Assembly: GCA_963719085.1 (NCBI GenBank)
Contig: CAVRAL010000001.1
Span: 992,001 to 1,056,000 of the forward strand
Source: a candidate division FCPU426 bacterium
GTDB lineage: Bacteria > Oederibacteriota > Muellerivitia > Muellerivitales > Muellerivitaceae
Direction of reading: 5' to 3'
Length of the DNA stretch: 64,000 nucleotides
Shown here: one piece after another, positions 1-64,000 of the stretch
Numbering within the stretch: position 1 is the first letter of the stretch
Layout of the letters: the number at the start of each line of letters is the position of its first letter
Notes under the pieces: model-generated
The model's database searches: none
The model's input: only the letters and a program-made list of their open reading frames with translations
What the model was told of the DNA's origin: nothing
Translations under genes and position numbers: made by a program

Positions 1-42
1 TAATGGATTGGGTGAAGGATGGGCCAAAGAGGCCACCTGCTC

Positions 43-2391
43 TCAGGGTTTATTCAACAATTTCCACAACTCGGTTTGAGCTTCCTTGTTTTGAGGGTCA
101 ATTTTAAGAACCCCCCGTAAAGCCTCCTCGGCCTCTTGCCGGTTCCCTGTTTTTTCCATCAAAAGCGCCAAAGCCATTTGGGACTCCAGTCTTTGCGGAT
201 TCATTCGCACGGCGGATTCCAAAAGATTTTGAGCCGCCTTCACATTTCCATCCTTCTCGTAAAGCTGTCCCAAGTGATATTGGGCGTCCGCCAAGACGCT
301 GTTGAGCCGGACGGTTTCATTCAACAAGTCCAAAACCGCCGCGTCATTGGCGCCGTTTTTCATTTTATTCTGGTCCATTTCCCCCATGACTTCCTTGATC
401 CTGGCCGGGTAGGTTTTTACAATTTTCTCAAAATCCATCCTGGCCGCCTCCAATAAATTATCCTGGGTATAAATCAAGGCCAAGGATTGTTTGGAAATGG
501 TGTCGTTGGGATCCAAACTGAGGGCCCTTTCATAACTGCGGATCGCGGCCGAATATTGCCGCTGTCCCAGAAGCCATTGCCCCAAGCCGTCGAATCCTTC
601 CACATAGCGGTGGTAGTATCGGGCCGCGGGCCCGTCGCTCGCATCCTTTGCCTGCACCACATCGGTCAAATCGTAACGGGCTTGGACATCCTCCACCTTT
701 TCCGGGCTCAACGTATTCGGGCTGAATCGTTGGGTGAGCAAGGTCGGAACCGCCGCCGGACCGTCCCAGTTTGCCGGCAGCGAAGCGATATCCCAATCAA
801 TTTCCCTTCCACTTTCGTTGGATCGGATCAAATCAATCAGGACCGATTCGCTGGAGCCGTTAATTTTGGAGAAAAGCAAAGCCGAGTCCCGGCCGATGAC
901 TTGGGACAAATACCATTTTTGGTTCAAATCCTGCTCATCCAAAATGAGGATGCCGGGGGTCAGGGGTTCAGAAAGGCGGGCCACCCGGCAGGCGGCCGCC
1001 TCAAATGGATCTTGGCAAATAAGGACACCGTTGGCGTCAAGCCCCCGAATGAGATTAAGCGCGTGCTGCTGCGGGAACAAAAAATCCCCCCGAAGAGAGG
1101 ACTGCCCCGGAAGAAAAGCGGCCGCGCAAGACAAAAGAGCCCCGGCGGCCAATGTTCCCGCCCAGAGACGAAGGGACACTCCGGCGGCCGATTTACGGTC
1201 ATAATGCTTTTCGCCGGTCCGAATTAACAGCTCGGCCAACCCGGCGAAAACCCAAAGTCCGGTCGGCCCCGCCTGCCAGGACGACTCGGACGCGAAACCA
1301 ACCGCCAGGATCAACGCCGCAGCCCAAACGATAAAATCTTTTCCGGCCGAGAAGGCGCCCGTGATCTTCCACCGGTAAATCAGAAGAAACAAAAGCGCGA
1401 GTAAAAATGGAACGAGCGCCCAGCCTAAAAAACCGAACGAATCCAGGAAACCCCAGTCAAAAAGAAAATGCCTTTCCACGAGATCTTTGGCCTGCGTCAT
1501 CCCGACGCTAAAAGGCGAGGCGCCGCCCCAGGAGGGAAAAAATTGAAGGGTTCTAAAAACCACCCATAAAAAAGGGCTAAGCCCCAAGACTAAAAACAAA
1601 AAGGCCCTTTTCGGTCTTTCCACTTCCCGTGAATCGGCCAGCCCCAGGTTAAGAAGTCCTAAGACGCCCCAGGCCGGATGCACGCTCCAAAGCAGTCCCG
1701 TGAGAAGCCCCAAACTTTCCCCTTGGACTTCCCCCGCCTTTAAGGAAAGCCTTTGCCAAACAAAAAGTAAAAGTCCCAGCATGGCCACGGATCCGGAAGC
1801 GATCGTTCCCGCTTCCCAAAAAGGACGGCTGGCCAGCACGGATCCGGATAAAAGGAGAAGAACCACAAACGAACCGGCCGTTTTTTCCCGGACCAGGGTG
1901 AACCACCAAAGCGCTATCAAGACAAAACTAAAACCCGCCAAAACCACAGCCTGCATGGGCAGGGTAAAAAAATCCCCGTGAAAAATATAAATTGAGGCTT
2001 GCCCCAGCAGATAAGTCAGCGGTGACCAAAGCGGCTGGGTGACCGCGCCGGCTTGAACCGCCAAAAAGTAATCCGGATCCCGGCCCCAGTAAAAAGAAGG
2101 CGCCTGGGTCAAACCATATAGCGCCACCGCGCCCACGCCGCTGAGCCCGGCCCCCAGCCACGCGAAAGAGGAAAACGGGTGGAGCCGATGCGCGCCCCAG
2201 CCCGCCAAAAAAGCCGCGAACGACAACAATATCCAAACGGATCCCAAGCCCATGTTGCCTTGGGCAAAAACGAACCATCCTCCCAAACCCATGGCGACGC
2301 CCGCCGCATTGGCGGCTTTTCGGAAAATCCGCCGTTGGTGGCGGCGAACCCGGATCTGCTCTTCGGCGGCGACTTCCTCAATATTACGCAT
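43..2391 (-). CDS. Polytopic membrane protein with C-terminal TPR repeats (DUF2723/GT-C glycosyltransferase-like, tentative)
   Basis: 782 aa ORF; many hydrophobic segments in the N-terminal half; TPR-like motifs (LGQWLLGQRQYSAAIRSYERALSLDP, AQYHLGQLYEKDG...AVRMNP) at the C-terminus. Confidence 0.65.
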   Translation of the reverse strand: MRNIEEVAAEEQIRVRRHQRRIFRKAANAAGVAMGLGGWFVFAQGNMGLGSVWILLSFAAFLAGWGAHRLHPFSSFAWLGAGLSGVGAVALYGLTQAPSFYWGRDPDYFLAVQAGAVTQPLWSPLTYLLGQASIYIFHGDFFTLPMQAVVLAGFSFVLIALWWFTLVREKTAGSFVVLLLLSGSVLASRPFWEAGTIASGSVAMLGLLLFVWQRLSLKAGEVQGESLGLLTGLLWSVHPAWGVLGLLNLGLADSREVERPKRAFLFLVLGLSPFLWVVFRTLQFFPSWGGASPFSVGMTQAKDLVERHFLFDWGFLDSFGFLGWALVPFLLALLFLLIYRWKITGAFSAGKDFIVWAAALILAVGFASESSWQAGPTGLWVFAGLAELLIRTGEKHYDRKSAAGVSLRLWAGTLAAGALLSCAAAFLPGQSSLRGDFLFPQQHALNLIRGLDANGVLICQDPFEAAACRVARLSEPLTPGILILDEQDLNQKWYLSQVIGRDSALLFSKINGSSESVLIDLIRSNESGREIDWDIASLPANWDGPAAVPTLLTQRFSPNTLSPEKVEDVQARYDLTDVVQAKDASDGPAARYYHRYVEGFDGLGQWLLGQRQYSAAIRSYERALSLDPNDTISKQSLALIYTQDNLLEAARMDFEKIVKTYPARIKEVMGEMDQNKMKNGANDAAVLDLLNETVRLNSVLADAQYHLGQLYEKDGNVKAAQNLLESAVRMNPQRLESQMALALLMEKTGNRQEAEEALRGVLKIDPQNKEAQTELWKLLNKP

Positions 2392-3139
2392 GCATTCTCC
2401 CGGCCGCGAGCGCCAATCCCATTAAAGTCAAATCCGGCTCGATTTCCCGGAACAATCCCGTGTCCTCAAATACATGGCACCAGCCGCCCGTGGCCACCGC
2501 CGGGCAGCGCGCCGCGCCCAGTTCTTTTCGGATCCGCGAGAGAATCTCACGGGTCTCTCCCAAGGTTCCGTAATAGATGCCGGAACGGATGGCTTCGGTC
2601 GTTGTGCGGCCCACGGTTTTTTTCACTTTGGCGAACTTGACCAGAGGCAGTTTAGCCGTTTGGTCGTGCATGGCCTTCAGCGACATGCCGATCCCGGGAA
2701 CAATGACGCCGCCCCGGTAGGCGCCGGCCTTATCCACCACGTCAAAGGTCGTGCCGGTCCCGTAATCCACCACAATGACGGGAGCGCCATAAAGATGTTG
2801 GGCCGCCAGGCTGTTCACGATCCTGTCCGCTCCAACTTCGCGCGGTTTTTTATAACGGATTTCAATGCCAAGCTTGGGATCGCCCGGAACCACAAAATCG
2901 GCTCTTTTCCCAAAAACTTTCAGAACCGCCTTGGCGACGATGGAATCCACCGGCGGAACCACGCTGGAAACAACCACTTGGTCCGCTTCCCCGATCCCGC
3001 CAAGCGCCCGGGCCCATCGCAGGGCGGTCGAAGGGGCATGAAGCGCCTGGGTCTGGGCGGCATGGCGGCGGACGACTTTTAAATGACGCATCAGCCCTGA
3101 AACCACCCGGCTGTTTCCAATATCAATGGCCCAAATCAT
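2384..3139 (-). CDS. coaX: Type III pantothenate kinase
   Basis: AIDIGNS, SSVVP, GADR, VVDYGTGTTFD, GGVIVPG and VATGG motifs; next to birA. Confidence 0.95.
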   Translation of the reverse strand: MIWAIDIGNSRVVSGLMRHLKVVRRHAAQTQALHAPSTALRWARALGGIGEADQVVVSSVVPPVDSIVAKAVLKVFGKRADFVVPGDPKLGIEIRYKKPREVGADRIVNSLAAQHLYGAPVIVVDYGTGTTFDVVDKAGAYRGGVIVPGIGMSLKAMHDQTAKLPLVKFAKVKKTVGRTTTEAIRSGIYYGTLGETREILSRIRKELGAARCPAVATGGWCHVFEDTGLFREIEPDLTLMGLALAAGRMHA

Positions 3140-4188
3140 TTTTTCCTCGTTTTTAACGAACGGTTATGGATTTTTCGCTTCGAGAGGCGCAAAAGTTCCA
3201 CGTCCCCCGCTAAGATTTTTTCCACCATGCCCAAATCATTGCGGACCAAAAGGGCGCCGCCCTCATCCACACCCACCACTTGGGCGTATAAAACCCGGTT
3301 CGATTGATGGATCCGAACCTGGCGCTGATTCAATAAAGAGCGTTTACGCCATTCCGCCAGCACCCGCTGAAACTGCCGCTTGCGGACCCACCCTTCCACT
3401 TTTTGTAAATGAAGAAGCAAATTTTGAAAAAAGGCGACCCGATCGATTTTTTTACCCGTATGCCGGTAATAACTGGTCGCCTGGCTTCGTAAGTCCCGGG
3501 AAAAATCGCCGGATTCCTGGTTCAAATTGACGCCAATGCCTAAAACCGCGAAAGCTATTTTATCCTGTTTTCCCCGGGTTTCCGTCAAAATGCCGCAAGC
3601 TTTACGCCCCCCCAAATAAACGTCATTGGGCCATTTGATCTTCGGCTTCAATTTCCAGTTTTCAAAAGTAAAGGCCACCGCCACCGCCGCCGCCAAGGTG
3701 AGCTCCGAGGCTTCTTGAAAGGACAGCGTCGGCCGCAAAATCACCGAAAAGGCCAAACCTTTGCCCTCGGACGAAATCCAGCTTCGCCCCTGCCGGCCCC
3801 GTCCGCGGGTTTGGTTTTCAGCGACTAAGACCGTTCCGTCCGCCGCCCCTTTTTCGCCCAGGAGCAGGGCCCGGTCATTGGTGGAGGCGATGGTTTCAAA
3901 AGCCTGAAGCGTCTTGCCGAGCCGGTCGGTCTCCAAGCCCCGTAATAATCTTTCAGGAAAAAAACGGTCCGGTTCGGACGCGAGCCTTAATTTTCCATCC
4001 GCTTGCGTCTCAAACCCATAACCATCCCGGGCCATCGACGCCAATTCTTTTTCCAATTCGTGAACGGTGAGTCCCGCCGCCGAAGCCAACTTCCCCGGAA
4101 AAACAGGGCGGCCTTCCCCCTTGGCCAACAAAGTAAGAATCTTGAATTGAGAGGGAGAAAAACGATAAGCCGCCGTCTCGACGCTCAT
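3136..4188 (-). CDS. birA: Bifunctional biotin--[acetyl-CoA-carboxylase] ligase with N-terminal HTH
   Basis: STND, QTRGRGRQGRSW, IKWPND, KACGILTE and GIGVNL motifs. Confidence 0.95.
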   Translation of the reverse strand: MSVETAAYRFSPSQFKILTLLAKGEGRPVFPGKLASAAGLTVHELEKELASMARDGYGFETQADGKLRLASEPDRFFPERLLRGLETDRLGKTLQAFETIASTNDRALLLGEKGAADGTVLVAENQTRGRGRQGRSWISSEGKGLAFSVILRPTLSFQEASELTLAAAVAVAFTFENWKLKPKIKWPNDVYLGGRKACGILTETRGKQDKIAFAVLGIGVNLNQESGDFSRDLRSQATSYYRHTGKKIDRVAFFQNLLLHLQKVEGWVRKRQFQRVLAEWRKRSLLNQRQVRIHQSNRVLYAQVVGVDEGGALLVRNDLGMVEKILAGDVELLRLSKRKIHNRSLKTRKK

Positions 4189-4203
4189 GAAGGCTCCCGG
4201 AAA

Positions 4204-5085
4204 TTATTTTGATACGGGAAACAACGCCATGGAAAAATCAATGGAAGGCGCCGAATGGGTGAGCGCTCCGGACGAGAACCGGTCCACCGGCAAGGAAGCG
4301 TAACGCCCGATGTTCTTCAAGGTCAGCCCACCCGAAGTCTCGATTTGGACCCGGCCCTTGGTCTTTTTAATAATCTCGCGGAAAAGCCGGGGCAAGGCGT
4401 TATCGACCAAAATAAGGTCGGCGCCGGCCGCGACGGCCGCCAAAGCGTCCTTTAGATTCTCGACCTCCACCTCAATGAACTCCCGGCGCCCATAGCGCTG
4501 GCGGGCCGCGGTGACCGTTTGGGTGACGCCACCGCCGAGGGACAAGTGGTTGTCCTTGATCAGCACATGGCCGGAAAGATTGAAGCGGTGGTTTTTGCCG
4601 CCACCCACCCGGACCGCGTACCGCTCCAATGGACGCAGGAGCGGTGTGGTCTTGCGGGTATCGTAAATACGAGGGCTACCCAATTCATCCCGGAAACGCC
4701 GGGTCAAGGTGGCCACCCCCGAAAGACGGCTGAGAAAATTCAGCGAGAGACGCTCGCCGGATAAAAGCGCTTGGGCCGGTCCGGAAAGGACCGCCACCTT
4801 AGTTTCTTTTTTGATTTCCCGGCCTTCTTGGCGCAGCGCCAGGACCCGGCAGCGGGAATCCAGCAATCGATAAATGGACGCGACCAAGGGAAGTCCGGCC
4901 AGAACGCCCGGCTGTTTGGCGCGGATCTCGCCCCGGGCCCAAAGGGACCGGGGCACGGTGGCCCGGGTGGTGCGGTCGTTCTGCGCGCCGTCCTCTTCCA
5001 GGGCTTGGTGCAAAATTTTTTGAAGCGAGGCTTTCGAGAAGCCTTCGGCGCTTAAATCCAGGGGTCGGACGGGGATCGGGCTCAA
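4204..5085 (-). CDS. nadC: Nicotinate-nucleotide diphosphorylase (carboxylating)
   Basis: DTRKTTP, NHRFNL, LIKDNH, IEVEV, ILVDN and ETSGG motifs. Confidence 0.95.
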
Positions 5086-7745
5086 GTTTTTAAAAATTCC
5101 AGGTTCTTTCGGATCCGGGCCGCTTTTTCCCGGGCCTCGGACAGCTTCGCCTTTTCCGCCGCGATGACCTCGGCCGGGGCGCGGCTGACGAACTGCTCGT
5201 TGGAAAGTTTCCCTTCCACCGACTGAACAAATTTTTCCAGTTTTTGCACCTCTTTCTCTTGCCGCGCCGATTCGGCGGCCAAATCGATAAGACCCTCCAA
5301 ATGGACATAAACTTCGCCCCCGCCGACCACGGCGATGGCCGTCTTCGCGGGCCGGGACGCCGCTTGGCCGATCTCGCTCACCTTGCAGAGTTTTTTCATC
5401 AGTTCTTCCGAGCCGGCCAACTTGGACAAAAAGGCCTTCTCCTGGAGAAGGGAAACCCGGATCTCGGTGGCCGGCGGGACGTTCAATTCACTGCGGGCGG
5501 TCCTCACCGCCGTCACCACTTCCTGTAAAAACTCAAAAGCCGCCACCGAGTCGGGCGCTTGGGGATATTCGGAAGCGCTGGGCCATGGGGCCAGCATCAG
5601 ACTCTGTCGTGAACCCGGTAAGCGGTGCCAAAGTTCTTCCGTCACGAAAGGCATGATCGGCTGCAAAAGCCTCAACACCGCGTCCAAAACCGCCACGGCC
5701 AGAGCCGCGGTTTCTTGTTTCACGGGAGAATCCGCCGGCAGATAAAGCCGGGGCTTGATCGATTCCCAATACCAATCACAGACCTCGTTCCAGAGGAAGC
5801 GGTAAAGGGTTTGGGACAGTTCAGCCACCTTGTAACTTTCGTAATAACGGCCCGCCTCCTCGATCACCCGCGACAAACGGGTGACAATCCACTTGTCTTC
5901 CAAGCGGGTCAAAGGGGTCTTTTTAAAATCATAAACCGAGACTTCCTGAGTTCCCACCGCCATCAAAAGAAACCGGGTGGCGTTATAAAGTTTATTCACG
6001 AAATTTCGGGATGATTCCAGCCGATCCGGCGTCAAGGACACGTAGCGTTGGCGGGTCTCAATGGAGGTCAAGGTGAAGCGCAAAGCGTCGGTGCCGTATT
6101 TGTCGATCATGTCCAAAGGATCCACCACGTTCCCCTTGGACTTGCTCATCTTTTTGCCCTCTTCGTCCGCCACCAGGGAATAAATGTAAACCTGCTCAAA
6201 GGGCACCCGGTCCATGAATTTCAGCCCCATCATCATCATGCGGGCGACCCAGAAAAAAAGAATGTCCCAGCTGGTCACCAAAACGGAGGTGGGGTAAAAA
6301 AGCTCCAACTCTTTGGTTTTTTCAGGCCAACCCAAGGTCGAAAAAGGCCAGAGGGCCGACGAGAACCAGGTGTCGAGCACATCGGGATCTTGCTCAAAAA
6401 CCTGTTTGCCGCAATTGGAGCAAACCTTCGGCTCCCCGTCGGAGGCCATTTGATGGGAACAGGCCTTGCAGTTATAAACCGGGATCCGGTGGCCCCACCA
6501 AATTTGGCGGCTGATGCACCAATCCTGGATATTGTTGAGCCAGCGGTCATACTCGGCCCGCCACATCTCGGGAATGAACTGGGTTTTTCCGTCGGCCACA
6601 GCCTTCAAAGCCCGTTCGGCCAGCGGTTTCATTTTGACGAACCATTGTTTGGAGTAGTAGGGTTCCACCACGGTCCCGCATCGGTAGCAATGGCCCACGT
6701 TATGCTCATGGGGCTCGACTTTTAAGAGCAGGCCCGAGGCTGTCAGGTCTTCCACAATTTTTTTACGCGCGGCAAACCGGTCCAACCCCTTATAAACTCC
6801 CGCGTTCTCATTCAGGGTTCCGTCCGGATTGAGGATGTTGATCTGGGGAAGTTTATGCCGGTTGCCGACTTGGAAATCGTTGAAGTCATGGGCGGGGGTA
6901 ATCTTGACCACGCCGGTTCCAAAATCCTTATCCACATAGGTGTCTTGGATGATCGGAATACGCCTTCCCGTCAAAGGCACCGCGACGGATTTCCCCACCA
7001 GCCCGGCGTAACGGTCGTCATCCGGATGGATGGCCACCGCGGTGTCCCCCAAAAGGGTCTCCGGCCGGGTCGTCGCCACTTCCAACCCGTCCTTGGGGTC
7101 ATGCACAAAGGGATAGCGGATATGGTAGAAAAAACCCTGGGTCGGTTTATGTTCCACCTCAATGTCCGAGAGGGCGGTTTGGCAGCTGGGGCACCAATTA
7201 ATTAAATAGTAGTCCTGATAAATTAACTTATCATTGTAAAGCGAGATAAAAACCTGGCGGACGGCCTTGGAAAGACCCTCGTCCAAGGTGAACCGCTCCC
7301 GGCTCCAATCGCAGGAAGCCCCCATTTTGCGGATCTGTTGGGTAATGGCGGTTCCGTATTTTTCTTTCCATTCCCAGGTGCGTTTCACGAAAGCCTCGCG
7401 CCCCAGGTCATAACGGGTTTTGCCTTCCTTGCGCAATTCCCTTTCCACCACGTTTTGGGTGGCGATCCCAGCGTGATCGGTTCCCGGAAGCCAGAGCACG
7501 TTAAAACCATTCATGCGTTTGTAACGGGCGATCAAATCCTGCAGGGTGTGGTTCAAGGCGTGGCCCATATGCAGACGGCCCGTCACGTTCGGCGGCGGGA
7601 TCACCATGGAAAAAGGCGGCTTTTCTTTTGAGGTGGAGGCCGTGAAATAGCCGGATTTTTCCCAAAACTCATACCAGCGGCCCTCCAGATCCTTTGGATC
7701 GTAAGCGGGCGGCATCAAATTGGGGTCATTGTTTTCCATAAACAT
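5082..7745 (-). CDS. valS: Valine--tRNA ligase
   Basis: [13 protein letters not shown] (HIGH), [17 protein letters not shown] and C-terminal coiled coil. Confidence 0.98.
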
Positions 7746-8397
7746 CCTCAGTGGAATTCGTGGCGTTGGAAGCCGTCGTCGCGCTTTCCGTGGTTCCCAG
7801 GGCGTAATGCCCGGCTAGGCTGGGCGCGTCCAAACCATTCACCAAAAGCTTGATTTGCTTCACTTCCGAAAAATTCTTAGTCAAGGTCTCAATGAGGCCC
7901 CGAACAAACAAAAGCTCCTCATAAAAACCCATGGAGCCCGCCGTCAAATTGGCGGTGGAAACGTCCACGACCGCTCCTTCTTGCGGCGTAAAATAAACCT
8001 CATTCACCGTGAGCCCCGCGGGAATATCCAGACGATTGCTCTGGGCCACAAAAGCCAGAACGGCTTGTTTCATTTGGTTCAATCGGCTTTTGCTTTGGCG
8101 GATAGTCACGGGGAAATCAGCCCATTTCCCGGTTCGAAGATCCAATCCTTTTAAGTTAATCTTCAGCGGTTTATCCTCGGGCGCGAACAAGGGCAATTCA
8201 ACGCTGCCGGCATCCGTCACCGCCGGCGCGCTGGTTTTCAACGCCCGGTCATGGAGCGCCGCGATGCCGAGTGCCGCCCCCAAAAACAGGGCGCTCGCCG
8301 CCGAAAGAATCCATTTGTTTTTCAGGTTCAATCTCAATCCAAGCCTCCGAAATAAAACCGCGTCATTCGTTGGGAATCCGAAGATACTCGTCCACAC
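7726..8397 (-). CDS. GerMN-domain membrane-anchored protein (start uncertain)
   Basis: N-terminal TM helix; IPAGLTV...AVVDVS...[21 protein letters not shown]...LAGH pattern typical of GerMN; follows an amidase gene. Confidence 0.75.
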
Positions 8398-9088
8398 CCT
8401 TGACGGCTTTGGAACAAAAGGAATCGATGGCGGCCGAATCGGAAAATTTCTTGAGATCGGACGCGTTGGTTAAAAACAAAGGAATCACGTCCACCGAAGG
8501 GATCGTCAAGTTCCTCAAGCTTTGCTCCGGCGCGCAAAGAATCCGGCCCGTCGCCGTGCCCGACTCCCCTAAAAGTCCCCGGCTGTCCGAAAGGGCCGAG
8601 AACTCCTGGTTGGTCCCTAACTGAATGGCCAAAGCCCGGGCCAAGCGAAGGCTGGCGCGGTATTGGGTTAAAGTCACAATGCCCCAACGGCTGATTTCGT
8701 CCCCCGGCGCGAAGTCCGGATGATTGGGCGGCTCGACCACTAAAAAAGGCCCCGGAATGATCCCGCTCATTTCCCGATCCGCGTGAATCACCAAAACAGC
8801 GGCCGCGCCCGAAGTGTTGATGAGTTGGGCCCTTTTGTCGGGATCCAGCGCGATATCCCCGTCCCGGGAGAGCGTCACGTCAAATCCCGCGCGCGCGAAA
8901 GCCCCCTTGAGGGCCAGCGCGAACTTCAAATCCCAAACTTTTTCCTGTTCTTTGCCGGCCACACTCCCGCTGTCCGGACCGCCATGGGCCGCGTCGATAA
9001 AAATAAGCGGATTGGCGAAGGCTTTCGGACCCAAACAAAGAAACAGGCCGAAGAGAAATAAAATTTTAAAGCTTAATTTTTTCGCCAC
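8363..9088 (-). CDS. N-acetylmuramoyl-L-alanine amidase (Amidase_3) homolog, catalytic Glu apparently absent
   Basis: Signal peptide; IFIDAAHGG, EK, VTLSRDGD..L..RA..IN and VIHAD motifs. Confidence 0.8.
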   Translation of the reverse strand: MAKKLSFKILFLFGLFLCLGPKAFANPLIFIDAAHGGPDSGSVAGKEQEKVWDLKFALALKGAFARAGFDVTLSRDGDIALDPDKRAQLINTSGAAAVLVIHADREMSGIIPGPFLVVEPPNHPDFAPGDEISRWGIVTLTQYRASLRLARALAIQLGTNQEFSALSDSRGLLGESGTATGRILCAPEQSLRNLTIPSVDVIPLFLTNASDLKKFSDSAAIDSFCSKAVKGVDEYLRIPNE

Positions 9089-9165
9089 GTCAATTTTCCC
9101 CTCATGGGATGGTTTGAAAACAATCCGGCCGAAATATTCGACTACGAGTTCCGAGCCGTCCGGTC

Positions 9166-10017
9166 TTATTTGTCGCGGAAAACGCCGATTTGTCGGAACT
9201 TCTCGTAGCGTTGCTTTTCAAGGGCTTCAGGCGAGAGTTTAACGAGGGCCTTCAAATTTCGCACCAGCGCGGTCTTCAGATTACGGGCCGATTTGTCCCA
9301 ATCCAAGTGCGCGCCGCCGGCGGGTTCCGGCACAATTTCCTCCACGATCTTGAAGCGAAGGAGGTCTTCCGCCGAGGGCTTCAATACTTCCGCGGCTTGC
9401 TGGACCATTTCGCGGTCATTCCAAAGGATGGCCGCGCAGCCTTCGGGGGAAATCACCGAGTACCAGGCGTTTTCCATCATGAGCACTTTATTGGCCACAC
9501 CAATGCCTAAGGCTCCGCCGCTTCCACCCTCGCCCAAAATGACCGCGACGATGGGCACCCGTAGTTTGGCCATTTCCAAAAGATTACGGGCGATAGCTTC
9601 CGCCTGGCCCCGCTCCTCGGCGCCCAACCCCGGATAAGCGCCCGCCGTGTCGATGAAGGTGATAACGGGCTTGTTAAACTTTTCAGCCAATTTCATAATC
9701 CGAAGGGCCTTGCGGTAGCCCTCGGGATGCGGCATGCCGAAATTACGGCGCAAATTTTCTTTGGTATCGTGGCCCTTTTGTTGGCCGATCACCGCCACCG
9801 GTTGGTTTTCAATAAAAGCGAACCCGCCCAAGGTGGATAAGTCATCACCAAAGGCCCGGTCTCCGTGGATCTCGAGAAAATCGGTGAAAATCAGCCGGGT
9901 ATAGTCGGACGCGTTGGGCCTTTGAGGATGACGGGCCAACTGGACCTTTTCCCAGGGGGTCAGCTTTCCCGGGGTCTTTTTGGGGGCTGGTTTCACGCTA
10001 TTTTTTTGGTCTTTCAT
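9166..10017 (-). CDS. accA: Acetyl-CoA carboxylase carboxyltransferase alpha subunit
   Basis: [38 protein letters not shown] and YSVISPEG motifs. Confidence 0.98.
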
Positions 10018-10137
10018 GAAAAGCGACGCCTTTCCGGATCAAAAATGAGGGCTCATTATAAGCGGGTTTAAGCGGGTGCCGCAACTCGCAACTTATTGTT
10101 AAGGCCTTTGTGGTTTAGGGATGGAAATTTGAATCGC

Positions 10138-12378
10138 TTAAGCTAGCGGGACATCAAGCCAAATGGACGAGAGGGGTGGCAGTTCAACCACCGCCGAATG
10201 GGACAAACCATGCCAGGGATGCGATTGCGCGTGGACGCCGCCGCCGTTTCCAAAATTACTTCCGCCGTAATGGCTCGAATCGGTATTGAGGATTTCCGGG
10301 TAATAGCCCTCCCGGGGCAATCCCACCCGGTAGCCCGGACGGATGACGGGTGAAAAATTGCAAATACAAATAAGCCGCTTGCCGGAAGCCGGGGCGGTGC
10401 GCATAAAGGCCACCACATTGTCATCGGCGTTGCTCGCGTCAATCCACTGAAAGCCGGCGGGCTCCACATCCGCCTCAAATAATTGCGGGAGGCTTTTGTA
10501 AAGCCGGTTCAAATCCTTCATCAAATCCTGCAGGCGCCAATGATCCGCCCATTGGGTCAGATGCCAATCCAAACTGCGCGAATGCGACCATTCGCTGAAT
10601 TGACCGAACTCACAGCCCATAAACAATAATTTTTTCCCCGGATGGGCCCACATGTAGGCCAATAGCGCGCGCATATTGGCGAACTTTTGCCAACGGTCGC
10701 CCGGCAGTTTGTCGATCAAAGATCCTTTTCCGTGCACCACCTCATCATGGGAAATGGGCAGCACAAAATTCTCGCTCCAAGCGTAGAGGAATCCAAAAGT
10801 TAAATTGTTGTGGTGATAGCGGCGATGGATGGGGTCCCGGCTGAAATAATGCAGGGTGTCATGCATCCATCCCATGTTCCACTTGAAACCAAACCCCAAG
10901 CCACCCGTATAGGTCGGACGGCTGACGCCCGGCCAGGCCGTGGATTCTTCCGCGATCATGAGGGTGCCGGGATATTTGGCGTAAACCACCTCATTCAGTT
11001 TTTTCAGAAATTGAATGGCTTCGAGATTTTCATTGCCGCCATGGATATTGGGAACCCATTCCCCTTCCTTACGGCTGTAGTCCAGGTAAAGCATGGAAGC
11101 CACGGCGTCCAGACGCAACCCGTCGATATGGAACTCCGAGATCCAGTAGAGGGCGTTGGACAAAAGAAAATTTTTCACTTCGTTGCGGCCGAAGTTAAAG
11201 ACATAAGTGCCCCAATCCGGATGCTCGCCTTGGCGGGGGTCCAAATGCTCATAAAGGGCGGTGCCGTCAAAGCGGCCCAGCGCGAACGCGTCTTTGGGAA
11301 AATGGGCGGGCACCCAATCCAAAATGACGCCGATTCCATTTTGATGAAGGGTATCGACCAAATATTTAAAATCGTCAGGGCCCCCAAACCGCGCCGTGGG
11401 GGCAAAATAAGCCGAGACTTGGTATCCCCAGGAGCCGCCAAAAGGATGTTCCATGATGGGCATGAGCTCCACGTGCGTGAAACCCATTTCTTTCACATAC
11501 TCGGTCAATTCGCCGGCCAGCTCCCGATAGGTCAGGGGACGGTCCCCTTCTTCCGGTACATGCCGCCAGGATTCCAAATGCAGTTCGTAAATCGACAAGG
11601 GTGATTTGAGCGCGTCCTGGAATTTTATTTTTTCAGTCCAAGCTTGGTCTTTAAAGTGGTATTGGGTCTGGTAAAGCACCGAAGCGGTCAGGGGCGGGCA
11701 TTCGGTGGCGAAGGCGTAAGGATCGGCTTTTAAAAGATGACCGCCGCCATGGGTGTGGATTTCATATTTATAGCGTTGTCCGGCTTTGAGGCCCGGAATG
11801 AAGATTTCCCAGATGCCCGAGGAGCCCAGGCACCGCATGGGATGGAGCCGGCCGTCCCACGAATTGAAATCCCCCACCACGCTCACGGACCGCGCGCCGG
11901 GCGCCCAAACCGCAAAGGCCGCCCCGTCCACGCCCTGCCATTCCTTCAGATGGGCGCCCATGCGCTCATAAAGATTCTCATGGGTGCCTTCGCCCAAAAG
12001 GTAAAGGTCCATCTCGCCCAAGGTGGGCCAAAATGAGAAAGGATCCCAATAGCGAAACTGGTTTCCATCCGGATATTGGGCTTCCACTTCGTAAGGTTCC
12101 AGCCTTTGGAGCCCCAAGAAAAGCTTCTCGAACAAACCGCTTTCATGGGTCTTCTCCAGTTTTTCCCACTTGGCTTTTCCGATGGAGACCCTAACTTCCA
12201 GAGCGCCGGGCCTAAAAACCCGGATCACCGCGCCCTTGGGCGCCGGGTGGATGCCTAAAAAGGAATGGGGATCGCCGTGGTTCAAGTGAAGGAGTTTTTG
12301 AAGCTCATTCGACACCGAGGGCGCGGGAGCCGATTTTTTAACCGGCGACTTTTTGCGCGGCTGCGACTTAGATGCCAT
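10138..12378 (-). CDS. glgB: 1,4-alpha-glucan branching enzyme (GH13)
   Basis: [44 protein letters not shown] and SHDEVVHGK motifs. Confidence 0.98.
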
Positions 12379-12389
12379 GATGCCTCGGT

Positions 12390-14846
12390 TTAAACGGCGG
12401 CGGGAATCGCCTTCCGTCTTTCGTTATTTTTCAACAAGAGCAAGTCCGTCCGCATATCGAGCAAATCGCTCAACTCCGCCATCTTGGGAAAAGCCGCGGA
12501 GTTTTCAGCGGCCCCGTAAACCGCTTCCTGCGCCAAATAAAGGTTGGAGTCCAACCCCAGCTTTTTAGCCAACTGGACGACCGCCAAAGCCGCCTTAATA
12601 TTCTCATCGGTGGGATTGGCCACGGACGATTCCACAATCTCGGTGATCAAATTCCGGAAGGTGTGTTCCGCCACGAAACGGTCAATTTGATAACCATGCT
12701 GGGTCACGTCATCCGCCAAAGCCAAAAGATTTTGATAGGCCAGCGAATCCTTGAACCATTCCTTCTTTTGAATCTCTTCCTCGAAAATCCGTCCGAAGGT
12801 GAACTCGGCCGCGGCCCGGATTTCCCGGGGTAATTCAAACCCGACCGACTGGAGCATTTCCAGGTTCCGTCGGTTGTCCTCATACAAACGCACGTATTGC
12901 TCGGAGAAATGTTCCACCAGGCTGCCGAACACCTTCCGGAATATCTTCTGGCGGCTCTCCGGAAGCAATTGTTCCACACTGAGTTCCTGGGGTCCGAACT
13001 CTTCCTGCATCAACCGAAGCAGCTTGGGCAAAGAAACGGTGTAGAACTGGCCCCAAAGTTTTTTGACCGATTTTTGGAAATTTTCGGCCCGCAAATAAGG
13101 ACGCACGGCCCCGTAAAAATCGATCCCTCCCAAGTGGAGCCCGGCGAAAGCGTACCGAAAATGCTGGCGGGTCATGGTTTGCTCCAATAAGACATGGCCC
13201 GTGACGAGCGCGAACCGGCCATGTTCTTCCCGGCGCACATCCGCCAATTCGTATAGAAACCCCCCGGCCTCGGCCCTTTCGGGCAAATGTTCCTCCACCA
13301 AATAGGACATGGCCAAATGGGCCACCACGCCCTCGGGCGCGACCCGGCTGGGTTCGGCGAATTTATGGAAAATATCGGCCGCGTTGCCAAACTCCGGAAT
13401 GTTGCTCTGGGCCTGGGAAAGGATTTCCAAAAACTCGGATTCGGGCGATTCGTAGCCAAGCGACTCCAAAAGGTCGAATATTTGAGCCGCGTATTTCAAA
13501 ACCTGGACCGTCTCAATTCCGGAAACCTCGGTGAAAAACCATCCGCAGCTGGTGTACATCAGCATGGCGCTTCGTTGGATTTCAAGTTGGGTCAGGGCCC
13601 GCACGATTTCCAAGTCGGTCAAGGTTTTTCCCGCGTGCTTTTCCAAAAATTCTTTTCGGGAAAGCGCGGGGTCTAGCAGAAGGTCGATATAGTCGTCGCG
13701 GGTTTTCCAAGGATCGATAAAAAGCTTCCCTTTTTCATCCTCAAAGTAGCCTGAAACCTTGTCCCGCAATAAATCAAAAGCTTTGCGCAAAGGTCCCCGC
13801 CAGGCCTGCTGCCAGCCTTCCCGGCCCCCGGTTTGACAGCCGCAATCCCTGAACCAGCGGCCCACCCCATGGGCGCAACTCCAGGATGTGCCCAGACCGT
13901 CCTCACCGAGCTTAATTTCCACTTCCATCGTGGGAGGGTGCTTTTCCAGGAACGCGCCGTAGTTGGTGACCCAATAATCCCGGCGGGGCGCCTCGACCGC
14001 CAAAGCATAGGCCAAGCTTCGATCGCCGAACTTGGTGTGATGTCCGTAAGACTCCCCGTCGGTAGCGGCCTGGATGACCCGGCCTTCCCCGCCTCCGGCG
14101 CGGGAAATCCGGTCAATGAGGGTTTGGCTTGAGATCAGGGCCCCCTCAAAGGCGATGGAGCGGGCGATGGCCATGTCATAAAAGAAAATATCGATATGAC
14201 GGCCTGAGCCGTCCCGGTGGAAATAACGATAAGCCATTCCCGGATCGATCGATCCATTGGAAACATTGTGCCAATCCCCACCGCTTAAGGGACGGACCCG
14301 CTCGGCTTGATCCGGGGATAAAAGGACATAGGAAAGCCCCTCATCGATCAAAGTGCTTAAGGTGGCGTCATTGCAGGCGGTTTCCGGAAGCCAAAGCGAT
14401 TCCGGATCGCGCTTAAAGCGGGACTTAAAATCCGCGATGCCCCACTTCACCTGGGTCACCCGGTCCTTTTCATTACAAAGCGGCAGGATGGTGTGGTTGT
14501 AGCCTTGGGCGATGGCGTTGCCGTGGCCGTTATTTTTGACCAGACTTTCCCGGTCCGCTTCCAAAATACGGCGGTAGGTGTTGGGATGGTACTTTTCCAC
14601 CCAACTCATCAGCGTCGGCCCCATATTGAAGCTGATCTGGCTGTAATTATCGATGATGCTCTCAATCCGCCCGCTCTTGAGGTCGATAACCCGGGCAAAA
14701 GCGTTGGGACGGTAGCATTCGTAATAAATGCGCTCATTCCAATTGGGAAAGGGTTGGGCGCTGGGCTGGTCGTCAATGAGGCCGGTCCAGGGATTTTCCC
14801 GGGGCGGCTGATAAAAATGTCCATGAATAATAAGGGCGGTTGCCAT
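12390..14846 (-). CDS. Glycoside hydrolase family 57 protein with DUF3536
   Basis: [40 protein letters not shown] and MYTSCGWFF motifs; adjacent to glgB. Confidence 0.9.
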
Positions 14847-14927
14847 TCAAGCCTCGAAAAGCGGGAGTGAAGAAGGCCCTATTCTGCCGGGTGGGACCCG
14901 CTAATTCAAACCGAAAATAGGCGTTTT

Positions 14928-16226
14928 TTAGGCCAAGTCCTGGATCATGCCGGCGGCGACCGTGTTATTGGTCAATTCGTCAATCAAAATGAAACTTCCC
15001 GTTCCCCGGTTTCGGGAATAAGGATCGAAACAAATGGGCTTCAAGGTTTGAATTTCCACCTCAGCGATGTCATTGAGATTCAATTGTTCGGCCGTGTTTT
15101 TGTTCATCGTCTTCATATCCCGAACCCAGCGAATGCCGTCAATCATGGCTTTCACCTCGCCGGTCCCCAATTTTAAAAGATACTTTTTCCTCAAAGCCAT
15201 CTGTTCCTTCACCATCCAACAAAGCTTGGCGGAAAAATGTTTACCGGTCTTCGGCTCATTCCCCGGGTAAACCAGCATATCCCCGCGGGAAATGTCGATT
15301 TCAGTTTCAAGCCGCAGGGTCACGCAAGAAGGCGGCCAGGCCTCCTCGAGCTCGCCGTCAAAAGTATCGATCGATTTAATGGTCGAAACCGCTCCCGAAG
15401 GAAGCGCCATGATCTTCTGTCCCTTTTTCGCCACGCCCGAAACCACTTTCCCGGCGAAACCCCGGTAATCCAAATTAGGCCTCAAAACAATTTGCACCGG
15501 GAAACGGAAATCCTCAAGATTGCGGTCTTTGGAAATTTCAACCGTTTCCAAATACTCCAGCAATGACTTCCCCTGGTACCAGGGCATGGCGGCGCTTTTC
15601 ACCGTCACGTTGTCCCCTTTCAAGGCCGACAAAGGAATAAACTCAAGATTCTTCATCGACGGGGGAGCCGGGTTCTCATCCGCCAATTGTTTAAAAAACG
15701 CGGTGTATTCTTTTTTAATCTCCTCAAACTTCGCCTCGCTGAATTCAACCAAATCCATTTTGTTGACCGCCACCACGATATGGGGAATGCCCAAAAGTTT
15801 GGCGATATAGCCATGGCGTTTGGACTGGATCATGACCCCGTTGCGGGCGTCAATCAAGATGATGGCTAAATCCGCGGTCGAGGCCCCCGTCACCATGTTG
15901 CGGGTGTACTGCTCGTGGCCCGGGGTGTCGGCGATGATGAACTTGCGCTTGGCCGTGACGAAATAACGGTAGGCCACGTCAATGGTGATCCCTTGCTCGC
16001 GCTCCGCGGAAAGCCCATCGGTGATCAAGGCGAAATCGATGTCTTCGCCTCCCTTTTTTTCCGTGGTGCGGCGGATCGCCTCCAATTGGTCCTCAAAGAC
16101 TCCCTTGGAATCATAAAGAAGACGTCCGATGAGGGTTGACTTGCCGTCGTCCACGCTGCCCGCAGTGGTAAACCGGAGCAAATCCATCTTTTCGTAATTG
16201 AGGAGGGTTTTGGCTTCGAGGGTCAA
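14928..16226 (-). CDS. cysN: Sulfate adenylyltransferase subunit 1 (GTPase); in this sequence in-frame with the upstream cysD
   Basis: [30 protein letters not shown] and NKMD motifs; probable ancestral TTG start at 16226. Confidence 0.93.
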
Positions 16227-17147
16227 AAGTAACCTTCCTTTTTCTTTTGTTCCATCGAGTCTGTCGGAGCCGTGGTCGATGATCCGGTTTTCCCGTTCGC
16301 TTTTGCGGGTGGTGATCAGATCCTCGATAATCCCCCTAAGGTCCGTCACTTCCTTATCCGACTGCACCGCGCCCGTACAGGACATACAGCCTAAAGACCT
16401 AAAACGCACCCGCATGTCTTTGACTTCATCCCCGGGCAAAATCGGGATGTGGGAAACAAAAGGAATCAGCAGGTTTTTGCGTTGGATAATCTTACGGGTG
16501 TGGGTGAAATAAATCGGGACCACGGGAATATTTTCCATCTCGATATAAAGCCAAATATCCAGTTCGGTCCAATTGGACAAGGGGAATACCCGGATCGACT
16601 CGCTCTCGTTGATCTTGGAGTTGTAAAGGTCCCATAATTCGGGTCTTTGGTTTTTAGGATCCCATTGTCCAAAGGCGTCCCGGAAGGAGTAAACCCGTTC
16701 CTTGGCCCGCGATTTTTCCTCTTCCCGCCGCGCCCCGCCGAAAGCCGCGTCAAAACCATGCTTCCCCAGCCCGTCCAATAATCCTTGGGTTTTTAAAAGT
16801 CCGCAGCATTTTTGAACGCCATATTTAAAGGGGCTGGATCCGCCGGCAATGGCTTCCTCGTTACGTTCCACAAGGAGTTTGGCCCCGATTTCCTTGACCA
16901 GCTTGTCCCGGAACTCGTACATTTCGGGGAATTTATAGCCTGTGTCCACGTGGAGCAGCGGAAAAGGGATCTTGCCGGGGAAAAAGGCCTTTTGGGCCAG
17001 CCGCAGCATGACACTGGAGTCCTTGCCGACCGAATAAAGCATGACCGGGTTTTTAAATTCCGCCACGACTTCACGGATAATGAAGATACTTTCCGCTTCC
17101 AACTGACGAAGATGGGATAGGGTTTGAGATTGGGCGGCCGTTGACAT
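16223..17147 (-). CDS. cysD: Sulfate adenylyltransferase subunit 2; apparent one-base insertion near 16260 fuses it to cysN (ORF 14928..17147)
   Basis: [35 protein letters not shown] and RFRSLGC motifs; canonical C-terminus [15 protein letters not shown] lies in a shifted frame ending at 16223. Confidence 0.92.
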
Positions 17148-17369
17148 TTTTTCCTCAAAAGCGATTTGAGCTCATTGTTGGACTTTCAGCTAAAAACGTC
17201 CAGGGGGCGGCCAAAAGCCCAACAAAAATACTATGTTTCGGGGTCAAACTCAATGCCAAAGAAGCCACCAAGACATTTGCCACAGATGTCCCGTGGCTCC
17301 CTATAAGTGTCAAGGATGCCCGGGACGATGCCGCTCCCCCTTAACTTTGATATGGAGGAGCGGCGCGCA

Positions 17370-17506
17370 CACAGATCAATACTGATGAACACAGATGAGG
17401 AAAATCTTTAATTTAAAGGCTCGGACGGCGAAAAACGACTTTTGAGGAAAAACTTTCTTTGCGTCCTTAGAAAATCTTCATCCGTGTTCATCAGTGTGCA
17501 TCTGTG
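17370..17506. repeat. Intergenic inverted repeat with ~10-nt periodic arms (REP/MITE-like)
   Basis: Left arm CACAGATCAATACTGATGAACACAGATGAGGA; right arm reverse complement CACAGATGCACACTGATGAACACGGATGAAGA. Confidence 0.75.
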
Positions 17507-17538
17507 GATAAAAAAGGTTTCGGCTTTTAGCTTTGGTT

Positions 17539-18579
17539 TTAAAGCGGAAAAACGTGGAAGGCGGTGATAGCGGCGTAGACTTCCTGGTTTTCCTTGAAGC
17601 CGCTGGCCAGGGCCACGCCCTTGGGCAGTTGGGCCGAGATGATCTTATCCTCACCGATATCGAGTTTGTACTCGATGACGGTCCCCTTGAAACGGGTTTG
17701 GACAATCTTTGCCTTGACCTGCAGGGTCTCAAAGGACTCGGTCACATAAACATCGTTGGGCCTGAAATAGATCCGGATTTTTTGCTTCACTTGAAATCCC
17801 CGGCTGATGGGGAACCGGAAAGGCCCCCAGATGGCCAAACCCGGCTCGGCGATTTCGGTGTCGATAAAATTGGTTTCCCCCACGAATTGGGCGATGAAAT
17901 GGGTCGCGGGCTCATCAAAAATTTGAATCGGTGTTCCGTCCTGCTCGATCTCGCCGTGATTCATAATGAGGATCCGGCTGGCCACTTCCAACGCCTCGTG
18001 CTGGTCATGGGTCACGAAAAGGGTGGTCACCCGGCTTTGCTCATGCAGTTTTAAAAGCCAGTCCCGCAATTCTTCTCTCACCTTGGCGTCCAACGCGCCG
18101 AAGGGTTCATCCAACAAAAGCACCTCGGGCCGGGGCGCCAGAGCCCGTGCCACGGCCACCCTTTGGCGCTGTCCCCCCGACAATTGGGAAGGATAACGCC
18201 TCTCGTATCCGGTCAATTGAATGAGGTTTAAAAGCTCATAAACCCGGTTTTTCACCTCGGCCTCCGGCGTCTTGCGCACCCGAAGACCGAAGGCGATGTT
18301 CTCGAAAATGCTCATGTGTTTAAACAACGCGTAATGCTGGAACACAAAACCCACATTCCGTTCTTTGGCCGAAACGTAAGTGGCTTCCCGTCCCGTCAAA
18401 TGGATCTCACCCGAATCCGGCACCTCAAGCCCGGCGATCATGCGCAGTAAGGTGCTTTTGCCCGAACCCGAAGGGCCCAGCAAGGCGACCAGCGACCCGG
18501 TCTCCAGCTTCAGGCTGATGTCCTTCACCGCCTGAAACTTGTTGAAGGTTTTGCTTAAGTTCCGGACCTCAATACTCAT
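17539..18579 (-). CDS. cysA: Sulfate/thiosulfate ABC transporter ATP-binding subunit
   Basis: GPSGSGKST, LSGGQRQR, LLLDEPFGALD and VGFVFQHYALF motifs; operon context. Confidence 0.96.
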   Translation of the reverse strand: MSIEVRNLSKTFNKFQAVKDISLKLETGSLVALLGPSGSGKSTLLRMIAGLEVPDSGEIHLTGREATYVSAKERNVGFVFQHYALFKHMSIFENIAFGLRVRKTPEAEVKNRVYELLNLIQLTGYERRYPSQLSGGQRQRVAVARALAPRPEVLLLDEPFGALDAKVREELRDWLLKLHEQSRVTTLFVTHDQHEALEVASRILIMNHGEIEQDGTPIQIFDEPATHFIAQFVGETNFIDTEIAEPGLAIWGPFRFPISRGFQVKQKIRIYFRPNDVYVTESFETLQVKAKIVQTRFKGTVIEYKLDIGEDKIISAQLPKGVALASGFKENQEVYAAITAFHVFPL

Positions 18580-19490
18580 AAGATGCCCTCTTGTGTTATG
18601 GATAAATTGGACAGCTCACGTTCCCGATCGACCCGGGCTTCCACAAAGCTTTTGGCGACCAAGGTCACCAGCGCGAGAAAAGCCAAAAGCGACGCGGCGG
18701 CGAAGGCCGCGGTAAAGTCATACTCGTTATAGAGAATCTCCACGTGCAAGGGCAGGGTATTGGTCAAACCCCGGATATGGCCCGACACCACCGATACGGC
18801 GCCAAACTCGCCCATGGCCCTGGCGTTACAAAGAATGACTCCATAGAGAAGCCCCCATTGAATATTAGGAACCGTGATAAGGCGGAATATTTGCCAACCG
18901 CTGGCCCCCAGCACCATGCCGGCTTCTTCCTCATCCGAGCCTTGTTCTTCCATGAGCGGAATCAATTCCCGGGAAACGAAAGGAAAGGTCACGAAAATCG
19001 TGGCCAGAATGATCCCCAGCGGCGCGAAAATGATCTGAATGTTGTGGTCCTTGAGCCAATGGCCCATCAAACCCTGGAGCCCGAATAACAGCACAAAAAC
19101 CAAACCCGAGATGACCGGGGATACCGTGAAGGGGATGTCCACCAGGGTAATCAGGAGGTTTTTTCCCGGAAAACGAAAGCGGGTAATGGCCCAAGCCGCG
19201 GCCAACCCGAACAAAGTATTTAGAAGCACCGAAAAGAAGGCCGTGATCAGCGTCAAGCGGATGGCCGAAATGGCGGCCGGGTCGGTAACCGCTTGAAAGT
19301 AGTAGCCAATTCCCTTTTCAAAGGCCGTGCAAAAAACCACCCCCAGCGGCAAAAGCAAAAAAAGTCCCAGAAATAAAAGGGAGATCCCAATCAAAATAAA
19401 CCGGACCCACTTGGGTTCGGTCAGGGCCGCCGCCGGATCGGCGACTTGCCCTTCCCTTCTTAAACTAACCAAAAGCACTTCCCGTTCCAT
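18576..19490 (-). CDS. cysW: Sulfate ABC transporter permease CysW (start may be slightly downstream)
   Basis: DIPFTVSPVISG, ARAMGEFGAVSVVSGHIRG and TLPLHVEILYNEY motifs. Confidence 0.95.
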   Translation of the reverse strand: MEREVLLVSLRREGQVADPAAALTEPKWVRFILIGISLLFLGLFLLLPLGVVFCTAFEKGIGYYFQAVTDPAAISAIRLTLITAFFSVLLNTLFGLAAAWAITRFRFPGKNLLITLVDIPFTVSPVISGLVFVLLFGLQGLMGHWLKDHNIQIIFAPLGIILATIFVTFPFVSRELIPLMEEQGSDEEEAGMVLGASGWQIFRLITVPNIQWGLLYGVILCNARAMGEFGAVSVVSGHIRGLTNTLPLHVEILYNEYDFTAAFAAASLLAFLALVTLVAKSFVEARVDRERELSNLSITQEGIL

Positions 19491-19497
19491 AAATCCC

Positions 19498-20340
19498 TCA
19501 GTGAATAACGCGGTGCTGGCCGATTTTCGATTGCAGCCAGTTAATCAGTAAAAGCAAACCAAAAGAAATCGTCAGCATCACCACGGCGATCGAAGTGGCC
19601 CCGGCGTAGTCATATTGTTCCAGCTTGGTCATGATCAGGAGCGGCGCGATCTCGGTTTTCATGGGCATATTGCCTGAGATGAAAACCACCGAGCCGTATT
19701 CCCCCACCGCCCGGGCGAAAGCCAAGGAGAAACCCGTGATCCAAGCCGGGGCCAAGGAAGGCAAAATCACCCGGCTCAAGGTTTGCCAGCGGGTCGCGCC
19801 CAGACTGACCGCGGCCTTTTCAATTTCCGGATCCAAAGATTCCAATACGGGTTGAAGCGTGCGTACCACAAAAGGCAGTCCAATAAAGGTCAGCGCCACT
19901 AAAATGCCCAAGGGCGTGTAATCCACCTGGATCCCGAGAGGAACCAGAAAGCGGCCGATCCAACCGTTCGGCGCGTAAACCGCGGTTAAGGCGATGCCCG
20001 CGACCGCCGTGGGAAGCGCGAAGGGAAGGTCCACCATGGCATCCACGATCCGCTTGCCCGGAAAGGAATAGCGCACCAATACCCAAGCCACCACCACCCC
20101 GAAAACGGAGTTGATCAAGGCCCCCAAAAAAGACACACCAAAGCTTAATTTATAAGAAGCCAATACCCGCGGGCTGGATACCTCTTGGACAAATTGGGCC
20201 CAGGTAATGGTGGTCGTCTTTAATATCAGCGCCCCGATCGGAATTAAAACAATGAGGCTTAAATAAGTGAGGGTGTAACCCATCGACAGCCCAAAGCCGG
20301 GCAAAACGCCGGTGGATTTGAAAATCGGTTTGGAGTTCAC
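19498..20340 (-). CDS. cysT: Sulfate ABC transporter permease CysT/CysU
   Basis: VLPGFGLS, DLPFALPTAVAG, ARAVGEYGSV and KLEQYDY motifs. Confidence 0.96.
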   Translation of the reverse strand: MNSKPIFKSTGVLPGFGLSMGYTLTYLSLIVLIPIGALILKTTTITWAQFVQEVSSPRVLASYKLSFGVSFLGALINSVFGVVVAWVLVRYSFPGKRIVDAMVDLPFALPTAVAGIALTAVYAPNGWIGRFLVPLGIQVDYTPLGILVALTFIGLPFVVRTLQPVLESLDPEIEKAAVSLGATRWQTLSRVILPSLAPAWITGFSLAFARAVGEYGSVVFISGNMPMKTEIAPLLIMTKLEQYDYAGATSIAVVMLTISFGLLLLINWLQSKIGQHRVIH

Positions 20341-20371
20341 GGATTAAAATTCCTCTTAATACTGCGGGGTT

Positions 20372-20653
20372 CTAAATCTCGCCGCTTTTGTCTTTCCACT
20401 CTTTGAGCAATTGCCGGATCGCCTCAACGGCCTCGGAGGCGTCCTCTCCCTCGGCCGAAAACTCCAGCACACTACCATAAATCGCCCCAATCGTTAATAA
20501 GTCGATCAAGTTCTTGGCGTTCACCGCGTAGCCGCTACCGTTCGAAACCAGTATTTTGCTTTTAAAACGGCTAACTACCTTCACGAGTTGCGCCCCGGCC
20601 CGCAAATGAATGCCCAGTTGATGGAGTACGGGTATCTTTAATTTCTTTTTCAT
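20372..20653 (-). CDS. HPr-family phosphocarrier-like protein (alternative in-frame start at 20794 with strong RBS)
   Basis: GIHLRAGAQLVK (HPr GLHARP-like), VNAKN and LEFSAEGEDASEAVEAI motifs; GAGG RBS before ATG 20653. Confidence 0.85.
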   Translation of the reverse strand: MKKKLKIPVLHQLGIHLRAGAQLVKVVSRFKSKILVSNGSGYAVNAKNLIDLLTIGAIYGSVLEFSAEGEDASEAVEAIRQLLKEWKDKSGEI

Positions 20654-20834
20654 GGCCTCATCCCCATTTAAGCCGCTCAAGACGACTAGTTTCGCCTTCT
20701 TGTCCCAATGTCCGCCTTTTTTCAACTTGTCCGGGCGCCAGCCCTGTTTCGGGATCTCAAAAAGAGGGTTGATGGTCGAATATTTAATCAACATCGTTTC
20801 CCCCTTCCTCAAATCCAGACTTTGGTTTTTCCAC

Positions 20835-20877
20835 AAAATAAAAACGCGGGAAAGCGTCCCTGTCCACTTCCCCGCGC
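20835..20877 (-). terminator. Intrinsic terminator between sbp and the HPr-like gene
   Basis: Minus strand CGCGGGGAAGTG-GACAGGGA-CGCTTTCCCGCG followed by TTTTTATTTT. Confidence 0.7.
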
Positions 20878-21020
20878 CAGGCCTTTAGCCCTTACAGCCA
20901 CCAGGCATAAGCAGCTGTCTCATGCCTTGAACAAAAACTCGTCTCTCAATCGACGGCGGGACAGGCCCTCCGTCAAACACTCAGGACTAACGCTCAATCC
21001 GATCTGGCATGAGACGCTTT
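20878..21020 (-). ncRNA. Unidentified structured RNA/attenuator candidate
   Basis: GTCTCATGCC/GGCATGAGAC long-range stem; apical GACGGAGGG-CCTGT-CCCGCCGTC hairpin; alternative GGCATGAG/CTTATGCC pairing. Confidence 0.4.
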
Positions 21021-21041
21021 GACTCCTATTACACTCCAGTC

Positions 21042-22067
21042 CTACTTAGGCTGATAAATCTGGTCAAACACCCCGCCATCACCGAAGAAAGCCGGTTGGG
21101 CTTTGCTCCAGCCGCCGAACACCTTGTTGATGGTGAAAAGGTTGATCTTCGGGAAAGTTTTGGCGTATTCCGCCGCCACTTTCTTGTCCCTCGGCCGGTA
21201 GTAATTCCGAGCGACCACTTCCTGGCCTTCGGGCGAGTACAAATAGGTCAAGTAGGCTTGCGCCAAGTCGGTTGTGCCGTGCTTCTGGGTATTTTGATCC
21301 ACCCAGGCCACCGGCGGCTCGGCCAAAATGCTGACCGAAGGGACCACGATCTCAAACTTGTCCTTGCCCAATTCATTGACCGCGAGAAACGCGTCGTTTT
21401 CCCAGGCGATTTCCACGTCCCCCACGCCCCGTTCCACGAAAGTCGTGGTCGATCCGCGCGCGCCCGAATCCAAGACCGGCACATTCTTGTAAAGCTTGGT
21501 CACGAATTCCCGCGCCTTGTCCTCGCTGCCGTATTTTTTCAAGGCGTAACCCCAGGCCGCCAAAAAGTTCCAGCGGGCCCCCCCGGAAGTCTTCGGGTTC
21601 GGCGTAATCACCGAAACATCCGGCCGGACCAAGTCATCCCAGTCGCGGATGTTTTTGGGGTTGCCCTTGCGCACCAACAACACGATGGTGGACGTATAAG
21701 GCGTGCTGTGCTGGGGCAAACGGCTTTGCCAGCTGTCCGGCAAAAGCTGGGCCTTGCTGGCGATGGCGTCGATATCCCCCGCCAGGGCCAATGTCACCAC
21801 GTCGGCTTCCAAACCGTCGATGACCGCCCGGGCTTGCTTGCCCGATCCTCCGTTGGACAAGTCAATCGTCACATCCTGTCCGGTCTTCTTTTTCCAATAA
21901 TCGGCGAAGACCTTGTCGTAATCAGCGTAAAGCTCACGCGTCGGGTCATACGACACATTCAGCAAATGCGCCGCGCCCGCCGGGGCGCCATCCGCCCGGA
22001 CAACCGAGACGGAAGTCGCGGTCAGCGCGAAACTTAAGATTCCCGCTATCCATTTTTTCTTATTCAT
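21042..22067 (-). CDS. sbp: Sulfate ABC transporter periplasmic sulfate-binding protein
   Basis: Signal peptide; [46 protein letters not shown] and AWENDA motifs. Confidence 0.97.
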
Positions 22068-22141
22068 TTTTCTCTCCTTGAGAATGTTCGGCCAATTAGA
22101 TCCTTCCGGAAGCCCTCGGGGCTCCCGGAAGAAATCCCGAA

Positions 22142-23455
22142 TTAAAGGTTGATTTCAGCCTGTCCGATAACCGCCTGGTATTGCTTGAAATGGTCCTCGA
22201 CATTGAGCGAGAGCTTAAAGCGGTCCTTGGCTTGGTACCAATCAATGCCGGCGGTCGCCACATCGTTGTTCCAATGGGCGGGTCCGTTATAGACGTTGGC
22301 GATATAAGACTCGCCACGCACCCCGAAACGCACGTCGCCGATCCGGTACTGCGCCGTCAAGTAATAACCTTGGGGCCAAGATTCCTTCGTGGTGCTCGGA
22401 TTGTAGTAGTTGCCCGGTTCCAGCTTGCCCTGGATATATTCTCCTTGCAGTTTGAATCCGTTGTAAACCCAGCGAAGCTCAAACCCCGTGTTGCTGCGTT
22501 CCCCGGCTGGGGCGTAAACCGTGCTGGTTTTGCCCGCGGCGGAAGTGACCGAAAACAAAGCGTCCTGTTCCCAGCCGCCGTAGAAAGACAATCCGGTCCA
22601 GAGGCCGGTCGCGCCCAATCCGGTCCAATCCACGCCGCCCCGGAAAGCCGCGTCCTTGTTGTCATTGCTATCGGCGATATTTTGCCCCGCGCCCGAAACC
22701 AAGGCCAAGGCGTAATCCACCGCCACCGGTCCAACCGGAATCTTGGAAGCCGAAGCCTGCAAAGCCAAATCGCGCCGGGCTTCGAAGGCCGTCGTCACGA
22801 GGGCCGTGTTGATGAAGTCCAATTCACCCGAGGGTGTACGGCCTTCCAAGGCTTGGGCGTATTTATACTGTCCAAACTGAAGGTCCGCGAAGGGGATATA
22901 GGACGCCTTCACGTAGTAATCCTTCAATTGTTCCCCGTTGGAAACACCCGGCTTCGAGACCGCCGCCGCCGTCACCGGCGTGGCGAACGGACTCGTAAAG
23001 GAAGGACTCACCGCCGCAGTGGCGGCCGCCGGGTCATACTTCACTTGGTACGAAAGCTGTCCCGGGATGAGATCCCCGAAAAGGCCGATTTCCACCCGCT
23101 TGACCGAAAATTGGTCGTAAATGTCGTTGAATCCGGCGGCGGCCGGCGCCACCGGCGCCTTAATCCCGGGAGCCACCGTGCCGAACTGGCTGGCATTGGT
23201 GTATTGACCCTGGACCAAAAGGCTCACCTTGGCGTACTTGGCCAAGTCCGAAATTTTCTTGTTGATGAGCTCCAGGTCCGAAACCGAAATGGCCGACGGA
23301 TCATCGGCGTCCGCCGCGTCCTGAGAATCGGTCACATCGGACGTGGTGGCGGCGGTCGTATCCGTGGCCGGCGCCTTATCCTTGGCCCAAACCTTGGCGT
23401 TGCCAAAAGACAGGGACGTCAGCAAAACCAAAAAAGCAGCTAAAAACCGTTTCAT
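22142..23455 (-). CDS. Outer-membrane anion-selective porin (OprO/OprP-like), putative sulfate porin
   Basis: Signal peptide; beta-strand-rich; [12 protein letters not shown] and [23 protein letters not shown] resemble Porin_O_P motifs; first gene of the sulfate-uptake operon. Confidence 0.7.
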
Positions 23456-23521
23456 GATCTACCCCTTTAAATATAAATTTGTCCTCATTTAACGGCGCGG
23501 ACTTTCGCCGAAAAGGGACCC

Positions 23522-23755
23522 AAACAAAAAATCCCGGGTCCCGCTGGCTTCAGCGGACTCGGGATTAGGAAAAATTCCATAATCACTAAGACCGCTTTAG
23601 CGCCCAGTTCGCCTTTGCAGGCACGGTCGGGGCAAGTTGGTGGCGGATACGGACAAAGTCCGCAACCGCCCCGGGTGTGGTCCCATTCTTTCCGGGTCCA
23701 CGGGTATTCCGTATCTTTTTGGGATTCGGAATAACGCCGGTTAAAGCCTCACCGT
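23522..23755 (-). ncRNA. SAM-II-like riboswitch unit plus terminator (third in porin/sbp leader; ~100-nt multi-hairpin insertion)
   Basis: ACGGT-GAG-GCTTTAA ... CCAAC-TTGC-CCCG-ACCGT-GCCT(GCAA)AGGC-GAACTGGGC-GCTAAAGCGG; then terminator AATCCCGAGTCCGCTG-AAGC-CAGCGGGACCCGGGATT-TTTTGTTT. Confidence 0.7.
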
Positions 23756-23790
23756 TTCATCGATTGTTCAGAGGGGATTTTTGTTGGATG

Positions 23791-23986
23791 AAAACAAAAA
23801 TCCCGAACCACTTGGCTTAGAGCGGTTCGGGATTCGGGAAATTCTCGAATTCTTCACCGCTTTAGCCCCCAGTTTTTTTCGACCCCAATGACGGGCCAAA
23901 AACGGTCGGGGCAAGTTGGTCAATCCTCTTTCAAGGACCGTTGGAAAAGCCTTGTTCAGACTTTTCGCCAATTAAAGCCACACCGC
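23791..23986 (-). ncRNA. SAM-II-like riboswitch unit plus terminator (second in porin/sbp leader; ~50-nt insertion)
   Basis: GCGGT-GTG-GCTTTAA ... CCAAC-TTGC-CCCG-ACCGT ... AACTGGGG-GCTAAAGCGG; terminator AATCCCGAACCGCT-CTAAGCCA-AGTGGTTCGGGATT-TTTGTTTT. Confidence 0.7.
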
Positions 23987-24012
23987 TTGAAGCGAATGAC
24001 AAATCCAGGGTT

Positions 24013-24145
24013 AAAACAAAAAACCCGGGCCGCTTTAAAAGCGGTCCGGGTTTAGGGATTTCTCTCTAAATCGTCATTTCCGCTTTAGCTCGCTGTTCGG
24101 CTCTTTCGAGCCACGCCGGAGCAAGTTGAAACTTAAAGCCCGCGC
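24013..24145 (-). ncRNA. SAM-II-like riboswitch unit plus terminator (first in porin/sbp leader)
   Basis: GCGCGG-GCTTTAAGTTTCAAC-TTGC-TCCGGCGT-GGCTC(GAAA)GAGCC-GAACAGCGA-GCTAAAGCGG; terminator AAACCCGGACCGCTTT-T-AAAGCGGCCCGGGTTT-TTTGTTTT. Confidence 0.78.
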
Positions 24146-24156
24146 TTGATGTTGGA

Positions 24157-24185
24157 AATATAGCTCGCCACCGATTTCCTGTCAA
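24157..24185 (-). promoter_or_regulatory. Sigma70-type promoter for porin-sbp-cys leader
   Basis: TTGACA-17 nt-TATATT with AT-rich upstream tract, about 10 nt before the first riboswitch-like unit. Confidence 0.8.
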
Positions 24186-24202
24186 CCGAAATTATTTTTT
24201 TA

Positions 24203-24370
24203 TTATCCACCTACCGTTAAATCAAATCGCTTCTTTTTCAATCGGTTCAGGTGTCCCTCAAGCAGCTTTCGAATCCTCGAAAGTTCTTTCACCCATCGAA
24301 GCAGTGTCTCGCGGGAGAAGCCGCGATCCGATTTTCTTCCCAGCCGTTTAAAATTTTTCCTTTTCGGCAT
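24203..24370 (-). CDS. Possible small basic protein (55 aa) downstream of the cysteine desulfurase
   Basis: GGAG RBS, ATG at 24370 (MPKRKNFKRLGRK...), double TAA stop; no recognised homology. Confidence 0.3.
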   Translation of the reverse strand: MPKRKNFKRLGRKSDRGFSRETLLRWVKELSRIRKLLEGHLNRLKKKRFDLTVGG

Positions 24371-24401
24371 CTGGCTTCTCCCGACATCCGTATCCAAAAA
24401 A

Positions 24402-26324
24402 TCACCGAGCCGACGGAACCCTTCCCCCCACCAACCGACAAAGAGCGGACTCCAAGGCGTCCAAATCCTCGAAGGTGTTATAAAAGGCCAACGAAGCCCG
24501 AACGGTTCCCTCCAGCCCAAAACGACGCAGGATTGGCTGGGCGCAATGGTGCCCTGACCTGACCGCGATCCCTTCCTTATCCAACGCCTGTCCAATCTCC
24601 TCGTTCTTAAACCCATCGATCACAAACGATAGCACCCCGGCCTTTTCCGCGGCGTTGCCAATAATCCGCAATCCCGGGATGGCCTTTAGCTTTTGAGTCC
24701 CATAAACCAGCAGTTCATGCTCATGACGGGCCACATTCTCCAGCCCGACCCGATCCAGATAATCGAGCGCCGCGCCCAAACCCACCGCGTCGGCGATATT
24801 GCCGGTCCCGGCCTCAAATCGTCCGGGAGCAGGCTGGTAAAGGGTCTTCTCGAAAGTCACATCGGCGATCATGTTTCCCCCTCCCTGCCAGGGCTGGAAG
24901 GAATTTAAAAGAGCTTCCTTGCCGTGCAAAACCCCGATTCCCGTCGGCCCAAAAACCTTGTGACCCGAAAAAACATAAAAATCACTATCCAGCTCCGCCA
25001 CATTCACCCGGAGATGGGAAACCGCCTGGGCCCCATCCACCAATATTTTCGCACCATGGCGGTGGGCGATTTCAATCAACTGCTTCACCGGCGTCAACGT
25101 TCCCAAGGCGTTGGAAACTTGCGTCACCGAAACCAACTTCGTCTTGTCCGTTAAAAGTTTCTCGTACTCGTCGAGTAGGACCTGTCCCGAATCATCCACA
25201 GGAATGACCCGCAGTTTCGCGCCCTTGGCGGAGGCGAGATGCTGCCATGGAACGATATTGGCGTGGTGTTCGAGCCAGCTGACGATAATCTCGTCGCCCG
25301 CCCCGATGTTCTGCTCTCCCCAGGCCTTGGCCACCAGATTGATGGCCTCGGTGGCGCCCCGAACGAAAACAATTTCTTTCGCCGAAGAAGCCCCCAAAAA
25401 TCGCCGCGCTTTTTCTCGGGCCCCCTCGTAAGCGTCCGTAGCCCGGGCGGCCAGGGTATGGGCGGCGCGGTGAACGTTGGAATTCTCGTTGGCGTAAAAA
25501 TAATCCAACCGGTCAATGACGGTTTGGGGTTTTTGCGTGGTGGCCGCGTTGTCCAACCAAACCAAGGGCTTCCCGTTGATCTTCTGCCGCAGGATGGGAA
25601 AATCTTTTTTATACCAGGCCGCGTCAAAGACCGGACGCGGACCGCCCGAACTCAGGGGAGCCACCACTGGCGTAAAAGCATAAGGATCCGCCAAGACGGC
25701 CCCCGGTTCATTTCCGCCCTCCAAAAGAACCGATCCCGGCACGCCGCTCGTTCCCGCCGAAAAAATTTCAGAGGATGGCTGGGTCGACGCGGGGACGCTG
25801 TTTATCTGATCGGACACTTTGGATGGCGCCTCAGCCGGGGACTTCGCTTTTGGATTTTCCTCAAGTTTCAAATCCTCGGGAAAAACCGCCGGAAATGAAA
25901 AAGCCCTGCCATCCGTTCCGATCGGCAGCGCGGAACCGGAAAAAGGGTTCACCGTTTCCGAATGGGAACTGGGGGCGGAAAAAAAAGCCGACAACCCTAA
26001 ACCCGCCGGAATCCCGGCCAAAACCCCCGAGTCCAAGGGTTCGGTCAACAGTCCGGCCGGCGATGAAATCGGCGTGAAGGGCTGGAACGAGGCCAAACTG
26101 CCGGTGGGTCCTCCCGGAACCGGTGAGGGCGCCGCGATGGCCGGTGAAGGGCTTGAAACCACCGAGGGCAACGGCGGCTGCCCCGACAAAACAGAGCCCG
26201 CGGACGGCGTCGCCGGATGTCCCGGAACGGCCCTGAAAAACTCGTTGGCCAACTCGGTCAACAAGGCCGGATCCGGAGCCAAGGTCCCCCAAGAGGATTC
26301 AGGATTGGGGTTACTTGTAGTCAT
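24402..26324 (-). CDS. SufS-type (class II) cysteine desulfurase with ~230-aa disordered N-terminus: family 2A encapsulin cargo
   Basis: WLDNAATTQKP, VHRAAH, FSGHK (PLP Lys) and RSGHHCA motifs; P/S/G/A-rich N-terminal extension with LTELANEFF motif; ATG overlaps the end of the encapsulin gene. Confidence 0.93.
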   Translation of the reverse strand: MTTSNPNPESSWGTLAPDPALLTELANEFFRAVPGHPATPSAGSVLSGQPPLPSVVSSPSPAIAAPSPVPGGPTGSLASFQPFTPISSPAGLLTEPLDSGVLAGIPAGLGLSAFFSAPSSHSETVNPFSGSALPIGTDGRAFSFPAVFPEDLKLEENPKAKSPAEAPSKVSDQINSVPASTQPSSEIFSAGTSGVPGSVLLEGGNEPGAVLADPYAFTPVVAPLSSGGPRPVFDAAWYKKDFPILRQKINGKPLVWLDNAATTQKPQTVIDRLDYFYANENSNVHRAAHTLAARATDAYEGAREKARRFLGASSAKEIVFVRGATEAINLVAKAWGEQNIGAGDEIIVSWLEHHANIVPWQHLASAKGAKLRVIPVDDSGQVLLDEYEKLLTDKTKLVSVTQVSNALGTLTPVKQLIEIAHRHGAKILVDGAQAVSHLRVNVAELDSDFYVFSGHKVFGPTGIGVLHGKEALLNSFQPWQGGGNMIADVTFEKTLYQPAPGRFEAGTGNIADAVGLGAALDYLDRVGLENVARHEHELLVYGTQKLKAIPGLRIIGNAAEKAGVLSFVIDGFKNEEIGQALDKEGIAVRSGHHCAQPILRRFGLEGTVRASLAFYNTFEDLDALESALCRLVGGRVPSAR

Positions 26325-27234
26325 AGTATTGCGCCACATCGACGTCCTCGAGCACCGCCACCGCGTCATCGGTCAAAACAGCCAAGGAGCAGTAGAGGGA
26401 AATCAAATAAGACGCGATCGCTTTGCTGTCGATGCCCATGAACCGCACGGACAAACTGGGGCTGACTTCCCCCGGCAGTCCGGGCTGAAAAAGACCGATG
26501 ACCCCCTGTTTTTTCTCCCCGGTTCGGATGAGGAGAATATTCGTCTTGTTCTTTTCGTCGATCTTGACCTTATCGCTCGACACGATCGGGATTCCGCGCC
26601 AAGTCAAAAAGGGCGATCCAAACAAAGTCGTCGTCGGAGGCGGAACACCCCGGCGGGTGCATTCCCGCCCAAAGGCCGCCACGGCTTTGGGGTGGGCCAA
26701 AAAGAAAGAAGGCTCTTTCCAGACCTTCGTGATCAATTCGTCTAAATCGTCAGGCGTTGGGCGGCCCTGGCGGGTCTTGATCTTTTGCGAATCCAAGGCC
26801 GAATGGATCAGGCCGTATTCCTTGTTGTTGATCAACTCGCCTTCCTGGCGTTCCTTAACCCGTTCGATCAAAAGCCGCAATTGCTCCTGTATCTGGTCGA
26901 TCGGCTTGCTGTAAAGGTCGGAAACGCGGGTCTGCACATGCAGGACCGAGGTCACCGCGTTCAACCATAATTCTTTCGGGAACTCGTCGTAATTGACGAA
27001 GGTCTGGGGCAAATCGGCGTCTCCCCGCGGGCTGCATTCCACATCCGGTCCGTTGCTTTTATCTTTTACTTTATTCAGCCGGAAAATCCCCGATTCCACC
27101 GGCACCCATTGAAGAAATGGCACCAGCCACCGCGGCGTGATCCCCTCCCATTGGGCGTGTGTCTTCGTGACATTCGCCAACTGCGTGGCCGCGTTTTCTC
27201 CCAGCGTTCTGCGCACTTCTATTGATTCCGCCAT
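26311..27234 (-). CDS. Family 2A encapsulin shell protein (SrpI/major membrane protein I-like)
   Basis: AATQLANVTKT..QW..ITPRWL, LPQTFVNY, QLRLLIERVKERQE.EL, PTPDDLDELI.KVWKEP and ECTRRGVPPP motifs; 307 aa; upstream of a cysteine desulfurase. Confidence 0.93.
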   Translation of the reverse strand: MAESIEVRRTLGENAATQLANVTKTHAQWEGITPRWLVPFLQWVPVESGIFRLNKVKDKSNGPDVECSPRGDADLPQTFVNYDEFPKELWLNAVTSVLHVQTRVSDLYSKPIDQIQEQLRLLIERVKERQEGELINNKEYGLIHSALDSQKIKTRQGRPTPDDLDELITKVWKEPSFFLAHPKAVAAFGRECTRRGVPPPTTTLFGSPFLTWRGIPIVSSDKVKIDEKNKTNILLIRTGEKKQGVIGLFQPGLPGEVSPSLSVRFMGIDSKAIASYLISLYCSLAVLTDDAVAVLEDVDVAQYYDYK

Positions 27235-27290
27235 GACCGCCTCCCTGAATGAAATAGTTCGTCCACTACCGGCTCAACGTTTCATAAGAC

Positions 27291-27551
27291 TCAAAAACCG
27301 CTCCGACCGGCGCTTGGAAGATGGGTCGTGGTTTTAGCCCTGTTGACGGACCAATCCAATTCCGACTTCCCGGCCTTCCTGAAGCCATTCCTGAAATAGG
27401 CCCGCCAAACAATCCCCAGGCTTCCCAAAAACAGAATGGGACCGCTTTTAAAGCTCGAGGCCAAAAACCAAAGGGTCAGTCGCTTGGAAGCGACCAAGTC
27501 CCGCTCAATTTCCCGCCTCCACAAAATCAATTGCTTCGTTTCTGAATTCAT
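27291..27551 (-). CDS. Possible small hypothetical protein (86 aa) between riboswitch leader and encapsulin
   Basis: GGAGG RBS before ATG at 27551 (MNSETKQLILWRREIE...); one hydrophobic stretch; no recognised homology. Confidence 0.4.
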   Translation of the reverse strand: MNSETKQLILWRREIERDLVASKRLTLWFLASSFKSGPILFLGSLGIVWRAYFRNGFRKAGKSELDWSVNRAKTTTHLPSAGRSGF

Positions 27552-27572
27552 CTTTTCCTCCCGCGGCGGGAT

Positions 27573-27709
27573 AAAAAAAAATCCCAAACCGCCTGATACT
27601 CGCGGTTTGGGATTAGGGGAAAAACCCGATAATCTTCTTTCCGCTTTAGCGCCCTGTTGACCCCTCGCGGGGCACGGCCGGGGCAATTAGGTCAACAAAG
27701 CCTCGCCGG
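27573..27709 (-). ncRNA. SAM-II-like riboswitch unit plus terminator (second in encapsulin leader)
   Basis: CCGGC-GAG-GCTTTGTTGACCTAA-TTGC-CCCG-GCCG-TGCCCC(GCGA)GGGGTC-AACAGGGC-GCTAAAGCGG; terminator AATCCCAAACCGC...GCGGTTTGGGATT-TTTTTTT. Confidence 0.72.
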
Positions 27710-27767
27710 TATCCCGATTCTTGTGAAATCGGGAAAAAAGCATTGAATTTAAGGGTTTTTTGCCCAT

Positions 27768-27898
27768 AAACAAAAAACCCGGGCCGCTTTAAAAGCGGTC
27801 CGGGTTTAGGGATTTCTCTCTAACACGATCTTCGCCGCTTTAGCTCGCTGTTCGACCCGAAGGTCACGCCGGAGCAAGTTGGAACTTAAAGCCCGCGT
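27768..27898 (-). ncRNA. SAM-II-like riboswitch unit plus terminator (first in encapsulin leader)
   Basis: ACGCGG-GCTTTAAGTTCCAAC-TTGC-TCCGGCGT-GACC(TTCG)GGTC-GAACAGCGA-GCTAAAGCGG; same terminator as the unit at 24013-24145. Confidence 0.78.
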
Positions 27899-27911
27899 TT
27901 GAATCTTTTAA

Positions 27912-27939
27912 ATCCTACCACTCCCTTTCGGCATGTCAA
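27912..27939 (-). promoter_or_regulatory. Sigma70-type promoter for the encapsulin leader
   Basis: TTGACA-16 nt-TAGGAT with extended -10 TG, just upstream of the first unit. Confidence 0.7.
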
Positions 27940-28121
27940 CCGGAATTTTATTTTTATTTGATAATCTCTCCCGGCGAAGACAAGATGCTTTTTTCCGCGG
28001 TCCATAGACAAACGCCATTCCAAAATAAAAAACCGAGACTCCTGTAAATACAATGAAGTCCCGGTTTTCCAATTGCCTCGGCCATAGTTATTCGACGGAG
28101 GCCTATAGAATTTTAACCTGA

Positions 28122-29522
28122 TTAAAACAGCCAAAACCTTTTGTGACTGGAAGCCTTCAGCTTGTTCGAGTCCAATTCTTCCACCGGATTTTCCGAATGG
28201 GGCGTCCCGGCGGGAACCCAGTCATAAGGAACAGGCTGGGCCCGATAAACCCAGTTCACAATGATCCCCTGCCCGCTTTGGTCCCAACCATCATGGGCTT
28301 GGTTAACGTAGGGGTTGACATATTCCCAGACGATCTCCCCAGTCGGAGTCACTTGGAAAAACCGTCCATCCCGTCCCTCGTCGATCAGCGTATTACCATT
28401 GGGAAGCCTGCGGGCGCTGCTGATGAAATGGCTCTGGAAAGACCAAATGGGCCGACCGGAGTTCTCGCCCGTGTACTGCCAAACGATCTGCTTGGTCACC
28501 GGATTAATTTCCAAAACCCGGGATCCGCCAATCAAAGAAACCGGCGGCCATCCCGCGCTGCCCTGGTTGTCGAACACCAACAGGTCACCCGCGCCCGGCA
28601 AGCCTTCGGGAATGATATGGGCGTCATGTTGGCCGGAGATCTGGTCCACGGGCCGCGGCACTTTGGATCCCTTAACCGGCGGATAATCCGGTCCTTGGCG
28701 CCAAACGACCTTGCCTGTGTGCCGATCGATGATCACGATGAAATTAGCGTTGCGGGAATCAAGAAGGATATTATCCGGATTGAAGCGCTTGTCTCCCGCG
28801 TCAAACCAATGGTTCGGACCCACTACGTTGAACTTATTAATGGTCAAGAAGCCGCTGCCTTTTTGCGGCGCGTTGTCCCCTTGGTGAATTTGTTTTTTCA
28901 GGTAGGCGATCCCCGCCGGTGAAATGCCAAACTCGCTTAAGTGGTCTCCCGCCACCCATTTCCAGACGATTTTACCGTCCGGCGTCACTTCATAAATGGC
29001 TTGGTCGGCGATGTCTTGGTCGCCCAATTCCTTGATTTTGTGGACCACGGTGACATCCAGCAGCGTATTGCCGTTGGGCAGTCGGTGCCAGTCATGGTTC
29101 TGGCGGGCCGCCCCGCCCGGCGCTTGTTCGCCCCACTCCCAAACGGTTTTTCCGTCCCAGTCCAATTCCCCAACGGTTTTATTGTGGAAAATCCCGCCCC
29201 AAGTATCTTTGCCGTCCGAAGAAAGTTGGACCAGCACATGACCCAGCTTTCCGCCGGTGATTTTGGGATCCAGCAATTCACTGGGAAAACCCCAATGGTT
29301 CCATCGGTGGACCTCATTTCCATCCAAGTCAATCAGATGGGTATTTCCATCCGGGGCCCCGAAGAGTACATAGCTGTTATAGGCTTTGGCCGGATCGTAG
29401 ATCGTGGTTCCCGTCAGGTAAACCCGGGGTGCCGCCGACAATTCCCCCGTTCCGATGGCGGTCAAAAGAACGGCCGCCGGCAATATCAGATTCTTTTTTG
29501 AAAAAAATTGACACAGTCTCAT
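28122..29522 (-). CDS. Arylsulfate sulfotransferase (ASST) family protein, paralog 3
   Basis: Signal peptide; NHDWHRLPNGNTL, DSRNAN, GQHDAH, LLVFDN and SSARRLPNGNTLIDEG motifs. Confidence 0.88.
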   Translation of the reverse strand: MRLCQFFSKKNLILPAAVLLTAIGTGELSAAPRVYLTGTTIYDPAKAYNSYVLFGAPDGNTHLIDLDGNEVHRWNHWGFPSELLDPKITGGKLGHVLVQLSSDGKDTWGGIFHNKTVGELDWDGKTVWEWGEQAPGGAARQNHDWHRLPNGNTLLDVTVVHKIKELGDQDIADQAIYEVTPDGKIVWKWVAGDHLSEFGISPAGIAYLKKQIHQGDNAPQKGSGFLTINKFNVVGPNHWFDAGDKRFNPDNILLDSRNANFIVIIDRHTGKVVWRQGPDYPPVKGSKVPRPVDQISGQHDAHIIPEGLPGAGDLLVFDNQGSAGWPPVSLIGGSRVLEINPVTKQIVWQYTGENSGRPIWSFQSHFISSARRLPNGNTLIDEGRDGRFFQVTPTGEIVWEYVNPYVNQAHDGWDQSGQGIIVNWVYRAQPVPYDWVPAGTPHSENPVEELDSNKLKASSHKRFWLF

Positions 29523-29545
29523 TTTCTTATCCTTTTCTTAAAATT

Positions 29546-30994
29546 TTATTTCTGTGCGGTCGGAGGTGGATTAAAAATCTCAGGCTCCGCCACCGGCTTT
29601 TCCGAATGGGGCGTTCCCGTCGGCACCCATTCGTACGGCACCGGGATAGCCCGGTAAACGTAATTACTGATCACCTGAGCGTTTCCCGTGGGCGCCCAAA
29701 CCTTGTCGCCGGGTTGGTTCACGTAGGGATTAACGTATTCCCAGACGATCTTGCCGGTTGGGGTGATCTGGAAGAATCTTCCGTCACTTCCCTCATCGAT
29801 AAAAGTATTGCCGTTGGGAAGACGCCTGGCATCGCTGACGAAATGACTGCGGAAGGTCCAAGCCGTGCGACCCGAATCCTCACCCGTGTATTGCCAAATG
29901 ATCTGTTTGGTCACCGGGTTGATTTCCAACACCCGGGAGCCGCCCAACAAGGAAACCGGGGGATAGCCCGCGCTTCCCTGGTTGTCAAATACCAAAAGAT
30001 TGCCGGCGCCCGGCAAGCCCTCGGGAATAATCTGGGCGTCATGCTGGCCCGAGATTTGATCCACCGGACGGGGCAATTGGCTCTGCGGATTGTCCACGAA
30101 TTGGCTGGTCACCTTCACTTTGACGCGGGGAAAATCCGGACCCAGGCGCCAAACGACCTTCCCCGTTTTTTTGTCGATGATGATGATGAAGTTGGCGTTG
30201 CGGGAATCCGTGATGATGTTGTCCGGATTAAACCGCTGGTCACCTTCGTCAAACCAATGGTTGGGCCCTATGGGTTTCATGTTGTTGAAATGAAGATACT
30301 CGACATTCTTGCCCCGCCCCACGACCTCACGCAGATATTGCAGGTCGCTCGGGGTAAAACCGAACTCGGCCAAATGGTCCCCTGCGGTCCAAGTCCAGGC
30401 GATTTTCCCATCGGGCGTGACTTCATAAAAGACTTGGTCATGCACCGGCGCCTTTACCAATCCCTTTACCGGATGGGTGACATTCGAGAGGATCAGGGTA
30501 TTGCCGTTGGGCAGGCGCGCCCAATCATGGTGCTGGTCCGCGGCCCCGCCGGGGGCATTCTGGCCCCATTCCCAAACGGTTTTGCCGTCCCAATCCAGCT
30601 CACCGAATATCTGGTTGTTGAAAAAGCCCCGTTCCCGTCCCGGCGCGTTCTTGAGTTGTAGCAGAACATGCCCCAACTGTCCGCCCGCCAGCTTCGGGTC
30701 GAGCAACCCCGCCGGGAAACCCACATGAGGCCAGGAATGGACTTCATTCCCGTCCAAATCGATCAAGTGGGTTTTTCCGTCCGGCGCGGAAAAAATCACG
30801 TAGCTATTGTAGGCCTGGGTCGGATCGTAAATCGTGGTGCCCGTCTCAAAAATCCGGGGATTGGCCGAAAGAGTCGAAATCCCCGCCAACCCAATTCCCG
30901 CCGCCAAGGACAAAATCTTTAACGAACCCCAAAAAATTCCTGGCGGGGACGCGATGGGTCCCCGCCATTTCGATAGTTTGTCGGATTTATTCAT
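29546..30994 (-). CDS. Arylsulfate sulfotransferase (ASST) family protein, paralog 2
   Basis: QHHDWARLPNGNTL, YLHFNN, DSRNAN, GQHDAQ and LLVFDN motifs. Confidence 0.9.
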   Translation of the reverse strand: MNKSDKLSKWRGPIASPPGIFWGSLKILSLAAGIGLAGISTLSANPRIFETGTTIYDPTQAYNSYVIFSAPDGKTHLIDLDGNEVHSWPHVGFPAGLLDPKLAGGQLGHVLLQLKNAPGRERGFFNNQIFGELDWDGKTVWEWGQNAPGGAADQHHDWARLPNGNTLILSNVTHPVKGLVKAPVHDQVFYEVTPDGKIAWTWTAGDHLAEFGFTPSDLQYLREVVGRGKNVEYLHFNNMKPIGPNHWFDEGDQRFNPDNIITDSRNANFIIIIDKKTGKVVWRLGPDFPRVKVKVTSQFVDNPQSQLPRPVDQISGQHDAQIIPEGLPGAGNLLVFDNQGSAGYPPVSLLGGSRVLEINPVTKQIIWQYTGEDSGRTAWTFRSHFVSDARRLPNGNTFIDEGSDGRFFQITPTGKIVWEYVNPYVNQPGDKVWAPTGNAQVISNYVYRAIPVPYEWVPTGTPHSEKPVAEPEIFNPPPTAQK

Positions 30995-32369
30995 GGCTCA
31001 CCGCGTTCAATCCAAAGACATCCGGCTTGACGACGGCCTTTTCCGAATGGGGTGTTCCAACCGGAACCCATTCATAGGGCACCGGGATGGCCCGGTAAAC
31101 GTCATTGCTAATGATCGCGCTGCCGGTGGCGGAAAGCCTATTGACGTAGGGACTCACATATTCCCAAACAATCTCGCCCGTCGGCGTCACCTGGAAAAAC
31201 CGTCCATTCATACCTTCATCAATGAAGGTATTTCCATTGGGAAGACGCCTGGCATCGCTGATGAAATGGCTGCGGAAAGTCCAGGCCGGACGGCCCGAAT
31301 TTTCGGCCGTATATTGCCAAACGATTTCTTTTTTCACCGGGTCGATTTCCAGCACCCGGGAACCCGGGCCCGTCGCGACGGGCGGGTAACCGGCGCTTCC
31401 CTGGTTATCGAACACCAGCAAATCGCCCGCGCCTTGCAGTCCCTCCGGAATAATCTGGGCGTCATGCTGGCCCGAGATTTGGTCCACGGGCCGGGGCAAT
31501 TCGTCCTTCGGACTTACGGACAAACCCGCGGCTATTTTCAAGCGGGGATAATCTGGGCCTAATCCCCAAACCACCTTCCCGGATGGCTTGTCGATAATGA
31601 CGATGAAATTGGCGTTACGTGAATCCACGATGATGTTGTCAGGATTGAAACGTTGGTCTCCCGCCTCAAACCAATGGTTTTTTCCAACGACCTTCATGTC
31701 GTTGATGTGCAGGTAATCCACGTTCTTGCCGCGCGCGACGACCCCGCGCAGGTAGGCCAAGTCCGATGGGCTGAAACCAAACTCACTTAAATGATCTCCC
31801 GCCACCCAGGTCCAGGCGATCTTGCCGCCCGGCGTCACTTCGTAAATGACATCGTCCAAGACGTCCTGATCGGACAAAGCCTTAACCTTGTGGGTGAGGT
31901 GGGACAAAACCAGGGTGTCGCCATTGGGCAGACGGCCCCAGTCATGGTGCTGTTTGGCGGCCCCGCCGGGCGCCTCCGTTCCCCATTGCCAAACGGTTTT
32001 GCCGTCCCAGTCCAGCTCCCCAAGCACCTTGTTGTTGAAAAAACCCGTTTCAATCCCCGGGTCATTCTCGAGTTGGACGATCACATGGCCCGGTTGTCCG
32101 CCTGTTAAAGCGGGATCAAGCAACCCGGCCGGAAAAGCCACATGAGCCCAGGAATGGACCTCATGGCCGTCCAAATCGATTAAATGGGTCTTTCCATCCA
32201 ACGCCGAAAAAATCACATAGCTGTTATAGGCTTTGGCCGGATCGTAAATCGTCGTTCCCGTCTCAAAAACCGAAGGCGAGGCCAATCCCATACCAATCCC
32301 GGCCGCCCATAACAACGCCGGCATGGCCGAAATCTTCAATCTTTTTGAAAAAATTTTTTTCCAATCCAT
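30987..32369 (-). CDS. Arylsulfate sulfotransferase (ASST) family protein, paralog 1
   Basis: AAGGA RBS before ATG 32369; QHHDWGRLPNG, YLHIND, DSRNAN and GQHDAQ motifs. Confidence 0.9.
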   Translation of the reverse strand: MDWKKIFSKRLKISAMPALLWAAGIGMGLASPSVFETGTTIYDPAKAYNSYVIFSALDGKTHLIDLDGHEVHSWAHVAFPAGLLDPALTGGQPGHVIVQLENDPGIETGFFNNKVLGELDWDGKTVWQWGTEAPGGAAKQHHDWGRLPNGDTLVLSHLTHKVKALSDQDVLDDVIYEVTPGGKIAWTWVAGDHLSEFGFSPSDLAYLRGVVARGKNVDYLHINDMKVVGKNHWFEAGDQRFNPDNIIVDSRNANFIVIIDKPSGKVVWGLGPDYPRLKIAAGLSVSPKDELPRPVDQISGQHDAQIIPEGLQGAGDLLVFDNQGSAGYPPVATGPGSRVLEIDPVKKEIVWQYTAENSGRPAWTFRSHFISDARRLPNGNTFIDEGMNGRFFQVTPTGEIVWEYVSPYVNRLSATGSAIISNDVYRAIPVPYEWVPVGTPHSEKAVVKPDVFGLNAVSHE

Positions 32370-32482
32370 CGTCTTGTCCTTTTTAAGGAGAAGTATTTCC
32401 AGTGGACTGGTCAATTTTTCTCTTAGATTTCCAGGGAACCTTCGTCCCCCTTTATCGCCGTTGTCGGCGATCCGCTTCATTT

Positions 32483-32659
32483 TCAGCCGTTCTCGTCCTT
32501 CACCAACCGGATCCGCTCAATCTTGTCGATCTGCGTGATCCGGGAATTATGGACGGTGATTTGCACCGTCCCATAACGCATCCCCTTGATCGCCGCCAAT
32601 ATTTTTTGGACCAGTTGAACTTGTTCTTCTTCCGTCAAAAGCTCGTTCTTCGCCGACAT
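32483..32659 (-). CDS. YezD/DUF2292 (OscA-like) small sulfur-starvation protein, 58 aa, absent from the ORF track
   Basis: Translated by hand: MSAKNELLTEEEQVQLVQKILAAIKGMRYGTVQITVHNSRITQIDKIERIRLVKDENG; matches the RYGxVxIxVHxxxxxQIxxxExxR pattern; GGGGGA RBS. Confidence 0.85.
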   Translation of the reverse strand: MSAKNELLTEEEQVQLVQKILAAIKGMRYGTVQITVHNSRITQIDKIERIRLVKDENG

Positions 32660-32692
32660 AAAATCCCCCCCTTTCCACCGATAAACCTCAAC

Positions 32693-35068
32693 TTACAGAA
32701 TGTAAAAGCCCGCGCCCAGGTTGAATGTGGTGCCCACGTTCTCGTACACCGAGTAGTATTTCAGGTTGAAGATGTTATCCACCCCGGCCGAAATATTGCC
32801 GCCGTTAAACTTGTATTCAGCCTTGAAATTAAAGGTCGTGAAGGGATCAAAGCTCCCCTGCACGCCGTTGACCGTATCAGAGTTGTTCGAGGTGGTGTAA
32901 CGCTTGGACTGATAGGTTCCTGAGAGGGAAACCAACCAATCTTGCGGCGTGAAATCCACCCCAAAGTTCACCTCATCCGCCGGGATATTCGGCACCTGGT
33001 GCCCGACCGAAGTCGGCTGGGCCGCGTTAACCGTGATCTTGTCATCCAAATGGGTGTAGTTCCCGAAGACATCAAAATCCGCATTCACCTTTTGTTTTAA
33101 TTCCGTCTCAATGCCGTTGATTTGCGCTTGGCCCGCGTTGAAGTACTGCGTGATGGTGGTCACGCCCGCAGTCGAGGTGTCGGCGTAAATCAAATTGGTG
33201 AGCGCGTTGTTGAAATAAGTGGCCGAAACGGTTGTTTGGGTCGGCAGCTCATATTCCCCGCCGATTTCCCACGCCGTATCCAGTTCCGGCTTGAGGTTGG
33301 GATTGGGAATAGTCTCGGTGTTGGTGCCTGACGAGAAGAGGTAAAGCTCGCCCGAGGTCGCGGGGTTAAAAGCCTGCCCCCAAGAAGCGCGCAAGCTGCC
33401 GTTTTGGTCCACTTTGTAAACCAAGCTGACCTTCGGGGTCACTTGGTCAAAGCTGACCGTGGGATAGGTCACTTCCGTCGACAGTAGTGTATTGTAAATT
33501 TTTCCGTCGGCGGAAATCCAATGGTCCCAACGGGCCCCCAAAAAGGCTGTCAAGGAGGGGAAAATTTTCCATTGGTCCTGCGCGAAAAGCGAGTCCGTGG
33601 TCTCGTTGTCCCCGTTGCCTTGGCTGGTATTCTCAACGAAATCGTTGATATCCGTCCAATTGGCGAAGGTGACGTTGTAGCTGGTGAAGGCCGCGTAGTC
33701 CCAATTGAACCCCACGATCACTTCATGGTTATCCAGCTTTTGATCGGCCTGGATGTTCGCGAATCCTTCCCAATCGGCCTCCATGTCCGTTCCCGTGCCG
33801 GTTCCGGAGAAAGGAGTCGTGGCCGCCGGAAGGGCCGACTCGGCGATATGCAAAGGTCCGGCCGTCCAAGCGAAACTGCCCGTCAGGTTTAAATCCGCGT
33901 TCTCTTTGCCCTTGTATTGCAGGTAGGACCCGAAGAAACCGTTCTTCCCCGGCGCCGTCAAGAACTGCGATTGATTAACGCTGATGTTTTGTCCCGTTCC
34001 CGCCAGGGACACCGAACCGTTCAACACCGTGGCCGGGGCGCCGGTCGTGGCGTCCTTCAGGTAAGAGGTCCCGATTTGTCCCGTCGGGTTGGTGTTCGGC
34101 TGGTCCCAATAGGAATAATTGAGAAGCAGCGTGAAGATCTGGTCCTTATCGGGCGTGAAGTACAACTTACCCGTATAGTTGTTATTCTCCTGAACCGTCC
34201 GGGCGATCTCCCCGATGTTATAAAGAACGGTGGTTCCGCTGTTGTTCGTCGTTTGATTAAAGCCAGTCACCACTTCGGTGGGGGTCAACCCGGTTTTAGC
34301 CGCGGCTTGGACGAACTGATGGTCCGTGTATCCATCGATTCCGGTATTTTGAAAGCCGAAATAATAGGCGAACAAATCGTTGGGCTTATTCTCGTAGCTG
34401 ATATTGGTGGTGCGCACATTGGCGCTGTTCCAATCCTCGCTGAAATTGAAGCTCTCACCCTCGGGTTCCTTGGTGATTACGTTAATGACCCCGCCCACCG
34501 CGTTTTTACCCCACAAGGCGGAAAAAGGCCCCCGGACCACTTCCACGTGGTCCACCAATTGGGAGGGAATCCGGTTCCAGAAAACCCTTTCGTTGCCCAA
34601 CTGATTCAGCTCAAAACCATCCAGCAAAGCGAGGTTCTTTTCATATCCGGGAATCCCCCGCAAAGAAACCGTGACACCCTGGCTGCCCTCACCACCCGAG
34701 CGGTCAACCTCGACCCCCGGTAAGCCGGTCAAGGCATCGTCAAAAAATCCGATATCCTTTTTGGCCAGATCGTCTTTGGTGATGACTGAAATAGCCGCCG
34801 GCGAGTCCAGAATTTTTAATTTACTTTTGGTCCCGGTGATCACAACGGCGTTCAAGTCGTAATTCGGAGCCGTGGTCCCGGAAGCCGGGGCCAAATTGGC
34901 GGCCACCGGAGTTTGCGCCGTGGCGGTCGTGACGTCCGCGTCAGGAGCCGCCGCGGCGTCACCTGCCCCCGTATCCGGATCCGGAGTAGGGGTTGATTCC
35001 GCCCCCACCCAGGACGAAAGTCCTAAAAATAAACCCGCGGTCAAAACGAATGAAAATAACTTAGACAT
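32693..35068 (-). CDS. TonB-dependent outer-membrane receptor
   Basis: Signal peptide (ATG 35068, GAGG RBS); TonB box AVVITGTK; plug motifs VSLRG and VEVVRGPFSALWGKNAVGGVINVITK; LKPE; aromatic C-terminal strand. Confidence 0.93.
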   Translation of the reverse strand: MSKLFSFVLTAGLFLGLSSWVGAESTPTPDPDTGAGDAAAAPDADVTTATAQTPVAANLAPASGTTAPNYDLNAVVITGTKSKLKILDSPAAISVITKDDLAKKDIGFFDDALTGLPGVEVDRSGGEGSQGVTVSLRGIPGYEKNLALLDGFELNQLGNERVFWNRIPSQLVDHVEVVRGPFSALWGKNAVGGVINVITKEPEGESFNFSEDWNSANVRTTNISYENKPNDLFAYYFGFQNTGIDGYTDHQFVQAAAKTGLTPTEVVTGFNQTTNNSGTTVLYNIGEIARTVQENNNYTGKLYFTPDKDQIFTLLLNYSYWDQPNTNPTGQIGTSYLKDATTGAPATVLNGSVSLAGTGQNISVNQSQFLTAPGKNGFFGSYLQYKGKENADLNLTGSFAWTAGPLHIAESALPAATTPFSGTGTGTDMEADWEGFANIQADQKLDNHEVIVGFNWDYAAFTSYNVTFANWTDINDFVENTSQGNGDNETTDSLFAQDQWKIFPSLTAFLGARWDHWISADGKIYNTLLSTEVTYPTVSFDQVTPKVSLVYKVDQNGSLRASWGQAFNPATSGELYLFSSGTNTETIPNPNLKPELDTAWEIGGEYELPTQTTVSATYFNNALTNLIYADTSTAGVTTITQYFNAGQAQINGIETELKQKVNADFDVFGNYTHLDDKITVNAAQPTSVGHQVPNIPADEVNFGVDFTPQDWLVSLSGTYQSKRYTTSNNSDTVNGVQGSFDPFTTFNFKAEYKFNGGNISAGVDNIFNLKYYSVYENVGTTFNLGAGFYIL

Positions 35069-35215
35069 TGCTAACCTCGCATCAATTTGATGAGCAACGC
35101 CAGTGGACTGGAAGTTACCGAATTTTTTCACTTCGTTACCGAGCGGAAGTCCGCGCCGTTTAAAATAACCACAAAACCAATGCCCCTTCTGCCAACCCGC
35201 CATAAGCTCCTTCGC

Positions 35216-35794
35216 TCAATTCAGCTGGAACAAAATCGGAAGCGTCACTTCACAGGCCACCGGCGCGCCGTTCGCGTCGCAAGCCGGGGTGAAAATGCCG
35301 GCCTTGACCTTTCGGATCGCGAATTCATTCAAAACCTCGTAAGTTCCCTTCAGCAGCCGAACCTCCTGAACCAGCCCCTGGGCGTCAATGTGGAGCAGAA
35401 GCACCACCCGGCCGTCGCTGCCCGACTGGCGGGCCACCGAGGGATAATCGTCCGGATCAATCAAATTCCCCACCCAACGGGGCTTGCGAGAGGTCTGCGA
35501 TTCGGGCACCCAAACCGTCTGCGATTGGACCGGTTCCAGATGTACTTTTTCCGGAACGACTTTCTCGGCGGCCTGGTGCCCTTTTTTCGGCAAGGTCCAT
35601 TTAAAAGGCGGCTGGGTCACAACCGGGTTCATTTCCAGGTCCGTGATGACGACCGAGCGATGCGCGAAAAACAACAGGTACAAGATCAAGAACAAAGCCG
35701 TGTGGACCAAAATGGAAAGGCTAGTTCCCGCCGCCAAGGGCTCTCCCCAGAACTGCGCGAAACCGGCTTTATTTGTCAGAGACAAGTGCGACAT
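35216..35794 (-). CDS. tonB: Energy transducer TonB
   Basis: TM segment SILVH; C-terminal YPSVARQ...GRVVLLLHID..G.V..V and FTPA motifs; follows exbD. Confidence 0.88.
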   Translation of the reverse strand: MSHLSLTNKAGFAQFWGEPLAAGTSLSILVHTALFLILYLLFFAHRSVVITDLEMNPVVTQPPFKWTLPKKGHQAAEKVVPEKVHLEPVQSQTVWVPESQTSRKPRWVGNLIDPDDYPSVARQSGSDGRVVLLLHIDAQGLVQEVRLLKGTYEVLNEFAIRKVKAGIFTPACDANGAPVACEVTLPILFQLN

Positions 35795-36170
35795 GGTCGA
35801 CCCCCGCTTGTTTAATCACATCTAAAGCCGACACCACCTGCTGGTAAGGCAATCTACTGTCCGCCGCCAGCGTGATTCGAACCCCCGGATTTTCCGCCAC
35901 CTCCTGGGCCAGCGCGGTCTTCAGTGCAGCCAAGTCCGTCTTGTCTTTTCTCAAGTAAACTTGGCCCTTGTCGTCGATGGAAACAGAAAGGGTCGGAGCC
36001 GCCGGACTGTCCCCCGTTTCGGTTTTCGGCAAATTGATCTTGAGGCTCGCCTCCGACACGAAAGTTCCCGCCACCATGAAAATAATCAAAAGTACCAGCA
36101 TGATGTCCACCATCGGGGTGACATTGATGCCGGTCACCGTGCCATCTTCTTCGATATAATTTGAGCTCAT
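35769..36170 (-). CDS. exbD: Biopolymer transporter ExbD
   Basis: INVTPMVDIMLVLLIIFMV and AD..LPYQ.VV..LD motifs. Confidence 0.93.
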   Translation of the reverse strand: MSSNYIEEDGTVTGINVTPMVDIMLVLLIIFMVAGTFVSEASLKINLPKTETGDSPAAPTLSVSIDDKGQVYLRKDKTDLAALKTALAQEVAENPGVRITLAADSRLPYQQVVSALDVIKQAGVDHVALVSDK

Positions 36171-36225
36171 GGTCCCCCTCTTTCTTCTTCACTTTTTTAA
36201 CGGCTTAACTCCCGGCTCAACTTCA

Positions 36226-36915
36226 TCAAGAAACGGCCGCCGGATGCCGTCCCTCCACTTTTTGCTGGCTCTTGATGGCGCGGCGCAAAAGTCCCTCACT
36301 CTCATCCCGGAGATAAACCTGAAGCAGATGGATCAGGCTTTGGGTATTCGCGATCTTTTTGCGCAAACTGGTTTGGAAAACGTTGTTGGCCACCACCGCC
36401 GGAATCGCCACGAAAATCCCGAAGGCTGTGGCGATGAGCGCCGAGGAAATGCCCGCCATCACCACCGAAACTCCGGAGTTGCCGCTGACCGCCAGGTCAT
36501 TGAAAGCCTTGATGATTCCCAGCACTGTCCCCAAAAGTCCGACAAAGGGGGCGTTGTTGCCCAGGGTTCCCAAGATGATGAGGTGTTTTTCCAACCGGTT
36601 TCGCTCAAGCACCAGGCGGGAAGTCATGGCCTCTTCCACCGAAGCGTAGCCCTTATGCAGATGGGTCAATCCCGCCAAGGCCACATGGGCTTCCACACCG
36701 GAAGCTTTTTTCACCGTTTCTTTCGCTCCGTTTAAATTCCCCTTTTCGAGGAAATCCGAAAGCTTGTCCAAAAGCTGGGAGAAATCCACCGCGCTGGCCT
36801 TAAATACCCGCCAACGCTCAAAAATCACACCCAAGGAAAGCACGCTGGCGGCCACCAGCGTCCACAAGGCCCAAACATCCCCGGCCAAAGCCAGTTTTTT
36901 GAATAGTTCCGTCAT
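36226..36915 (-). CDS. exbB: MotA/TolQ/ExbB proton channel
   Basis: LGTLGNNAPFVGLLGTVLGII and GISSALIATAFGIFVAIPA motifs; AGGAG RBS before ATG 36915. Confidence 0.92.
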   Translation of the reverse strand: MTELFKKLALAGDVWALWTLVAASVLSLGVIFERWRVFKASAVDFSQLLDKLSDFLEKGNLNGAKETVKKASGVEAHVALAGLTHLHKGYASVEEAMTSRLVLERNRLEKHLIILGTLGNNAPFVGLLGTVLGIIKAFNDLAVSGNSGVSVVMAGISSALIATAFGIFVAIPAVVANNVFQTSLRKKIANTQSLIHLLQVYLRDESEGLLRRAIKSQQKVEGRHPAAVS

Positions 36916-36957
36916 AAGTCCGCTCCTTTTAGGTCTTGCCCGAAAAAACCGGGCTGA

Positions 36958-37103
36958 CAACAAAAAACCCGAACCGCTTTCAAACGGTTCGGGTCATGAA
37001 ATAAATCATTGCCTTCAAACCGCTTTAGTTCCCGATTCGCCCAAGGGTTGAAACCTCAAACCTTGGAGCCGGCTGGGGGCAAGTTGGTACTTAAATCCCG
37101 CCG
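36958..37103 (-). ncRNA. SAM-II-like riboswitch unit plus terminator (third in exbB leader)
   Basis: CGGCGG-GATTT-AAGTACCAAC-TTGC-CCCCA-GCCG-[CCAAGG..CCTTGG hairpin]-GAATCGGGA-ACTAAAGCGG; terminator ACCCGAACCGTTT-G-AAAGCGGTTCGGGT-TTTTTG. Confidence 0.72.
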
Positions 37104-37117
37104 TAAAAATAATCCGT

Positions 37118-37258
37118 AAAAAAAAAATCCCAAAACCACTTCTTGTTGAAGCGGGTTGGGATTCCGGATCGTCCGATAATCTTGTTCCGCTTTAGCGCCC
37201 TGTTTATCCCCTCTCGGGGGATACGGCCGGGGCAAGTAGGTCAACAAAGCCTCGCCGG
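37118..37258 (-). ncRNA. SAM-II-like riboswitch unit plus terminator (second in exbB leader)
   Basis: CCGGC-GAG-GCTTTGTTGACCTAC-TTGC-CCCG-GCCG-TATCCCCC(GAGA)GGGGATA-AACAGGGC-GCTAAAGCGG; terminator AATCCCAACCCGCTTC-AACAA-GAAGTGGTTTTGGGATT plus T-run. Confidence 0.75.
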
Positions 37259-37355
37259 TGTTCCAATCCTCCCAAAATTCATCAGCCGGAGGTTGAAACC
37301 ACACCCGCTTCGATTCGGAGCGGGAAAAAGCTTAAATTTAAGGGTTTTTCGCCAT

Positions 37356-37486
37356 AAACAAAAAACCCGGGCCGCTTTAAAAGCGGTCCGGGTTTAGGGA
37401 TTACTCTCTAACTCGTTCGACACCGCTTTAGCTCACTGTTCGACCCGAAGGTCACGCCGGAGCAAGTTGGAACTTAAAGCCCGCGC
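37356..37486 (-). ncRNA. SAM-II-like riboswitch unit plus terminator (first in exbB leader)
   Basis: GCGCGG-GCTTTAAGTTCCAAC-TTGC-TCCGGCGT-GACC(TTCG)GGTC-GAACAGTGA-GCTAAAGCGG; terminator identical to those at ~24030 and ~27790. Confidence 0.78.
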
Positions 37487-37499
37487 TTGATGCTTTTGA

Positions 37500-37528
37500 A
37501 ATTTATTTCAATCGACGAAAAATGTCAA
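37500..37528 (-). promoter_or_regulatory. Sigma70-type promoter for the exbBD-tonB-receptor-ASST leader
   Basis: TTGACA-17 nt-TAAATT with AT-rich upstream tract. Confidence 0.75.
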
Positions 37529-37554
37529 CACGAAAAATAAATATATTTTTCAAT

Positions 37555-38283
37555 CTAACCGTTGGCCGCGCAAACCGCTTCCGACAAAACCTGAACCCGT
37601 CCCTGACCGCAAGCCGGACAATCCGGGTTTCGCTTCGGAACCATCGTTCGAATCCGCCGTTGCGCCGCGTCCACTTTGAAAAGCCGCAAGGGGCCCTTTC
37701 CTTGCCCCAGACGCCTCGCTTCCCGAGCCACCCAATAGCCGATCGACTGCGAAAAGGCGCCTAAGACGCCCGCTTCCTGGCAAGTCGGCATGGCGAAAGG
37801 CGGGGGAATTTTCGGCAGAAGACATCGCAGGCAAGCCGTTTGGCCCGGCCGAACGCCGAGCACTTGGCCTTCCAGCTTCACCACGCCCGCGTGCACATAG
37901 GGCTTGTCGAGTTTGACGCACCAGTCGTTCAAGAAAAATTTCTTTTCCAACCGATCAAGCCCGTCAACGACCAAGTCATATTGGGGAAGATTTTCTTTCA
38001 AACTTTCGGCCGTCATCATTCCCTCAAGGGGAATAATCTTAGTCTTAGGAAAACGGGAGTTCAGATAATCTCGGGCCGCCGCGACCTTGGGCCGCCCCAC
38101 ATCTTGGGCGGCGTAAAGGATTTGACGATGTAAGTTGGAAAGTTCTACTTTGTCAAAATCCATCAATCCCAAGGTTCCCACCCCGGCTTCGGCCAAGGCC
38201 AAGCCCGAAGGGCATCCCAGCCCTCCCACACCCACGATTAAAATTTTTAAATCGCTGAAATTCCTCAAAGTCACCCGCTCCAC
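37555..38283 (-). CDS. HesA/MoeB/ThiF family adenylyltransferase (E1-like), lacking the N-terminal RxxRQ segment
   Basis: GVGGLG, DFDKVELSNLHRQ, DGLD, CLRC, TCQEAG and CPAC motifs. Confidence 0.9.
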   Translation of the reverse strand: MERVTLRNFSDLKILIVGVGGLGCPSGLALAEAGVGTLGLMDFDKVELSNLHRQILYAAQDVGRPKVAAARDYLNSRFPKTKIIPLEGMMTAESLKENLPQYDLVVDGLDRLEKKFFLNDWCVKLDKPYVHAGVVKLEGQVLGVRPGQTACLRCLLPKIPPPFAMPTCQEAGVLGAFSQSIGYWVAREARRLGQGKGPLRLFKVDAAQRRIRTMVPKRNPDCPACGQGRVQVLSEAVCAANG

Positions 38284-38285
38284 CC

Positions 38286-39410
38286 CTAGTTCGACGACAA
38301 AGGCATTTTACGGATAACCTGGCCATCTTTGGAATAGCGCAGTGAATAAGTTTCGATTGGAAGGCTTCGGCCGGCGCTATCCTTCCCGTCCCATTGCACC
38401 CAAACCTGCTCACTGCCGGTGAGCGTCTTTTTCAACAAGGTTTGGACCAGCTGCCCCGACTCATCCGTGACATCCAACTGATAAATCCCCGGGCCGTCCA
38501 TCAAGCTGACATAAAAGCTTTGGGGTTGCTGAATTCCCGCCGGAACCGGTGTCAGCGTGACCGTGGGCCAAGGAGTGTTCGTCGGAAATATTGTGGGCGC
38601 CATATGTACCTCCATCGTTTCGGGCGCCTCCCAGGAATCCGCCACCCGCGCTTGACGGTCCGGCGCGTCGACCCCATTGCCCGCGGGAATCTCGGGCGTC
38701 GGCGTGGGGGAAACCCACGAGGGCGTCGGAGTGAAGGCCTCTTCTTGCGCGAAGTAAAAAGGCGTCGGGGTCGGCCGATTGGACCTCGTCTCGCAACGGG
38801 GATTGGGCAGTACATCCAAGTGAAACTGGATTCGAAAAAGTTGTTTTTCGCCCTTTTGGCTCACCGCCCCGGAAGAACCGGAAGCCGAAAGAAAGGCCAC
38901 TTGATCCCCATCCGGATCGGGCAGGATGGCGGCGTAAGGCACATGCCCCGCGTCAAAAGCCTTCACCCAGGCATGGTCGTCAAAACCGGGTTGCTGCCAT
39001 CCGTAGGGTTCCAAGTCCCCCGGAAGGTATAACGCCCGATGCTGGTCCACCTCGCTGCTGGTGAAAATTTGATGGCTGCCGTCCGAAAGGACCAACCGAA
39101 GGATATAAGCCACGCCGATGGTGGAATGCCCGGGGCTTTCAACGCGGATGGCCAGGGTATTGTCCCGTTGAAAAAAACAAAGATGATCCGGGAGGGCGAT
39201 CCGGGTCTGGGGCCCGCTTTCCAATCCGGTATAGTTTTGGGTAAAAAGATGATGGCCGTTCAACCAAAAATCCGCGGTCTGATCCGCCGAAACCTGAAAA
39301 GACGCTTCTTGGATATAGCGGTCGGTCATTTGGGCGTGAAGGCTGGAGCCCCAGGCGCCCGCCGCCCAAAAGACGCCGATCATTATTTTATCGCGCAAGT
39401 CCCATTTCAT
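38286..39410 (-). CDS. Secreted hypothetical protein with P/T-rich linker and C-terminal FlgD-Ig-like domain (start uncertain)
   Basis: N-terminal hydrophobic stretch; PTPTP linkers; C-terminal QLVQTL...VQWDGKDSAGRSLP..Y motif. Confidence 0.6.
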   Translation of the reverse strand: MKWDLRDKIMIGVFWAAGAWGSSLHAQMTDRYIQEASFQVSADQTADFWLNGHHLFTQNYTGLESGPQTRIALPDHLCFFQRDNTLAIRVESPGHSTIGVAYILRLVLSDGSHQIFTSSEVDQHRALYLPGDLEPYGWQQPGFDDHAWVKAFDAGHVPYAAILPDPDGDQVAFLSASGSSGAVSQKGEKQLFRIQFHLDVLPNPRCETRSNRPTPTPFYFAQEEAFTPTPSWVSPTPTPEIPAGNGVDAPDRQARVADSWEAPETMEVHMAPTIFPTNTPWPTVTLTPVPAGIQQPQSFYVSLMDGPGIYQLDVTDESGQLVQTLLKKTLTGSEQVWVQWDGKDSAGRSLPIETYSLRYSKDGQVIRKMPLSSN

Positions 39411-39451
39411 GGGCCATAGTATAATCAGAAAAAGGCGGGCGATTAAAACCG

Positions 39452-40411
39452 ATGGCCGAAAAAACAATCCTCCAATCCAAAGTGAAGGCGGCCTGCGCCG
39501 GCCAAACGCTGCTGGATTACGTCTCGGGGCGTTTCCGCTATCAAAGCCGGGATCATTGGGAAAAAACGATCGAAAGCGGGGATTTGACCCTCAATGGAAA
39601 AAAAACCTCGGCCCAAGTCCCGCTTCAAACCGGCGATCTTTTAGCCTATGCCGTGGTCCTCAATGAGCCTCCCGTCGACACCGACATCCAAATTTTACAT
39701 GAGGAAGAGGGCTTTCTGGTGGCCGTGAAGCCCGGATGGCTCCCTTCCCACGCCGATGGAAACTTCATCAAAAACACTTTCATCCATTTGGTGCAAAAGA
39801 CGCTCAAACAAAAGGGCTGGGGCGGCAAGGCCCACCTGGCCCATCGTTTGGATCGGGAAACCAGCGGGCTGATGGTGGTGGCGAAAACCAAAGACGCCCT
39901 CCGCCACCTGACCCGGCAATTTGAGACTGGGTTAGTGCGCAAACAATACCAAGCTATCGTCCAGGGCCTGGTCAAGGAGGATTCCTTCGAGGTCGGCGGC
40001 GCCATCGGCCTGGATCCCCAAAGCCAAATTTCCATGCGCCGAACGGTGGTTCCCTTGGAAACCCCCGGCGCCCAAAAAGCCTCGACTCATTTTGAGGTGC
40101 TCCAGCGGCTCGTCCAAAACACCTTGGTGCTTTGCCAGCCCCAAACCGGCCGCACGGGCCAGATCCGGGTTCACTTGGCTTCCATCGGCCATCCTTTGGT
40201 GAACGACAAGCTATATGGCCGCTCCGATGAGCAGTTTTTGGAGTTCGTTCGGGATTCCAAAGCCGGTTTGTGGGAAAAGGACCCCGGCCGGCGGCCCCGC
40301 CATTTGCTGCACGCTTCCCGCCTTGAGTTTGCCCATCCCGCCACCGGGAAGACCGTGGTTTTTGAATCCGAACTGCCTAAAGACATGAAATCATTTTTAG
40401 AGTCCGAATAG
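39452..40411 (+). CDS. RluA/RluD family pseudouridine synthase with S4 domain
   Basis: VKPGWLPSH, HRLDRETSG, TGRTGQIRVHL...GHPLVND.LYG and LHASRL.FAHP motifs. Confidence 0.93.
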   Translation: MAEKTILQSKVKAACAGQTLLDYVSGRFRYQSRDHWEKTIESGDLTLNGKKTSAQVPLQTGDLLAYAVVLNEPPVDTDIQILHEEEGFLVAVKPGWLPSHADGNFIKNTFIHLVQKTLKQKGWGGKAHLAHRLDRETSGLMVVAKTKDALRHLTRQFETGLVRKQYQAIVQGLVKEDSFEVGGAIGLDPQSQISMRRTVVPLETPGAQKASTHFEVLQRLVQNTLVLCQPQTGRTGQIRVHLASIGHPLVNDKLYGRSDEQFLEFVRDSKAGLWEKDPGRRPRHLLHASRLEFAHPATGKTVVFESELPKDMKSFLESE

Positions 40412-40541
40412 AAAACGCCTCTTTTTTCAAAGGAATCAGGGTAACGTTATCCCAATAATACCCTTCTTTTGTTTTGCCTTCTTTCTGTCTCCCTTTAGAA
40501 TGATGCGAATTATTAGCCAACTTTATTTGAAAGAAAAACCA

Positions 40542-40916
40542 ATGGACTCTGCCCAGTCGCTGGTCGCCTCCAAGGATAAAAGAAATCATCCTCGAACTAA
40601 TTGCCACATCCCCGTCAAACTCCGCAATATGGATCCGGACGATCTTCCCAAAGAGGCCAAATCCCTCCGGCCGCAAACACTTCAAACGTTCATCTCGGAT
40701 CTCAGTTTGGGGGGCGCATTCTTGGAGTTTCCGGGGGCGTTGAAAGCCGGTAAGCTTTATCACCTTCAAGTGGAGATGCCAAAACCTTATACCGCCTTGG
40801 TGGCTTTCATCGAGGTACGTTGGGCGAATGACAAGGGCGGGGGGATCCAATTCTTGGCCATCCAAGAAGAACGGCTCAAAGACCTCAAAAACTACCTGCA
40901 AACCCAGCCAGCTTAA
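40542..40916 (+). CDS. PilZ-domain (c-di-GMP-binding) protein
   Basis: KRNHPR (RxxxR) and DLSLGG (DxSxxG) motifs; VRW...GIQF. Confidence 0.85.
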   Translation: MDSAQSLVASKDKRNHPRTNCHIPVKLRNMDPDDLPKEAKSLRPQTLQTFISDLSLGGAFLEFPGALKAGKLYHLQVEMPKPYTALVAFIEVRWANDKGGGIQFLAIQEERLKDLKNYLQTQPA

Positions 40917-40935
40917 GAAACCACAACAAAAACTC

Positions 40936-41012
40936 AAATCCATTTAACAATGATGTCCCGGGTGTCTTTGACTTCAATAGGGGACCCCGGGGCATCATTG
41001 CTAAATGGATTT
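40936..41012. repeat. Long imperfect palindrome between convergent pilZ and cysK (possible bidirectional terminator or REP-like element)
   Basis: AAATCCATTTAACAATGATGTCCCGGG ... CCCGGGGCATCATTGCTAAATGGATTT. Confidence 0.7.
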
Positions 41013-41024
41013 TTGTTAGAGACT

Positions 41025-41981
41025 CTAAGGCTTTTTCTCGAACTCATCTTCCAAACTAAAATAACGCTCGCCCATGTCGCAACAGATCGTCACGATCCGC
41101 GCCTGAGGGCCATACCGGCGGGATAAGCGCAGCGCCGCCGCCACATTCGCGCCGGAGGAAATACCCAGCATCAGCCCTTCCTCCTGGGCCAGGCGTTTGG
41201 TCATTTGAAAAGCTTCCTCATCCCCGACCGTCACCACTTCATCCAAAATCGACCGATCCAACACCGGCGGAATGAACCCGGCGCCGATGCCTTGGATACG
41301 GTGCGTACCGGGCGCGCCGCCGCTTAAAACCGCGGACTGGGCCGGTTCCACGCCCACTATCTTTATCGCCGGATTCTTCGCCTTAAAGTAGCGTCCCACT
41401 CCGGTGATGGTCCCGCCCGTTCCGATACCCGCCAGAAAAAGATCGAACTGGCCCTGGGTGTCATGGTCGATCTCGGGCGCGGTGGTCTTGAAATGGGCTT
41501 CCGGATTGGCCGGATTGGCGAACTGTTCCGGCATAAAATAATCCGGGTGCGCCTCTTTCAAGACCCGCGCCCGATCGATCGCCGCTTTCATGAGTCCCGC
41601 CGCCGGCGTCAGGATCAGTTCCGCGCCATAAGCCTTGAGCAGGACCCGTCGCTCGTGGCTCATGTCTTCGGGCATGGTGAGAATCAACCGGTAGCCCCTT
41701 TGGGCGCAAATCATGGCCAAGCCGATTCCCGTATTGCCGCTGGTAGGCTCCACCACCGTTCCGCCGGGTTTTAAAAGACCCTTCGCCTCCGCGTCCGACA
41801 GCATGGCCAAGGCGATCCGATCTTTCACGCTTCCGCCCGGATTGTTGAACTCAAGCTTGCAAAGAATTTGGGCGTGGTCTTTTTCGGGGACGCGTTGAAG
41901 CTTTAAAAGGGGGGTTTTGCCGATGAGCTGGGTAACGTCGGCGGCCGCCGAAAGCCGGGGGGAATCTTGCGGATCGGTCAT
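41025..41981 (-). CDS. cysK: Cysteine synthase A (O-acetylserine sulfhydrylase)
   Basis: KLEFNNPGGSVKDR, EPTSGNTGIGLA, GIGTGGT, HRIQGIGAGF and GISSGA motifs. Confidence 0.95.
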   Translation of the reverse strand: MTDPQDSPRLSAAADVTQLIGKTPLLKLQRVPEKDHAQILCKLEFNNPGGSVKDRIALAMLSDAEAKGLLKPGGTVVEPTSGNTGIGLAMICAQRGYRLILTMPEDMSHERRVLLKAYGAELILTPAAGLMKAAIDRARVLKEAHPDYFMPEQFANPANPEAHFKTTAPEIDHDTQGQFDLFLAGIGTGGTITGVGRYFKAKNPAIKIVGVEPAQSAVLSGGAPGTHRIQGIGAGFIPPVLDRSILDEVVTVGDEEAFQMTKRLAQEEGLMLGISSGANVAAALRLSRRYGPQARIVTICCDMGERYFSLEDEFEKKP

Positions 41982-42652
41982 GGGGTGACTTTCGCGCCCC
42001 GGGCAATCAAATCCGCCGGGCATTTGGATGAGGGAAAAACCGGATGATGAAAAGACAAGCCCTCATTAAGCGAGGTGATCCAAACCTTATTTTCCACCGG
42101 GCTCTCGTTCGTTAATAGCCATTGCAAAAGCTCCGCCGCCGCCATGGCGCCTAAAAGACGCCGCGCCTCCGGGCTTCCCTCGTTAAAGGCTTTGGGATTT
42201 AAGGTCTCAAAACACTCAAAGCAGGGACCCGAGGATGATTGAAAGCGGGAGAAGAAAAGCGCCCAACCGCTGCCCGCGCACCAGCCAAAAAAGGCGGGCC
42301 GGGGCTTCAAACGCAAAGAACGATTCAGGCCTCGGCGAAGTTCCGGATCGTCGGTGAGGATTAACAGGGCCGAAAGATCCTCGGAGTCCCTCAGGGATTT
42401 TGAAAGCCTGAGATCGCTTTCGGGATAGCGCTTTTTCCAGGAAACCAGGTCGAACGATTCGGCGGTTTGAAGACGGATCGACGAAAGGCCGGAAGTCGTC
42501 AGGGCGAGAAGAGCCGCTTCCAAAGCGGTTCCCTCCCCCACAAGCCCCACGGCGGTTTGGGCCCATTTTTCCTGGCCCGCCTCGCCCACGGCCGGAAGGA
42601 TCACTTGGCGGCTGAACCGCTCTTTCCACTGGCTTCGGTCGGAAATTTCCAC
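41978..42652 (-). CDS. Degenerate ThiF/MoeB-like protein (retains RFSRQ, lost ATP-binding motifs)
   Basis: RFSRQVILPAVGEAGQEKW N-terminus and PCFECF present; GxGxxG reduced to GEGTAL; no SNLxRQ motif. Confidence 0.75.
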   Translation of the reverse strand: MEISDRSQWKERFSRQVILPAVGEAGQEKWAQTAVGLVGEGTALEAALLALTTSGLSSIRLQTAESFDLVSWKKRYPESDLRLSKSLRDSEDLSALLILTDDPELRRGLNRSLRLKPRPAFFGWCAGSGWALFFSRFQSSSGPCFECFETLNPKAFNEGSPEARRLLGAMAAAELLQWLLTNESPVENKVWITSLNEGLSFHHPVFPSSKCPADLIARGAKVTP

Positions 42653-42657
42653 CCGGA

Positions 42658-42903
42658 TTACTCGACGACGTCTTTTTCGATCGGGTTGACATCGATGCCT
42701 TGGCTCGTTAATTCAGCCAGGGCCCTCTTCACCTCGGCCTCATCCCCGCTGATCTCGGCTTGGACATAGCCGAACCCTTTGGTGATGCTGGCCCGGCGGA
42801 TGTTCATCAAAATATCGTATTTTTTAATGAGATGGGCCAAGACGGGCTCGGTGACCAAATTCGTCGGATAATCCAATTCAATGATTTTATTGATCCGGCC
42901 CAT
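42658..42903 (-). CDS. Stand-alone NIL-domain (ACT-like) protein
   Basis: EPVLAHLIKKYDILMNIRRASI...G...AEISG pattern of NIL domains; 81 aa. Confidence 0.85.
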   Translation of the reverse strand: MGRINKIIELDYPTNLVTEPVLAHLIKKYDILMNIRRASITKGFGYVQAEISGDEAEVKRALAELTSQGIDVNPIEKDVVE

Positions 42904-42960
42904 GGCGCCCTCGAAATTTTAAAAGAAGGAATAAAAACTAGAAGCTTTAACAAAACCTAA

Positions 42961-43139
42961 TTAACAATGATGGACGCGGATGAACGCAGAAAAGAAAACA
43001 TCCCGAATCCCAATATTTTTAAAATCTGCGTTTTCGCCGCTTTTCCTTTAATCAAGTTGTGGGAAGCGGCATTATCCCGCACTCATTCGAATGATATTTA
43101 ACAACGATTTGCGGGGCATCAGCGTTCATCATTGTTCAA
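42961..43139. repeat. Intergenic inverted repeat with periodic GATG arms
   Basis: Left TTAACAATGATGGACGCGGATGAACGCAGA; right arm reverse complement TTGAACAATGATGAACGCTGATGCCCCGCAAA. Confidence 0.7.
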
Positions 43140-43166
43140 TGCCTTTGAATTTTGGTAAATGGCCTC

Positions 43167-43448
43167 TTAGAACAATCCGCCCGCGATGGCCGGCACAATC
43201 GAGATTTGATCCCCGTCCTTCACCACGGTCGCTTCCCCTTGCAGGAAGCGGATATCCTCTTCATTGAGGTAGATGTTCACGAAACGGCGGATCTTGCCGT
43301 TCTCGTCGCAAAGGCGGTCCTTCAGTCCGGCGTATTTTTTTCCCAAGGAATCAATCAATTGAGAGATGGTGGCGCCGTCGGCGGCCACTTCGGCCTCATT
43401 ATTGGTCAAGTTGCGTAAGGGAGTGGGAATCAACACTTTCGCGGCCAT
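43167..43448 (-). CDS. MoaD/ThiS/CysO-family sulfur carrier protein with C-terminal GG-LF
   Basis: IPTPLR, IRRFVNIYLNEEDIRFL and ISIVPAIAGG-LF motifs; GGAGG RBS. Confidence 0.92.
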   Translation of the reverse strand: MAAKVLIPTPLRNLTNNEAEVAADGATISQLIDSLGKKYAGLKDRLCDENGKIRRFVNIYLNEEDIRFLQGEATVVKDGDQISIVPAIAGGLF

Positions 43449-43537
43449 GAACAGCCTCCTCAAGGATGATAAGTCTCTGGATTATGGACGAAGCGCGGGA
43501 GGATTTTCCAGTGGAAAATCAGGGCTTTTTTAAACGA

Positions 43538-44773
43538 TCAACGGCCCGCGGTGGCCAATTGGGTCTTTTCAAAAGCTTCCAGATTCGGCTGAATCACCGT
43601 GACTTTTCCCAAATGATCCGCGACCGCCTCTTGGGTCTTCAGTCCGGTTCCCGTGATATAAGCCACCGTCACCGCGTCCGGATCCAGATCGCCCGACTCG
43701 GCGAGTTTTTTCAAACAAGCGATGGTCACACCGCCGGCGGTCTCGGCGAAAATCCCCTCGGTGCGGGCCAGGAGCTTAATGCCTTCCACAATCTCATCGT
43801 CATTGGCCATTTCGGCCCCGCCGTTGGACTCCGCGATGGTCCTCAAAGCGTAATAACCGTCCGCCGGATTTCCAATGGCCAAAGACTTGGCGATGGTGTT
43901 GGGTTTCACCGGCCGGAAGGTATCCGTCTTGGCTTTATAGGCCGTGGTGACTGGAGAGCAGCCTTCCGCTTGCGCGCCGAAGACCCGCATTTTCTTTTCG
44001 GAAATGAGCCCCACCTTCACGAATTCCTGGGTGCCTTTCCAAATTTTGGTTAAAAGCGAGCCCGACGCCACCGGGACCACGACTTGGTCCGGCGCCTGCC
44101 AGCCCAATTGCTCGGCCGTCTCAAAAGCCAGGGTCTTGGACCCCTCCGCGTAATAGGGCCGCATGTTGATGTTCACGAAAGCCCATTTATATTTTCCGGC
44201 GATCTCGCTGCAAAGACGGTTGACGTCGTCGTAATTGCCGTTAACCCCGATTAAGTTAGGATCATAAACCAAGGCGCCCACAACCTTTCCCTTTTCCAGA
44301 TTGGAAGGAATAAAGACAAAGCGCTTAAGTCCGCCGCGCGCGCCATAGGCCGCCACCGCGTTGGCCAAGTTCCCCGTGGAAGCGCAGGCCAAGGTGTCAA
44401 AACCAAGCTCGATGGCCCGGGTCGAAGCCACCGCCACCACCCGGTCCTTAAAGGAGTGGGTCGGGTTGGCGCAATCGTTTTTCAGATAAAGATTTTTGAG
44501 TCCCAGCTCTTTGCCCAGCCGGTCGGCCCGCAGGAGGGGCGTGTAGCCTTCTTGCAGGGTGTTGTATTGGGTGCCTTCCACGGGCAAAAGTTCCCGATAG
44601 CGCCAAATATTGAGGTCGCGGGAACGGATCTTTTCGCGGGAAATGTCTTTTTTGATTTTGTCGTAGTCGTAAGCGGCTTCCAGGGGGCCAAAGCAAAACT
44701 CGCAAACATATTTCGCGGTCTTCTCGTATTCCTGGCCGCATTCCCGGCATTTTAAGGACTTCACGTAACTCAT
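43538..44773 (-). CDS. Threonine synthase-like PLP enzyme (Zn-ribbon N-terminus), SAM-I regulated; probable sulfur-incorporating paralog
   Basis: CREC...CEFC, NPTHSFKDR, CASTGNLANA, EGSKT and PVASGSL motifs; downstream of SAM-I and upstream of the sulfur carrier gene. Confidence 0.88.
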   Translation of the reverse strand: MSYVKSLKCRECGQEYEKTAKYVCEFCFGPLEAAYDYDKIKKDISREKIRSRDLNIWRYRELLPVEGTQYNTLQEGYTPLLRADRLGKELGLKNLYLKNDCANPTHSFKDRVVAVASTRAIELGFDTLACASTGNLANAVAAYGARGGLKRFVFIPSNLEKGKVVGALVYDPNLIGVNGNYDDVNRLCSEIAGKYKWAFVNINMRPYYAEGSKTLAFETAEQLGWQAPDQVVVPVASGSLLTKIWKGTQEFVKVGLISEKKMRVFGAQAEGCSPVTTAYKAKTDTFRPVKPNTIAKSLAIGNPADGYYALRTIAESNGGAEMANDDEIVEGIKLLARTEGIFAETAGGVTIACLKKLAESGDLDPDAVTVAYITGTGLKTQEAVADHLGKVTVIQPNLEAFEKTQLATAGR

Positions 44774-44807
44774 GATTCTTTTCCTCCGACGCCCGGAGCC
44801 TTTCACC

Positions 44808-44843
44808 AAAAGAAAAAGGCTTCCATCCCGAGATGGAAGCCTA
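44808..44843 (-). terminator. Intrinsic terminator of the SAM-I expression platform
   Basis: AGGCTTCCATC-TCGG-GATGGAAGCCT-TTTTCTTTT; upstream GAGATGGAA can pair with the 5' arm as an antiterminator. Confidence 0.85.
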
Positions 44844-44857
44844 GATTCGGATTTCCA

Positions 44858-44980
44858 TCTCTCATCGACCCCGGCCTAAAGCCGGAGCAGGAATTGGCAC
44901 CTAGCAATTCCCCCCCTACGGGGGAAATCCGGTTGCCGTGGTTTCATAGGGCCTGTCCCTCCACCACTCTGGATAAGAGC
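44858..44980 (-). ncRNA. SAM-I (S-box) riboswitch
   Basis: CTCTTATCCAGAG-TGGTGGAGGGACAGGCCCTATGAAACCAC-GGCAACC ... AGGTGCCAATTCC ... GATGAGAG matches the canonical S-box consensus. Confidence 0.95.
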
Positions 44981-44997
44981 GTTAAATTGTCCCAACA

Positions 44998-45026
44998 ATA
45001 GTATAAAAGTCGCCAGGCCCTGTCAA
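44998..45026 (-). promoter_or_regulatory. Sigma70-type promoter for the SAM-I leader
   Basis: TTGACA-17 nt-TACTAT. Confidence 0.7.
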
Positions 45027-45043
45027 GGGAGCCGGGCCGCGGC

Positions 45044-45523
45044 TTAAGCCTCCGCCACCGATATTTTCAAAATCTCGTACTTCAAAACACCCGCCGGAAC
45101 GGGAATTTCAACCTGTTCGCCGATTTTTTTCCCGATCAAACCCCGGGCGATCGGCGTGCTGATCGAGATTTTCCCCAGCGCGAAGTTCGCCTCTTCCTCG
45201 CCCACCAAGGTGTAAACTTCCTGCTCTTTGCTTTTAAGATCCTTCACCGTCACCACGCAACCGATGGACACATGTTCCCCGGTGATCTTCTCGTCTTCCA
45301 AAATGCGGGCGCGGGCCAGCTTGTCCTCGATCTCGCGGATCCGGGCTTCCAAAAGAGCCTGTTCTTGCTTCGCCGCGTCATACTCGGCGTTTTCTTTTAA
45401 ATCCCCATGAGCGCGCGCCTCTTCCAACGCCCGGGCGACCTGGGGCCGCCGGACCACCTTCAATTGCTTCAACTCATCTTGTAATTTGTCGCGGGTCGCC
45501 CGCGAAACCAGAAAATCAGCCAT
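45044..45523 (-). CDS. greA: Transcription elongation factor GreA
   Basis: ARAHGDLKENAEYDAAK and ISISTPIARGLIGK motifs. Confidence 0.96.
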   Translation of the reverse strand: MADFLVSRATRDKLQDELKQLKVVRRPQVARALEEARAHGDLKENAEYDAAKQEQALLEARIREIEDKLARARILEDEKITGEHVSIGCVVTVKDLKSKEQEVYTLVGEEEANFALGKISISTPIARGLIGKKIGEQVEIPVPAGVLKYEILKISVAEA

Positions 45524-45802
45524 AGAACTCTCCAGGCTTAGGATGATTACCAAAGGATAAGCCTTTGGTAACTAATTACCCGTCTTCGCTACGCTTCGCC
45601 GGGTATCCTGACGTTTCAAGAACGAAATCCGGCATAGCATTAATAACTAATTCCCGATGTCAGCGAACCGCTGGCGAAGCCGGATAAAAACCAGTCAAAA
45701 GACTTTTAAAGGCTCAAACATCCGAGGATGAGCCGAACAGGTGGTCTCTAAAGTATACCGGGAAGGAGGCCCTATCTTACAAGATTCCCCTGGCCGGCGT
45801 TG

Positions 45803-46261
45803 TTATTTTTCGTTCTTTTGGCACTTTTGGCAGAGGCCATAAAGCTGCATGCGGTGGGACGTGATTTTAAAACCGTGTTTTCGGCCTACCAACTCCTGCA
45901 GGGCCTCGATCTGGGGGTTCAAAAACTCCACATAGGTCCCGCACCGGGTGCAAATGAGATGGTCATGGTGTTCCCGCTCGAATTCCCGCTCATATTTAAT
46001 CCGGTCATCCCCAAAATCAAGCTCCCGCGCCAACCCGCACTGGGTCATGTGCTTGAGGGTGCGGTAAACCGTGGCGAAGCCCACATGGGCCTGTTTTTGG
46101 CGGGCCTTCTGATAAAGCTCCTCGGCCGAAATGTGGCCGGGATGGCCCAAAAAAGTATCCAAAATCAACGCCCGTTGGGACGTCAACTTCAGATGACGTT
46201 CCTTCAGATAACGATTAAAAAGATCGTATTCCCGGGGCAAGACTTTTGTGTTTTCTCGCAT
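45803..46261 (-). CDS. fur: Fur-family transcriptional regulator
   Basis: TSQR, HISAEELY, GFATVYRTL, HHDHLICTRCG and YGLCQKC motifs. Confidence 0.92.
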   Translation of the reverse strand: MRENTKVLPREYDLFNRYLKERHLKLTSQRALILDTFLGHPGHISAEELYQKARQKQAHVGFATVYRTLKHMTQCGLARELDFGDDRIKYEREFEREHHDHLICTRCGTYVEFLNPQIEALQELVGRKHGFKITSHRMQLYGLCQKCQKNEK

Positions 46262-46278
46262 GACCTTTTTCCGAGGGT

Positions 46279-46713
46279 TTAATTCAGCATGACCGGCATC
46301 AATACGTTGGACCGCACGACGTGCTGAAAGGCGCCCGCAATATTGTCCGTGGCGTCGCTCAAGGTTTGGAGGTAATCCTCTTCCACTTCCCGGCTTTCCA
46401 CCAAAAACGAGGTCTTCAAAAGTACCGACAGCTGGCCCTTGATGACCTTGGAAACCTTCACCATTTGGTTATGGAAATAATCCGGATGGTCTTTGCGCAG
46501 CCGCTTGGCGGTCCGGGGCTTGAGATACTTCTTTTGGTTGACCGCGATCGTGGCGATCATCTGGGCCAAGTGATTCTCCAGCATGGCGCGGTCCACCCGC
46601 TGGTTGTGGATCAAGCGCTCGATGGCCGTTTCCATAAAAGAAACGTGGGAAAACAATTCCCGATAAAGTTCCAGGAAATTCTCGCGCGTGTCATCTTCAT
46701 GCGACAGGCCCAT
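46279..46713 (-). CDS. Hypothetical helical protein
   Basis: 144 aa ORF with RBS-like AGGGG, codirectional and 17 nt upstream of fur. Confidence 0.6.
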   Translation of the reverse strand: MGLSHEDDTRENFLELYRELFSHVSFMETAIERLIHNQRVDRAMLENHLAQMIATIAVNQKKYLKPRTAKRLRKDHPDYFHNQMVKVSKVIKGQLSVLLKTSFLVESREVEEDYLQTLSDATDNIAGAFQHVVRSNVLMPVMLN

Positions 46714-46795
46714 GGTTTCCCCCTTATCCGGCTGATCAAATTATAACGCCCTCACTGTATGAAACAAGCCGTCCAAAAACAAGCCAACCAGGCCC

Positions 46796-47335
46796 TTAAT
46801 GGGCGGCCGGGACGGGCTCGGCCAAAAGCTGTTGAAAGAGCGCGGCAAAATCCTCTTCCGAATGCAGCCCGATAAACGAAGCGGCCACCTTGCCTTCGCG
46901 ATCGATAAAAAAGCTCGCTGGAATGCTGTTGATGCCGTAATCGGCGGCGGTTTTGTTGCTGGCCAATCCCGTGGGATAGGTAATATCGTTTTGGGTCAAA
47001 AACTGATCGAAAAGGCCCCGGGGAACGTTGCTGTTGATTTCCACCGAGAGCGCGAGAAACTCCACGCCCTGGGGATGATAGGTTTGATAAAGCTTAATAA
47101 GCGAGGGGATTTCCGCGCGGCAAGGCCCGCACCAGGTGGCCCAAAAATTGAGCAAGACCACTTTTCCCCGGAGTTTTTCCAAATTCGGCGAGTCCGGCAC
47201 ATTCAAAAAGTATCCGCTCACCTCCGGCGCGGCTGCCCTTTGGCTCGGATCCGTGACTTTAGGACCCGAACCGCCCCCGGCGCCGCAACCGGCCAAAAAC
47301 GCGGCCAAGACTGAAAGCAAAAATACCTTTTTCAC
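46796..47335 (-). CDS. TlpA/ResA-family thiol:disulfide oxidoreductase lipoprotein
   Basis: Lipobox LAGC; LLNFWATWCGPC; IP cis-Pro motif. Confidence 0.92.
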   Translation of the reverse strand: MKKVFLLSVLAAFLAGCGAGGGSGPKVTDPSQRAAAPEVSGYFLNVPDSPNLEKLRGKVVLLNFWATWCGPCRAEIPSLIKLYQTYHPQGVEFLALSVEINSNVPRGLFDQFLTQNDITYPTGLASNKTAADYGINSIPASFFIDREGKVAASFIGLHSEEDFAALFQQLLAEPVPAAH

Positions 47336-47358
47336 GGCGCCGCCTACTTTCCCATGGG

Positions 47359-48063
47359 TCAGAAAAAGCTGACATACTGGATTCGAAGGATCCTGGAGAA
47401 CAACGCGGCGTTATTGATGTCCCGGAAATCCACGCCCACCCGCAGGGGACTGTCATAGTCAAAAATACAGTTGGCGTTGAACTGCCAATCCTTCATCAAG
47501 ACATCGTTGAGTTCCAGGTTGAAAACCAGGGATGAAGTCAGGGCGAAGGAGGTTCCCCCAAAAAGTCCCAGATCATTGGACGTGTTGAAGTTATCGAACG
47601 TGACGGCGTTGACGCCCCCATGAAGCTGGATGAAACCGGCCGCCGGCATTTCTTTGCTGGCCACCACGTAAAAGCCCTTTTGAAGTCCGGGGAAAAAACG
47701 GCCGCCCGACTCAACCCCATAACCGCGGTTGTCGTAAGCCGCCGCCAAAGAGAATGGCGTTCTTTTTTCATCTAAAAGTTTCACTTTAAAAAAGAGACCG
47801 GGTGTTTGAATTTGAATTGTTCCGGTTCCAATGACGTTGGTGGCGTTGCCCGAAAAGCCAAACATGAAAATATCTTTAAAACCGACATCACCCCTGAGGA
47901 AAAGACCTCCCTGTTCATACATCCGCATGACCAGGTCATATCCGCCATGGGGCAGGATATAAGCCGTGGGGGCTTCCACCATTTCATAGTTGGAAGGACC
48001 GGTCTCTAAGGTGCCGGCGGCCCAAAGGCATGAACTTAAAGACCCAAAAACAACGATGAGCAA
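47359..48063 (-). CDS. Hypothetical exported beta-rich (outer-membrane-like) protein
   Basis: Signal-like N-terminus; PTAYILPHG; beta-strand pattern; C-terminal Phe. Confidence 0.6.
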   Translation of the reverse strand: MLIVVFGSLSSCLWAAGTLETGPSNYEMVEAPTAYILPHGGYDLVMRMYEQGGLFLRGDVGFKDIFMFGFSGNATNVIGTGTIQIQTPGLFFKVKLLDEKRTPFSLAAAYDNRGYGVESGGRFFPGLQKGFYVVASKEMPAAGFIQLHGGVNAVTFDNFNTSNDLGLFGGTSFALTSSLVFNLELNDVLMKDWQFNANCIFDYDSPLRVGVDFRDINNAALFSRILRIQYVSFF

Positions 48064-48140
48064 AGCGCGTGGGAATTTAACGGGAGACCTCCGTTTTTTA
48101 TAATTTTAAGGGCCAAAGGCCCAAAGTCAACCGACGGACC

Positions 48141-48944
48141 TTAATACTTCTCGATGAAAACCCGCTCCACTTTTTGAATGCTTTTCCCCAAAAAGCGCTG
48201 GGCATGCTCCTTGAATTTGCGGGAGACATCGCTGACGTAATAAGAACCGCCTCCATGGCCCAAAAGCTCAATGCCGTGGGTTTCTAAATTGCGGTGCAGG
48301 CTCCTGGCCGTTTCCTCGGCCGAATCAACGATGCGCACCTTGGGCCCCGCGACCTTGGCCAGCGTTTTTCGAAGCAGGGGATAATGGGTGCATCCCAAAA
48401 GAAGCGTGTCCACCCCGGAGCGCAAAAGCGGCTTCAAATATTCCCGGACAACCGCCTCCGCCACCGGACCGGTCACCTTCCCCTCTTCCACCAGCGGCAC
48501 GAAAAGCGGGCAGGCTTGGGTAAAAACCTTCGCCTTGGGATACAAAGCGTGGATGGCTTCTGGATAGGCTTTGGAATAAATCGTCCCTTCGGTGCCGATG
48601 ACGCCGATCTTCCCGTTGCGGGTGACCTCCACCGCGGCGTAAGCCCCCGGCTCAATGACTCCCAAAATGGGAATGTCGAATTCCCTCCGCAAACTTTTTA
48701 GTGCCCAGGCCGAGGAGGTGTTGCAGGCCACCACGATGGCCTTCACTTTTTCTTTTTTGATCAGGAACCGGACGATTTGCCGGGAGTAATGAATGATGGT
48801 CTCGGGAGCCTTGGTGCCGTAGGGGATACGAGCCGTGTCGCCAAAATAAGCCAGTTTTTCCTTGGGCAGTTCTTTGTGAATGGCTTTCACGACCGTTAAG
48901 CCGCCCAAGCCTGAGTCAAAAACACCGATGGGTCTGGACTTCAA
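48141..48944 (-). CDS. murI: Glutamate racemase
   Basis: PIGVFDSGLGGLTV, PYG, VACNT and LGCTHYP motifs; GAGGAG RBS before TTG 48944. Confidence 0.96.
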   Translation of the reverse strand: MKSRPIGVFDSGLGGLTVVKAIHKELPKEKLAYFGDTARIPYGTKAPETIIHYSRQIVRFLIKKEKVKAIVVACNTSSAWALKSLRREFDIPILGVIEPGAYAAVEVTRNGKIGVIGTEGTIYSKAYPEAIHALYPKAKVFTQACPLFVPLVEEGKVTGPVAEAVVREYLKPLLRSGVDTLLLGCTHYPLLRKTLAKVAGPKVRIVDSAEETARSLHRNLETHGIELLGHGGGSYYVSDVSRKFKEHAQRFLGKSIQKVERVFIEKY

Positions 48945-48985
48945 GATCGGCTCCTCGATTGACGAAATAAAAACCACTTCCCCGC

Positions 48986-50020
48986 TTAAAGACACCCAAA
49001 CCAAGTTGGGGTTCCGCCCAAATTTTCCGCCAGCGGGATCCAACGGCTGTCCAAACGGGCCGCCAAATTGTACAAAAGACCGCTGGTCTTCGGGTCCCAC
49101 TTTCCTGAAAAACCCTTCACCCCCGCCTCACGTCTTTTCGCGTCAAAAGCGACAGTGGAATGAACAAACTCAATATGGGATTCTTTTCCCTCAGCGAAAG
49201 GCTCGAGCCACTCCAAGGCTTTTTCCAGCGACGCGCCCTTCGAGTTGGTGAGATGAAGCCAATCCTGTCCATGGGCCTTGGCCGCCAAAGCCGACAGCGC
49301 CAGGGGTTCCAAATCGTAAACCGTGTAATGGATCGCGTCCCTTTCGCTGTAGTCAATGGTCGATCCGTCGGCGTTAAGGTTCACCTCAAGTTGTTTTTGA
49401 AAAGCGGCCTTCGCCCGGGAAATAAGTTCCGCGTCGCCCAGCGCGAAAGCCGCTAAAACCGCCAGCTTCACCCGGTGGCTTTGCCAGTTATTGGTCCGCG
49501 TCCCTTCCATCGTGATATTTCGGCCTTCTAAATAACCCGTGGCCATGTCCCGCAAAAACGCTTTCATCCTTACTTGGGTCGGGGCCTCGAGTTTGGCGCC
49601 CACCAAGTCATACCCAAGAACAAAGGAATCAAAACGGGTTTCGTCAATCGGATTGAAGCTAGGATGATAAACCGTGAGCCAAGCGTCGTAATAGTTTTGA
49701 CAAGCCGTCAAATAGCCGGCCTTTTCGCTCAATTGATAAGCCGCGGCTAAATCCAGGATCGCCTCCATATCCTTGAGCGATTCAAGGCTTTGATCGTAAA
49801 TGCCCTGGTGCGGAAGCGTGCCTTCCACGTGGATTAAAGCGATGGCTTTTGGCGCGCGATGGGAGGCCGCGTCGGCGGACGAAAGGATTTTTTCAGCGAT
49901 TGGGCCCGTGACCGGCGTGGAAAAGACCGGCGGGTTCAAGACGGCGAAATCCCGCGCGTTGACCGGGAGCGTCAGCCCCCCAAACAAAAAAGCGATTCCT
50001 AAGAAAACCTTCCGGCTCAA
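48986..50020 (-). CDS. Exported alginate-lyase-family (alpha/alpha toroid) polysaccharide lyase
   Basis: Signal peptide; TNNWQSH, DGSTIDY..RDAIHY..YDL motifs resemble the alginate lyase family. Confidence 0.7.
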   Translation of the reverse strand: MSRKVFLGIAFLFGGLTLPVNARDFAVLNPPVFSTPVTGPIAEKILSSADAASHRAPKAIALIHVEGTLPHQGIYDQSLESLKDMEAILDLAAAYQLSEKAGYLTACQNYYDAWLTVYHPSFNPIDETRFDSFVLGYDLVGAKLEAPTQVRMKAFLRDMATGYLEGRNITMEGTRTNNWQSHRVKLAVLAAFALGDAELISRAKAAFQKQLEVNLNADGSTIDYSERDAIHYTVYDLEPLALSALAAKAHGQDWLHLTNSKGASLEKALEWLEPFAEGKESHIEFVHSTVAFDAKRREAGVKGFSGKWDPKTSGLLYNLAARLDSRWIPLAENLGGTPTWFGCL

Positions 50021-51600
50021 GATTTGCGTCTTTCACGGTCTTTCAAAAGCTTGTATTCAATCGAGTCGACCAAGGCCTCCCAGGAAGCCTCGATGATATT
50101 TTCGGAAACACCCACGGTTCCCCAACTGTCTTTCTTATCCTGACTCTCGATTAAAACCCGAACCTTGGCCGCGGTTCCTTCTTTGGCGTCCAAGACCCGA
50201 ACCTTAAAATCGGTCAAACGGACGTCTTTGAGGCTGGGATAAAATTTCGTCAGCGCTTTTCGCAAAGCCTGGTCCAGGGCGTTGATGGGACCATCTCCCT
50301 CGCCCACGGTATTTTCTAAAACCCCGTTCACCTTCACCTTAATGGTGGCTTCGGAAACCATGTCCCCTTCGTTGCGGTTTTCAACGATAACCCGGAAACC
50401 CACCAAATCGAAAAAACTCCGGTGTTGGCCCATGGCCTTTTTCAAGAGCAAGTCGAAGGACGCTTCCGCTCCCTCAAATTGATAGCCTTCGCTCTCCATC
50501 TTTTTAACGGTCTCAATGACTTCCCGGGCTTCGGACTTGTCTTTATTGAGGCGGATGTTTTTGCTGCCCGCCTTATGCATCACGACGGCCAAACCGGCCT
50601 GGTCGGACATCAGGATATTTCGGGCGTTACCCACCCGCGCCGGATCGATATGTTCATAGGTCTTGGCGAATTTATTGACCGCCGCGATGTGGACCCCCGC
50701 CTTGTGGGCGAAGGCGCTTTTACCGACATAGGGGGCGTTATCCCGGGGGTGTAGATTACAAATTTCATCCACCCGGCGCGAAACTTCGGTTAAGCGGTCA
50801 AGATGAATGGGTTTGATAAAAGACGCTTGGTACTTCAGGACCAAATTCGGAATCATGGAGGTCAAATTGGTGTTGCCCGTGCGTTCGCCGTAACCGTTCA
50901 CGCAGCCTTGAATCTGGGTCACGCCCGCCGCCACCGCCGCGTGGCTGTTGGCCACGGCCAAGTCGCCATCATTATGGCAATGAATGCCCAAAACCGCTTC
51001 AGGAAATCGCTGGCGGACCCGGGTGACCACGGCGTCCACGTCTTCCGGCAAGGACCCGCCGTTGGTATCGCAAAGCACCAAACAGTCGGCGCCTCCGGCC
51101 AGCGCCGCCTCCAAACATTGCAAAGCGTATTCGGGATTGGCTTTATAGCCGTCGAAAAAATGCTCGGCGTCGTAAAACATCTCGTCCACGCGGGATTTTA
51201 AAAATTTCACCGAATCCTGGATCAGCTCAAGATTGGCGCCCAGTGAGATTTTAAGCGCGTGCTCCACGTGAAAGTCCCAGCTTTTGCCGAAAATGGTGAC
51301 GGTGGAAACACCCGCCTTGACGAGATTGACCAAGACCGGATCTTGGGCCGCTTTGCGGTTCGCCCTGCGGGTCATTCCAAAAACCGACAATTTGGCGTTT
51401 TTGAGTTTTAATTTTTTGGCTTCCTTGAAAAAAGCGTCGTCCTTCGGGTTCGCGCCGGGCCAGCCGCCCTCAATGTAATGAAGGCCCAAGCTGTCCAAAG
51501 CTTCCGCCAGGCGCAGCTTATCCTTCACGGATAAATTGATCCCTTGGGTTTGGGGCCCTTCCCTGAGGAGGGCATCGTAAAGAACCAGCTTTTCGCTCAA
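50017..51600 (-). CDS. cimA: Citramalate synthase (LeuA family)
   Basis: LREG.Q, IEGGWPGANPKD, FGKSWDFHV, DAEHFFDG, HCHND, NGYGER and GVSENIIEASW motifs. Confidence 0.92.
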   Translation of the reverse strand: MSEKLVLYDALLREGPQTQGINLSVKDKLRLAEALDSLGLHYIEGGWPGANPKDDAFFKEAKKLKLKNAKLSVFGMTRRANRKAAQDPVLVNLVKAGVSTVTIFGKSWDFHVEHALKISLGANLELIQDSVKFLKSRVDEMFYDAEHFFDGYKANPEYALQCLEAALAGGADCLVLCDTNGGSLPEDVDAVVTRVRQRFPEAVLGIHCHNDGDLAVANSHAAVAAGVTQIQGCVNGYGERTGNTNLTSMIPNLVLKYQASFIKPIHLDRLTEVSRRVDEICNLHPRDNAPYVGKSAFAHKAGVHIAAVNKFAKTYEHIDPARVGNARNILMSDQAGLAVVMHKAGSKNIRLNKDKSEAREVIETVKKMESEGYQFEGAEASFDLLLKKAMGQHRSFFDLVGFRVIVENRNEGDMVSEATIKVKVNGVLENTVGEGDGPINALDQALRKALTKFYPSLKDVRLTDFKVRVLDAKEGTAAKVRVLIESQDKKDSWGTVGVSENIIEASWEALVDSIEYKLLKDRERRKS

Positions 51601-52826
51601 GATTTTCTCCCAGCTTTATCCAACCGGAATTTCTTGTGGATGGCGTTAACGGCCTTGGCCACGTCTTTTTGGTCGATGATCACCGATATTTTGATCTCCG
51701 ACGTGGAGATCATCTCGATGTTCACGCCTTCTTCGGCCAGCGCTTTAAACATACCCGCGGCCACGCCCGAATGGGACCGCATCCCCACCCCGACCACCGA
51801 CACCTTGGCGATATCCTCGTCGGCGATGACGCCGGCGGGCTTCAAAGTCTTAGCCGCTTCCGTGACGACCTTCATGGCTTTTTTGAATTCCGATTTGTCC
51901 ACGGTGAAGGAAACGTCCGAATGGCCCTTCTCCCCGATGTTTTGGATGATCATGTCCACGTTCACGCCAGCGGTTCCCAATTTGGAGAAAAGGATGGAAG
52001 CGACCCCCGGCCGGTCCGGCACGCCCCGCACCGTGATCTTGGCCTCGTTTTTATTGTAGGTCACCCCGCTGATGACCACTTTTTCCATGGCTTTGGTCTC
52101 ATGCATCACGATGGTCCCTTCCTTTTCATTAAATGTCGGCCGGACATGGATTTTGATGTCAAAGTTTTTGGCGAATTCCACGGACCGGGCGTTCAAAACT
52201 TGGGCTCCCGCGCTGGCCATCTCGAGCATCTCATCGTAACTGATGGCCGAAAGCTTCCGGGCGTTTTTCACGATTCCCGGATTGGCGGTAAAAACACCGT
52301 CCACATCCTTATAAAACTCACAAACATCGGCTTTCAGCGCCGCCGCGATGGCCACGGCCGTCAAGTCGCTTCCGCCCCGGCCCAAGGTGGTGATTTCATG
52401 CTCCTTATTTTCGCCTTGGAAACCGGCCACGATGACGACCTTGCCTTCGTTCAAAGCCTTGCGCAGGGTCGAGTCGCCGACTTTAACGATGCGGGCCTTT
52501 CCGTGAGCGCTGTCGGTCACGATCCCCACCTGGGGGCCGGTGAAGGATATCGCGTCGCAACCCAGGCTTTTCAAGGCAATGGCCAAAAGCGCGATCGATT
52601 GCTGCTCCCCGGTGGCGAGCAAAACGTCCATTTCCCGCTCGTCAGGTTCGTCGGTGATTTTCCAGGCCAAGTCGATGAGATTATCCGTCGTGTCCCCGGG
52701 CGCCGAAACGACGACCACGATTTGGTTTCCCTGCTTTCGGTTTTTGGCGATCCGTTTGGCCACTTCCAACATCTTGGCGGCGTCCGCCACCGAGGATCCG
52801 CCGAATTTTTGAACGAGTAGGGCCAA
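51597..52826 (-). CDS. lysC: Aspartate kinase with two ACT domains
   Basis: VQKFGGSSV, TTLGRGGSD, DVDGV and ISTSEIKIS motifs. Confidence 0.96.
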   Translation of the reverse strand: MALLVQKFGGSSVADAAKMLEVAKRIAKNRKQGNQIVVVVSAPGDTTDNLIDLAWKITDEPDEREMDVLLATGEQQSIALLAIALKSLGCDAISFTGPQVGIVTDSAHGKARIVKVGDSTLRKALNEGKVVIVAGFQGENKEHEITTLGRGGSDLTAVAIAAALKADVCEFYKDVDGVFTANPGIVKNARKLSAISYDEMLEMASAGAQVLNARSVEFAKNFDIKIHVRPTFNEKEGTIVMHETKAMEKVVISGVTYNKNEAKITVRGVPDRPGVASILFSKLGTAGVNVDMIIQNIGEKGHSDVSFTVDKSEFKKAMKVVTEAAKTLKPAGVIADEDIAKVSVVGVGMRSHSGVAAGMFKALAEEGVNIEMISTSEIKISVIIDQKDVAKAVNAIHKKFRLDKAGRKS

Positions 52827-52828
52827 GG

Positions 52829-53890
52829 TTAAATCCCCATAATTTTTAAGATGTCTTGAACTTCCGGCTTCACCACGTGATGCTTCGCCTTTTGTTTCAC
52901 CGCCGTGTCCGGATCTTTCAAACCATGCCCGGTCAGCGTGCAAACGATCCGCTTTTGACCGTCCAGGAAAAATTTTTCTTTGTTCTTTTTAATCACGCCC
53001 GCCAAGGAAGCCGCGGAGGCAGGCTCACAAAAGATGCCTTCCATGGACGCCAGCATGTTATAGGCTTCCAAAATCTCATCGTCGGTGACCGCCTCGATCA
53101 ATCCCCGGGACTCGTCCCGGGCGGCTTCCGCCGGCTTCCAGGAATAGGGATTCCCAATCTTGATGGCGGTGGCGATGGTCTTGGGATCCGAAATGATCTT
53201 TTTTTCCACGATCGGCGCCGAGCCCGCGGCTTGGAACCCGCACATTTTAGGAAGCTGCTTGGCGATTCCCTTGCGTTGGTATTCCTTATAACCCTTCCAA
53301 TAAGCCGTGATATTACCGGCGTTGCCCACAGGAATGGCGTGATATTCGGGCGCGTCGCCCAAGGTATCCACGATCTCAAAGGCGGCGGTTTTTTGGCCCT
53401 CAATGCGGTAAGGGTTGGCCGAGTTGACCAGGGTCACCGGATATTGGGTCGTGATCTCACGGACCAAGTCGAGGGCTTTATCGAAGTTGCCCTCAATCGC
53501 GATGACTTCAGCCCCGTGGATGAGGGTCTGGGCGATCTTACCCAGCGCGATGGCTCCGTGCGGTAAAATTACGCAGCATTTCAATCCCGCCGCGGCCGCG
53601 TAAGCCGCCGCGGAGGCTGAGGTGTTGCCGGTGGAGGCGCACATGACGATTTTACTTTTTTCCTCAACCGCCTTGGAAATGGCCATGGTCATGCCCCGGT
53701 CCTTGAAGGAACCGGTCGGATTAAGACCCTCAAACTTCATGTAAATTTTAAGACCGTTGCCGAGTTTTTCAGAAATGTGGCGAGCGAACAAAAGCGGCGT
53801 GTCGCCTTCCTTTAAGGTGATGACGGGGGTGGCATCGGTGACCGGCAGATAGGGGCGGTATTCCTCAATGAGGCCCTTCCAATAGGCCAT
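52829..53890 (-). CDS. thrC: Threonine synthase
   Basis: EGLNPTGSFKDRGM, CASTGNTSAS, PVGNAGN and TGHGLKD motifs; in hom-thrC-lysC cluster. Confidence 0.95.
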   Translation of the reverse strand: MAYWKGLIEEYRPYLPVTDATPVITLKEGDTPLLFARHISEKLGNGLKIYMKFEGLNPTGSFKDRGMTMAISKAVEEKSKIVMCASTGNTSASAAAYAAAAGLKCCVILPHGAIALGKIAQTLIHGAEVIAIEGNFDKALDLVREITTQYPVTLVNSANPYRIEGQKTAAFEIVDTLGDAPEYHAIPVGNAGNITAYWKGYKEYQRKGIAKQLPKMCGFQAAGSAPIVEKKIISDPKTIATAIKIGNPYSWKPAEAARDESRGLIEAVTDDEILEAYNMLASMEGIFCEPASAASLAGVIKKNKEKFFLDGQKRIVCTLTGHGLKDPDTAVKQKAKHHVVKPEVQDILKIMGI

Positions 53891-53891
53891 C

Positions 53892-55211
53892 TTATTCTCC
53901 CCGGTCCATGCGGATGAGAAGCGTTTCTTCCCGCACGAAAGGCAGGCCATTGATCTTTTTCAAGGCTTCCTGCACGTTTTTCTCAACAGCCTCATAGGTC
54001 ACGATCACCACCGGCACCTTGTCGCCCTTTTTCTGTTCTTTTTGGATGACCGAGGCGATGGAAATTTGATGCTCCCCCAGAATTCGGGCAATGGCCGAAA
54101 GCACGCCCGCCTGGTCCACCACGCTGAACTTTAAATAATAGCGGGACTTGATGTCGCCCATCTTGCGGATGCGCTTTACTTGGGGGTTATCGCTCAAAAA
54201 CCAGTTGTTGGACGTCTCGCCCGCCACATTGTCATGTACGGCGCGGCTGACATAAATGAGATCGCTCATGACCGCGGAGGCCGTGGGGTTTTTCCCGGCG
54301 CCCAGGCCGTAATACATGGTGGTTCCCACGAAATCGCCGGTCACCAGGACGCCGTTATATTCCCCATCCACCTTGGCCAGCAAATGGTCTTCCGGAATCA
54401 AAGTAGGATGCACCCGAACTTCCAGCTCATCGCCCTCAACTTCAGCGATGGCGAAAAGTTTTACCACGCGGCCAAACTCTTCCTTGGCGAACTCAATATC
54501 CTGGACCGTAATGCGCTCAATGCCCTCAACATAAATGTCCTCGACCTTGACCCGTTTGGAAAAGGCCAGCGACGCCAGGATGGCCAGCTTGTGGGCCGCG
54601 TCCATGCCGTTGATGTCGAGCGTTGGATCGGCTTCGGCCAAACCCTTTTTCTGGGCCATTTGCAAAGCTTCTTTGAAAGTTTTCTTTTCCTCGGTCATCT
54701 TCTGAAGGATGAAATTGGTGGTGCCGTTCACGATGCCGTAAATGGAAGTGATGTTATTGGGAGCCAATCCGTCGTTGATGGCTTGAATGACCGGTATCCC
54801 GCCGCAGACGGCGGCCTCGAAATAAATGTCCACTTTATTCTGGCGGGCGGTTTGGATGAGCTCATCCCAATGCACCGACAAGACCGCCTTGTTGGCCGTG
54901 ACGATATGTTTGCCCTGGCGCATGGCGTCCAGGAGATAGGTGCGGGCCGGCTCGTAGCCGCCCATCAGTTCCAAAACGATATCGATCTCGGGATCGCCGA
55001 CAATATCCTCGAAACTGGTGGTCATCATGCCTTCGGGCACGACCACTTCCCGAACCTTGGCGATGTCCTGCACCAGGATTTTTTTGATCTTGATCTGGGC
55101 GCCGATCTTGTCTTCGATCAGGGTGCGGTTTTTTTCCAATAGACGGTAAAGCCCCTGGCCCACATTGCCGAAGCCCACCATGCCAATTTGAATGACCGAT
55201 TTTTCAGCCAT
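53892..55211 (-). CDS. hom: Homoserine dehydrogenase with ACT domain
   Basis: GFGNVG, VTANK, FEAAVCGGIP, NGTTNFIL, AEADPTLD and GAGKNPTASAV motifs. Confidence 0.96.
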   Translation of the reverse strand: MAEKSVIQIGMVGFGNVGQGLYRLLEKNRTLIEDKIGAQIKIKKILVQDIAKVREVVVPEGMMTTSFEDIVGDPEIDIVLELMGGYEPARTYLLDAMRQGKHIVTANKAVLSVHWDELIQTARQNKVDIYFEAAVCGGIPVIQAINDGLAPNNITSIYGIVNGTTNFILQKMTEEKKTFKEALQMAQKKGLAEADPTLDINGMDAAHKLAILASLAFSKRVKVEDIYVEGIERITVQDIEFAKEEFGRVVKLFAIAEVEGDELEVRVHPTLIPEDHLLAKVDGEYNGVLVTGDFVGTTMYYGLGAGKNPTASAVMSDLIYVSRAVHDNVAGETSNNWFLSDNPQVKRIRKMGDIKSRYYLKFSVVDQAGVLSAIARILGEHQISIASVIQKEQKKGDKVPVVIVTYEAVEKNVQEALKKINGLPFVREETLLIRMDRGE

Positions 55212-55236
55212 GCCAACGGTCTCCTGGAATTACCGG

Positions 55237-55270
55237 AATAGAAAACGCCCGGGACCAACGGCCCGGGCGT
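55237..55270 (-). terminator. Putative intrinsic terminator between aminotransferase and hom
   Basis: ACGCCCGGGCC-GTT-GGTCCCGGGCGT-TTTCTATT. Confidence 0.6.
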
Positions 55271-55334
55271 CTAAAAGCGAGTGGAAATACTAACGAAAAA
55301 AGCCTTTGTTTTCAACCAAAAGACCCGTGGCGGC

Positions 55335-56501
55335 CTAAGCCACCGCGTCTTTAAAGCGCTTCAGGCCTTCTTCAATGACCTTTTCGCTGGTGGCGTAAGA
55401 AAGCCGCAAATAACCCTCGGCCCCAAAGGCGATTCCGGGAGCCAAGGCCAATTTGGCCTTCTCGAGTAGGTAGTCCGAAAGCTCCAGGGAGTTGGCGCGG
55501 CCTGGTTTGAAAAGCCCCTTCACGTTGGGAAACACGTAAAAGGCCCCCGCCGGCTTCAGGCACTTCACGCCCGGAATGGCGTTAAGGCCGTCCACGATCA
55601 TGTCCCGGCGTTTTTGGAAAATCGCCACCATCTTTTGAATTTCGGAGTCCGGCAAGGTCAAGGCCGCGACGGCCGCCTTTTGGGAAATCGAGGAGGGGTT
55701 GGAAGTCGAGTGGCTTTGGAAATCCCCCACCGCCTTCATCACGTTCGCGGGTCCGGCCATATAACCGATGCGCCAGCCAGTCATGGCGTAGGCTTTCGAC
55801 ATCCCGTTGATCAGGATCGTTTGAGCCGCCACTTCTTTGGACAAGGTCGGAAAACAAACATGCGTTTCCCCATAAACGAGCTTGGCGTAAATTTCGTCCG
55901 AAATGACCCAGAGCTTATGTTGAAGCGCCAACTCCGCGATGCCTTCCATCGTTTTGCGGTCAACTACCGCGCCCGTGGGGTTGCTGGGCGAATTGAGCAG
56001 AATGACTTTGGTCTTCGGGGTGATCTTGGCTTTCAAAGCCGCCGCCGTCAATTTGAAGCCATCGGCTTCCGGACATTCCACGTAAACCGGAACGCCCCCG
56101 GCCATCTTGACTTGCTCCGGATAGGTCACCCAATAGGGTGAAGGAATCAAAACCTCGTCACCCGGATTGACCAAGGCCAGCATGGCATTATAAAGCGAAT
56201 GTTTGGCGCCATTGGAGATGACAATGTCGTTCGGGGAATATTGGATTTTATATTCGCGGTTCAGGTAATCCCCCACGGCTTTACGGAGTTCAACGGTTCC
56301 CGCCGCGGGCGTGTATTTATGGTGGCCTTCGTCGATAGCCTTCTTGGCGGCGTCACAGGCGATTTGCGGCGTGTTGAAATCGGGTTCCCCTGCGCCGAAA
56401 TTGAGGATGTCTTGGCCTTCTTCTTTGAGCTTTTTGGCCTTCGCGTCGATGGCCAAAGTCATCGAGGGGGCGATTTGCTTCATGCGTTCAGCGATATCCA
56501 T
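55335..56501 (-). CDS. Class I/II PLP aminotransferase (aspartate aminotransferase AspB-like)
   Basis: GAGEPDF, NGAKHSL, NSPSNPTG, SDEIY and SKAYAMTGWRIG motifs. Confidence 0.92.
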   Translation of the reverse strand: MDIAERMKQIAPSMTLAIDAKAKKLKEEGQDILNFGAGEPDFNTPQIACDAAKKAIDEGHHKYTPAAGTVELRKAVGDYLNREYKIQYSPNDIVISNGAKHSLYNAMLALVNPGDEVLIPSPYWVTYPEQVKMAGGVPVYVECPEADGFKLTAAALKAKITPKTKVILLNSPSNPTGAVVDRKTMEGIAELALQHKLWVISDEIYAKLVYGETHVCFPTLSKEVAAQTILINGMSKAYAMTGWRIGYMAGPANVMKAVGDFQSHSTSNPSSISQKAAVAALTLPDSEIQKMVAIFQKRRDMIVDGLNAIPGVKCLKPAGAFYVFPNVKGLFKPGRANSLELSDYLLEKAKLALAPGIAFGAEGYLRLSYATSEKVIEEGLKRFKDAVA

Positions 56502-56541
56502 TTCTCAATCTCCTGAATTTTAAAACTTCTTCGAAAACCCA

Positions 56542-56640
56542 TTTCACCACCAAGACACCAAGGCACCAAAAACGAATTATTCCGATTTAATCAAAACTTT
56601 TTCTCTTGCCACCTTGGCGTCTTGGTGCCTTGGTGGTAAA
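56542..56640. repeat. Intergenic inverted repeat with CACCAAG periodic arms
   Basis: TTTCACCACCAAGACACCAAGGCACCAA ... TTGGCGTCTTGGTGCCTTGGTGGTAAA. Confidence 0.8.
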
Positions 56641-56652
56641 AGCCTTTTTTCA

Positions 56653-57834
56653 TTAAGAAAACAGCTTCTTCATATTCCGCAAGGCCTGACGGCTGCGGTC
56701 TTTGTTTTCCACCAGGGCCATGCGGATATAGCCTTCGCCCAAGTCCCCAAAACCCGTGCCCGGAGCGACAGCCACACCCGCTTCTTTTAAGAGCATCATG
56801 GAAAAGTCCAGCGAGTTCATTTTCGAAAACTTCGGCGGGATTTTCGCCCACAAATACATGGCGGCGCGGGGCTTATCCACCGGCCAGCCCATTTGATTCA
56901 TGCCCTCCACCATAATGTTGCGGCGCTCTTGGTAAACCGCCGCCAACTTGCGCAGGTTTTCTTCCGGGCTATCCAATGCCGTAATCGCCGCCACCTGGAT
57001 CGGGGTGAAGATTCCGTAATCCATGTAGCTCTTGATTTTGGCCAAGGCCCCGATAATTTTTGGATTCCCGGCCGCGAAGCCAATGCGCCAGCCCGCCATG
57101 TTATAGGACTTGGACATGGTGAAAACCTCAACGCCCACGTCTTTGGCGCCCTTCACCGAAAGAAAGCTCGGCGACTTGTAGCCGTCATAAACAATGTCGG
57201 CATAAGCCAGATCATGGACAACCGTCACCTGGGTTTTCTTGGCCCACTTCACGATGTCCTTGAAATATTCTTGGTCCACGCTGACGGTCGTCGGGTTATG
57301 GGGGAAATTGATGATCAGCACCTTCGGCTTGGGGCTGGATTTTTTATAAGCCTTTTCCAGGTTTTTAAAAAAGACTTCCGGACCCTCGATGATGGGCACG
57401 GAAACGATTTTTCCGCCGGCGATGATGATGCTGTAATGGTGGATCGGGTAAGTGGGATTCGGCACCAAAATTTTGTCGCCCCGGTTGAAAAGCGCCAACC
57501 CTAAATGGGCCAACCCTTCTTTGGAACCGATGACCGAGACCGCTTCGGTCTTAGGATCAATGGAAACGTTATATTTGCGCTCGTACCAGCGGGAAACCGC
57601 CTTGAGGAAGGCCGGAATCCCTTTGGACGTGGAATAGCGGTGGGCTTTCTTGTCCCGCACGACCTCAATCAATTTGTCCACGATGGGCTGGGGAGTTTGG
57701 TTGTCCGGATTCCCCATGCCGAAGTCGATCACATCCACGCCCTTGTGGCGCGCCGCCAGTTTTTCGGCGTTCAACCGCGCGAAAATATAAGGCGGGAATT
57801 TTTTGATGAGTTCGGACTCAAATTGAAAAGCCAT
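56653..57834 (-). CDS. Class I/II aminotransferase (AlaC/LL-DAP aminotransferase-like)
   Basis: PPYIF, DFGMGNPD, GSKEGLAHL, NFPHNPT, SKSYNMAGWRIG and KSYMDYG motifs. Confidence 0.88.
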   Translation of the reverse strand: MAFQFESELIKKFPPYIFARLNAEKLAARHKGVDVIDFGMGNPDNQTPQPIVDKLIEVVRDKKAHRYSTSKGIPAFLKAVSRWYERKYNVSIDPKTEAVSVIGSKEGLAHLGLALFNRGDKILVPNPTYPIHHYSIIIAGGKIVSVPIIEGPEVFFKNLEKAYKKSSPKPKVLIINFPHNPTTVSVDQEYFKDIVKWAKKTQVTVVHDLAYADIVYDGYKSPSFLSVKGAKDVGVEVFTMSKSYNMAGWRIGFAAGNPKIIGALAKIKSYMDYGIFTPIQVAAITALDSPEENLRKLAAVYQERRNIMVEGMNQMGWPVDKPRAAMYLWAKIPPKFSKMNSLDFSMMLLKEAGVAVAPGTGFGDLGEGYIRMALVENKDRSRQALRNMKKLFS

Positions 57835-57911
57835 GGTGTCTCACTTGTCGCTAATAAAGTACAAGCGCGAAGGTTCGCCCTTCGCGCTTGCGGGTGTGGC
57901 TGTTGATTGGT

Positions 57912-58832
57912 TTATAATTTTACGGTAGGAAGGCTCGCGAATCGATAAAATTCTTTGGCCCTTTGGCGCACCTTGCCCAAGGTCAAGCCCGCCACGCCCT
58001 TCACGCCCAACTGCTCCACCGTGAAGGAAGCGGTGAGGCTTCCCGCCACAATGGCTTGCTTCAAGGTTTCCAGATTCACTTTGCCCAGACGGGCCAGATA
58101 GCCGATAAAACCTCCGGCAAAAGTATCTCCCGCGCCGGTCGGATCCACCACCCGTTCCAAGGGCATCGCCGGGGATAAAAAGACGCCTTCCGGGCCGATG
58201 AGCATGGCGCCATGCTCCCCCTTCTTGACAATGACCCGCTTGGGCCCCATTTTCAAAATCGCCCGGGCCGCCTGCTTCAAATGGGCCTCGCCGGTCAAGA
58301 GACGCACTTCCTGGTCGTTCAAAACCATGAGATCGACTTTGCCCATGACCTTCAACAAATCCTTTCGGGCGATATTGATCCAAAGGTTCATGGTATCCAA
58401 GAGCGTGAATTTGGGATGACGCATTTGCTGGGTGACCTTGTATTGAAGCGCCGGGTGAATGTTAGCTAGGAATAGGAACGGAATATTTCGGTCCTTTTCG
58501 GGAATCTTCGGATCAAAGGTGGCGAAAACATTCAAGTCGGTTTTCAGGGTATAGGCGATGTTCATGTCTTCCTTCTTATAGAAGCCCTTCCAATAAAAGG
58601 TCTTGCCCTTGGCCCGAACCAAGCCGTCCAATCCGATTTTTTTCGACTTGAGCAATTTGAGATCGTTAGGATGAAAGTCTTCCCCGACTACACCCACAAT
58701 ATGGGTTTTGGTATAAAGGGACGAGGCCAAGCTGGAATAGGTCGCGGCGCCGCCCAGCGTGCGTGGGGTAGAACCATAGGGGGTTTTCAATCCGTCATAA
58801 GCCACCGACCCAACAATGAGTACTTCGGACAT
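57912..58832 (-). CDS. PfkB-family sugar/nucleoside kinase
   Basis: VGSVAYD, LGGAATY, KKGEHGA and DPTGAGDTFAGG motifs. Confidence 0.92.
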   Translation of the reverse strand: MSEVLIVGSVAYDGLKTPYGSTPRTLGGAATYSSLASSLYTKTHIVGVVGEDFHPNDLKLLKSKKIGLDGLVRAKGKTFYWKGFYKKEDMNIAYTLKTDLNVFATFDPKIPEKDRNIPFLFLANIHPALQYKVTQQMRHPKFTLLDTMNLWINIARKDLLKVMGKVDLMVLNDQEVRLLTGEAHLKQAARAILKMGPKRVIVKKGEHGAMLIGPEGVFLSPAMPLERVVDPTGAGDTFAGGFIGYLARLGKVNLETLKQAIVAGSLTASFTVEQLGVKGVAGLTLGKVRQRAKEFYRFASLPTVKL

Positions 58833-58910
58833 TTCAAAAACCTTTCCAAATAATTGATTTCAAGCTAAAGCCCAGACTTTCACAATCCCGACGCGAGCAT
58901 CGTTATAGCT

Positions 58911-59588
58911 TCATTTCCCCGACTTTTCAAATCTCGAATCACCAATCCGCTTCATTTTTTTGACCGACCCCACTTCCACGGTTCCCCGCTCTTTTCCCGC
59001 GCCGATTTTCGCTTGTTCATAGCTTTCAGATTCGGTCAGGCTTAATCGAATCATTCGCAGTTCCTCGATGTTTTCCAAAAGGGCCCGGCAAAGCGGGTCG
59101 TTGCTTTTCGTCTCCACCGATTCCCGATAGGCCTCGGTCAATGGATTTTTCCCGTCCACTTTTTGGAAATATTTTTCAGATTCCACCGGCCCCAATCCGA
59201 TGGCGATCCCTTCCACGACCTGGCGCTGCCAATCGCTGACTTTGGAATAGAAATCCTTATCATCCGAATGGGCGCCTAGCTTCCCGCCTTCGTTAATGAT
59301 GAAATCCAGGTAGGACTTGAAAAAATTCTTGGAGGTGAAATCAAACCGTTCTTTCCGCCGAAGCGAATATTCAATGGCCGACCACCACAAGAGGGCCAGC
59401 CAACCAATCACCCAGGCATACCAAGGAACCCATTTCTCAATTGCGAGGATAGGTTTTGTCATAGCCCAAGGTGGAACAAGACCAACAACAAATCCGGCAA
59501 TTTGGAGAATGGCTAGAACTACGAGGAGCGGCGAATGTTGAAAGATGAGTTGGATGAGTTGAAAACGATCTTTAAACCATTTGATCAT
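58911..59588 (-). CDS. Hypothetical membrane protein (two N-terminal TM helices)
   Basis: 225 aa ORF with RBS-like AGGA; codirectional with neighbours. Confidence 0.6.
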   Translation of the reverse strand: MIKWFKDRFQLIQLIFQHSPLLVVLAILQIAGFVVGLVPPWAMTKPILAIEKWVPWYAWVIGWLALLWWSAIEYSLRRKERFDFTSKNFFKSYLDFIINEGGKLGAHSDDKDFYSKVSDWQRQVVEGIAIGLGPVESEKYFQKVDGKNPLTEAYRESVETKSNDPLCRALLENIEELRMIRLSLTESESYEQAKIGAGKERGTVEVGSVKKMKRIGDSRFEKSGK

Positions 59589-59607
59589 TCAAAATCCTAA
59601 GGAAGTA

Positions 59608-60072
59608 TCAGACGGGTTTAAAAAGCACCAAACCGCGGCTCGAGCAAAATAGGACAAACACCAATAACGCCAGCAAGGTATCCCCCACTAACCTCAAAAC
59701 CAGCGGGTTATCCTCATCCTTGTTGCATTGAACCTTAAGGCCGTGGGCGGTCGCGCCGATGAAGTAATAGTGGCGGTCATGGTCATAAGTCTGAGCCGGG
59801 ATTAACCCGGCCTGGACCAACTTAGATTCGTCAAATCCCTTGTCTTTGTCGTCGGAGTCCGTCATGGCTTGGTCGGGATGGGCGGTGTTCCATTGATTCA
59901 CCGCTTTTTGGAAAAGGGCGACCCGGGCGTAGCAATCCAGTTCCTCTTTAGGAATTAGGATTTGCCGAAGGCCCCAAACCACCGCTACGGTGGCGACCCA
60001 GCAAATCAGAAAAATTGCCCATCCCTTTTTCCAGGTCAAGACTTCAAGTTTTTTTGTTTTAATGACCATCAT
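59608..60072 (-). CDS. Hypothetical membrane protein
   Basis: AGGAG RBS before ATG 60072; N- and C-terminal TM segments. Confidence 0.6.
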   Translation of the reverse strand: MMVIKTKKLEVLTWKKGWAIFLICWVATVAVVWGLRQILIPKEELDCYARVALFQKAVNQWNTAHPDQAMTDSDDKDKGFDESKLVQAGLIPAQTYDHDRHYYFIGATAHGLKVQCNKDEDNPLVLRLVGDTLLALLVFVLFCSSRGLVLFKPV

Positions 60073-60124
60073 TTTCTCCTGTCGAATTGCGCCGAGTATA
60101 CCAAAAAACCTCAATCAAAACCTG

Positions 60125-60236
60125 TTCACCGCCAAGACGCCAAGTTCGCCAAGAAAAACTAACAAGATTGAATTTACAAATATTTAAACGCTTATTCTTT
60201 CGCCGTTCTTGGCGAACTTGGCGTCTTGGCGGTGGA
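60125..60236. repeat. Intergenic inverted repeat with CGCCAAG periodic arms (same family as 56542-56640)
   Basis: TTCACCGCCAAGACGCCAAGTTCGCCAAGAA ... TTCTTGGCGAACTTGGCGTCTTGGCGGTGGA. Confidence 0.8.
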
Positions 60237-60241
60237 GGTTT

Positions 60242-61351
60242 CTATCCCCTGCGGGTGCCCACCAAAACCGGACGGCGGTTGGCGTAGGAAATATTCAAAA
60301 GCATGCCGATGGCCGCGTAGCTGAAAACCAACGAGGTTCCGCCGTAGCTGATAAAAGGAAGCGTCAGCCCCGTGACCGGCAAAATGCCGATGGTCATCCC
60401 CACGTTCACCACGATCTGCACGGCGAAAATGCTGGAAATTCCCAGAGCCAAAAGGGCGCCTTCCCGGTCCCGGGCCTTGCGGGCGATTTGAAACGACTTT
60501 TGAATCATAAAGTAATAAAGACCCAGTACCACCAGACATCCCACGAAACCCCATTCTTCCCCGACCACCGAAAAGATAAAGTCCGTGTGATGTTCCGGGA
60601 TAAAAGAAAGCTGGGTCTGGGTTCCCTGCAAATAGCCTTTGCCCGACACGCCGCCGGAGCCGATGGCGATGATGGATTGAATCAGGTTATAACCGGCGCC
60701 CAAGGGATCGGCCTGGGGGCTCAAAAAAACATCCAATCGTTCCCTTTGGTAATCCTTCAAAAAATGCCAAATAATCGGAAGGCAGGACAAACCCAAGATG
60801 AGCATCCATAACAACCAGCGCAGTTGAACCCCGCCCACGTACATGAGAATGATAGAGACCGGAACCAGCAGTAGCGCCGAACCCAGGTCCGGTTGTTTGA
60901 GGATGAGGATTAAGGGAACCCCCAAAGCCAGCAAAAGGAAAAATAAACGGCTTAGGTAAAAAAGCTCCACGCTCCGGCTTCCAATATAACGGGCCAAAAA
61001 GAGGATGAGCGAAAACTTCGCCAGCTCCGAAGGCTGGAACGAGAGGATGCCGAGCCTAATCCAGCGTTGGGCGCCGTTGGTGGAACCGCCCCAAAAAAAC
61101 ACAATCACCAAACAAATGATCGACAACCAGTAAAAGATGTAAGACGCCTCGATCCAAAACCGGTAATCAATGCGGGAAAAAAGCCACATGGCGAAAAGCG
61201 CGATGCCGAACCCCACCAATTGCCTTTTCCAAAGCTGGGAAATGTCTGGATTGCGGGAAGTGGCCGAGTAAACCACAAGCAAACCAATCACGGTCAAAAG
61301 CAAAACCTGGATGACCAAGGTCCAATCCAAACCCCGAAGATAATTTTTCAA
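60242..61351 (-). CDS. rodA: Rod shape-determining SEDS peptidoglycan glycosyltransferase
   Basis: GAQRWI, QPSELAK, QPDLGS, IPEHHTDFIF and PFISYGG motifs; TTG overlaps the mrdA stop. Confidence 0.95.
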   Translation of the reverse strand: MKNYLRGLDWTLVIQVLLLTVIGLLVVYSATSRNPDISQLWKRQLVGFGIALFAMWLFSRIDYRFWIEASYIFYWLSIICLVIVFFWGGSTNGAQRWIRLGILSFQPSELAKFSLILFLARYIGSRSVELFYLSRLFFLLLALGVPLILILKQPDLGSALLLVPVSIILMYVGGVQLRWLLWMLILGLSCLPIIWHFLKDYQRERLDVFLSPQADPLGAGYNLIQSIIAIGSGGVSGKGYLQGTQTQLSFIPEHHTDFIFSVVGEEWGFVGCLVVLGLYYFMIQKSFQIARKARDREGALLALGISSIFAVQIVVNVGMTIGILPVTGLTLPFISYGGTSLVFSYAAIGMLLNISYANRRPVLVGTRRG

Positions 61352-63204
61352 GGCGCCACCCCCATGATGGGCGTCGGTTTTTCCACCGGCGTGGGCCCCA
61401 CGGTGGGCGTGGCCCAAGGCGAGACTTCCATTCCTAAAGAGGCTTCCATCAACCGCTGGGCGATGGGGGCGGAAACAATGCCGCCTTCCCCGCCGTTTTC
61501 CACCAAAACAATCACCGCCACCCGCGGATTATCCGCCGGGGCGTAAGCCGTGAACCAGGCGTGGTTGTCGCCATGGGGGTTTTCCGACGTGCCGGTTTTA
61601 CCGGCGACCAAAACACCGGGAATGCGGGCCTTCTTGCCCGTGCCCCTGTCACTGCTGATCACTTTTTCCATACAGCCTTGAATGAACTTCAAATGCTCCG
61701 GATCCAAGCTCGTCTGGCCCAACAGCTCGGGCGCCTGGTCGTAAATCGACCGGCCCGTCTTTTGGTCCACCACGCGGTAAAGCAGGTGCGGTTTGAATAT
61801 TTTACCGTTCATGGCGATCGCCGAATCCATATCCAGCATCTGCAGGGGGGTGGTCAACAGGTATCCCTGGCCGATGCTCATTTGAATGGTGTTTCCGGGA
61901 AACCAAGGCGTGTGCTGGGTGCTTTCCTTCCATTTGGGATTGGGAACCAGGCCCGGCACTTCGGAATCTAGATCCACCCCCGTCTTGCTGCCCAAGCCCA
62001 TCATGCGGGCCACCCGGTAAATCTGATCGATCTTCACCTCAAGCCCCAATTGATAAAAAAAGATATCGCAGGATTCGATGATGGCCGTCTGCAAATTCAC
62101 CCAGCCGTGTCCCGAGGTTCTCCAACAGCGATAGGGCCAGGTTTTGTACCAAAAGATGCCGCGGCAAAGAAAAACTTTTGAGTAATCGATCACATGGTCT
62201 TCCAACGCCGCCAGGGCCGTGATGAGTTTAAAAATCGATCCCGGCGGATACTGGCCCTGGATGGCCCGGTTTTCCAGGGGAAAGGTTTTGTCTTTGATCA
62301 GCTTGTTCCAATCCTTGAAAGAAATGCCGCTGACGAATTGGTTCGGATCGTAATTGGGCGTACTGACCATGGCCAAGATCTCGCCCGTGCTGGGATCGGT
62401 GACGATGATCGCGCCGATATTGTCGCCCATCAATTCTTCGGCGAGCTTTTGAACCTTATAGTCAATCGACAACATCACGGTCTGGCCTTGGATTGGATTT
62501 TTATAGGCCAAGGTCCGGCGCTGAACCCCGGAAGCGTCCACCTCGACTTCCACGCCCCCGTTCTCGCCCCGAAGCACATTGTCGTAGGTCCGTTCCACGC
62601 CCTTCTGCCCGACCCAATCCCCCTCATGATAACCATCGTCCTTCAAGCGGCCCAACTGTTGTTCGCTGATCTCGCCGATATAGCCCAATACGTGGGAAGC
62701 CAATTCGCCATGGGGGTAATAGCGCTCCGGCTCCATTTGAATATAAATTCCGGGCAGGTGAACCAGGTTCTCCTCGATCTGGGAAATCAAGACGGGGTCC
62801 AAATGGGTGCGCAGGCGGATCGGCTCAAACTTTCGCGTCTCGCGGCGGCTCTCGACCAACAGTTCCATGTCCGAAAGGGGCTCGCCCAATATCTGGCTCA
62901 ACTTCACCAAGGTCGGGCCGTAAGCCTGGACTTCGGCGGGCACCAAAAAGAGCGAATAGGTGGGGCGGTTAGTGGCCAAAATCTCCCCGTTGCGGTCCGT
63001 AATGATTCCGCGCGGGGCCTTTTCCGGGATGAGGCGCAGGCTGTTGACGTCCGACAAGTTTCGGTAATAGGGATAATTGAGAATTTGGATATAAAAAAGA
63101 CGGGCAAAAATACAAAAGAAACCCAACGAGATCAGCGCGAGCAAAAGATTCATCTTTTTCTCGGGCGACCGGCCGAATTTTAAGTTGGTTCTTTTAAAAG
63201 ACAT
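61348..63204 (-). CDS. mrdA: Penicillin-binding protein 2
   Basis: APRGIITDRNG, PPGSIFK (SxxK), SCD and KTGT motifs; mre operon context. Confidence 0.95.
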   Translation of the reverse strand: MSFKRTNLKFGRSPEKKMNLLLALISLGFFCIFARLFYIQILNYPYYRNLSDVNSLRLIPEKAPRGIITDRNGEILATNRPTYSLFLVPAEVQAYGPTLVKLSQILGEPLSDMELLVESRRETRKFEPIRLRTHLDPVLISQIEENLVHLPGIYIQMEPERYYPHGELASHVLGYIGEISEQQLGRLKDDGYHEGDWVGQKGVERTYDNVLRGENGGVEVEVDASGVQRRTLAYKNPIQGQTVMLSIDYKVQKLAEELMGDNIGAIIVTDPSTGEILAMVSTPNYDPNQFVSGISFKDWNKLIKDKTFPLENRAIQGQYPPGSIFKLITALAALEDHVIDYSKVFLCRGIFWYKTWPYRCWRTSGHGWVNLQTAIIESCDIFFYQLGLEVKIDQIYRVARMMGLGSKTGVDLDSEVPGLVPNPKWKESTQHTPWFPGNTIQMSIGQGYLLTTPLQMLDMDSAIAMNGKIFKPHLLYRVVDQKTGRSIYDQAPELLGQTSLDPEHLKFIQGCMEKVISSDRGTGKKARIPGVLVAGKTGTSENPHGDNHAWFTAYAPADNPRVAVIVLVENGGEGGIVSAPIAQRLMEASLGMEVSPWATPTVGPTPVEKPTPIMGVAP

Positions 63205-63227
63205 GATTCCCCATTTTTAACCGGCGC

Positions 63228-63707
63228 TTAAGCCGTGGCCGGGTCAAACCGCCGGCGCCTGAAACGCACCACCCCGAAACACACCACCGCCCCCACCAAT
63301 GAGGTGAGGAAAATCGAGGGCAAGGCGATCCACAAGGCGTCCACGAAGGTGGGGGCTTTGCCGTCCCATTTCATCAATATCCAAATGACGATTTGTTGGA
63401 TGGAAATATTAGCCAGGATCAGCAAGGCCTGGGTGGGGATGCGCTCCCTGTAAATTTTCTTTTGGGCCAAAACCGCGATCAAGGCCGTCAAAACCTTGGC
63501 GATCAGGTTGGGGCCGATCCACCCCGCGGATAGAAGATCCTGGCTCAATCCCATCACGAAACCGATGGAAGCGGCCTTTAAGGGCGTCGTCCTCAAGCCC
63601 ACCAAGGAGACAAAAATGAGCGGCAGGTCGATTCCCCAAATCGCCGCGAAGGATTGCTGGAAAAAGAAAACGCCGAAAGCCCATAAAAAAAGCGCCGGGG
63701 GCCTCAT
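63228..63707 (-). CDS. mreD: Rod shape-determining protein MreD
   Basis: Hydrophobic 159 aa; GFVMGLSQDLLS; between mreC and mrdA. Confidence 0.85.
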   Translation of the reverse strand: MRPPALFLWAFGVFFFQQSFAAIWGIDLPLIFVSLVGLRTTPLKAASIGFVMGLSQDLLSAGWIGPNLIAKVLTALIAVLAQKKIYRERIPTQALLILANISIQQIVIWILMKWDGKAPTFVDALWIALPSIFLTSLVGAVVCFGVVRFRRRRFDPATA

Positions 63708-63731
63708 AGCGCCTGCTCTTGAAAGGAGTGC

Positions 63732-64000
63732 CTATTGGTAAACATTAATGGGCTCCAACACAAACACATAGTCCAAGACCGCGAAATCCACCGCCGGCAC
63801 CATCTCGATTTCGGTGTAAAGGCCGTTATCCGATTGGGTTTTACTCAAGACCGTCCCTAAGGCGTAGCCCTTGGGAAAAACCCCGCCCAGCCCGGAGGAA
63901 ACAATGGCGTCACCGGATTGAATGTCCTCGCCGATGTCCACGTAATCAAACTTCAACCGGTTGCGTCCCGATCCCACCGCGACCCCCGTCACCCGGGACC
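63732..64000 (-). CDS. mreC: Rod shape-determining protein MreC (3' part; truncated by window edge)
   Basis: GDAIVSSGLGGVFPKGYALG and PAVDF..LDYVFV motifs. Confidence 0.9.
   Translation of the reverse strand, partial: SRVTGVAVGSGRNRLKFDYVDIGEDIQSGDAIVSSGLGGVFPKGYALGTVLSKTQSDNGLYTEIEMVPAVDFAVLDYVFVLEPINVYQ

Follow-up and report, generated by a model that had tools for sequence, protein, structure and literature searches.

A riboswitch-like RNA element in the leaders of sulfur-starvation genes, among them a family 2A encapsulin operon, in an uncultured bacterium

The encapsulin operon in the window, which is the whole 64-kb stretch of DNA that was analysed, is preceded by a leader that holds two copies of a riboswitch-like element, and this element looks like a new class that controls sulfur-starvation genes in uncultured soil bacteria. 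It is a conserved and covarying RNA family that matches no Rfam family and is apparently undescribed. The element is not specific to the encapsulin, as seven of its nine copies in the genome control other sulfur genes, and it most likely acts as the common regulator of a sulfur-starvation regulon of which the encapsulin is one member.

The encapsulin operon and its leader

Judged by sequence, the locus encodes a family 2A encapsulin together with its cysteine desulfurase cargo and is ordinary of its kind, with loading predicted from an N-terminal motif of a published type. The shell gene recognized in the preliminary description is upheld by the SrpI-like HK97-type domain PF19307, the sole Pfam domain on the protein, and by end-to-end matches to the SrpI structure 6x8m (E 2.6e-125) and to 8t6r (E 1.6e-131); 2B encapsulin structures (470-477 aa) align to shell residues 65-302 only. 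The catalytic part of the desulfurase is a SufS/CsdB-type domain (Aminotran_5, residues 270-639, E 9.3e-147) that lies C-terminal to a disordered N-terminal domain without any domain match. The overlap of this gene with the shell gene, as previously described, is real, but it probably measures 14 nt and not 59, because the start codon of M16 is invariant in an alignment with three orthologues and the gene therefore probably begins at 26324. The LTELANEFF motif had been placed exactly, and it is retained in the orthologues as I/L-A-R/E-L-A-N-E-F-F. Together with a D-x-Y-x-F stretch it is conserved in four orthologues, and the likeness to the AASPYYFLDG motif is only loose.

According to Nichols et al. 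2021 (PMC8049743), the published cargo motifs are of the LARLANEFFS and AASPYYFLDG type and reside in a disordered N-terminal domain, and SrpI is induced by sulfur starvation. SrpI and its CyD cargo from S. elongatus PCC 7942 resemble the present pair in the full-length shell match, in the disordered N-terminal domain with a LARLANEFFS-type motif and in the neighbourhood of sulfur genes, the relatives of the present genome having the encapsulin in operons with cysK and cysE. For the cyanobacterial SrpI, induction by sulfur starvation is all that is known of its control; in the present genome the control point appears to be an RNA leader.

The promoter and the two aptamer-terminator units of this leader (leader B), which had also been proposed earlier, are both borne out, a hairpin and a U-tract following each aptamer (Table 1). 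The 5' arm of the B1 terminator contains CCGCUUU, the complement of the aptamer tail AAAGCGG. Leader B arose recently as a paralogue of units 1-2 of leader C; a GUUGACC/GGUCAAC pairing in the MFE fold of unit B2 was dropped, as it is missing from the paralogue C2. Unit B2 is separated from the shell gene by a 334-nt gap containing an 86-aa ORF, which has one homologue in the 30 other genomes of the family, adjoining the desulfurase gene there, and is probably the first gene of the encapsulin operon. A promoter scan found no minus-strand promoter-like site between unit B2 and the shell gene, although an internal promoter that escapes recognition by the scan is conceivable in this gap, and a model search with the filters off detected no third, degenerate unit in it (best score at most 5.8 bits).

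Table 1. Positions of the leaders, their RNA units and the associated genes in the window
Feature	Position	Strand	Details
Sulfate-binding protein gene, after leader A	21042..22067		
Porin gene, after leader A	22142..23455		
Leader A	23586..24185	-	promoter 24185-24157; units 24151-24074, 23991-23851, 23760-23586
Cysteine desulfurase cargo	24402..26324	-	ORF open to 26369; conserved start M16
LTELANEFF cargo-loading-type motif	26235..26261	-	desulfurase residues 37-45
Family 2A encapsulin shell protein (SrpI-like), 307 aa	26311..27234	-	PF19307, E 3.9e-102
86-aa ORF	27291..27551	-	GGAGG ribosome-binding site, hydrophobic stretch; no Pfam family
Unit B2 intrinsic terminator	27573..27613	-	G+C-rich hairpin (-23.6 kcal/mol) and U-tract
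Unit B2 aptamer, type 2	27635..27714	-	78.9 bits, model R1
Unit B1 intrinsic terminator	27772..27804	-	G+C-rich hairpin (-20.8 kcal/mol) and U-tract
Unit B1 aptamer, type 1 (form found first after the promoter)	27829..27904	-	79.2 bits, model R1
Sigma70-like promoter of leader B	27912..27939	-	TTGACA-16-TAGGAT with TG extension, 10/12 consensus matches
Genes after leader C	28122..36915		ExbB, TonB, TonB-dependent receptor, three arylsulfotransferase-like genes
Leader C	37014..37528	-	promoter TTGACA 37528-37523 (by eye); units 37492-37417, 37263-37181, 37109-37014

An RNA family in tandem arrays

The 18-nt core of the element occurs eight times in the 64-kb window against an expectation of 0.41, and none of 100 shuffles reached eight. 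The whole genome (3.04 Mb) contains nine copies, all of them upstream of and co-oriented with genes, and all at sulfur genes. They form tandem arrays of one to three units behind sigma70-like promoters, and a promoter is present only before the first unit of each array (leaders A, B and C). A search model (R1) built from these nine copies finds the element at E<=1e-5 in 33 of 99 genomes from the phylum (labelled Elusimicrobiota), with about 130 hits; at this threshold 28 of 30 genomes carry it in the family of the window (f1), 3 of 5 in f3 and 1 of 2 in f15. In addition, a pattern scan of genome contigs yielded 75 loci, 67 of which were modelled, the other eight overlapping loci on the same contigs being omitted. 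The model confirms 42 of the 67, including loci from Ca. Firestonebacteria and from a 1.16-Mb Caldisericales contig. The 25 loci that it rejects are chance matches, found for example in Firmicutes, Bacteroidota, Proteobacteria and Chloroflexota; all are single-match, and none is labelled Elusimicrobia.

Rfam places no riboswitch family over leader B at E<=10 (gathering and permissive thresholds) and no family on the units of five other member loci at E<=5. Within a limited literature search, no publication on an Elusimicrobia riboswitch was found, nor anything relevant on a riboswitch tied to sulfate starvation or peroxiredoxin.

The unit subtypes are distinct and follow a fixed order, since type 1 units come first in 25 of the 46 arrays with at least two units and never later (0/56), and arrays of three are common. 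Complete riboswitches in tandem, such as TPP units, were reportedly described by Welz and Breaker in 2007. The present arrays resemble these in having full aptamer-plus-terminator units in series, two or three at a time, but differ in their distinct subtypes of fixed order and in the frequency of threes.

Fold and covariation

The element is about 75-80 nt long and is organized around a 4-bp helix (a-a'), in which CGGY of the 5' tail pairs with RCCG. This helix is 98% paired over 137 distinct sequences, with the pooled pair types CG78/AU41/UA8/GU4, GC94/CG42 and CG96/UA32/UG6. In its loop lie the invariant GGCUUUA and CCAACUUGCYCC, the former joined to helix a by a linker of GA or GAG (2-3 nt) in the alignment, and the invariant 3' tail reads AACAGGGNGCUAAAGCGG. 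Of 126 unique units, 114 fold their variable segment into a hairpin (P3) at <=-3 kcal/mol, with sequences and lengths that bear no relation to one another. The third position of P2 (GCYCC/GGNGC) is unpaired in 77 of the 137 sequences. The structure as a whole is 92.7% paired, compared to 27-49% with the partners slid, and its covariation score was reached by 0/500 shuffles, values that come from a pool of related genomes in an alignment fitted to the search model itself. The covariation of a-a' largely separates paralogous unit types, so that independent events number fewer than the cell counts would imply. Covariation gives good support to helix a-a' and the P3 hairpin, and partial support to P2.

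The pairing of GGCUUUA with UAAAGC never covaries, and an uncompensated C-to-A change is seen in 22 of the 137 sequences; because covariation is absent, invariance and analogy are the basis for this part of the fold. The first model had it as the closing helix P1, which was rejected for the same reason; the stem that has support is the 5'-tail helix a-a'. The overall strand order is reminiscent of SAM-II and would correspond to an H-type pseudoknot in which the 3' tail enters the loop of stem 1; the topology fits, and the tail pairing is without covariation.

Expression platforms

A hairpin with a U-tract follows 73 of 81 units at a distance of 41-54 nt, with three lying further off, and CCGC or CCGT precedes the 3' arm of the hairpin in 68 of these 73 terminator units. 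For six members that lack a U-tract, RNAalifold pairs AGCGG of the tail with CCGCU (6/6), and the freed GGGG arm with CCCC of an anti-Shine-Dalgarno (anti-SD) segment, which leaves the SD sequence open. Locus L013 displays, by eye, a three-way compensatory change across arm, anti-SD and SD. In any single unit the antiterminator formed between tail and arm comprises just 4-8 bp, and covariation of the tail's flanking bases with the hairpin arm was not observed. One aptamer is found with two types of platform built on mutually exclusive pairings, mostly terminators and in some members SD-sequestering hairpins.

The sulfur regulon and the encapsulin

In the genome of the window, the motif lies upstream of the genes for sulfate uptake, a porin, a TonB/arylsulfotransferase-like system, a 1-Cys peroxiredoxin and the encapsulin operon. 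The first genes downstream of 45 clusters include Porin_O_P, 1-Cys peroxiredoxin, a sulfate-binding protein, an ABC ATPase, ExbB, a MetY-type enzyme, a DsrE-like protein, a nitroreductase and DUF2292. A same-strand gene follows every array examined within about 30-170 nt, and in 17 genera the genes so placed form a functionally coherent set. According to PMC12581299, sulfur starvation induces the 1-Cys peroxiredoxin gene lsfA of P. aeruginosa more than 45-fold.

The position of the motif immediately before the shell gene was seen in the window's genome only. Four relatives have the motif at the head of a longer operon, in which CysK and/or CysE and an NmrA-like protein precede the encapsulin-desulfurase pair; cysK was recognized in two of the four and MetY in one. 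In five loci the motif is absent within 1.5 kb upstream of the relatives' encapsulin genes (filters off). A scan of family 2A operons with the motif model revealed that direct placement is not general: the motif occurs at 5 of 80 metagenomic family 2A loci and is missing from 75, and at none of the 80 does it lie immediately upstream of the shell gene on the same strand. The earlier description of the leader as riboswitch-like is well supported by the conserved, covarying family, the two platforms and the sulfur regulon; the proposal is qualified in that the element is not specific to the encapsulin and the direct placement is peculiar to this genome. The suggestion that no riboswitch-encapsulin case had been described agrees with a limited literature search, which found no paper on a natural example.

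Proposed mechanism and alternative explanations

The explanation that we favour, and consider reasonably probable as a whole, is a new class of OFF riboswitch that senses sulfur sufficiency and has the encapsulin in its regulon. Transcription from the promoter at 27939 towards the small ORF, the shell and the desulfurase genes would pass through two tandem RNA copies, each equipped with its own intrinsic terminator. The RNA would fold into an H-type pseudoknot, composed of helix a-a', the variable hairpin next to it and the 3' tail AACAGGGNGCUAAAGCGG pairing back into the loop. When free, the tail would pair with CCGC(UUU) in the 5' arm of the terminator hairpin, termination would be prevented and the genes would be ON, whereas a sulfur-sufficiency signal would hold the tail in the pseudoknot, allowing the hairpin to form and transcription to stop (OFF). 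In other members the same hairpin would free the anti-SD, which masks the ribosome-binding site. With two or three units in series, read-through would require every unit to be unliganded. A small molecule is the most likely signal, and we infer that it is bound directly, which would define a new riboswitch class; the OFF direction is likewise the most likely one. SAM or a SAM-like compound and a metabolite of the cysteine branch or of inorganic sulfur are equally plausible as the signal, each falling short of an even chance, and a protein or other factor is less plausible than either. SAM/methionine is in this sense only one of several candidate ligands.

It is rather unlikely, in our view, that the element is a distant, re-engineered relative of SAM-II and SAM-V that senses SAM as a global sulfur signal, as in the S-box regulon of Firmicutes. 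The resemblance is nevertheless considerable, since the strand order is that of SAM-II (stem-1 5' strand, loop strand, stem-1 3' strand, L3, tail into loop), and SAM-II (RF00521) and SAM-V, small H-type pseudoknots of the topology proposed here, have a 3' tail (GCUAAA..G) on a GCUUU-containing loop strand, likewise control sulfur or methionine genes and occur in tandem. The SAM-II copy in L097 pairs CUUUAUUGC with GCUAAAAAG, to which GGCUUUA...UUGC and GCUAAAGC correspond by eye in the new motif. Moreover, the invariant GGCUUUA/UAAAGC pairing would fit a ligand site, and MetY-type genes follow the motif in L025 and G010. However, the Rfam SAM-II, SAM-V and SAM/SAH models score no unit at E<=10 or E<=5, while the true SAM-II in L097 is positive (42.1 bits against the Rfam threshold of 36) where the motif units are unmatched, and the motif model in turn gives no score to that copy. 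No SAM-II was found in the window's own genome, in a search in which control genomes were equally blank. Stem 1 of the new motif is a different, G+C-rich 4-bp helix, and its linker of 2-3 nt leaves no U-rich L1, the segment that in SAM-II forms a triplex with P2b. Furthermore, an insertion of 11 nt or much more, with the invariant CCAACUU, splits the loop strand, and an additional P2 (GCYCC/GGNGC) and the variable hairpin occupy L3. The regulon is that of sulfate starvation instead of methionine; besides MetY-type enzymes, no methionine- or SAM-cycle gene is among the identified first genes of the 45 clusters, and the genome already has one SAM-I riboswitch on a separate operon. SAM-I (S-box, RF00162) of Firmicutes shares the terminating leaders and the use of one RNA family to switch off many sulfur-assimilation operons, but has an unrelated four-way junction fold of about 108 nt. 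Finally, the motif stands in tandem with the true SAM-II in L097, and although SAM-II/SAM-V tandems exist, such pairs more often signal two ligands.

A binding site for a trans-acting factor that chooses between terminator and antiterminator, either an RNA-binding protein like PyrR or TRAP or an uncharged tRNA, would account for the long invariant single-stranded stretches CCAACUUGC and GCUAAAGCGG, which show little covariation and are typical of protein-binding sites too. Serial attenuators on one leader also occur in protein-dependent systems, as in the pyr operon with its several protein-dependent attenuators, and the invariant UGC is readable in principle as a Cys codon. We hold this explanation to be quite improbable, given that the element also exists in other phyla, so the factor would have to travel along, and that a non-systematic look noticed no regulator gene beside the clusters. 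As for tRNA, there is no Rfam match to a T-box, the element is far smaller than one, and the alignment shows no conserved UGGN with which a tRNA 3' end could pair. That the units represent small-RNA genes in tandem or intergenic repeats of a selfish kind, which came to lie near sulfur genes by chance or descent, has very little probability: a terminator on each unit would yield short RNAs in any case and leader B was recently copied from units 1-2 of leader C, but the promoter is confined to the first unit of an array, the following same-strand genes form a coherent set in 17 genera, some members are fused to SD-sequestering platforms, paired positions covary, and a mere nine copies exist in 3.04 Mb, all at sulfur genes. 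Among known RNAs, the sul1 motif is an orphan that precedes sulfate transporter genes, and its authors saw no sulfate binding (Weinberg et al. 2017, PMC5737381). Sul1 is comparable as a ligand-less candidate cis-regulator of sulfur-metabolism genes, but it is a different RNA family, included in Rfam, and does not match the new motif.

Significance

To our knowledge, the cysteine and sulfate branch of sulfur assimilation has no known riboswitch and is among the few central pathways so placed; the term 'cysteine riboswitch' was not found in a limited literature search. Tentatively, and with less confidence than we attach to an OFF riboswitch for sulfur sufficiency as such, the element could be a riboswitch class without precedent in the cysteine or inorganic-sulfur branch, responding not to SAM but to cysteine, sulfide, thiosulfate, APS/PAPS or a related compound. 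As a master RNA regulator it would then govern the response to sulfate starvation, along with the encapsulated desulfurase, in Elusimicrobiota and in some neighbouring lineages. If so, the tandem of the motif and SAM-II in the Caldisericales genome would integrate the cysteine and methionine branches as a natural gate with two inputs.

With about 130 hits in 33 genomes, covariation, two platforms and arrays of up to three units, the element is a well-populated candidate, the fixed subtype order of its arrays is an unusual feature in itself, and its regulon resembles the textbook sulfate-starvation response. Once identified, the ligand would supply a compact (~80 nt) sensor part and, for a family 2A encapsulin, a regulatory input defined for the first time, and it would reveal how sulfur is sensed in a poorly known uncultured phylum.

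Encapsulin operon and its leader

The promoter, two aptamer-terminator units, shell gene and overlapping desulfurase gene that the preliminary description had placed at this locus were all found at their positions, including the LTELANEFF motif of the cargo. The promoter is sigma70-like and TG-extended, and each of the two units 3' of it consists of a conserved segment followed by a G+C-rich hairpin with a U-tract. The shell protein aligns end to end with 6x8m (E 2.6e-125) and, in the structure-set comparison, also with Acinetobacter and mycobacterial homologues; it lacks a cNMP-binding domain, in which the 470–477-aa family 2B structures differ from it. The overlapping desulfurase frame is present, but its start needed correction: since M16 is the invariant start in an alignment with three orthologues, the gene probably begins at 26324. 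In the shortened protein the SufS/CsdB-type domain occupies residues 231–636, and the N-terminal region gave no domain match. Conserved motifs LARLANEFFS and AASPYYFLDG are described for SrpI-associated desulfurases in Nichols et al. 2021 (PMC8049743), and an I/L-A-R/E-L-A-N-E-F-F and a D-x-Y-x-F stretch are kept across the cargo orthologues aligned here. The encapsulin and desulfurase proteins are members of an already known kind.

The 86-aa ORF between leader and shell gene has a strong ribosome-binding site. Its sole homologue in 30 other genomes of the family (45% identity, E 3.7e-9) is found in genome G003, just 3' of the desulfurase gene. In another genome of the phylum, G010, the operon continues beyond the encapsulated desulfurase with a DUF7007 protein gene.

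Positions of features in the window or, where an L number is given, in loci from other genomes or contigs
Feature	Location	Strand	Remarks
Promoter, leader B	27939-27912	-	TTGACA-16-TAGGAT
Unit B1	27829-27904	-	
Unit B2	27635-27714	-	
86-aa ORF	27551-27291	-	GGAGG ribosome-binding site, hydrophobic segment
Shell gene	26311-27234	-	PF19307 SrpI-like, E 3.9e-102
Desulfurase ORF	24402-26369	-	SufS/CsdB-type domain; Pfam Aminotran_5
LTELANEFF	26261-26235	-	
Genes under leader C	28122-36915	-	
ThiF-family (E1-like) gene	37555-38283	-	ends just 5' of leader C promoter
PALP-family enzyme	43538-44809	-	423 aa, N-terminal zinc-ribbon-like stretch
SAM-I riboswitch	44859-44979	-	83.6 bits, sole copy in genome
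New motif and SAM-II	L097 1333-1571	-	heterotypic tandem
Small protein family	L019 399-749	+	
Small protein family	L023 1609-1938	-	
Small protein family	L012 2058-2492	-	
DUF2292 (YezD-like)	L036 938-1126	-	
DUF2292 (YezD-like)	L038 1965-2153	+	
DUF7007 protein	L121 9840-10283	+	genome G010

Copies and distribution of the motif

Eight copies of an 18-nt core common to both leader B units lie in the window, where 0.41 would be expected; none of 100 shuffles reached that number. All eight copies lie on the minus strand and form three arrays: three units (leader A) before a Porin_O_P gene and a sulfate-binding protein, two (leader B) before the encapsulin operon, and three (leader C) before ExbB, TonB, a TonB-dependent receptor and three consecutive, paralogous beta-propeller genes of arylsulfotransferase (ASST)-like type. 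During sulfur starvation the products of the leader C gene set may work as an outer-membrane scavenging system for organic sulfate esters. Leader B corresponds, as a paralogous copy, to the 5' part of leader C, with which it shares the promoter, unit 1, the spacer (one 40-nt indel) and unit 2. The whole genome (3.04 Mb) holds nine motif copies, the ninth lying behind its own promoter 5' of a 1-Cys peroxiredoxin gene.

A covariance model built from these nine copies detected the motif (E≤1e-5) in 33 of the 99 genomes of the phylum, namely in 28/30 of the window's own family and in 3/5 and 1/2 of two others, and in 0/61 genomes of the remaining 20 families; an earlier run on 61 genomes gave the same picture. 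Motif-bearing genomes carry 1–11 copies, mostly arrayed. An exact-pattern scan of a species-representative genome collection returned 75 loci, and 42 of the 67 tested with the model (eight overlapping duplicates were omitted) were confirmed. These are mostly labelled Elusimicrobia/Elusimicrobiota or only vaguely labelled, and they also include Ca. Firestonebacteria, Ca. Obscuribacterium magneticum, two 'Acidobacteria' MAGs, a Persephonella MAG contig and a 1.16-Mb Caldisericales contig. The 25 loci rejected by the model were single matches in other groups (e.g., Firmicutes, Bacteroidota, Proteobacteria and Chloroflexota).

Fold of the motif

The fold was assessed on 137 distinct sequences from 148 matches. 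A 4-bp helix, a-a', is formed between the 5' tail and the four bases after GCYCC-N, with 98% of cells paired. Three of its four pairs vary on both sides (CG78/AU41/UA8/GU4, GC94/CG42 and CG96/UA32/UG6), although independent covariation events are fewer than these counts, because the sequences are related and some of the variation distinguishes unit subtypes. Pairing across the whole proposed structure reaches 92.7%, versus 27–49% with slid partners, and its covariation score was matched by 0/500 shuffles; 80 distinct sequences showed the same trend. Directly 3' of helix a-a' lies a hairpin of free sequence and length (4–15 bp, often with GNRA-like loops), which folds at ≤-3 kcal/mol in 114/126 unique units.

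The 3' tail, AACAG-GGNGC-UAAAGCGG, can pair both with GCYCC (P2) and with GGCUUUA, and since the loop of the first helix contains both strands, an H-type pseudoknot is proposed as the modelled fold. One P2 position is UA in 25 and CG in 34 of the 137 sequences, yet 77 are non-pairs there; the GGCUUUA/UAAAGC pairing shows no covariation in this set and 22 uncompensated C-to-A changes. An optional insertion of up to ~100 nt occurs between GGCUUUAA and CCAACUU.

Unit subtypes follow a fixed order within arrays at many loci of the pooled alignment (A7). Of 46 arrays with at least two units, 25 open with the GCUCCGGCG 'type 1' form, and none of the 56 later units is of this form. The GGAUUUA subtype tends to the last place and bears the translational platform.

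Expression platforms

A hairpin with a U-tract follows 73/81 units, 41–54 nt downstream in nearly all and further off in three, with a small hairpin of variable sequence between aptamer and terminator. In 68 of these 73, the 3' arm of the hairpin is preceded by CCGC or CCGT, a complement to the tail's invariant GCGG. The U-tract is absent from six members directly 5' of a start codon. RNAalifold predicts, in all six, a helix between the tail AGCGG and the arm CCGCU, and also one between the 3' arm GGGG thus freed and the CCCC within GACCCC farther downstream; GACCCC is itself complementary to the Shine-Dalgarno sequence GGGGUU. In L013, a locus from another genome, coordinated changes in all three partners (GGGGCC / GGCCCC / GGGGCU) are apparent by eye.

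Both platform types therefore point to the same switch direction, in which a free tail would leave the genes ON, and a tail held in the aptamer would allow the hairpin to form and turn them OFF. By analogy with other riboswitches, we infer that the tail would be stabilised in a ligand-dependent manner.

Genes under the motif

For 45 arrays the first gene downstream was recorded; 34 of the ORFs were compared with Pfam, and the rest were placed by N-terminal similarity to these or left unassigned or doubtful. Porin_O_P-type porins (about 13) and 1-Cys peroxiredoxins (10) lead the list, followed by an unnamed small protein family (3), sulfate-binding protein, ABC ATPase, ExbB and DUF2292 (2 each), and the window's 86-aa ORF, a MetY-type enzyme, a DsrE-like protein and a nitroreductase (1 each); four ORFs are doubtful and three arrays run into the locus end. 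PMC12581299 places the P. aeruginosa 1-Cys peroxiredoxin gene lsfA in the group with the strongest induction under sulfur starvation.

The small conserved protein (~110–145 aa, no Pfam family) that repeatedly comes first after an array is an unnamed regulon member. DUF2292 proteins stand directly under the motif at two loci, a position that links the family, so far uncharacterised, with sulfur starvation.

Relation to known RNA families

The SAM-I riboswitch is the sole window match in Rfam 15 at gathering thresholds, and no riboswitch or leader family matched the motif units at E≤10 over the leader or at E≤5 over five other member loci. The searched literature yielded no paper on a natural riboswitch 5' of an encapsulin (those with both words were, by title, engineering work or reviews) or on riboswitch candidates in Elusimicrobia, no use of the term 'cysteine riboswitch', and nothing relevant on riboswitches and sulfate starvation. 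The published orphan nearest in theme is the sul1 motif (PMC5737381), which has an Rfam entry and did not match the units. The leader RNA is a well-supported family that has apparently not been described so far.

The SAM-I riboswitch heads an operon distinct from the motif-led ones. It lies 5' of the PALP-family enzyme, which may be a threonine-synthase-like homocysteine or methionine enzyme; together with the ThiF-family gene, this SAM-I-controlled enzyme hints at a sulfur-carrier-protein pathway nearby.

We consider it probable that the RNA is a new riboswitch class that would turn its genes OFF when sulfur is sufficient. A SAM-sensing derivative of SAM-II, which would differ from this only in its ligand, is rather unlikely. 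On the Caldisericales contig the new motif with its terminator comes first, then a true SAM-II aptamer (42.1 bits; gathering score 36), and only after that the gene. By eye, the loop strand CUUUAUUGC and tail GCUAAAAAG of that SAM-II copy resemble the segments GGCUUUA...UUGC and GCUAAAGC in the new motif, and the strand order is the same; the likeness may reflect common ancestry or a similar binding solution. However, neither the Rfam models nor the covariance model cross-detect the two, and unlike SAM-II the new motif has no U-rich L1. The SAM-II copy itself carries a terminator-like hairpin and is followed by a 183-aa ORF to which no function was assigned.

That the RNA is a factor-dependent attenuator seems improbable, and that the units are sRNA genes or repeats is scarcely credible.

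Link to the encapsulin

Of the 99 genomes of the phylum, six contain a shell homologue. A motif scan around family 2A operons, which the preliminary description had suggested, revealed a motif-led longer operon in four relatives, but the motif was not directly 5' of the shell gene in any of the five other shell-bearing genomes (≤1.5 kb, filters off) or, on the same strand, in any of 80 metagenomic shell loci (96–67% identical). Five of these 80 loci contain the motif, with shell identities of 80–90%; it was not found in the other 75, several of which lie on contigs too short upstream to judge. In the four relatives, all of the same family, a motif array heads a compact operon of genes in one direction, of which the encapsulin and desulfurase genes are the last. 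Before the shell gene it contains cysE (Hexapep) and an NmrA-like gene in 4/4, cysK (PALP) in two, DUF3034 and MetY in one, and further genes, including one with an EAL domain, in one. The relatives' operons and the metagenomic loci together suggest that this RNA regulates sulfur genes in a lineage-specific manner and has captured the encapsulin operon, and in the window's genome this capture would have occurred through duplication of a ready-made cassette of promoter and two units.
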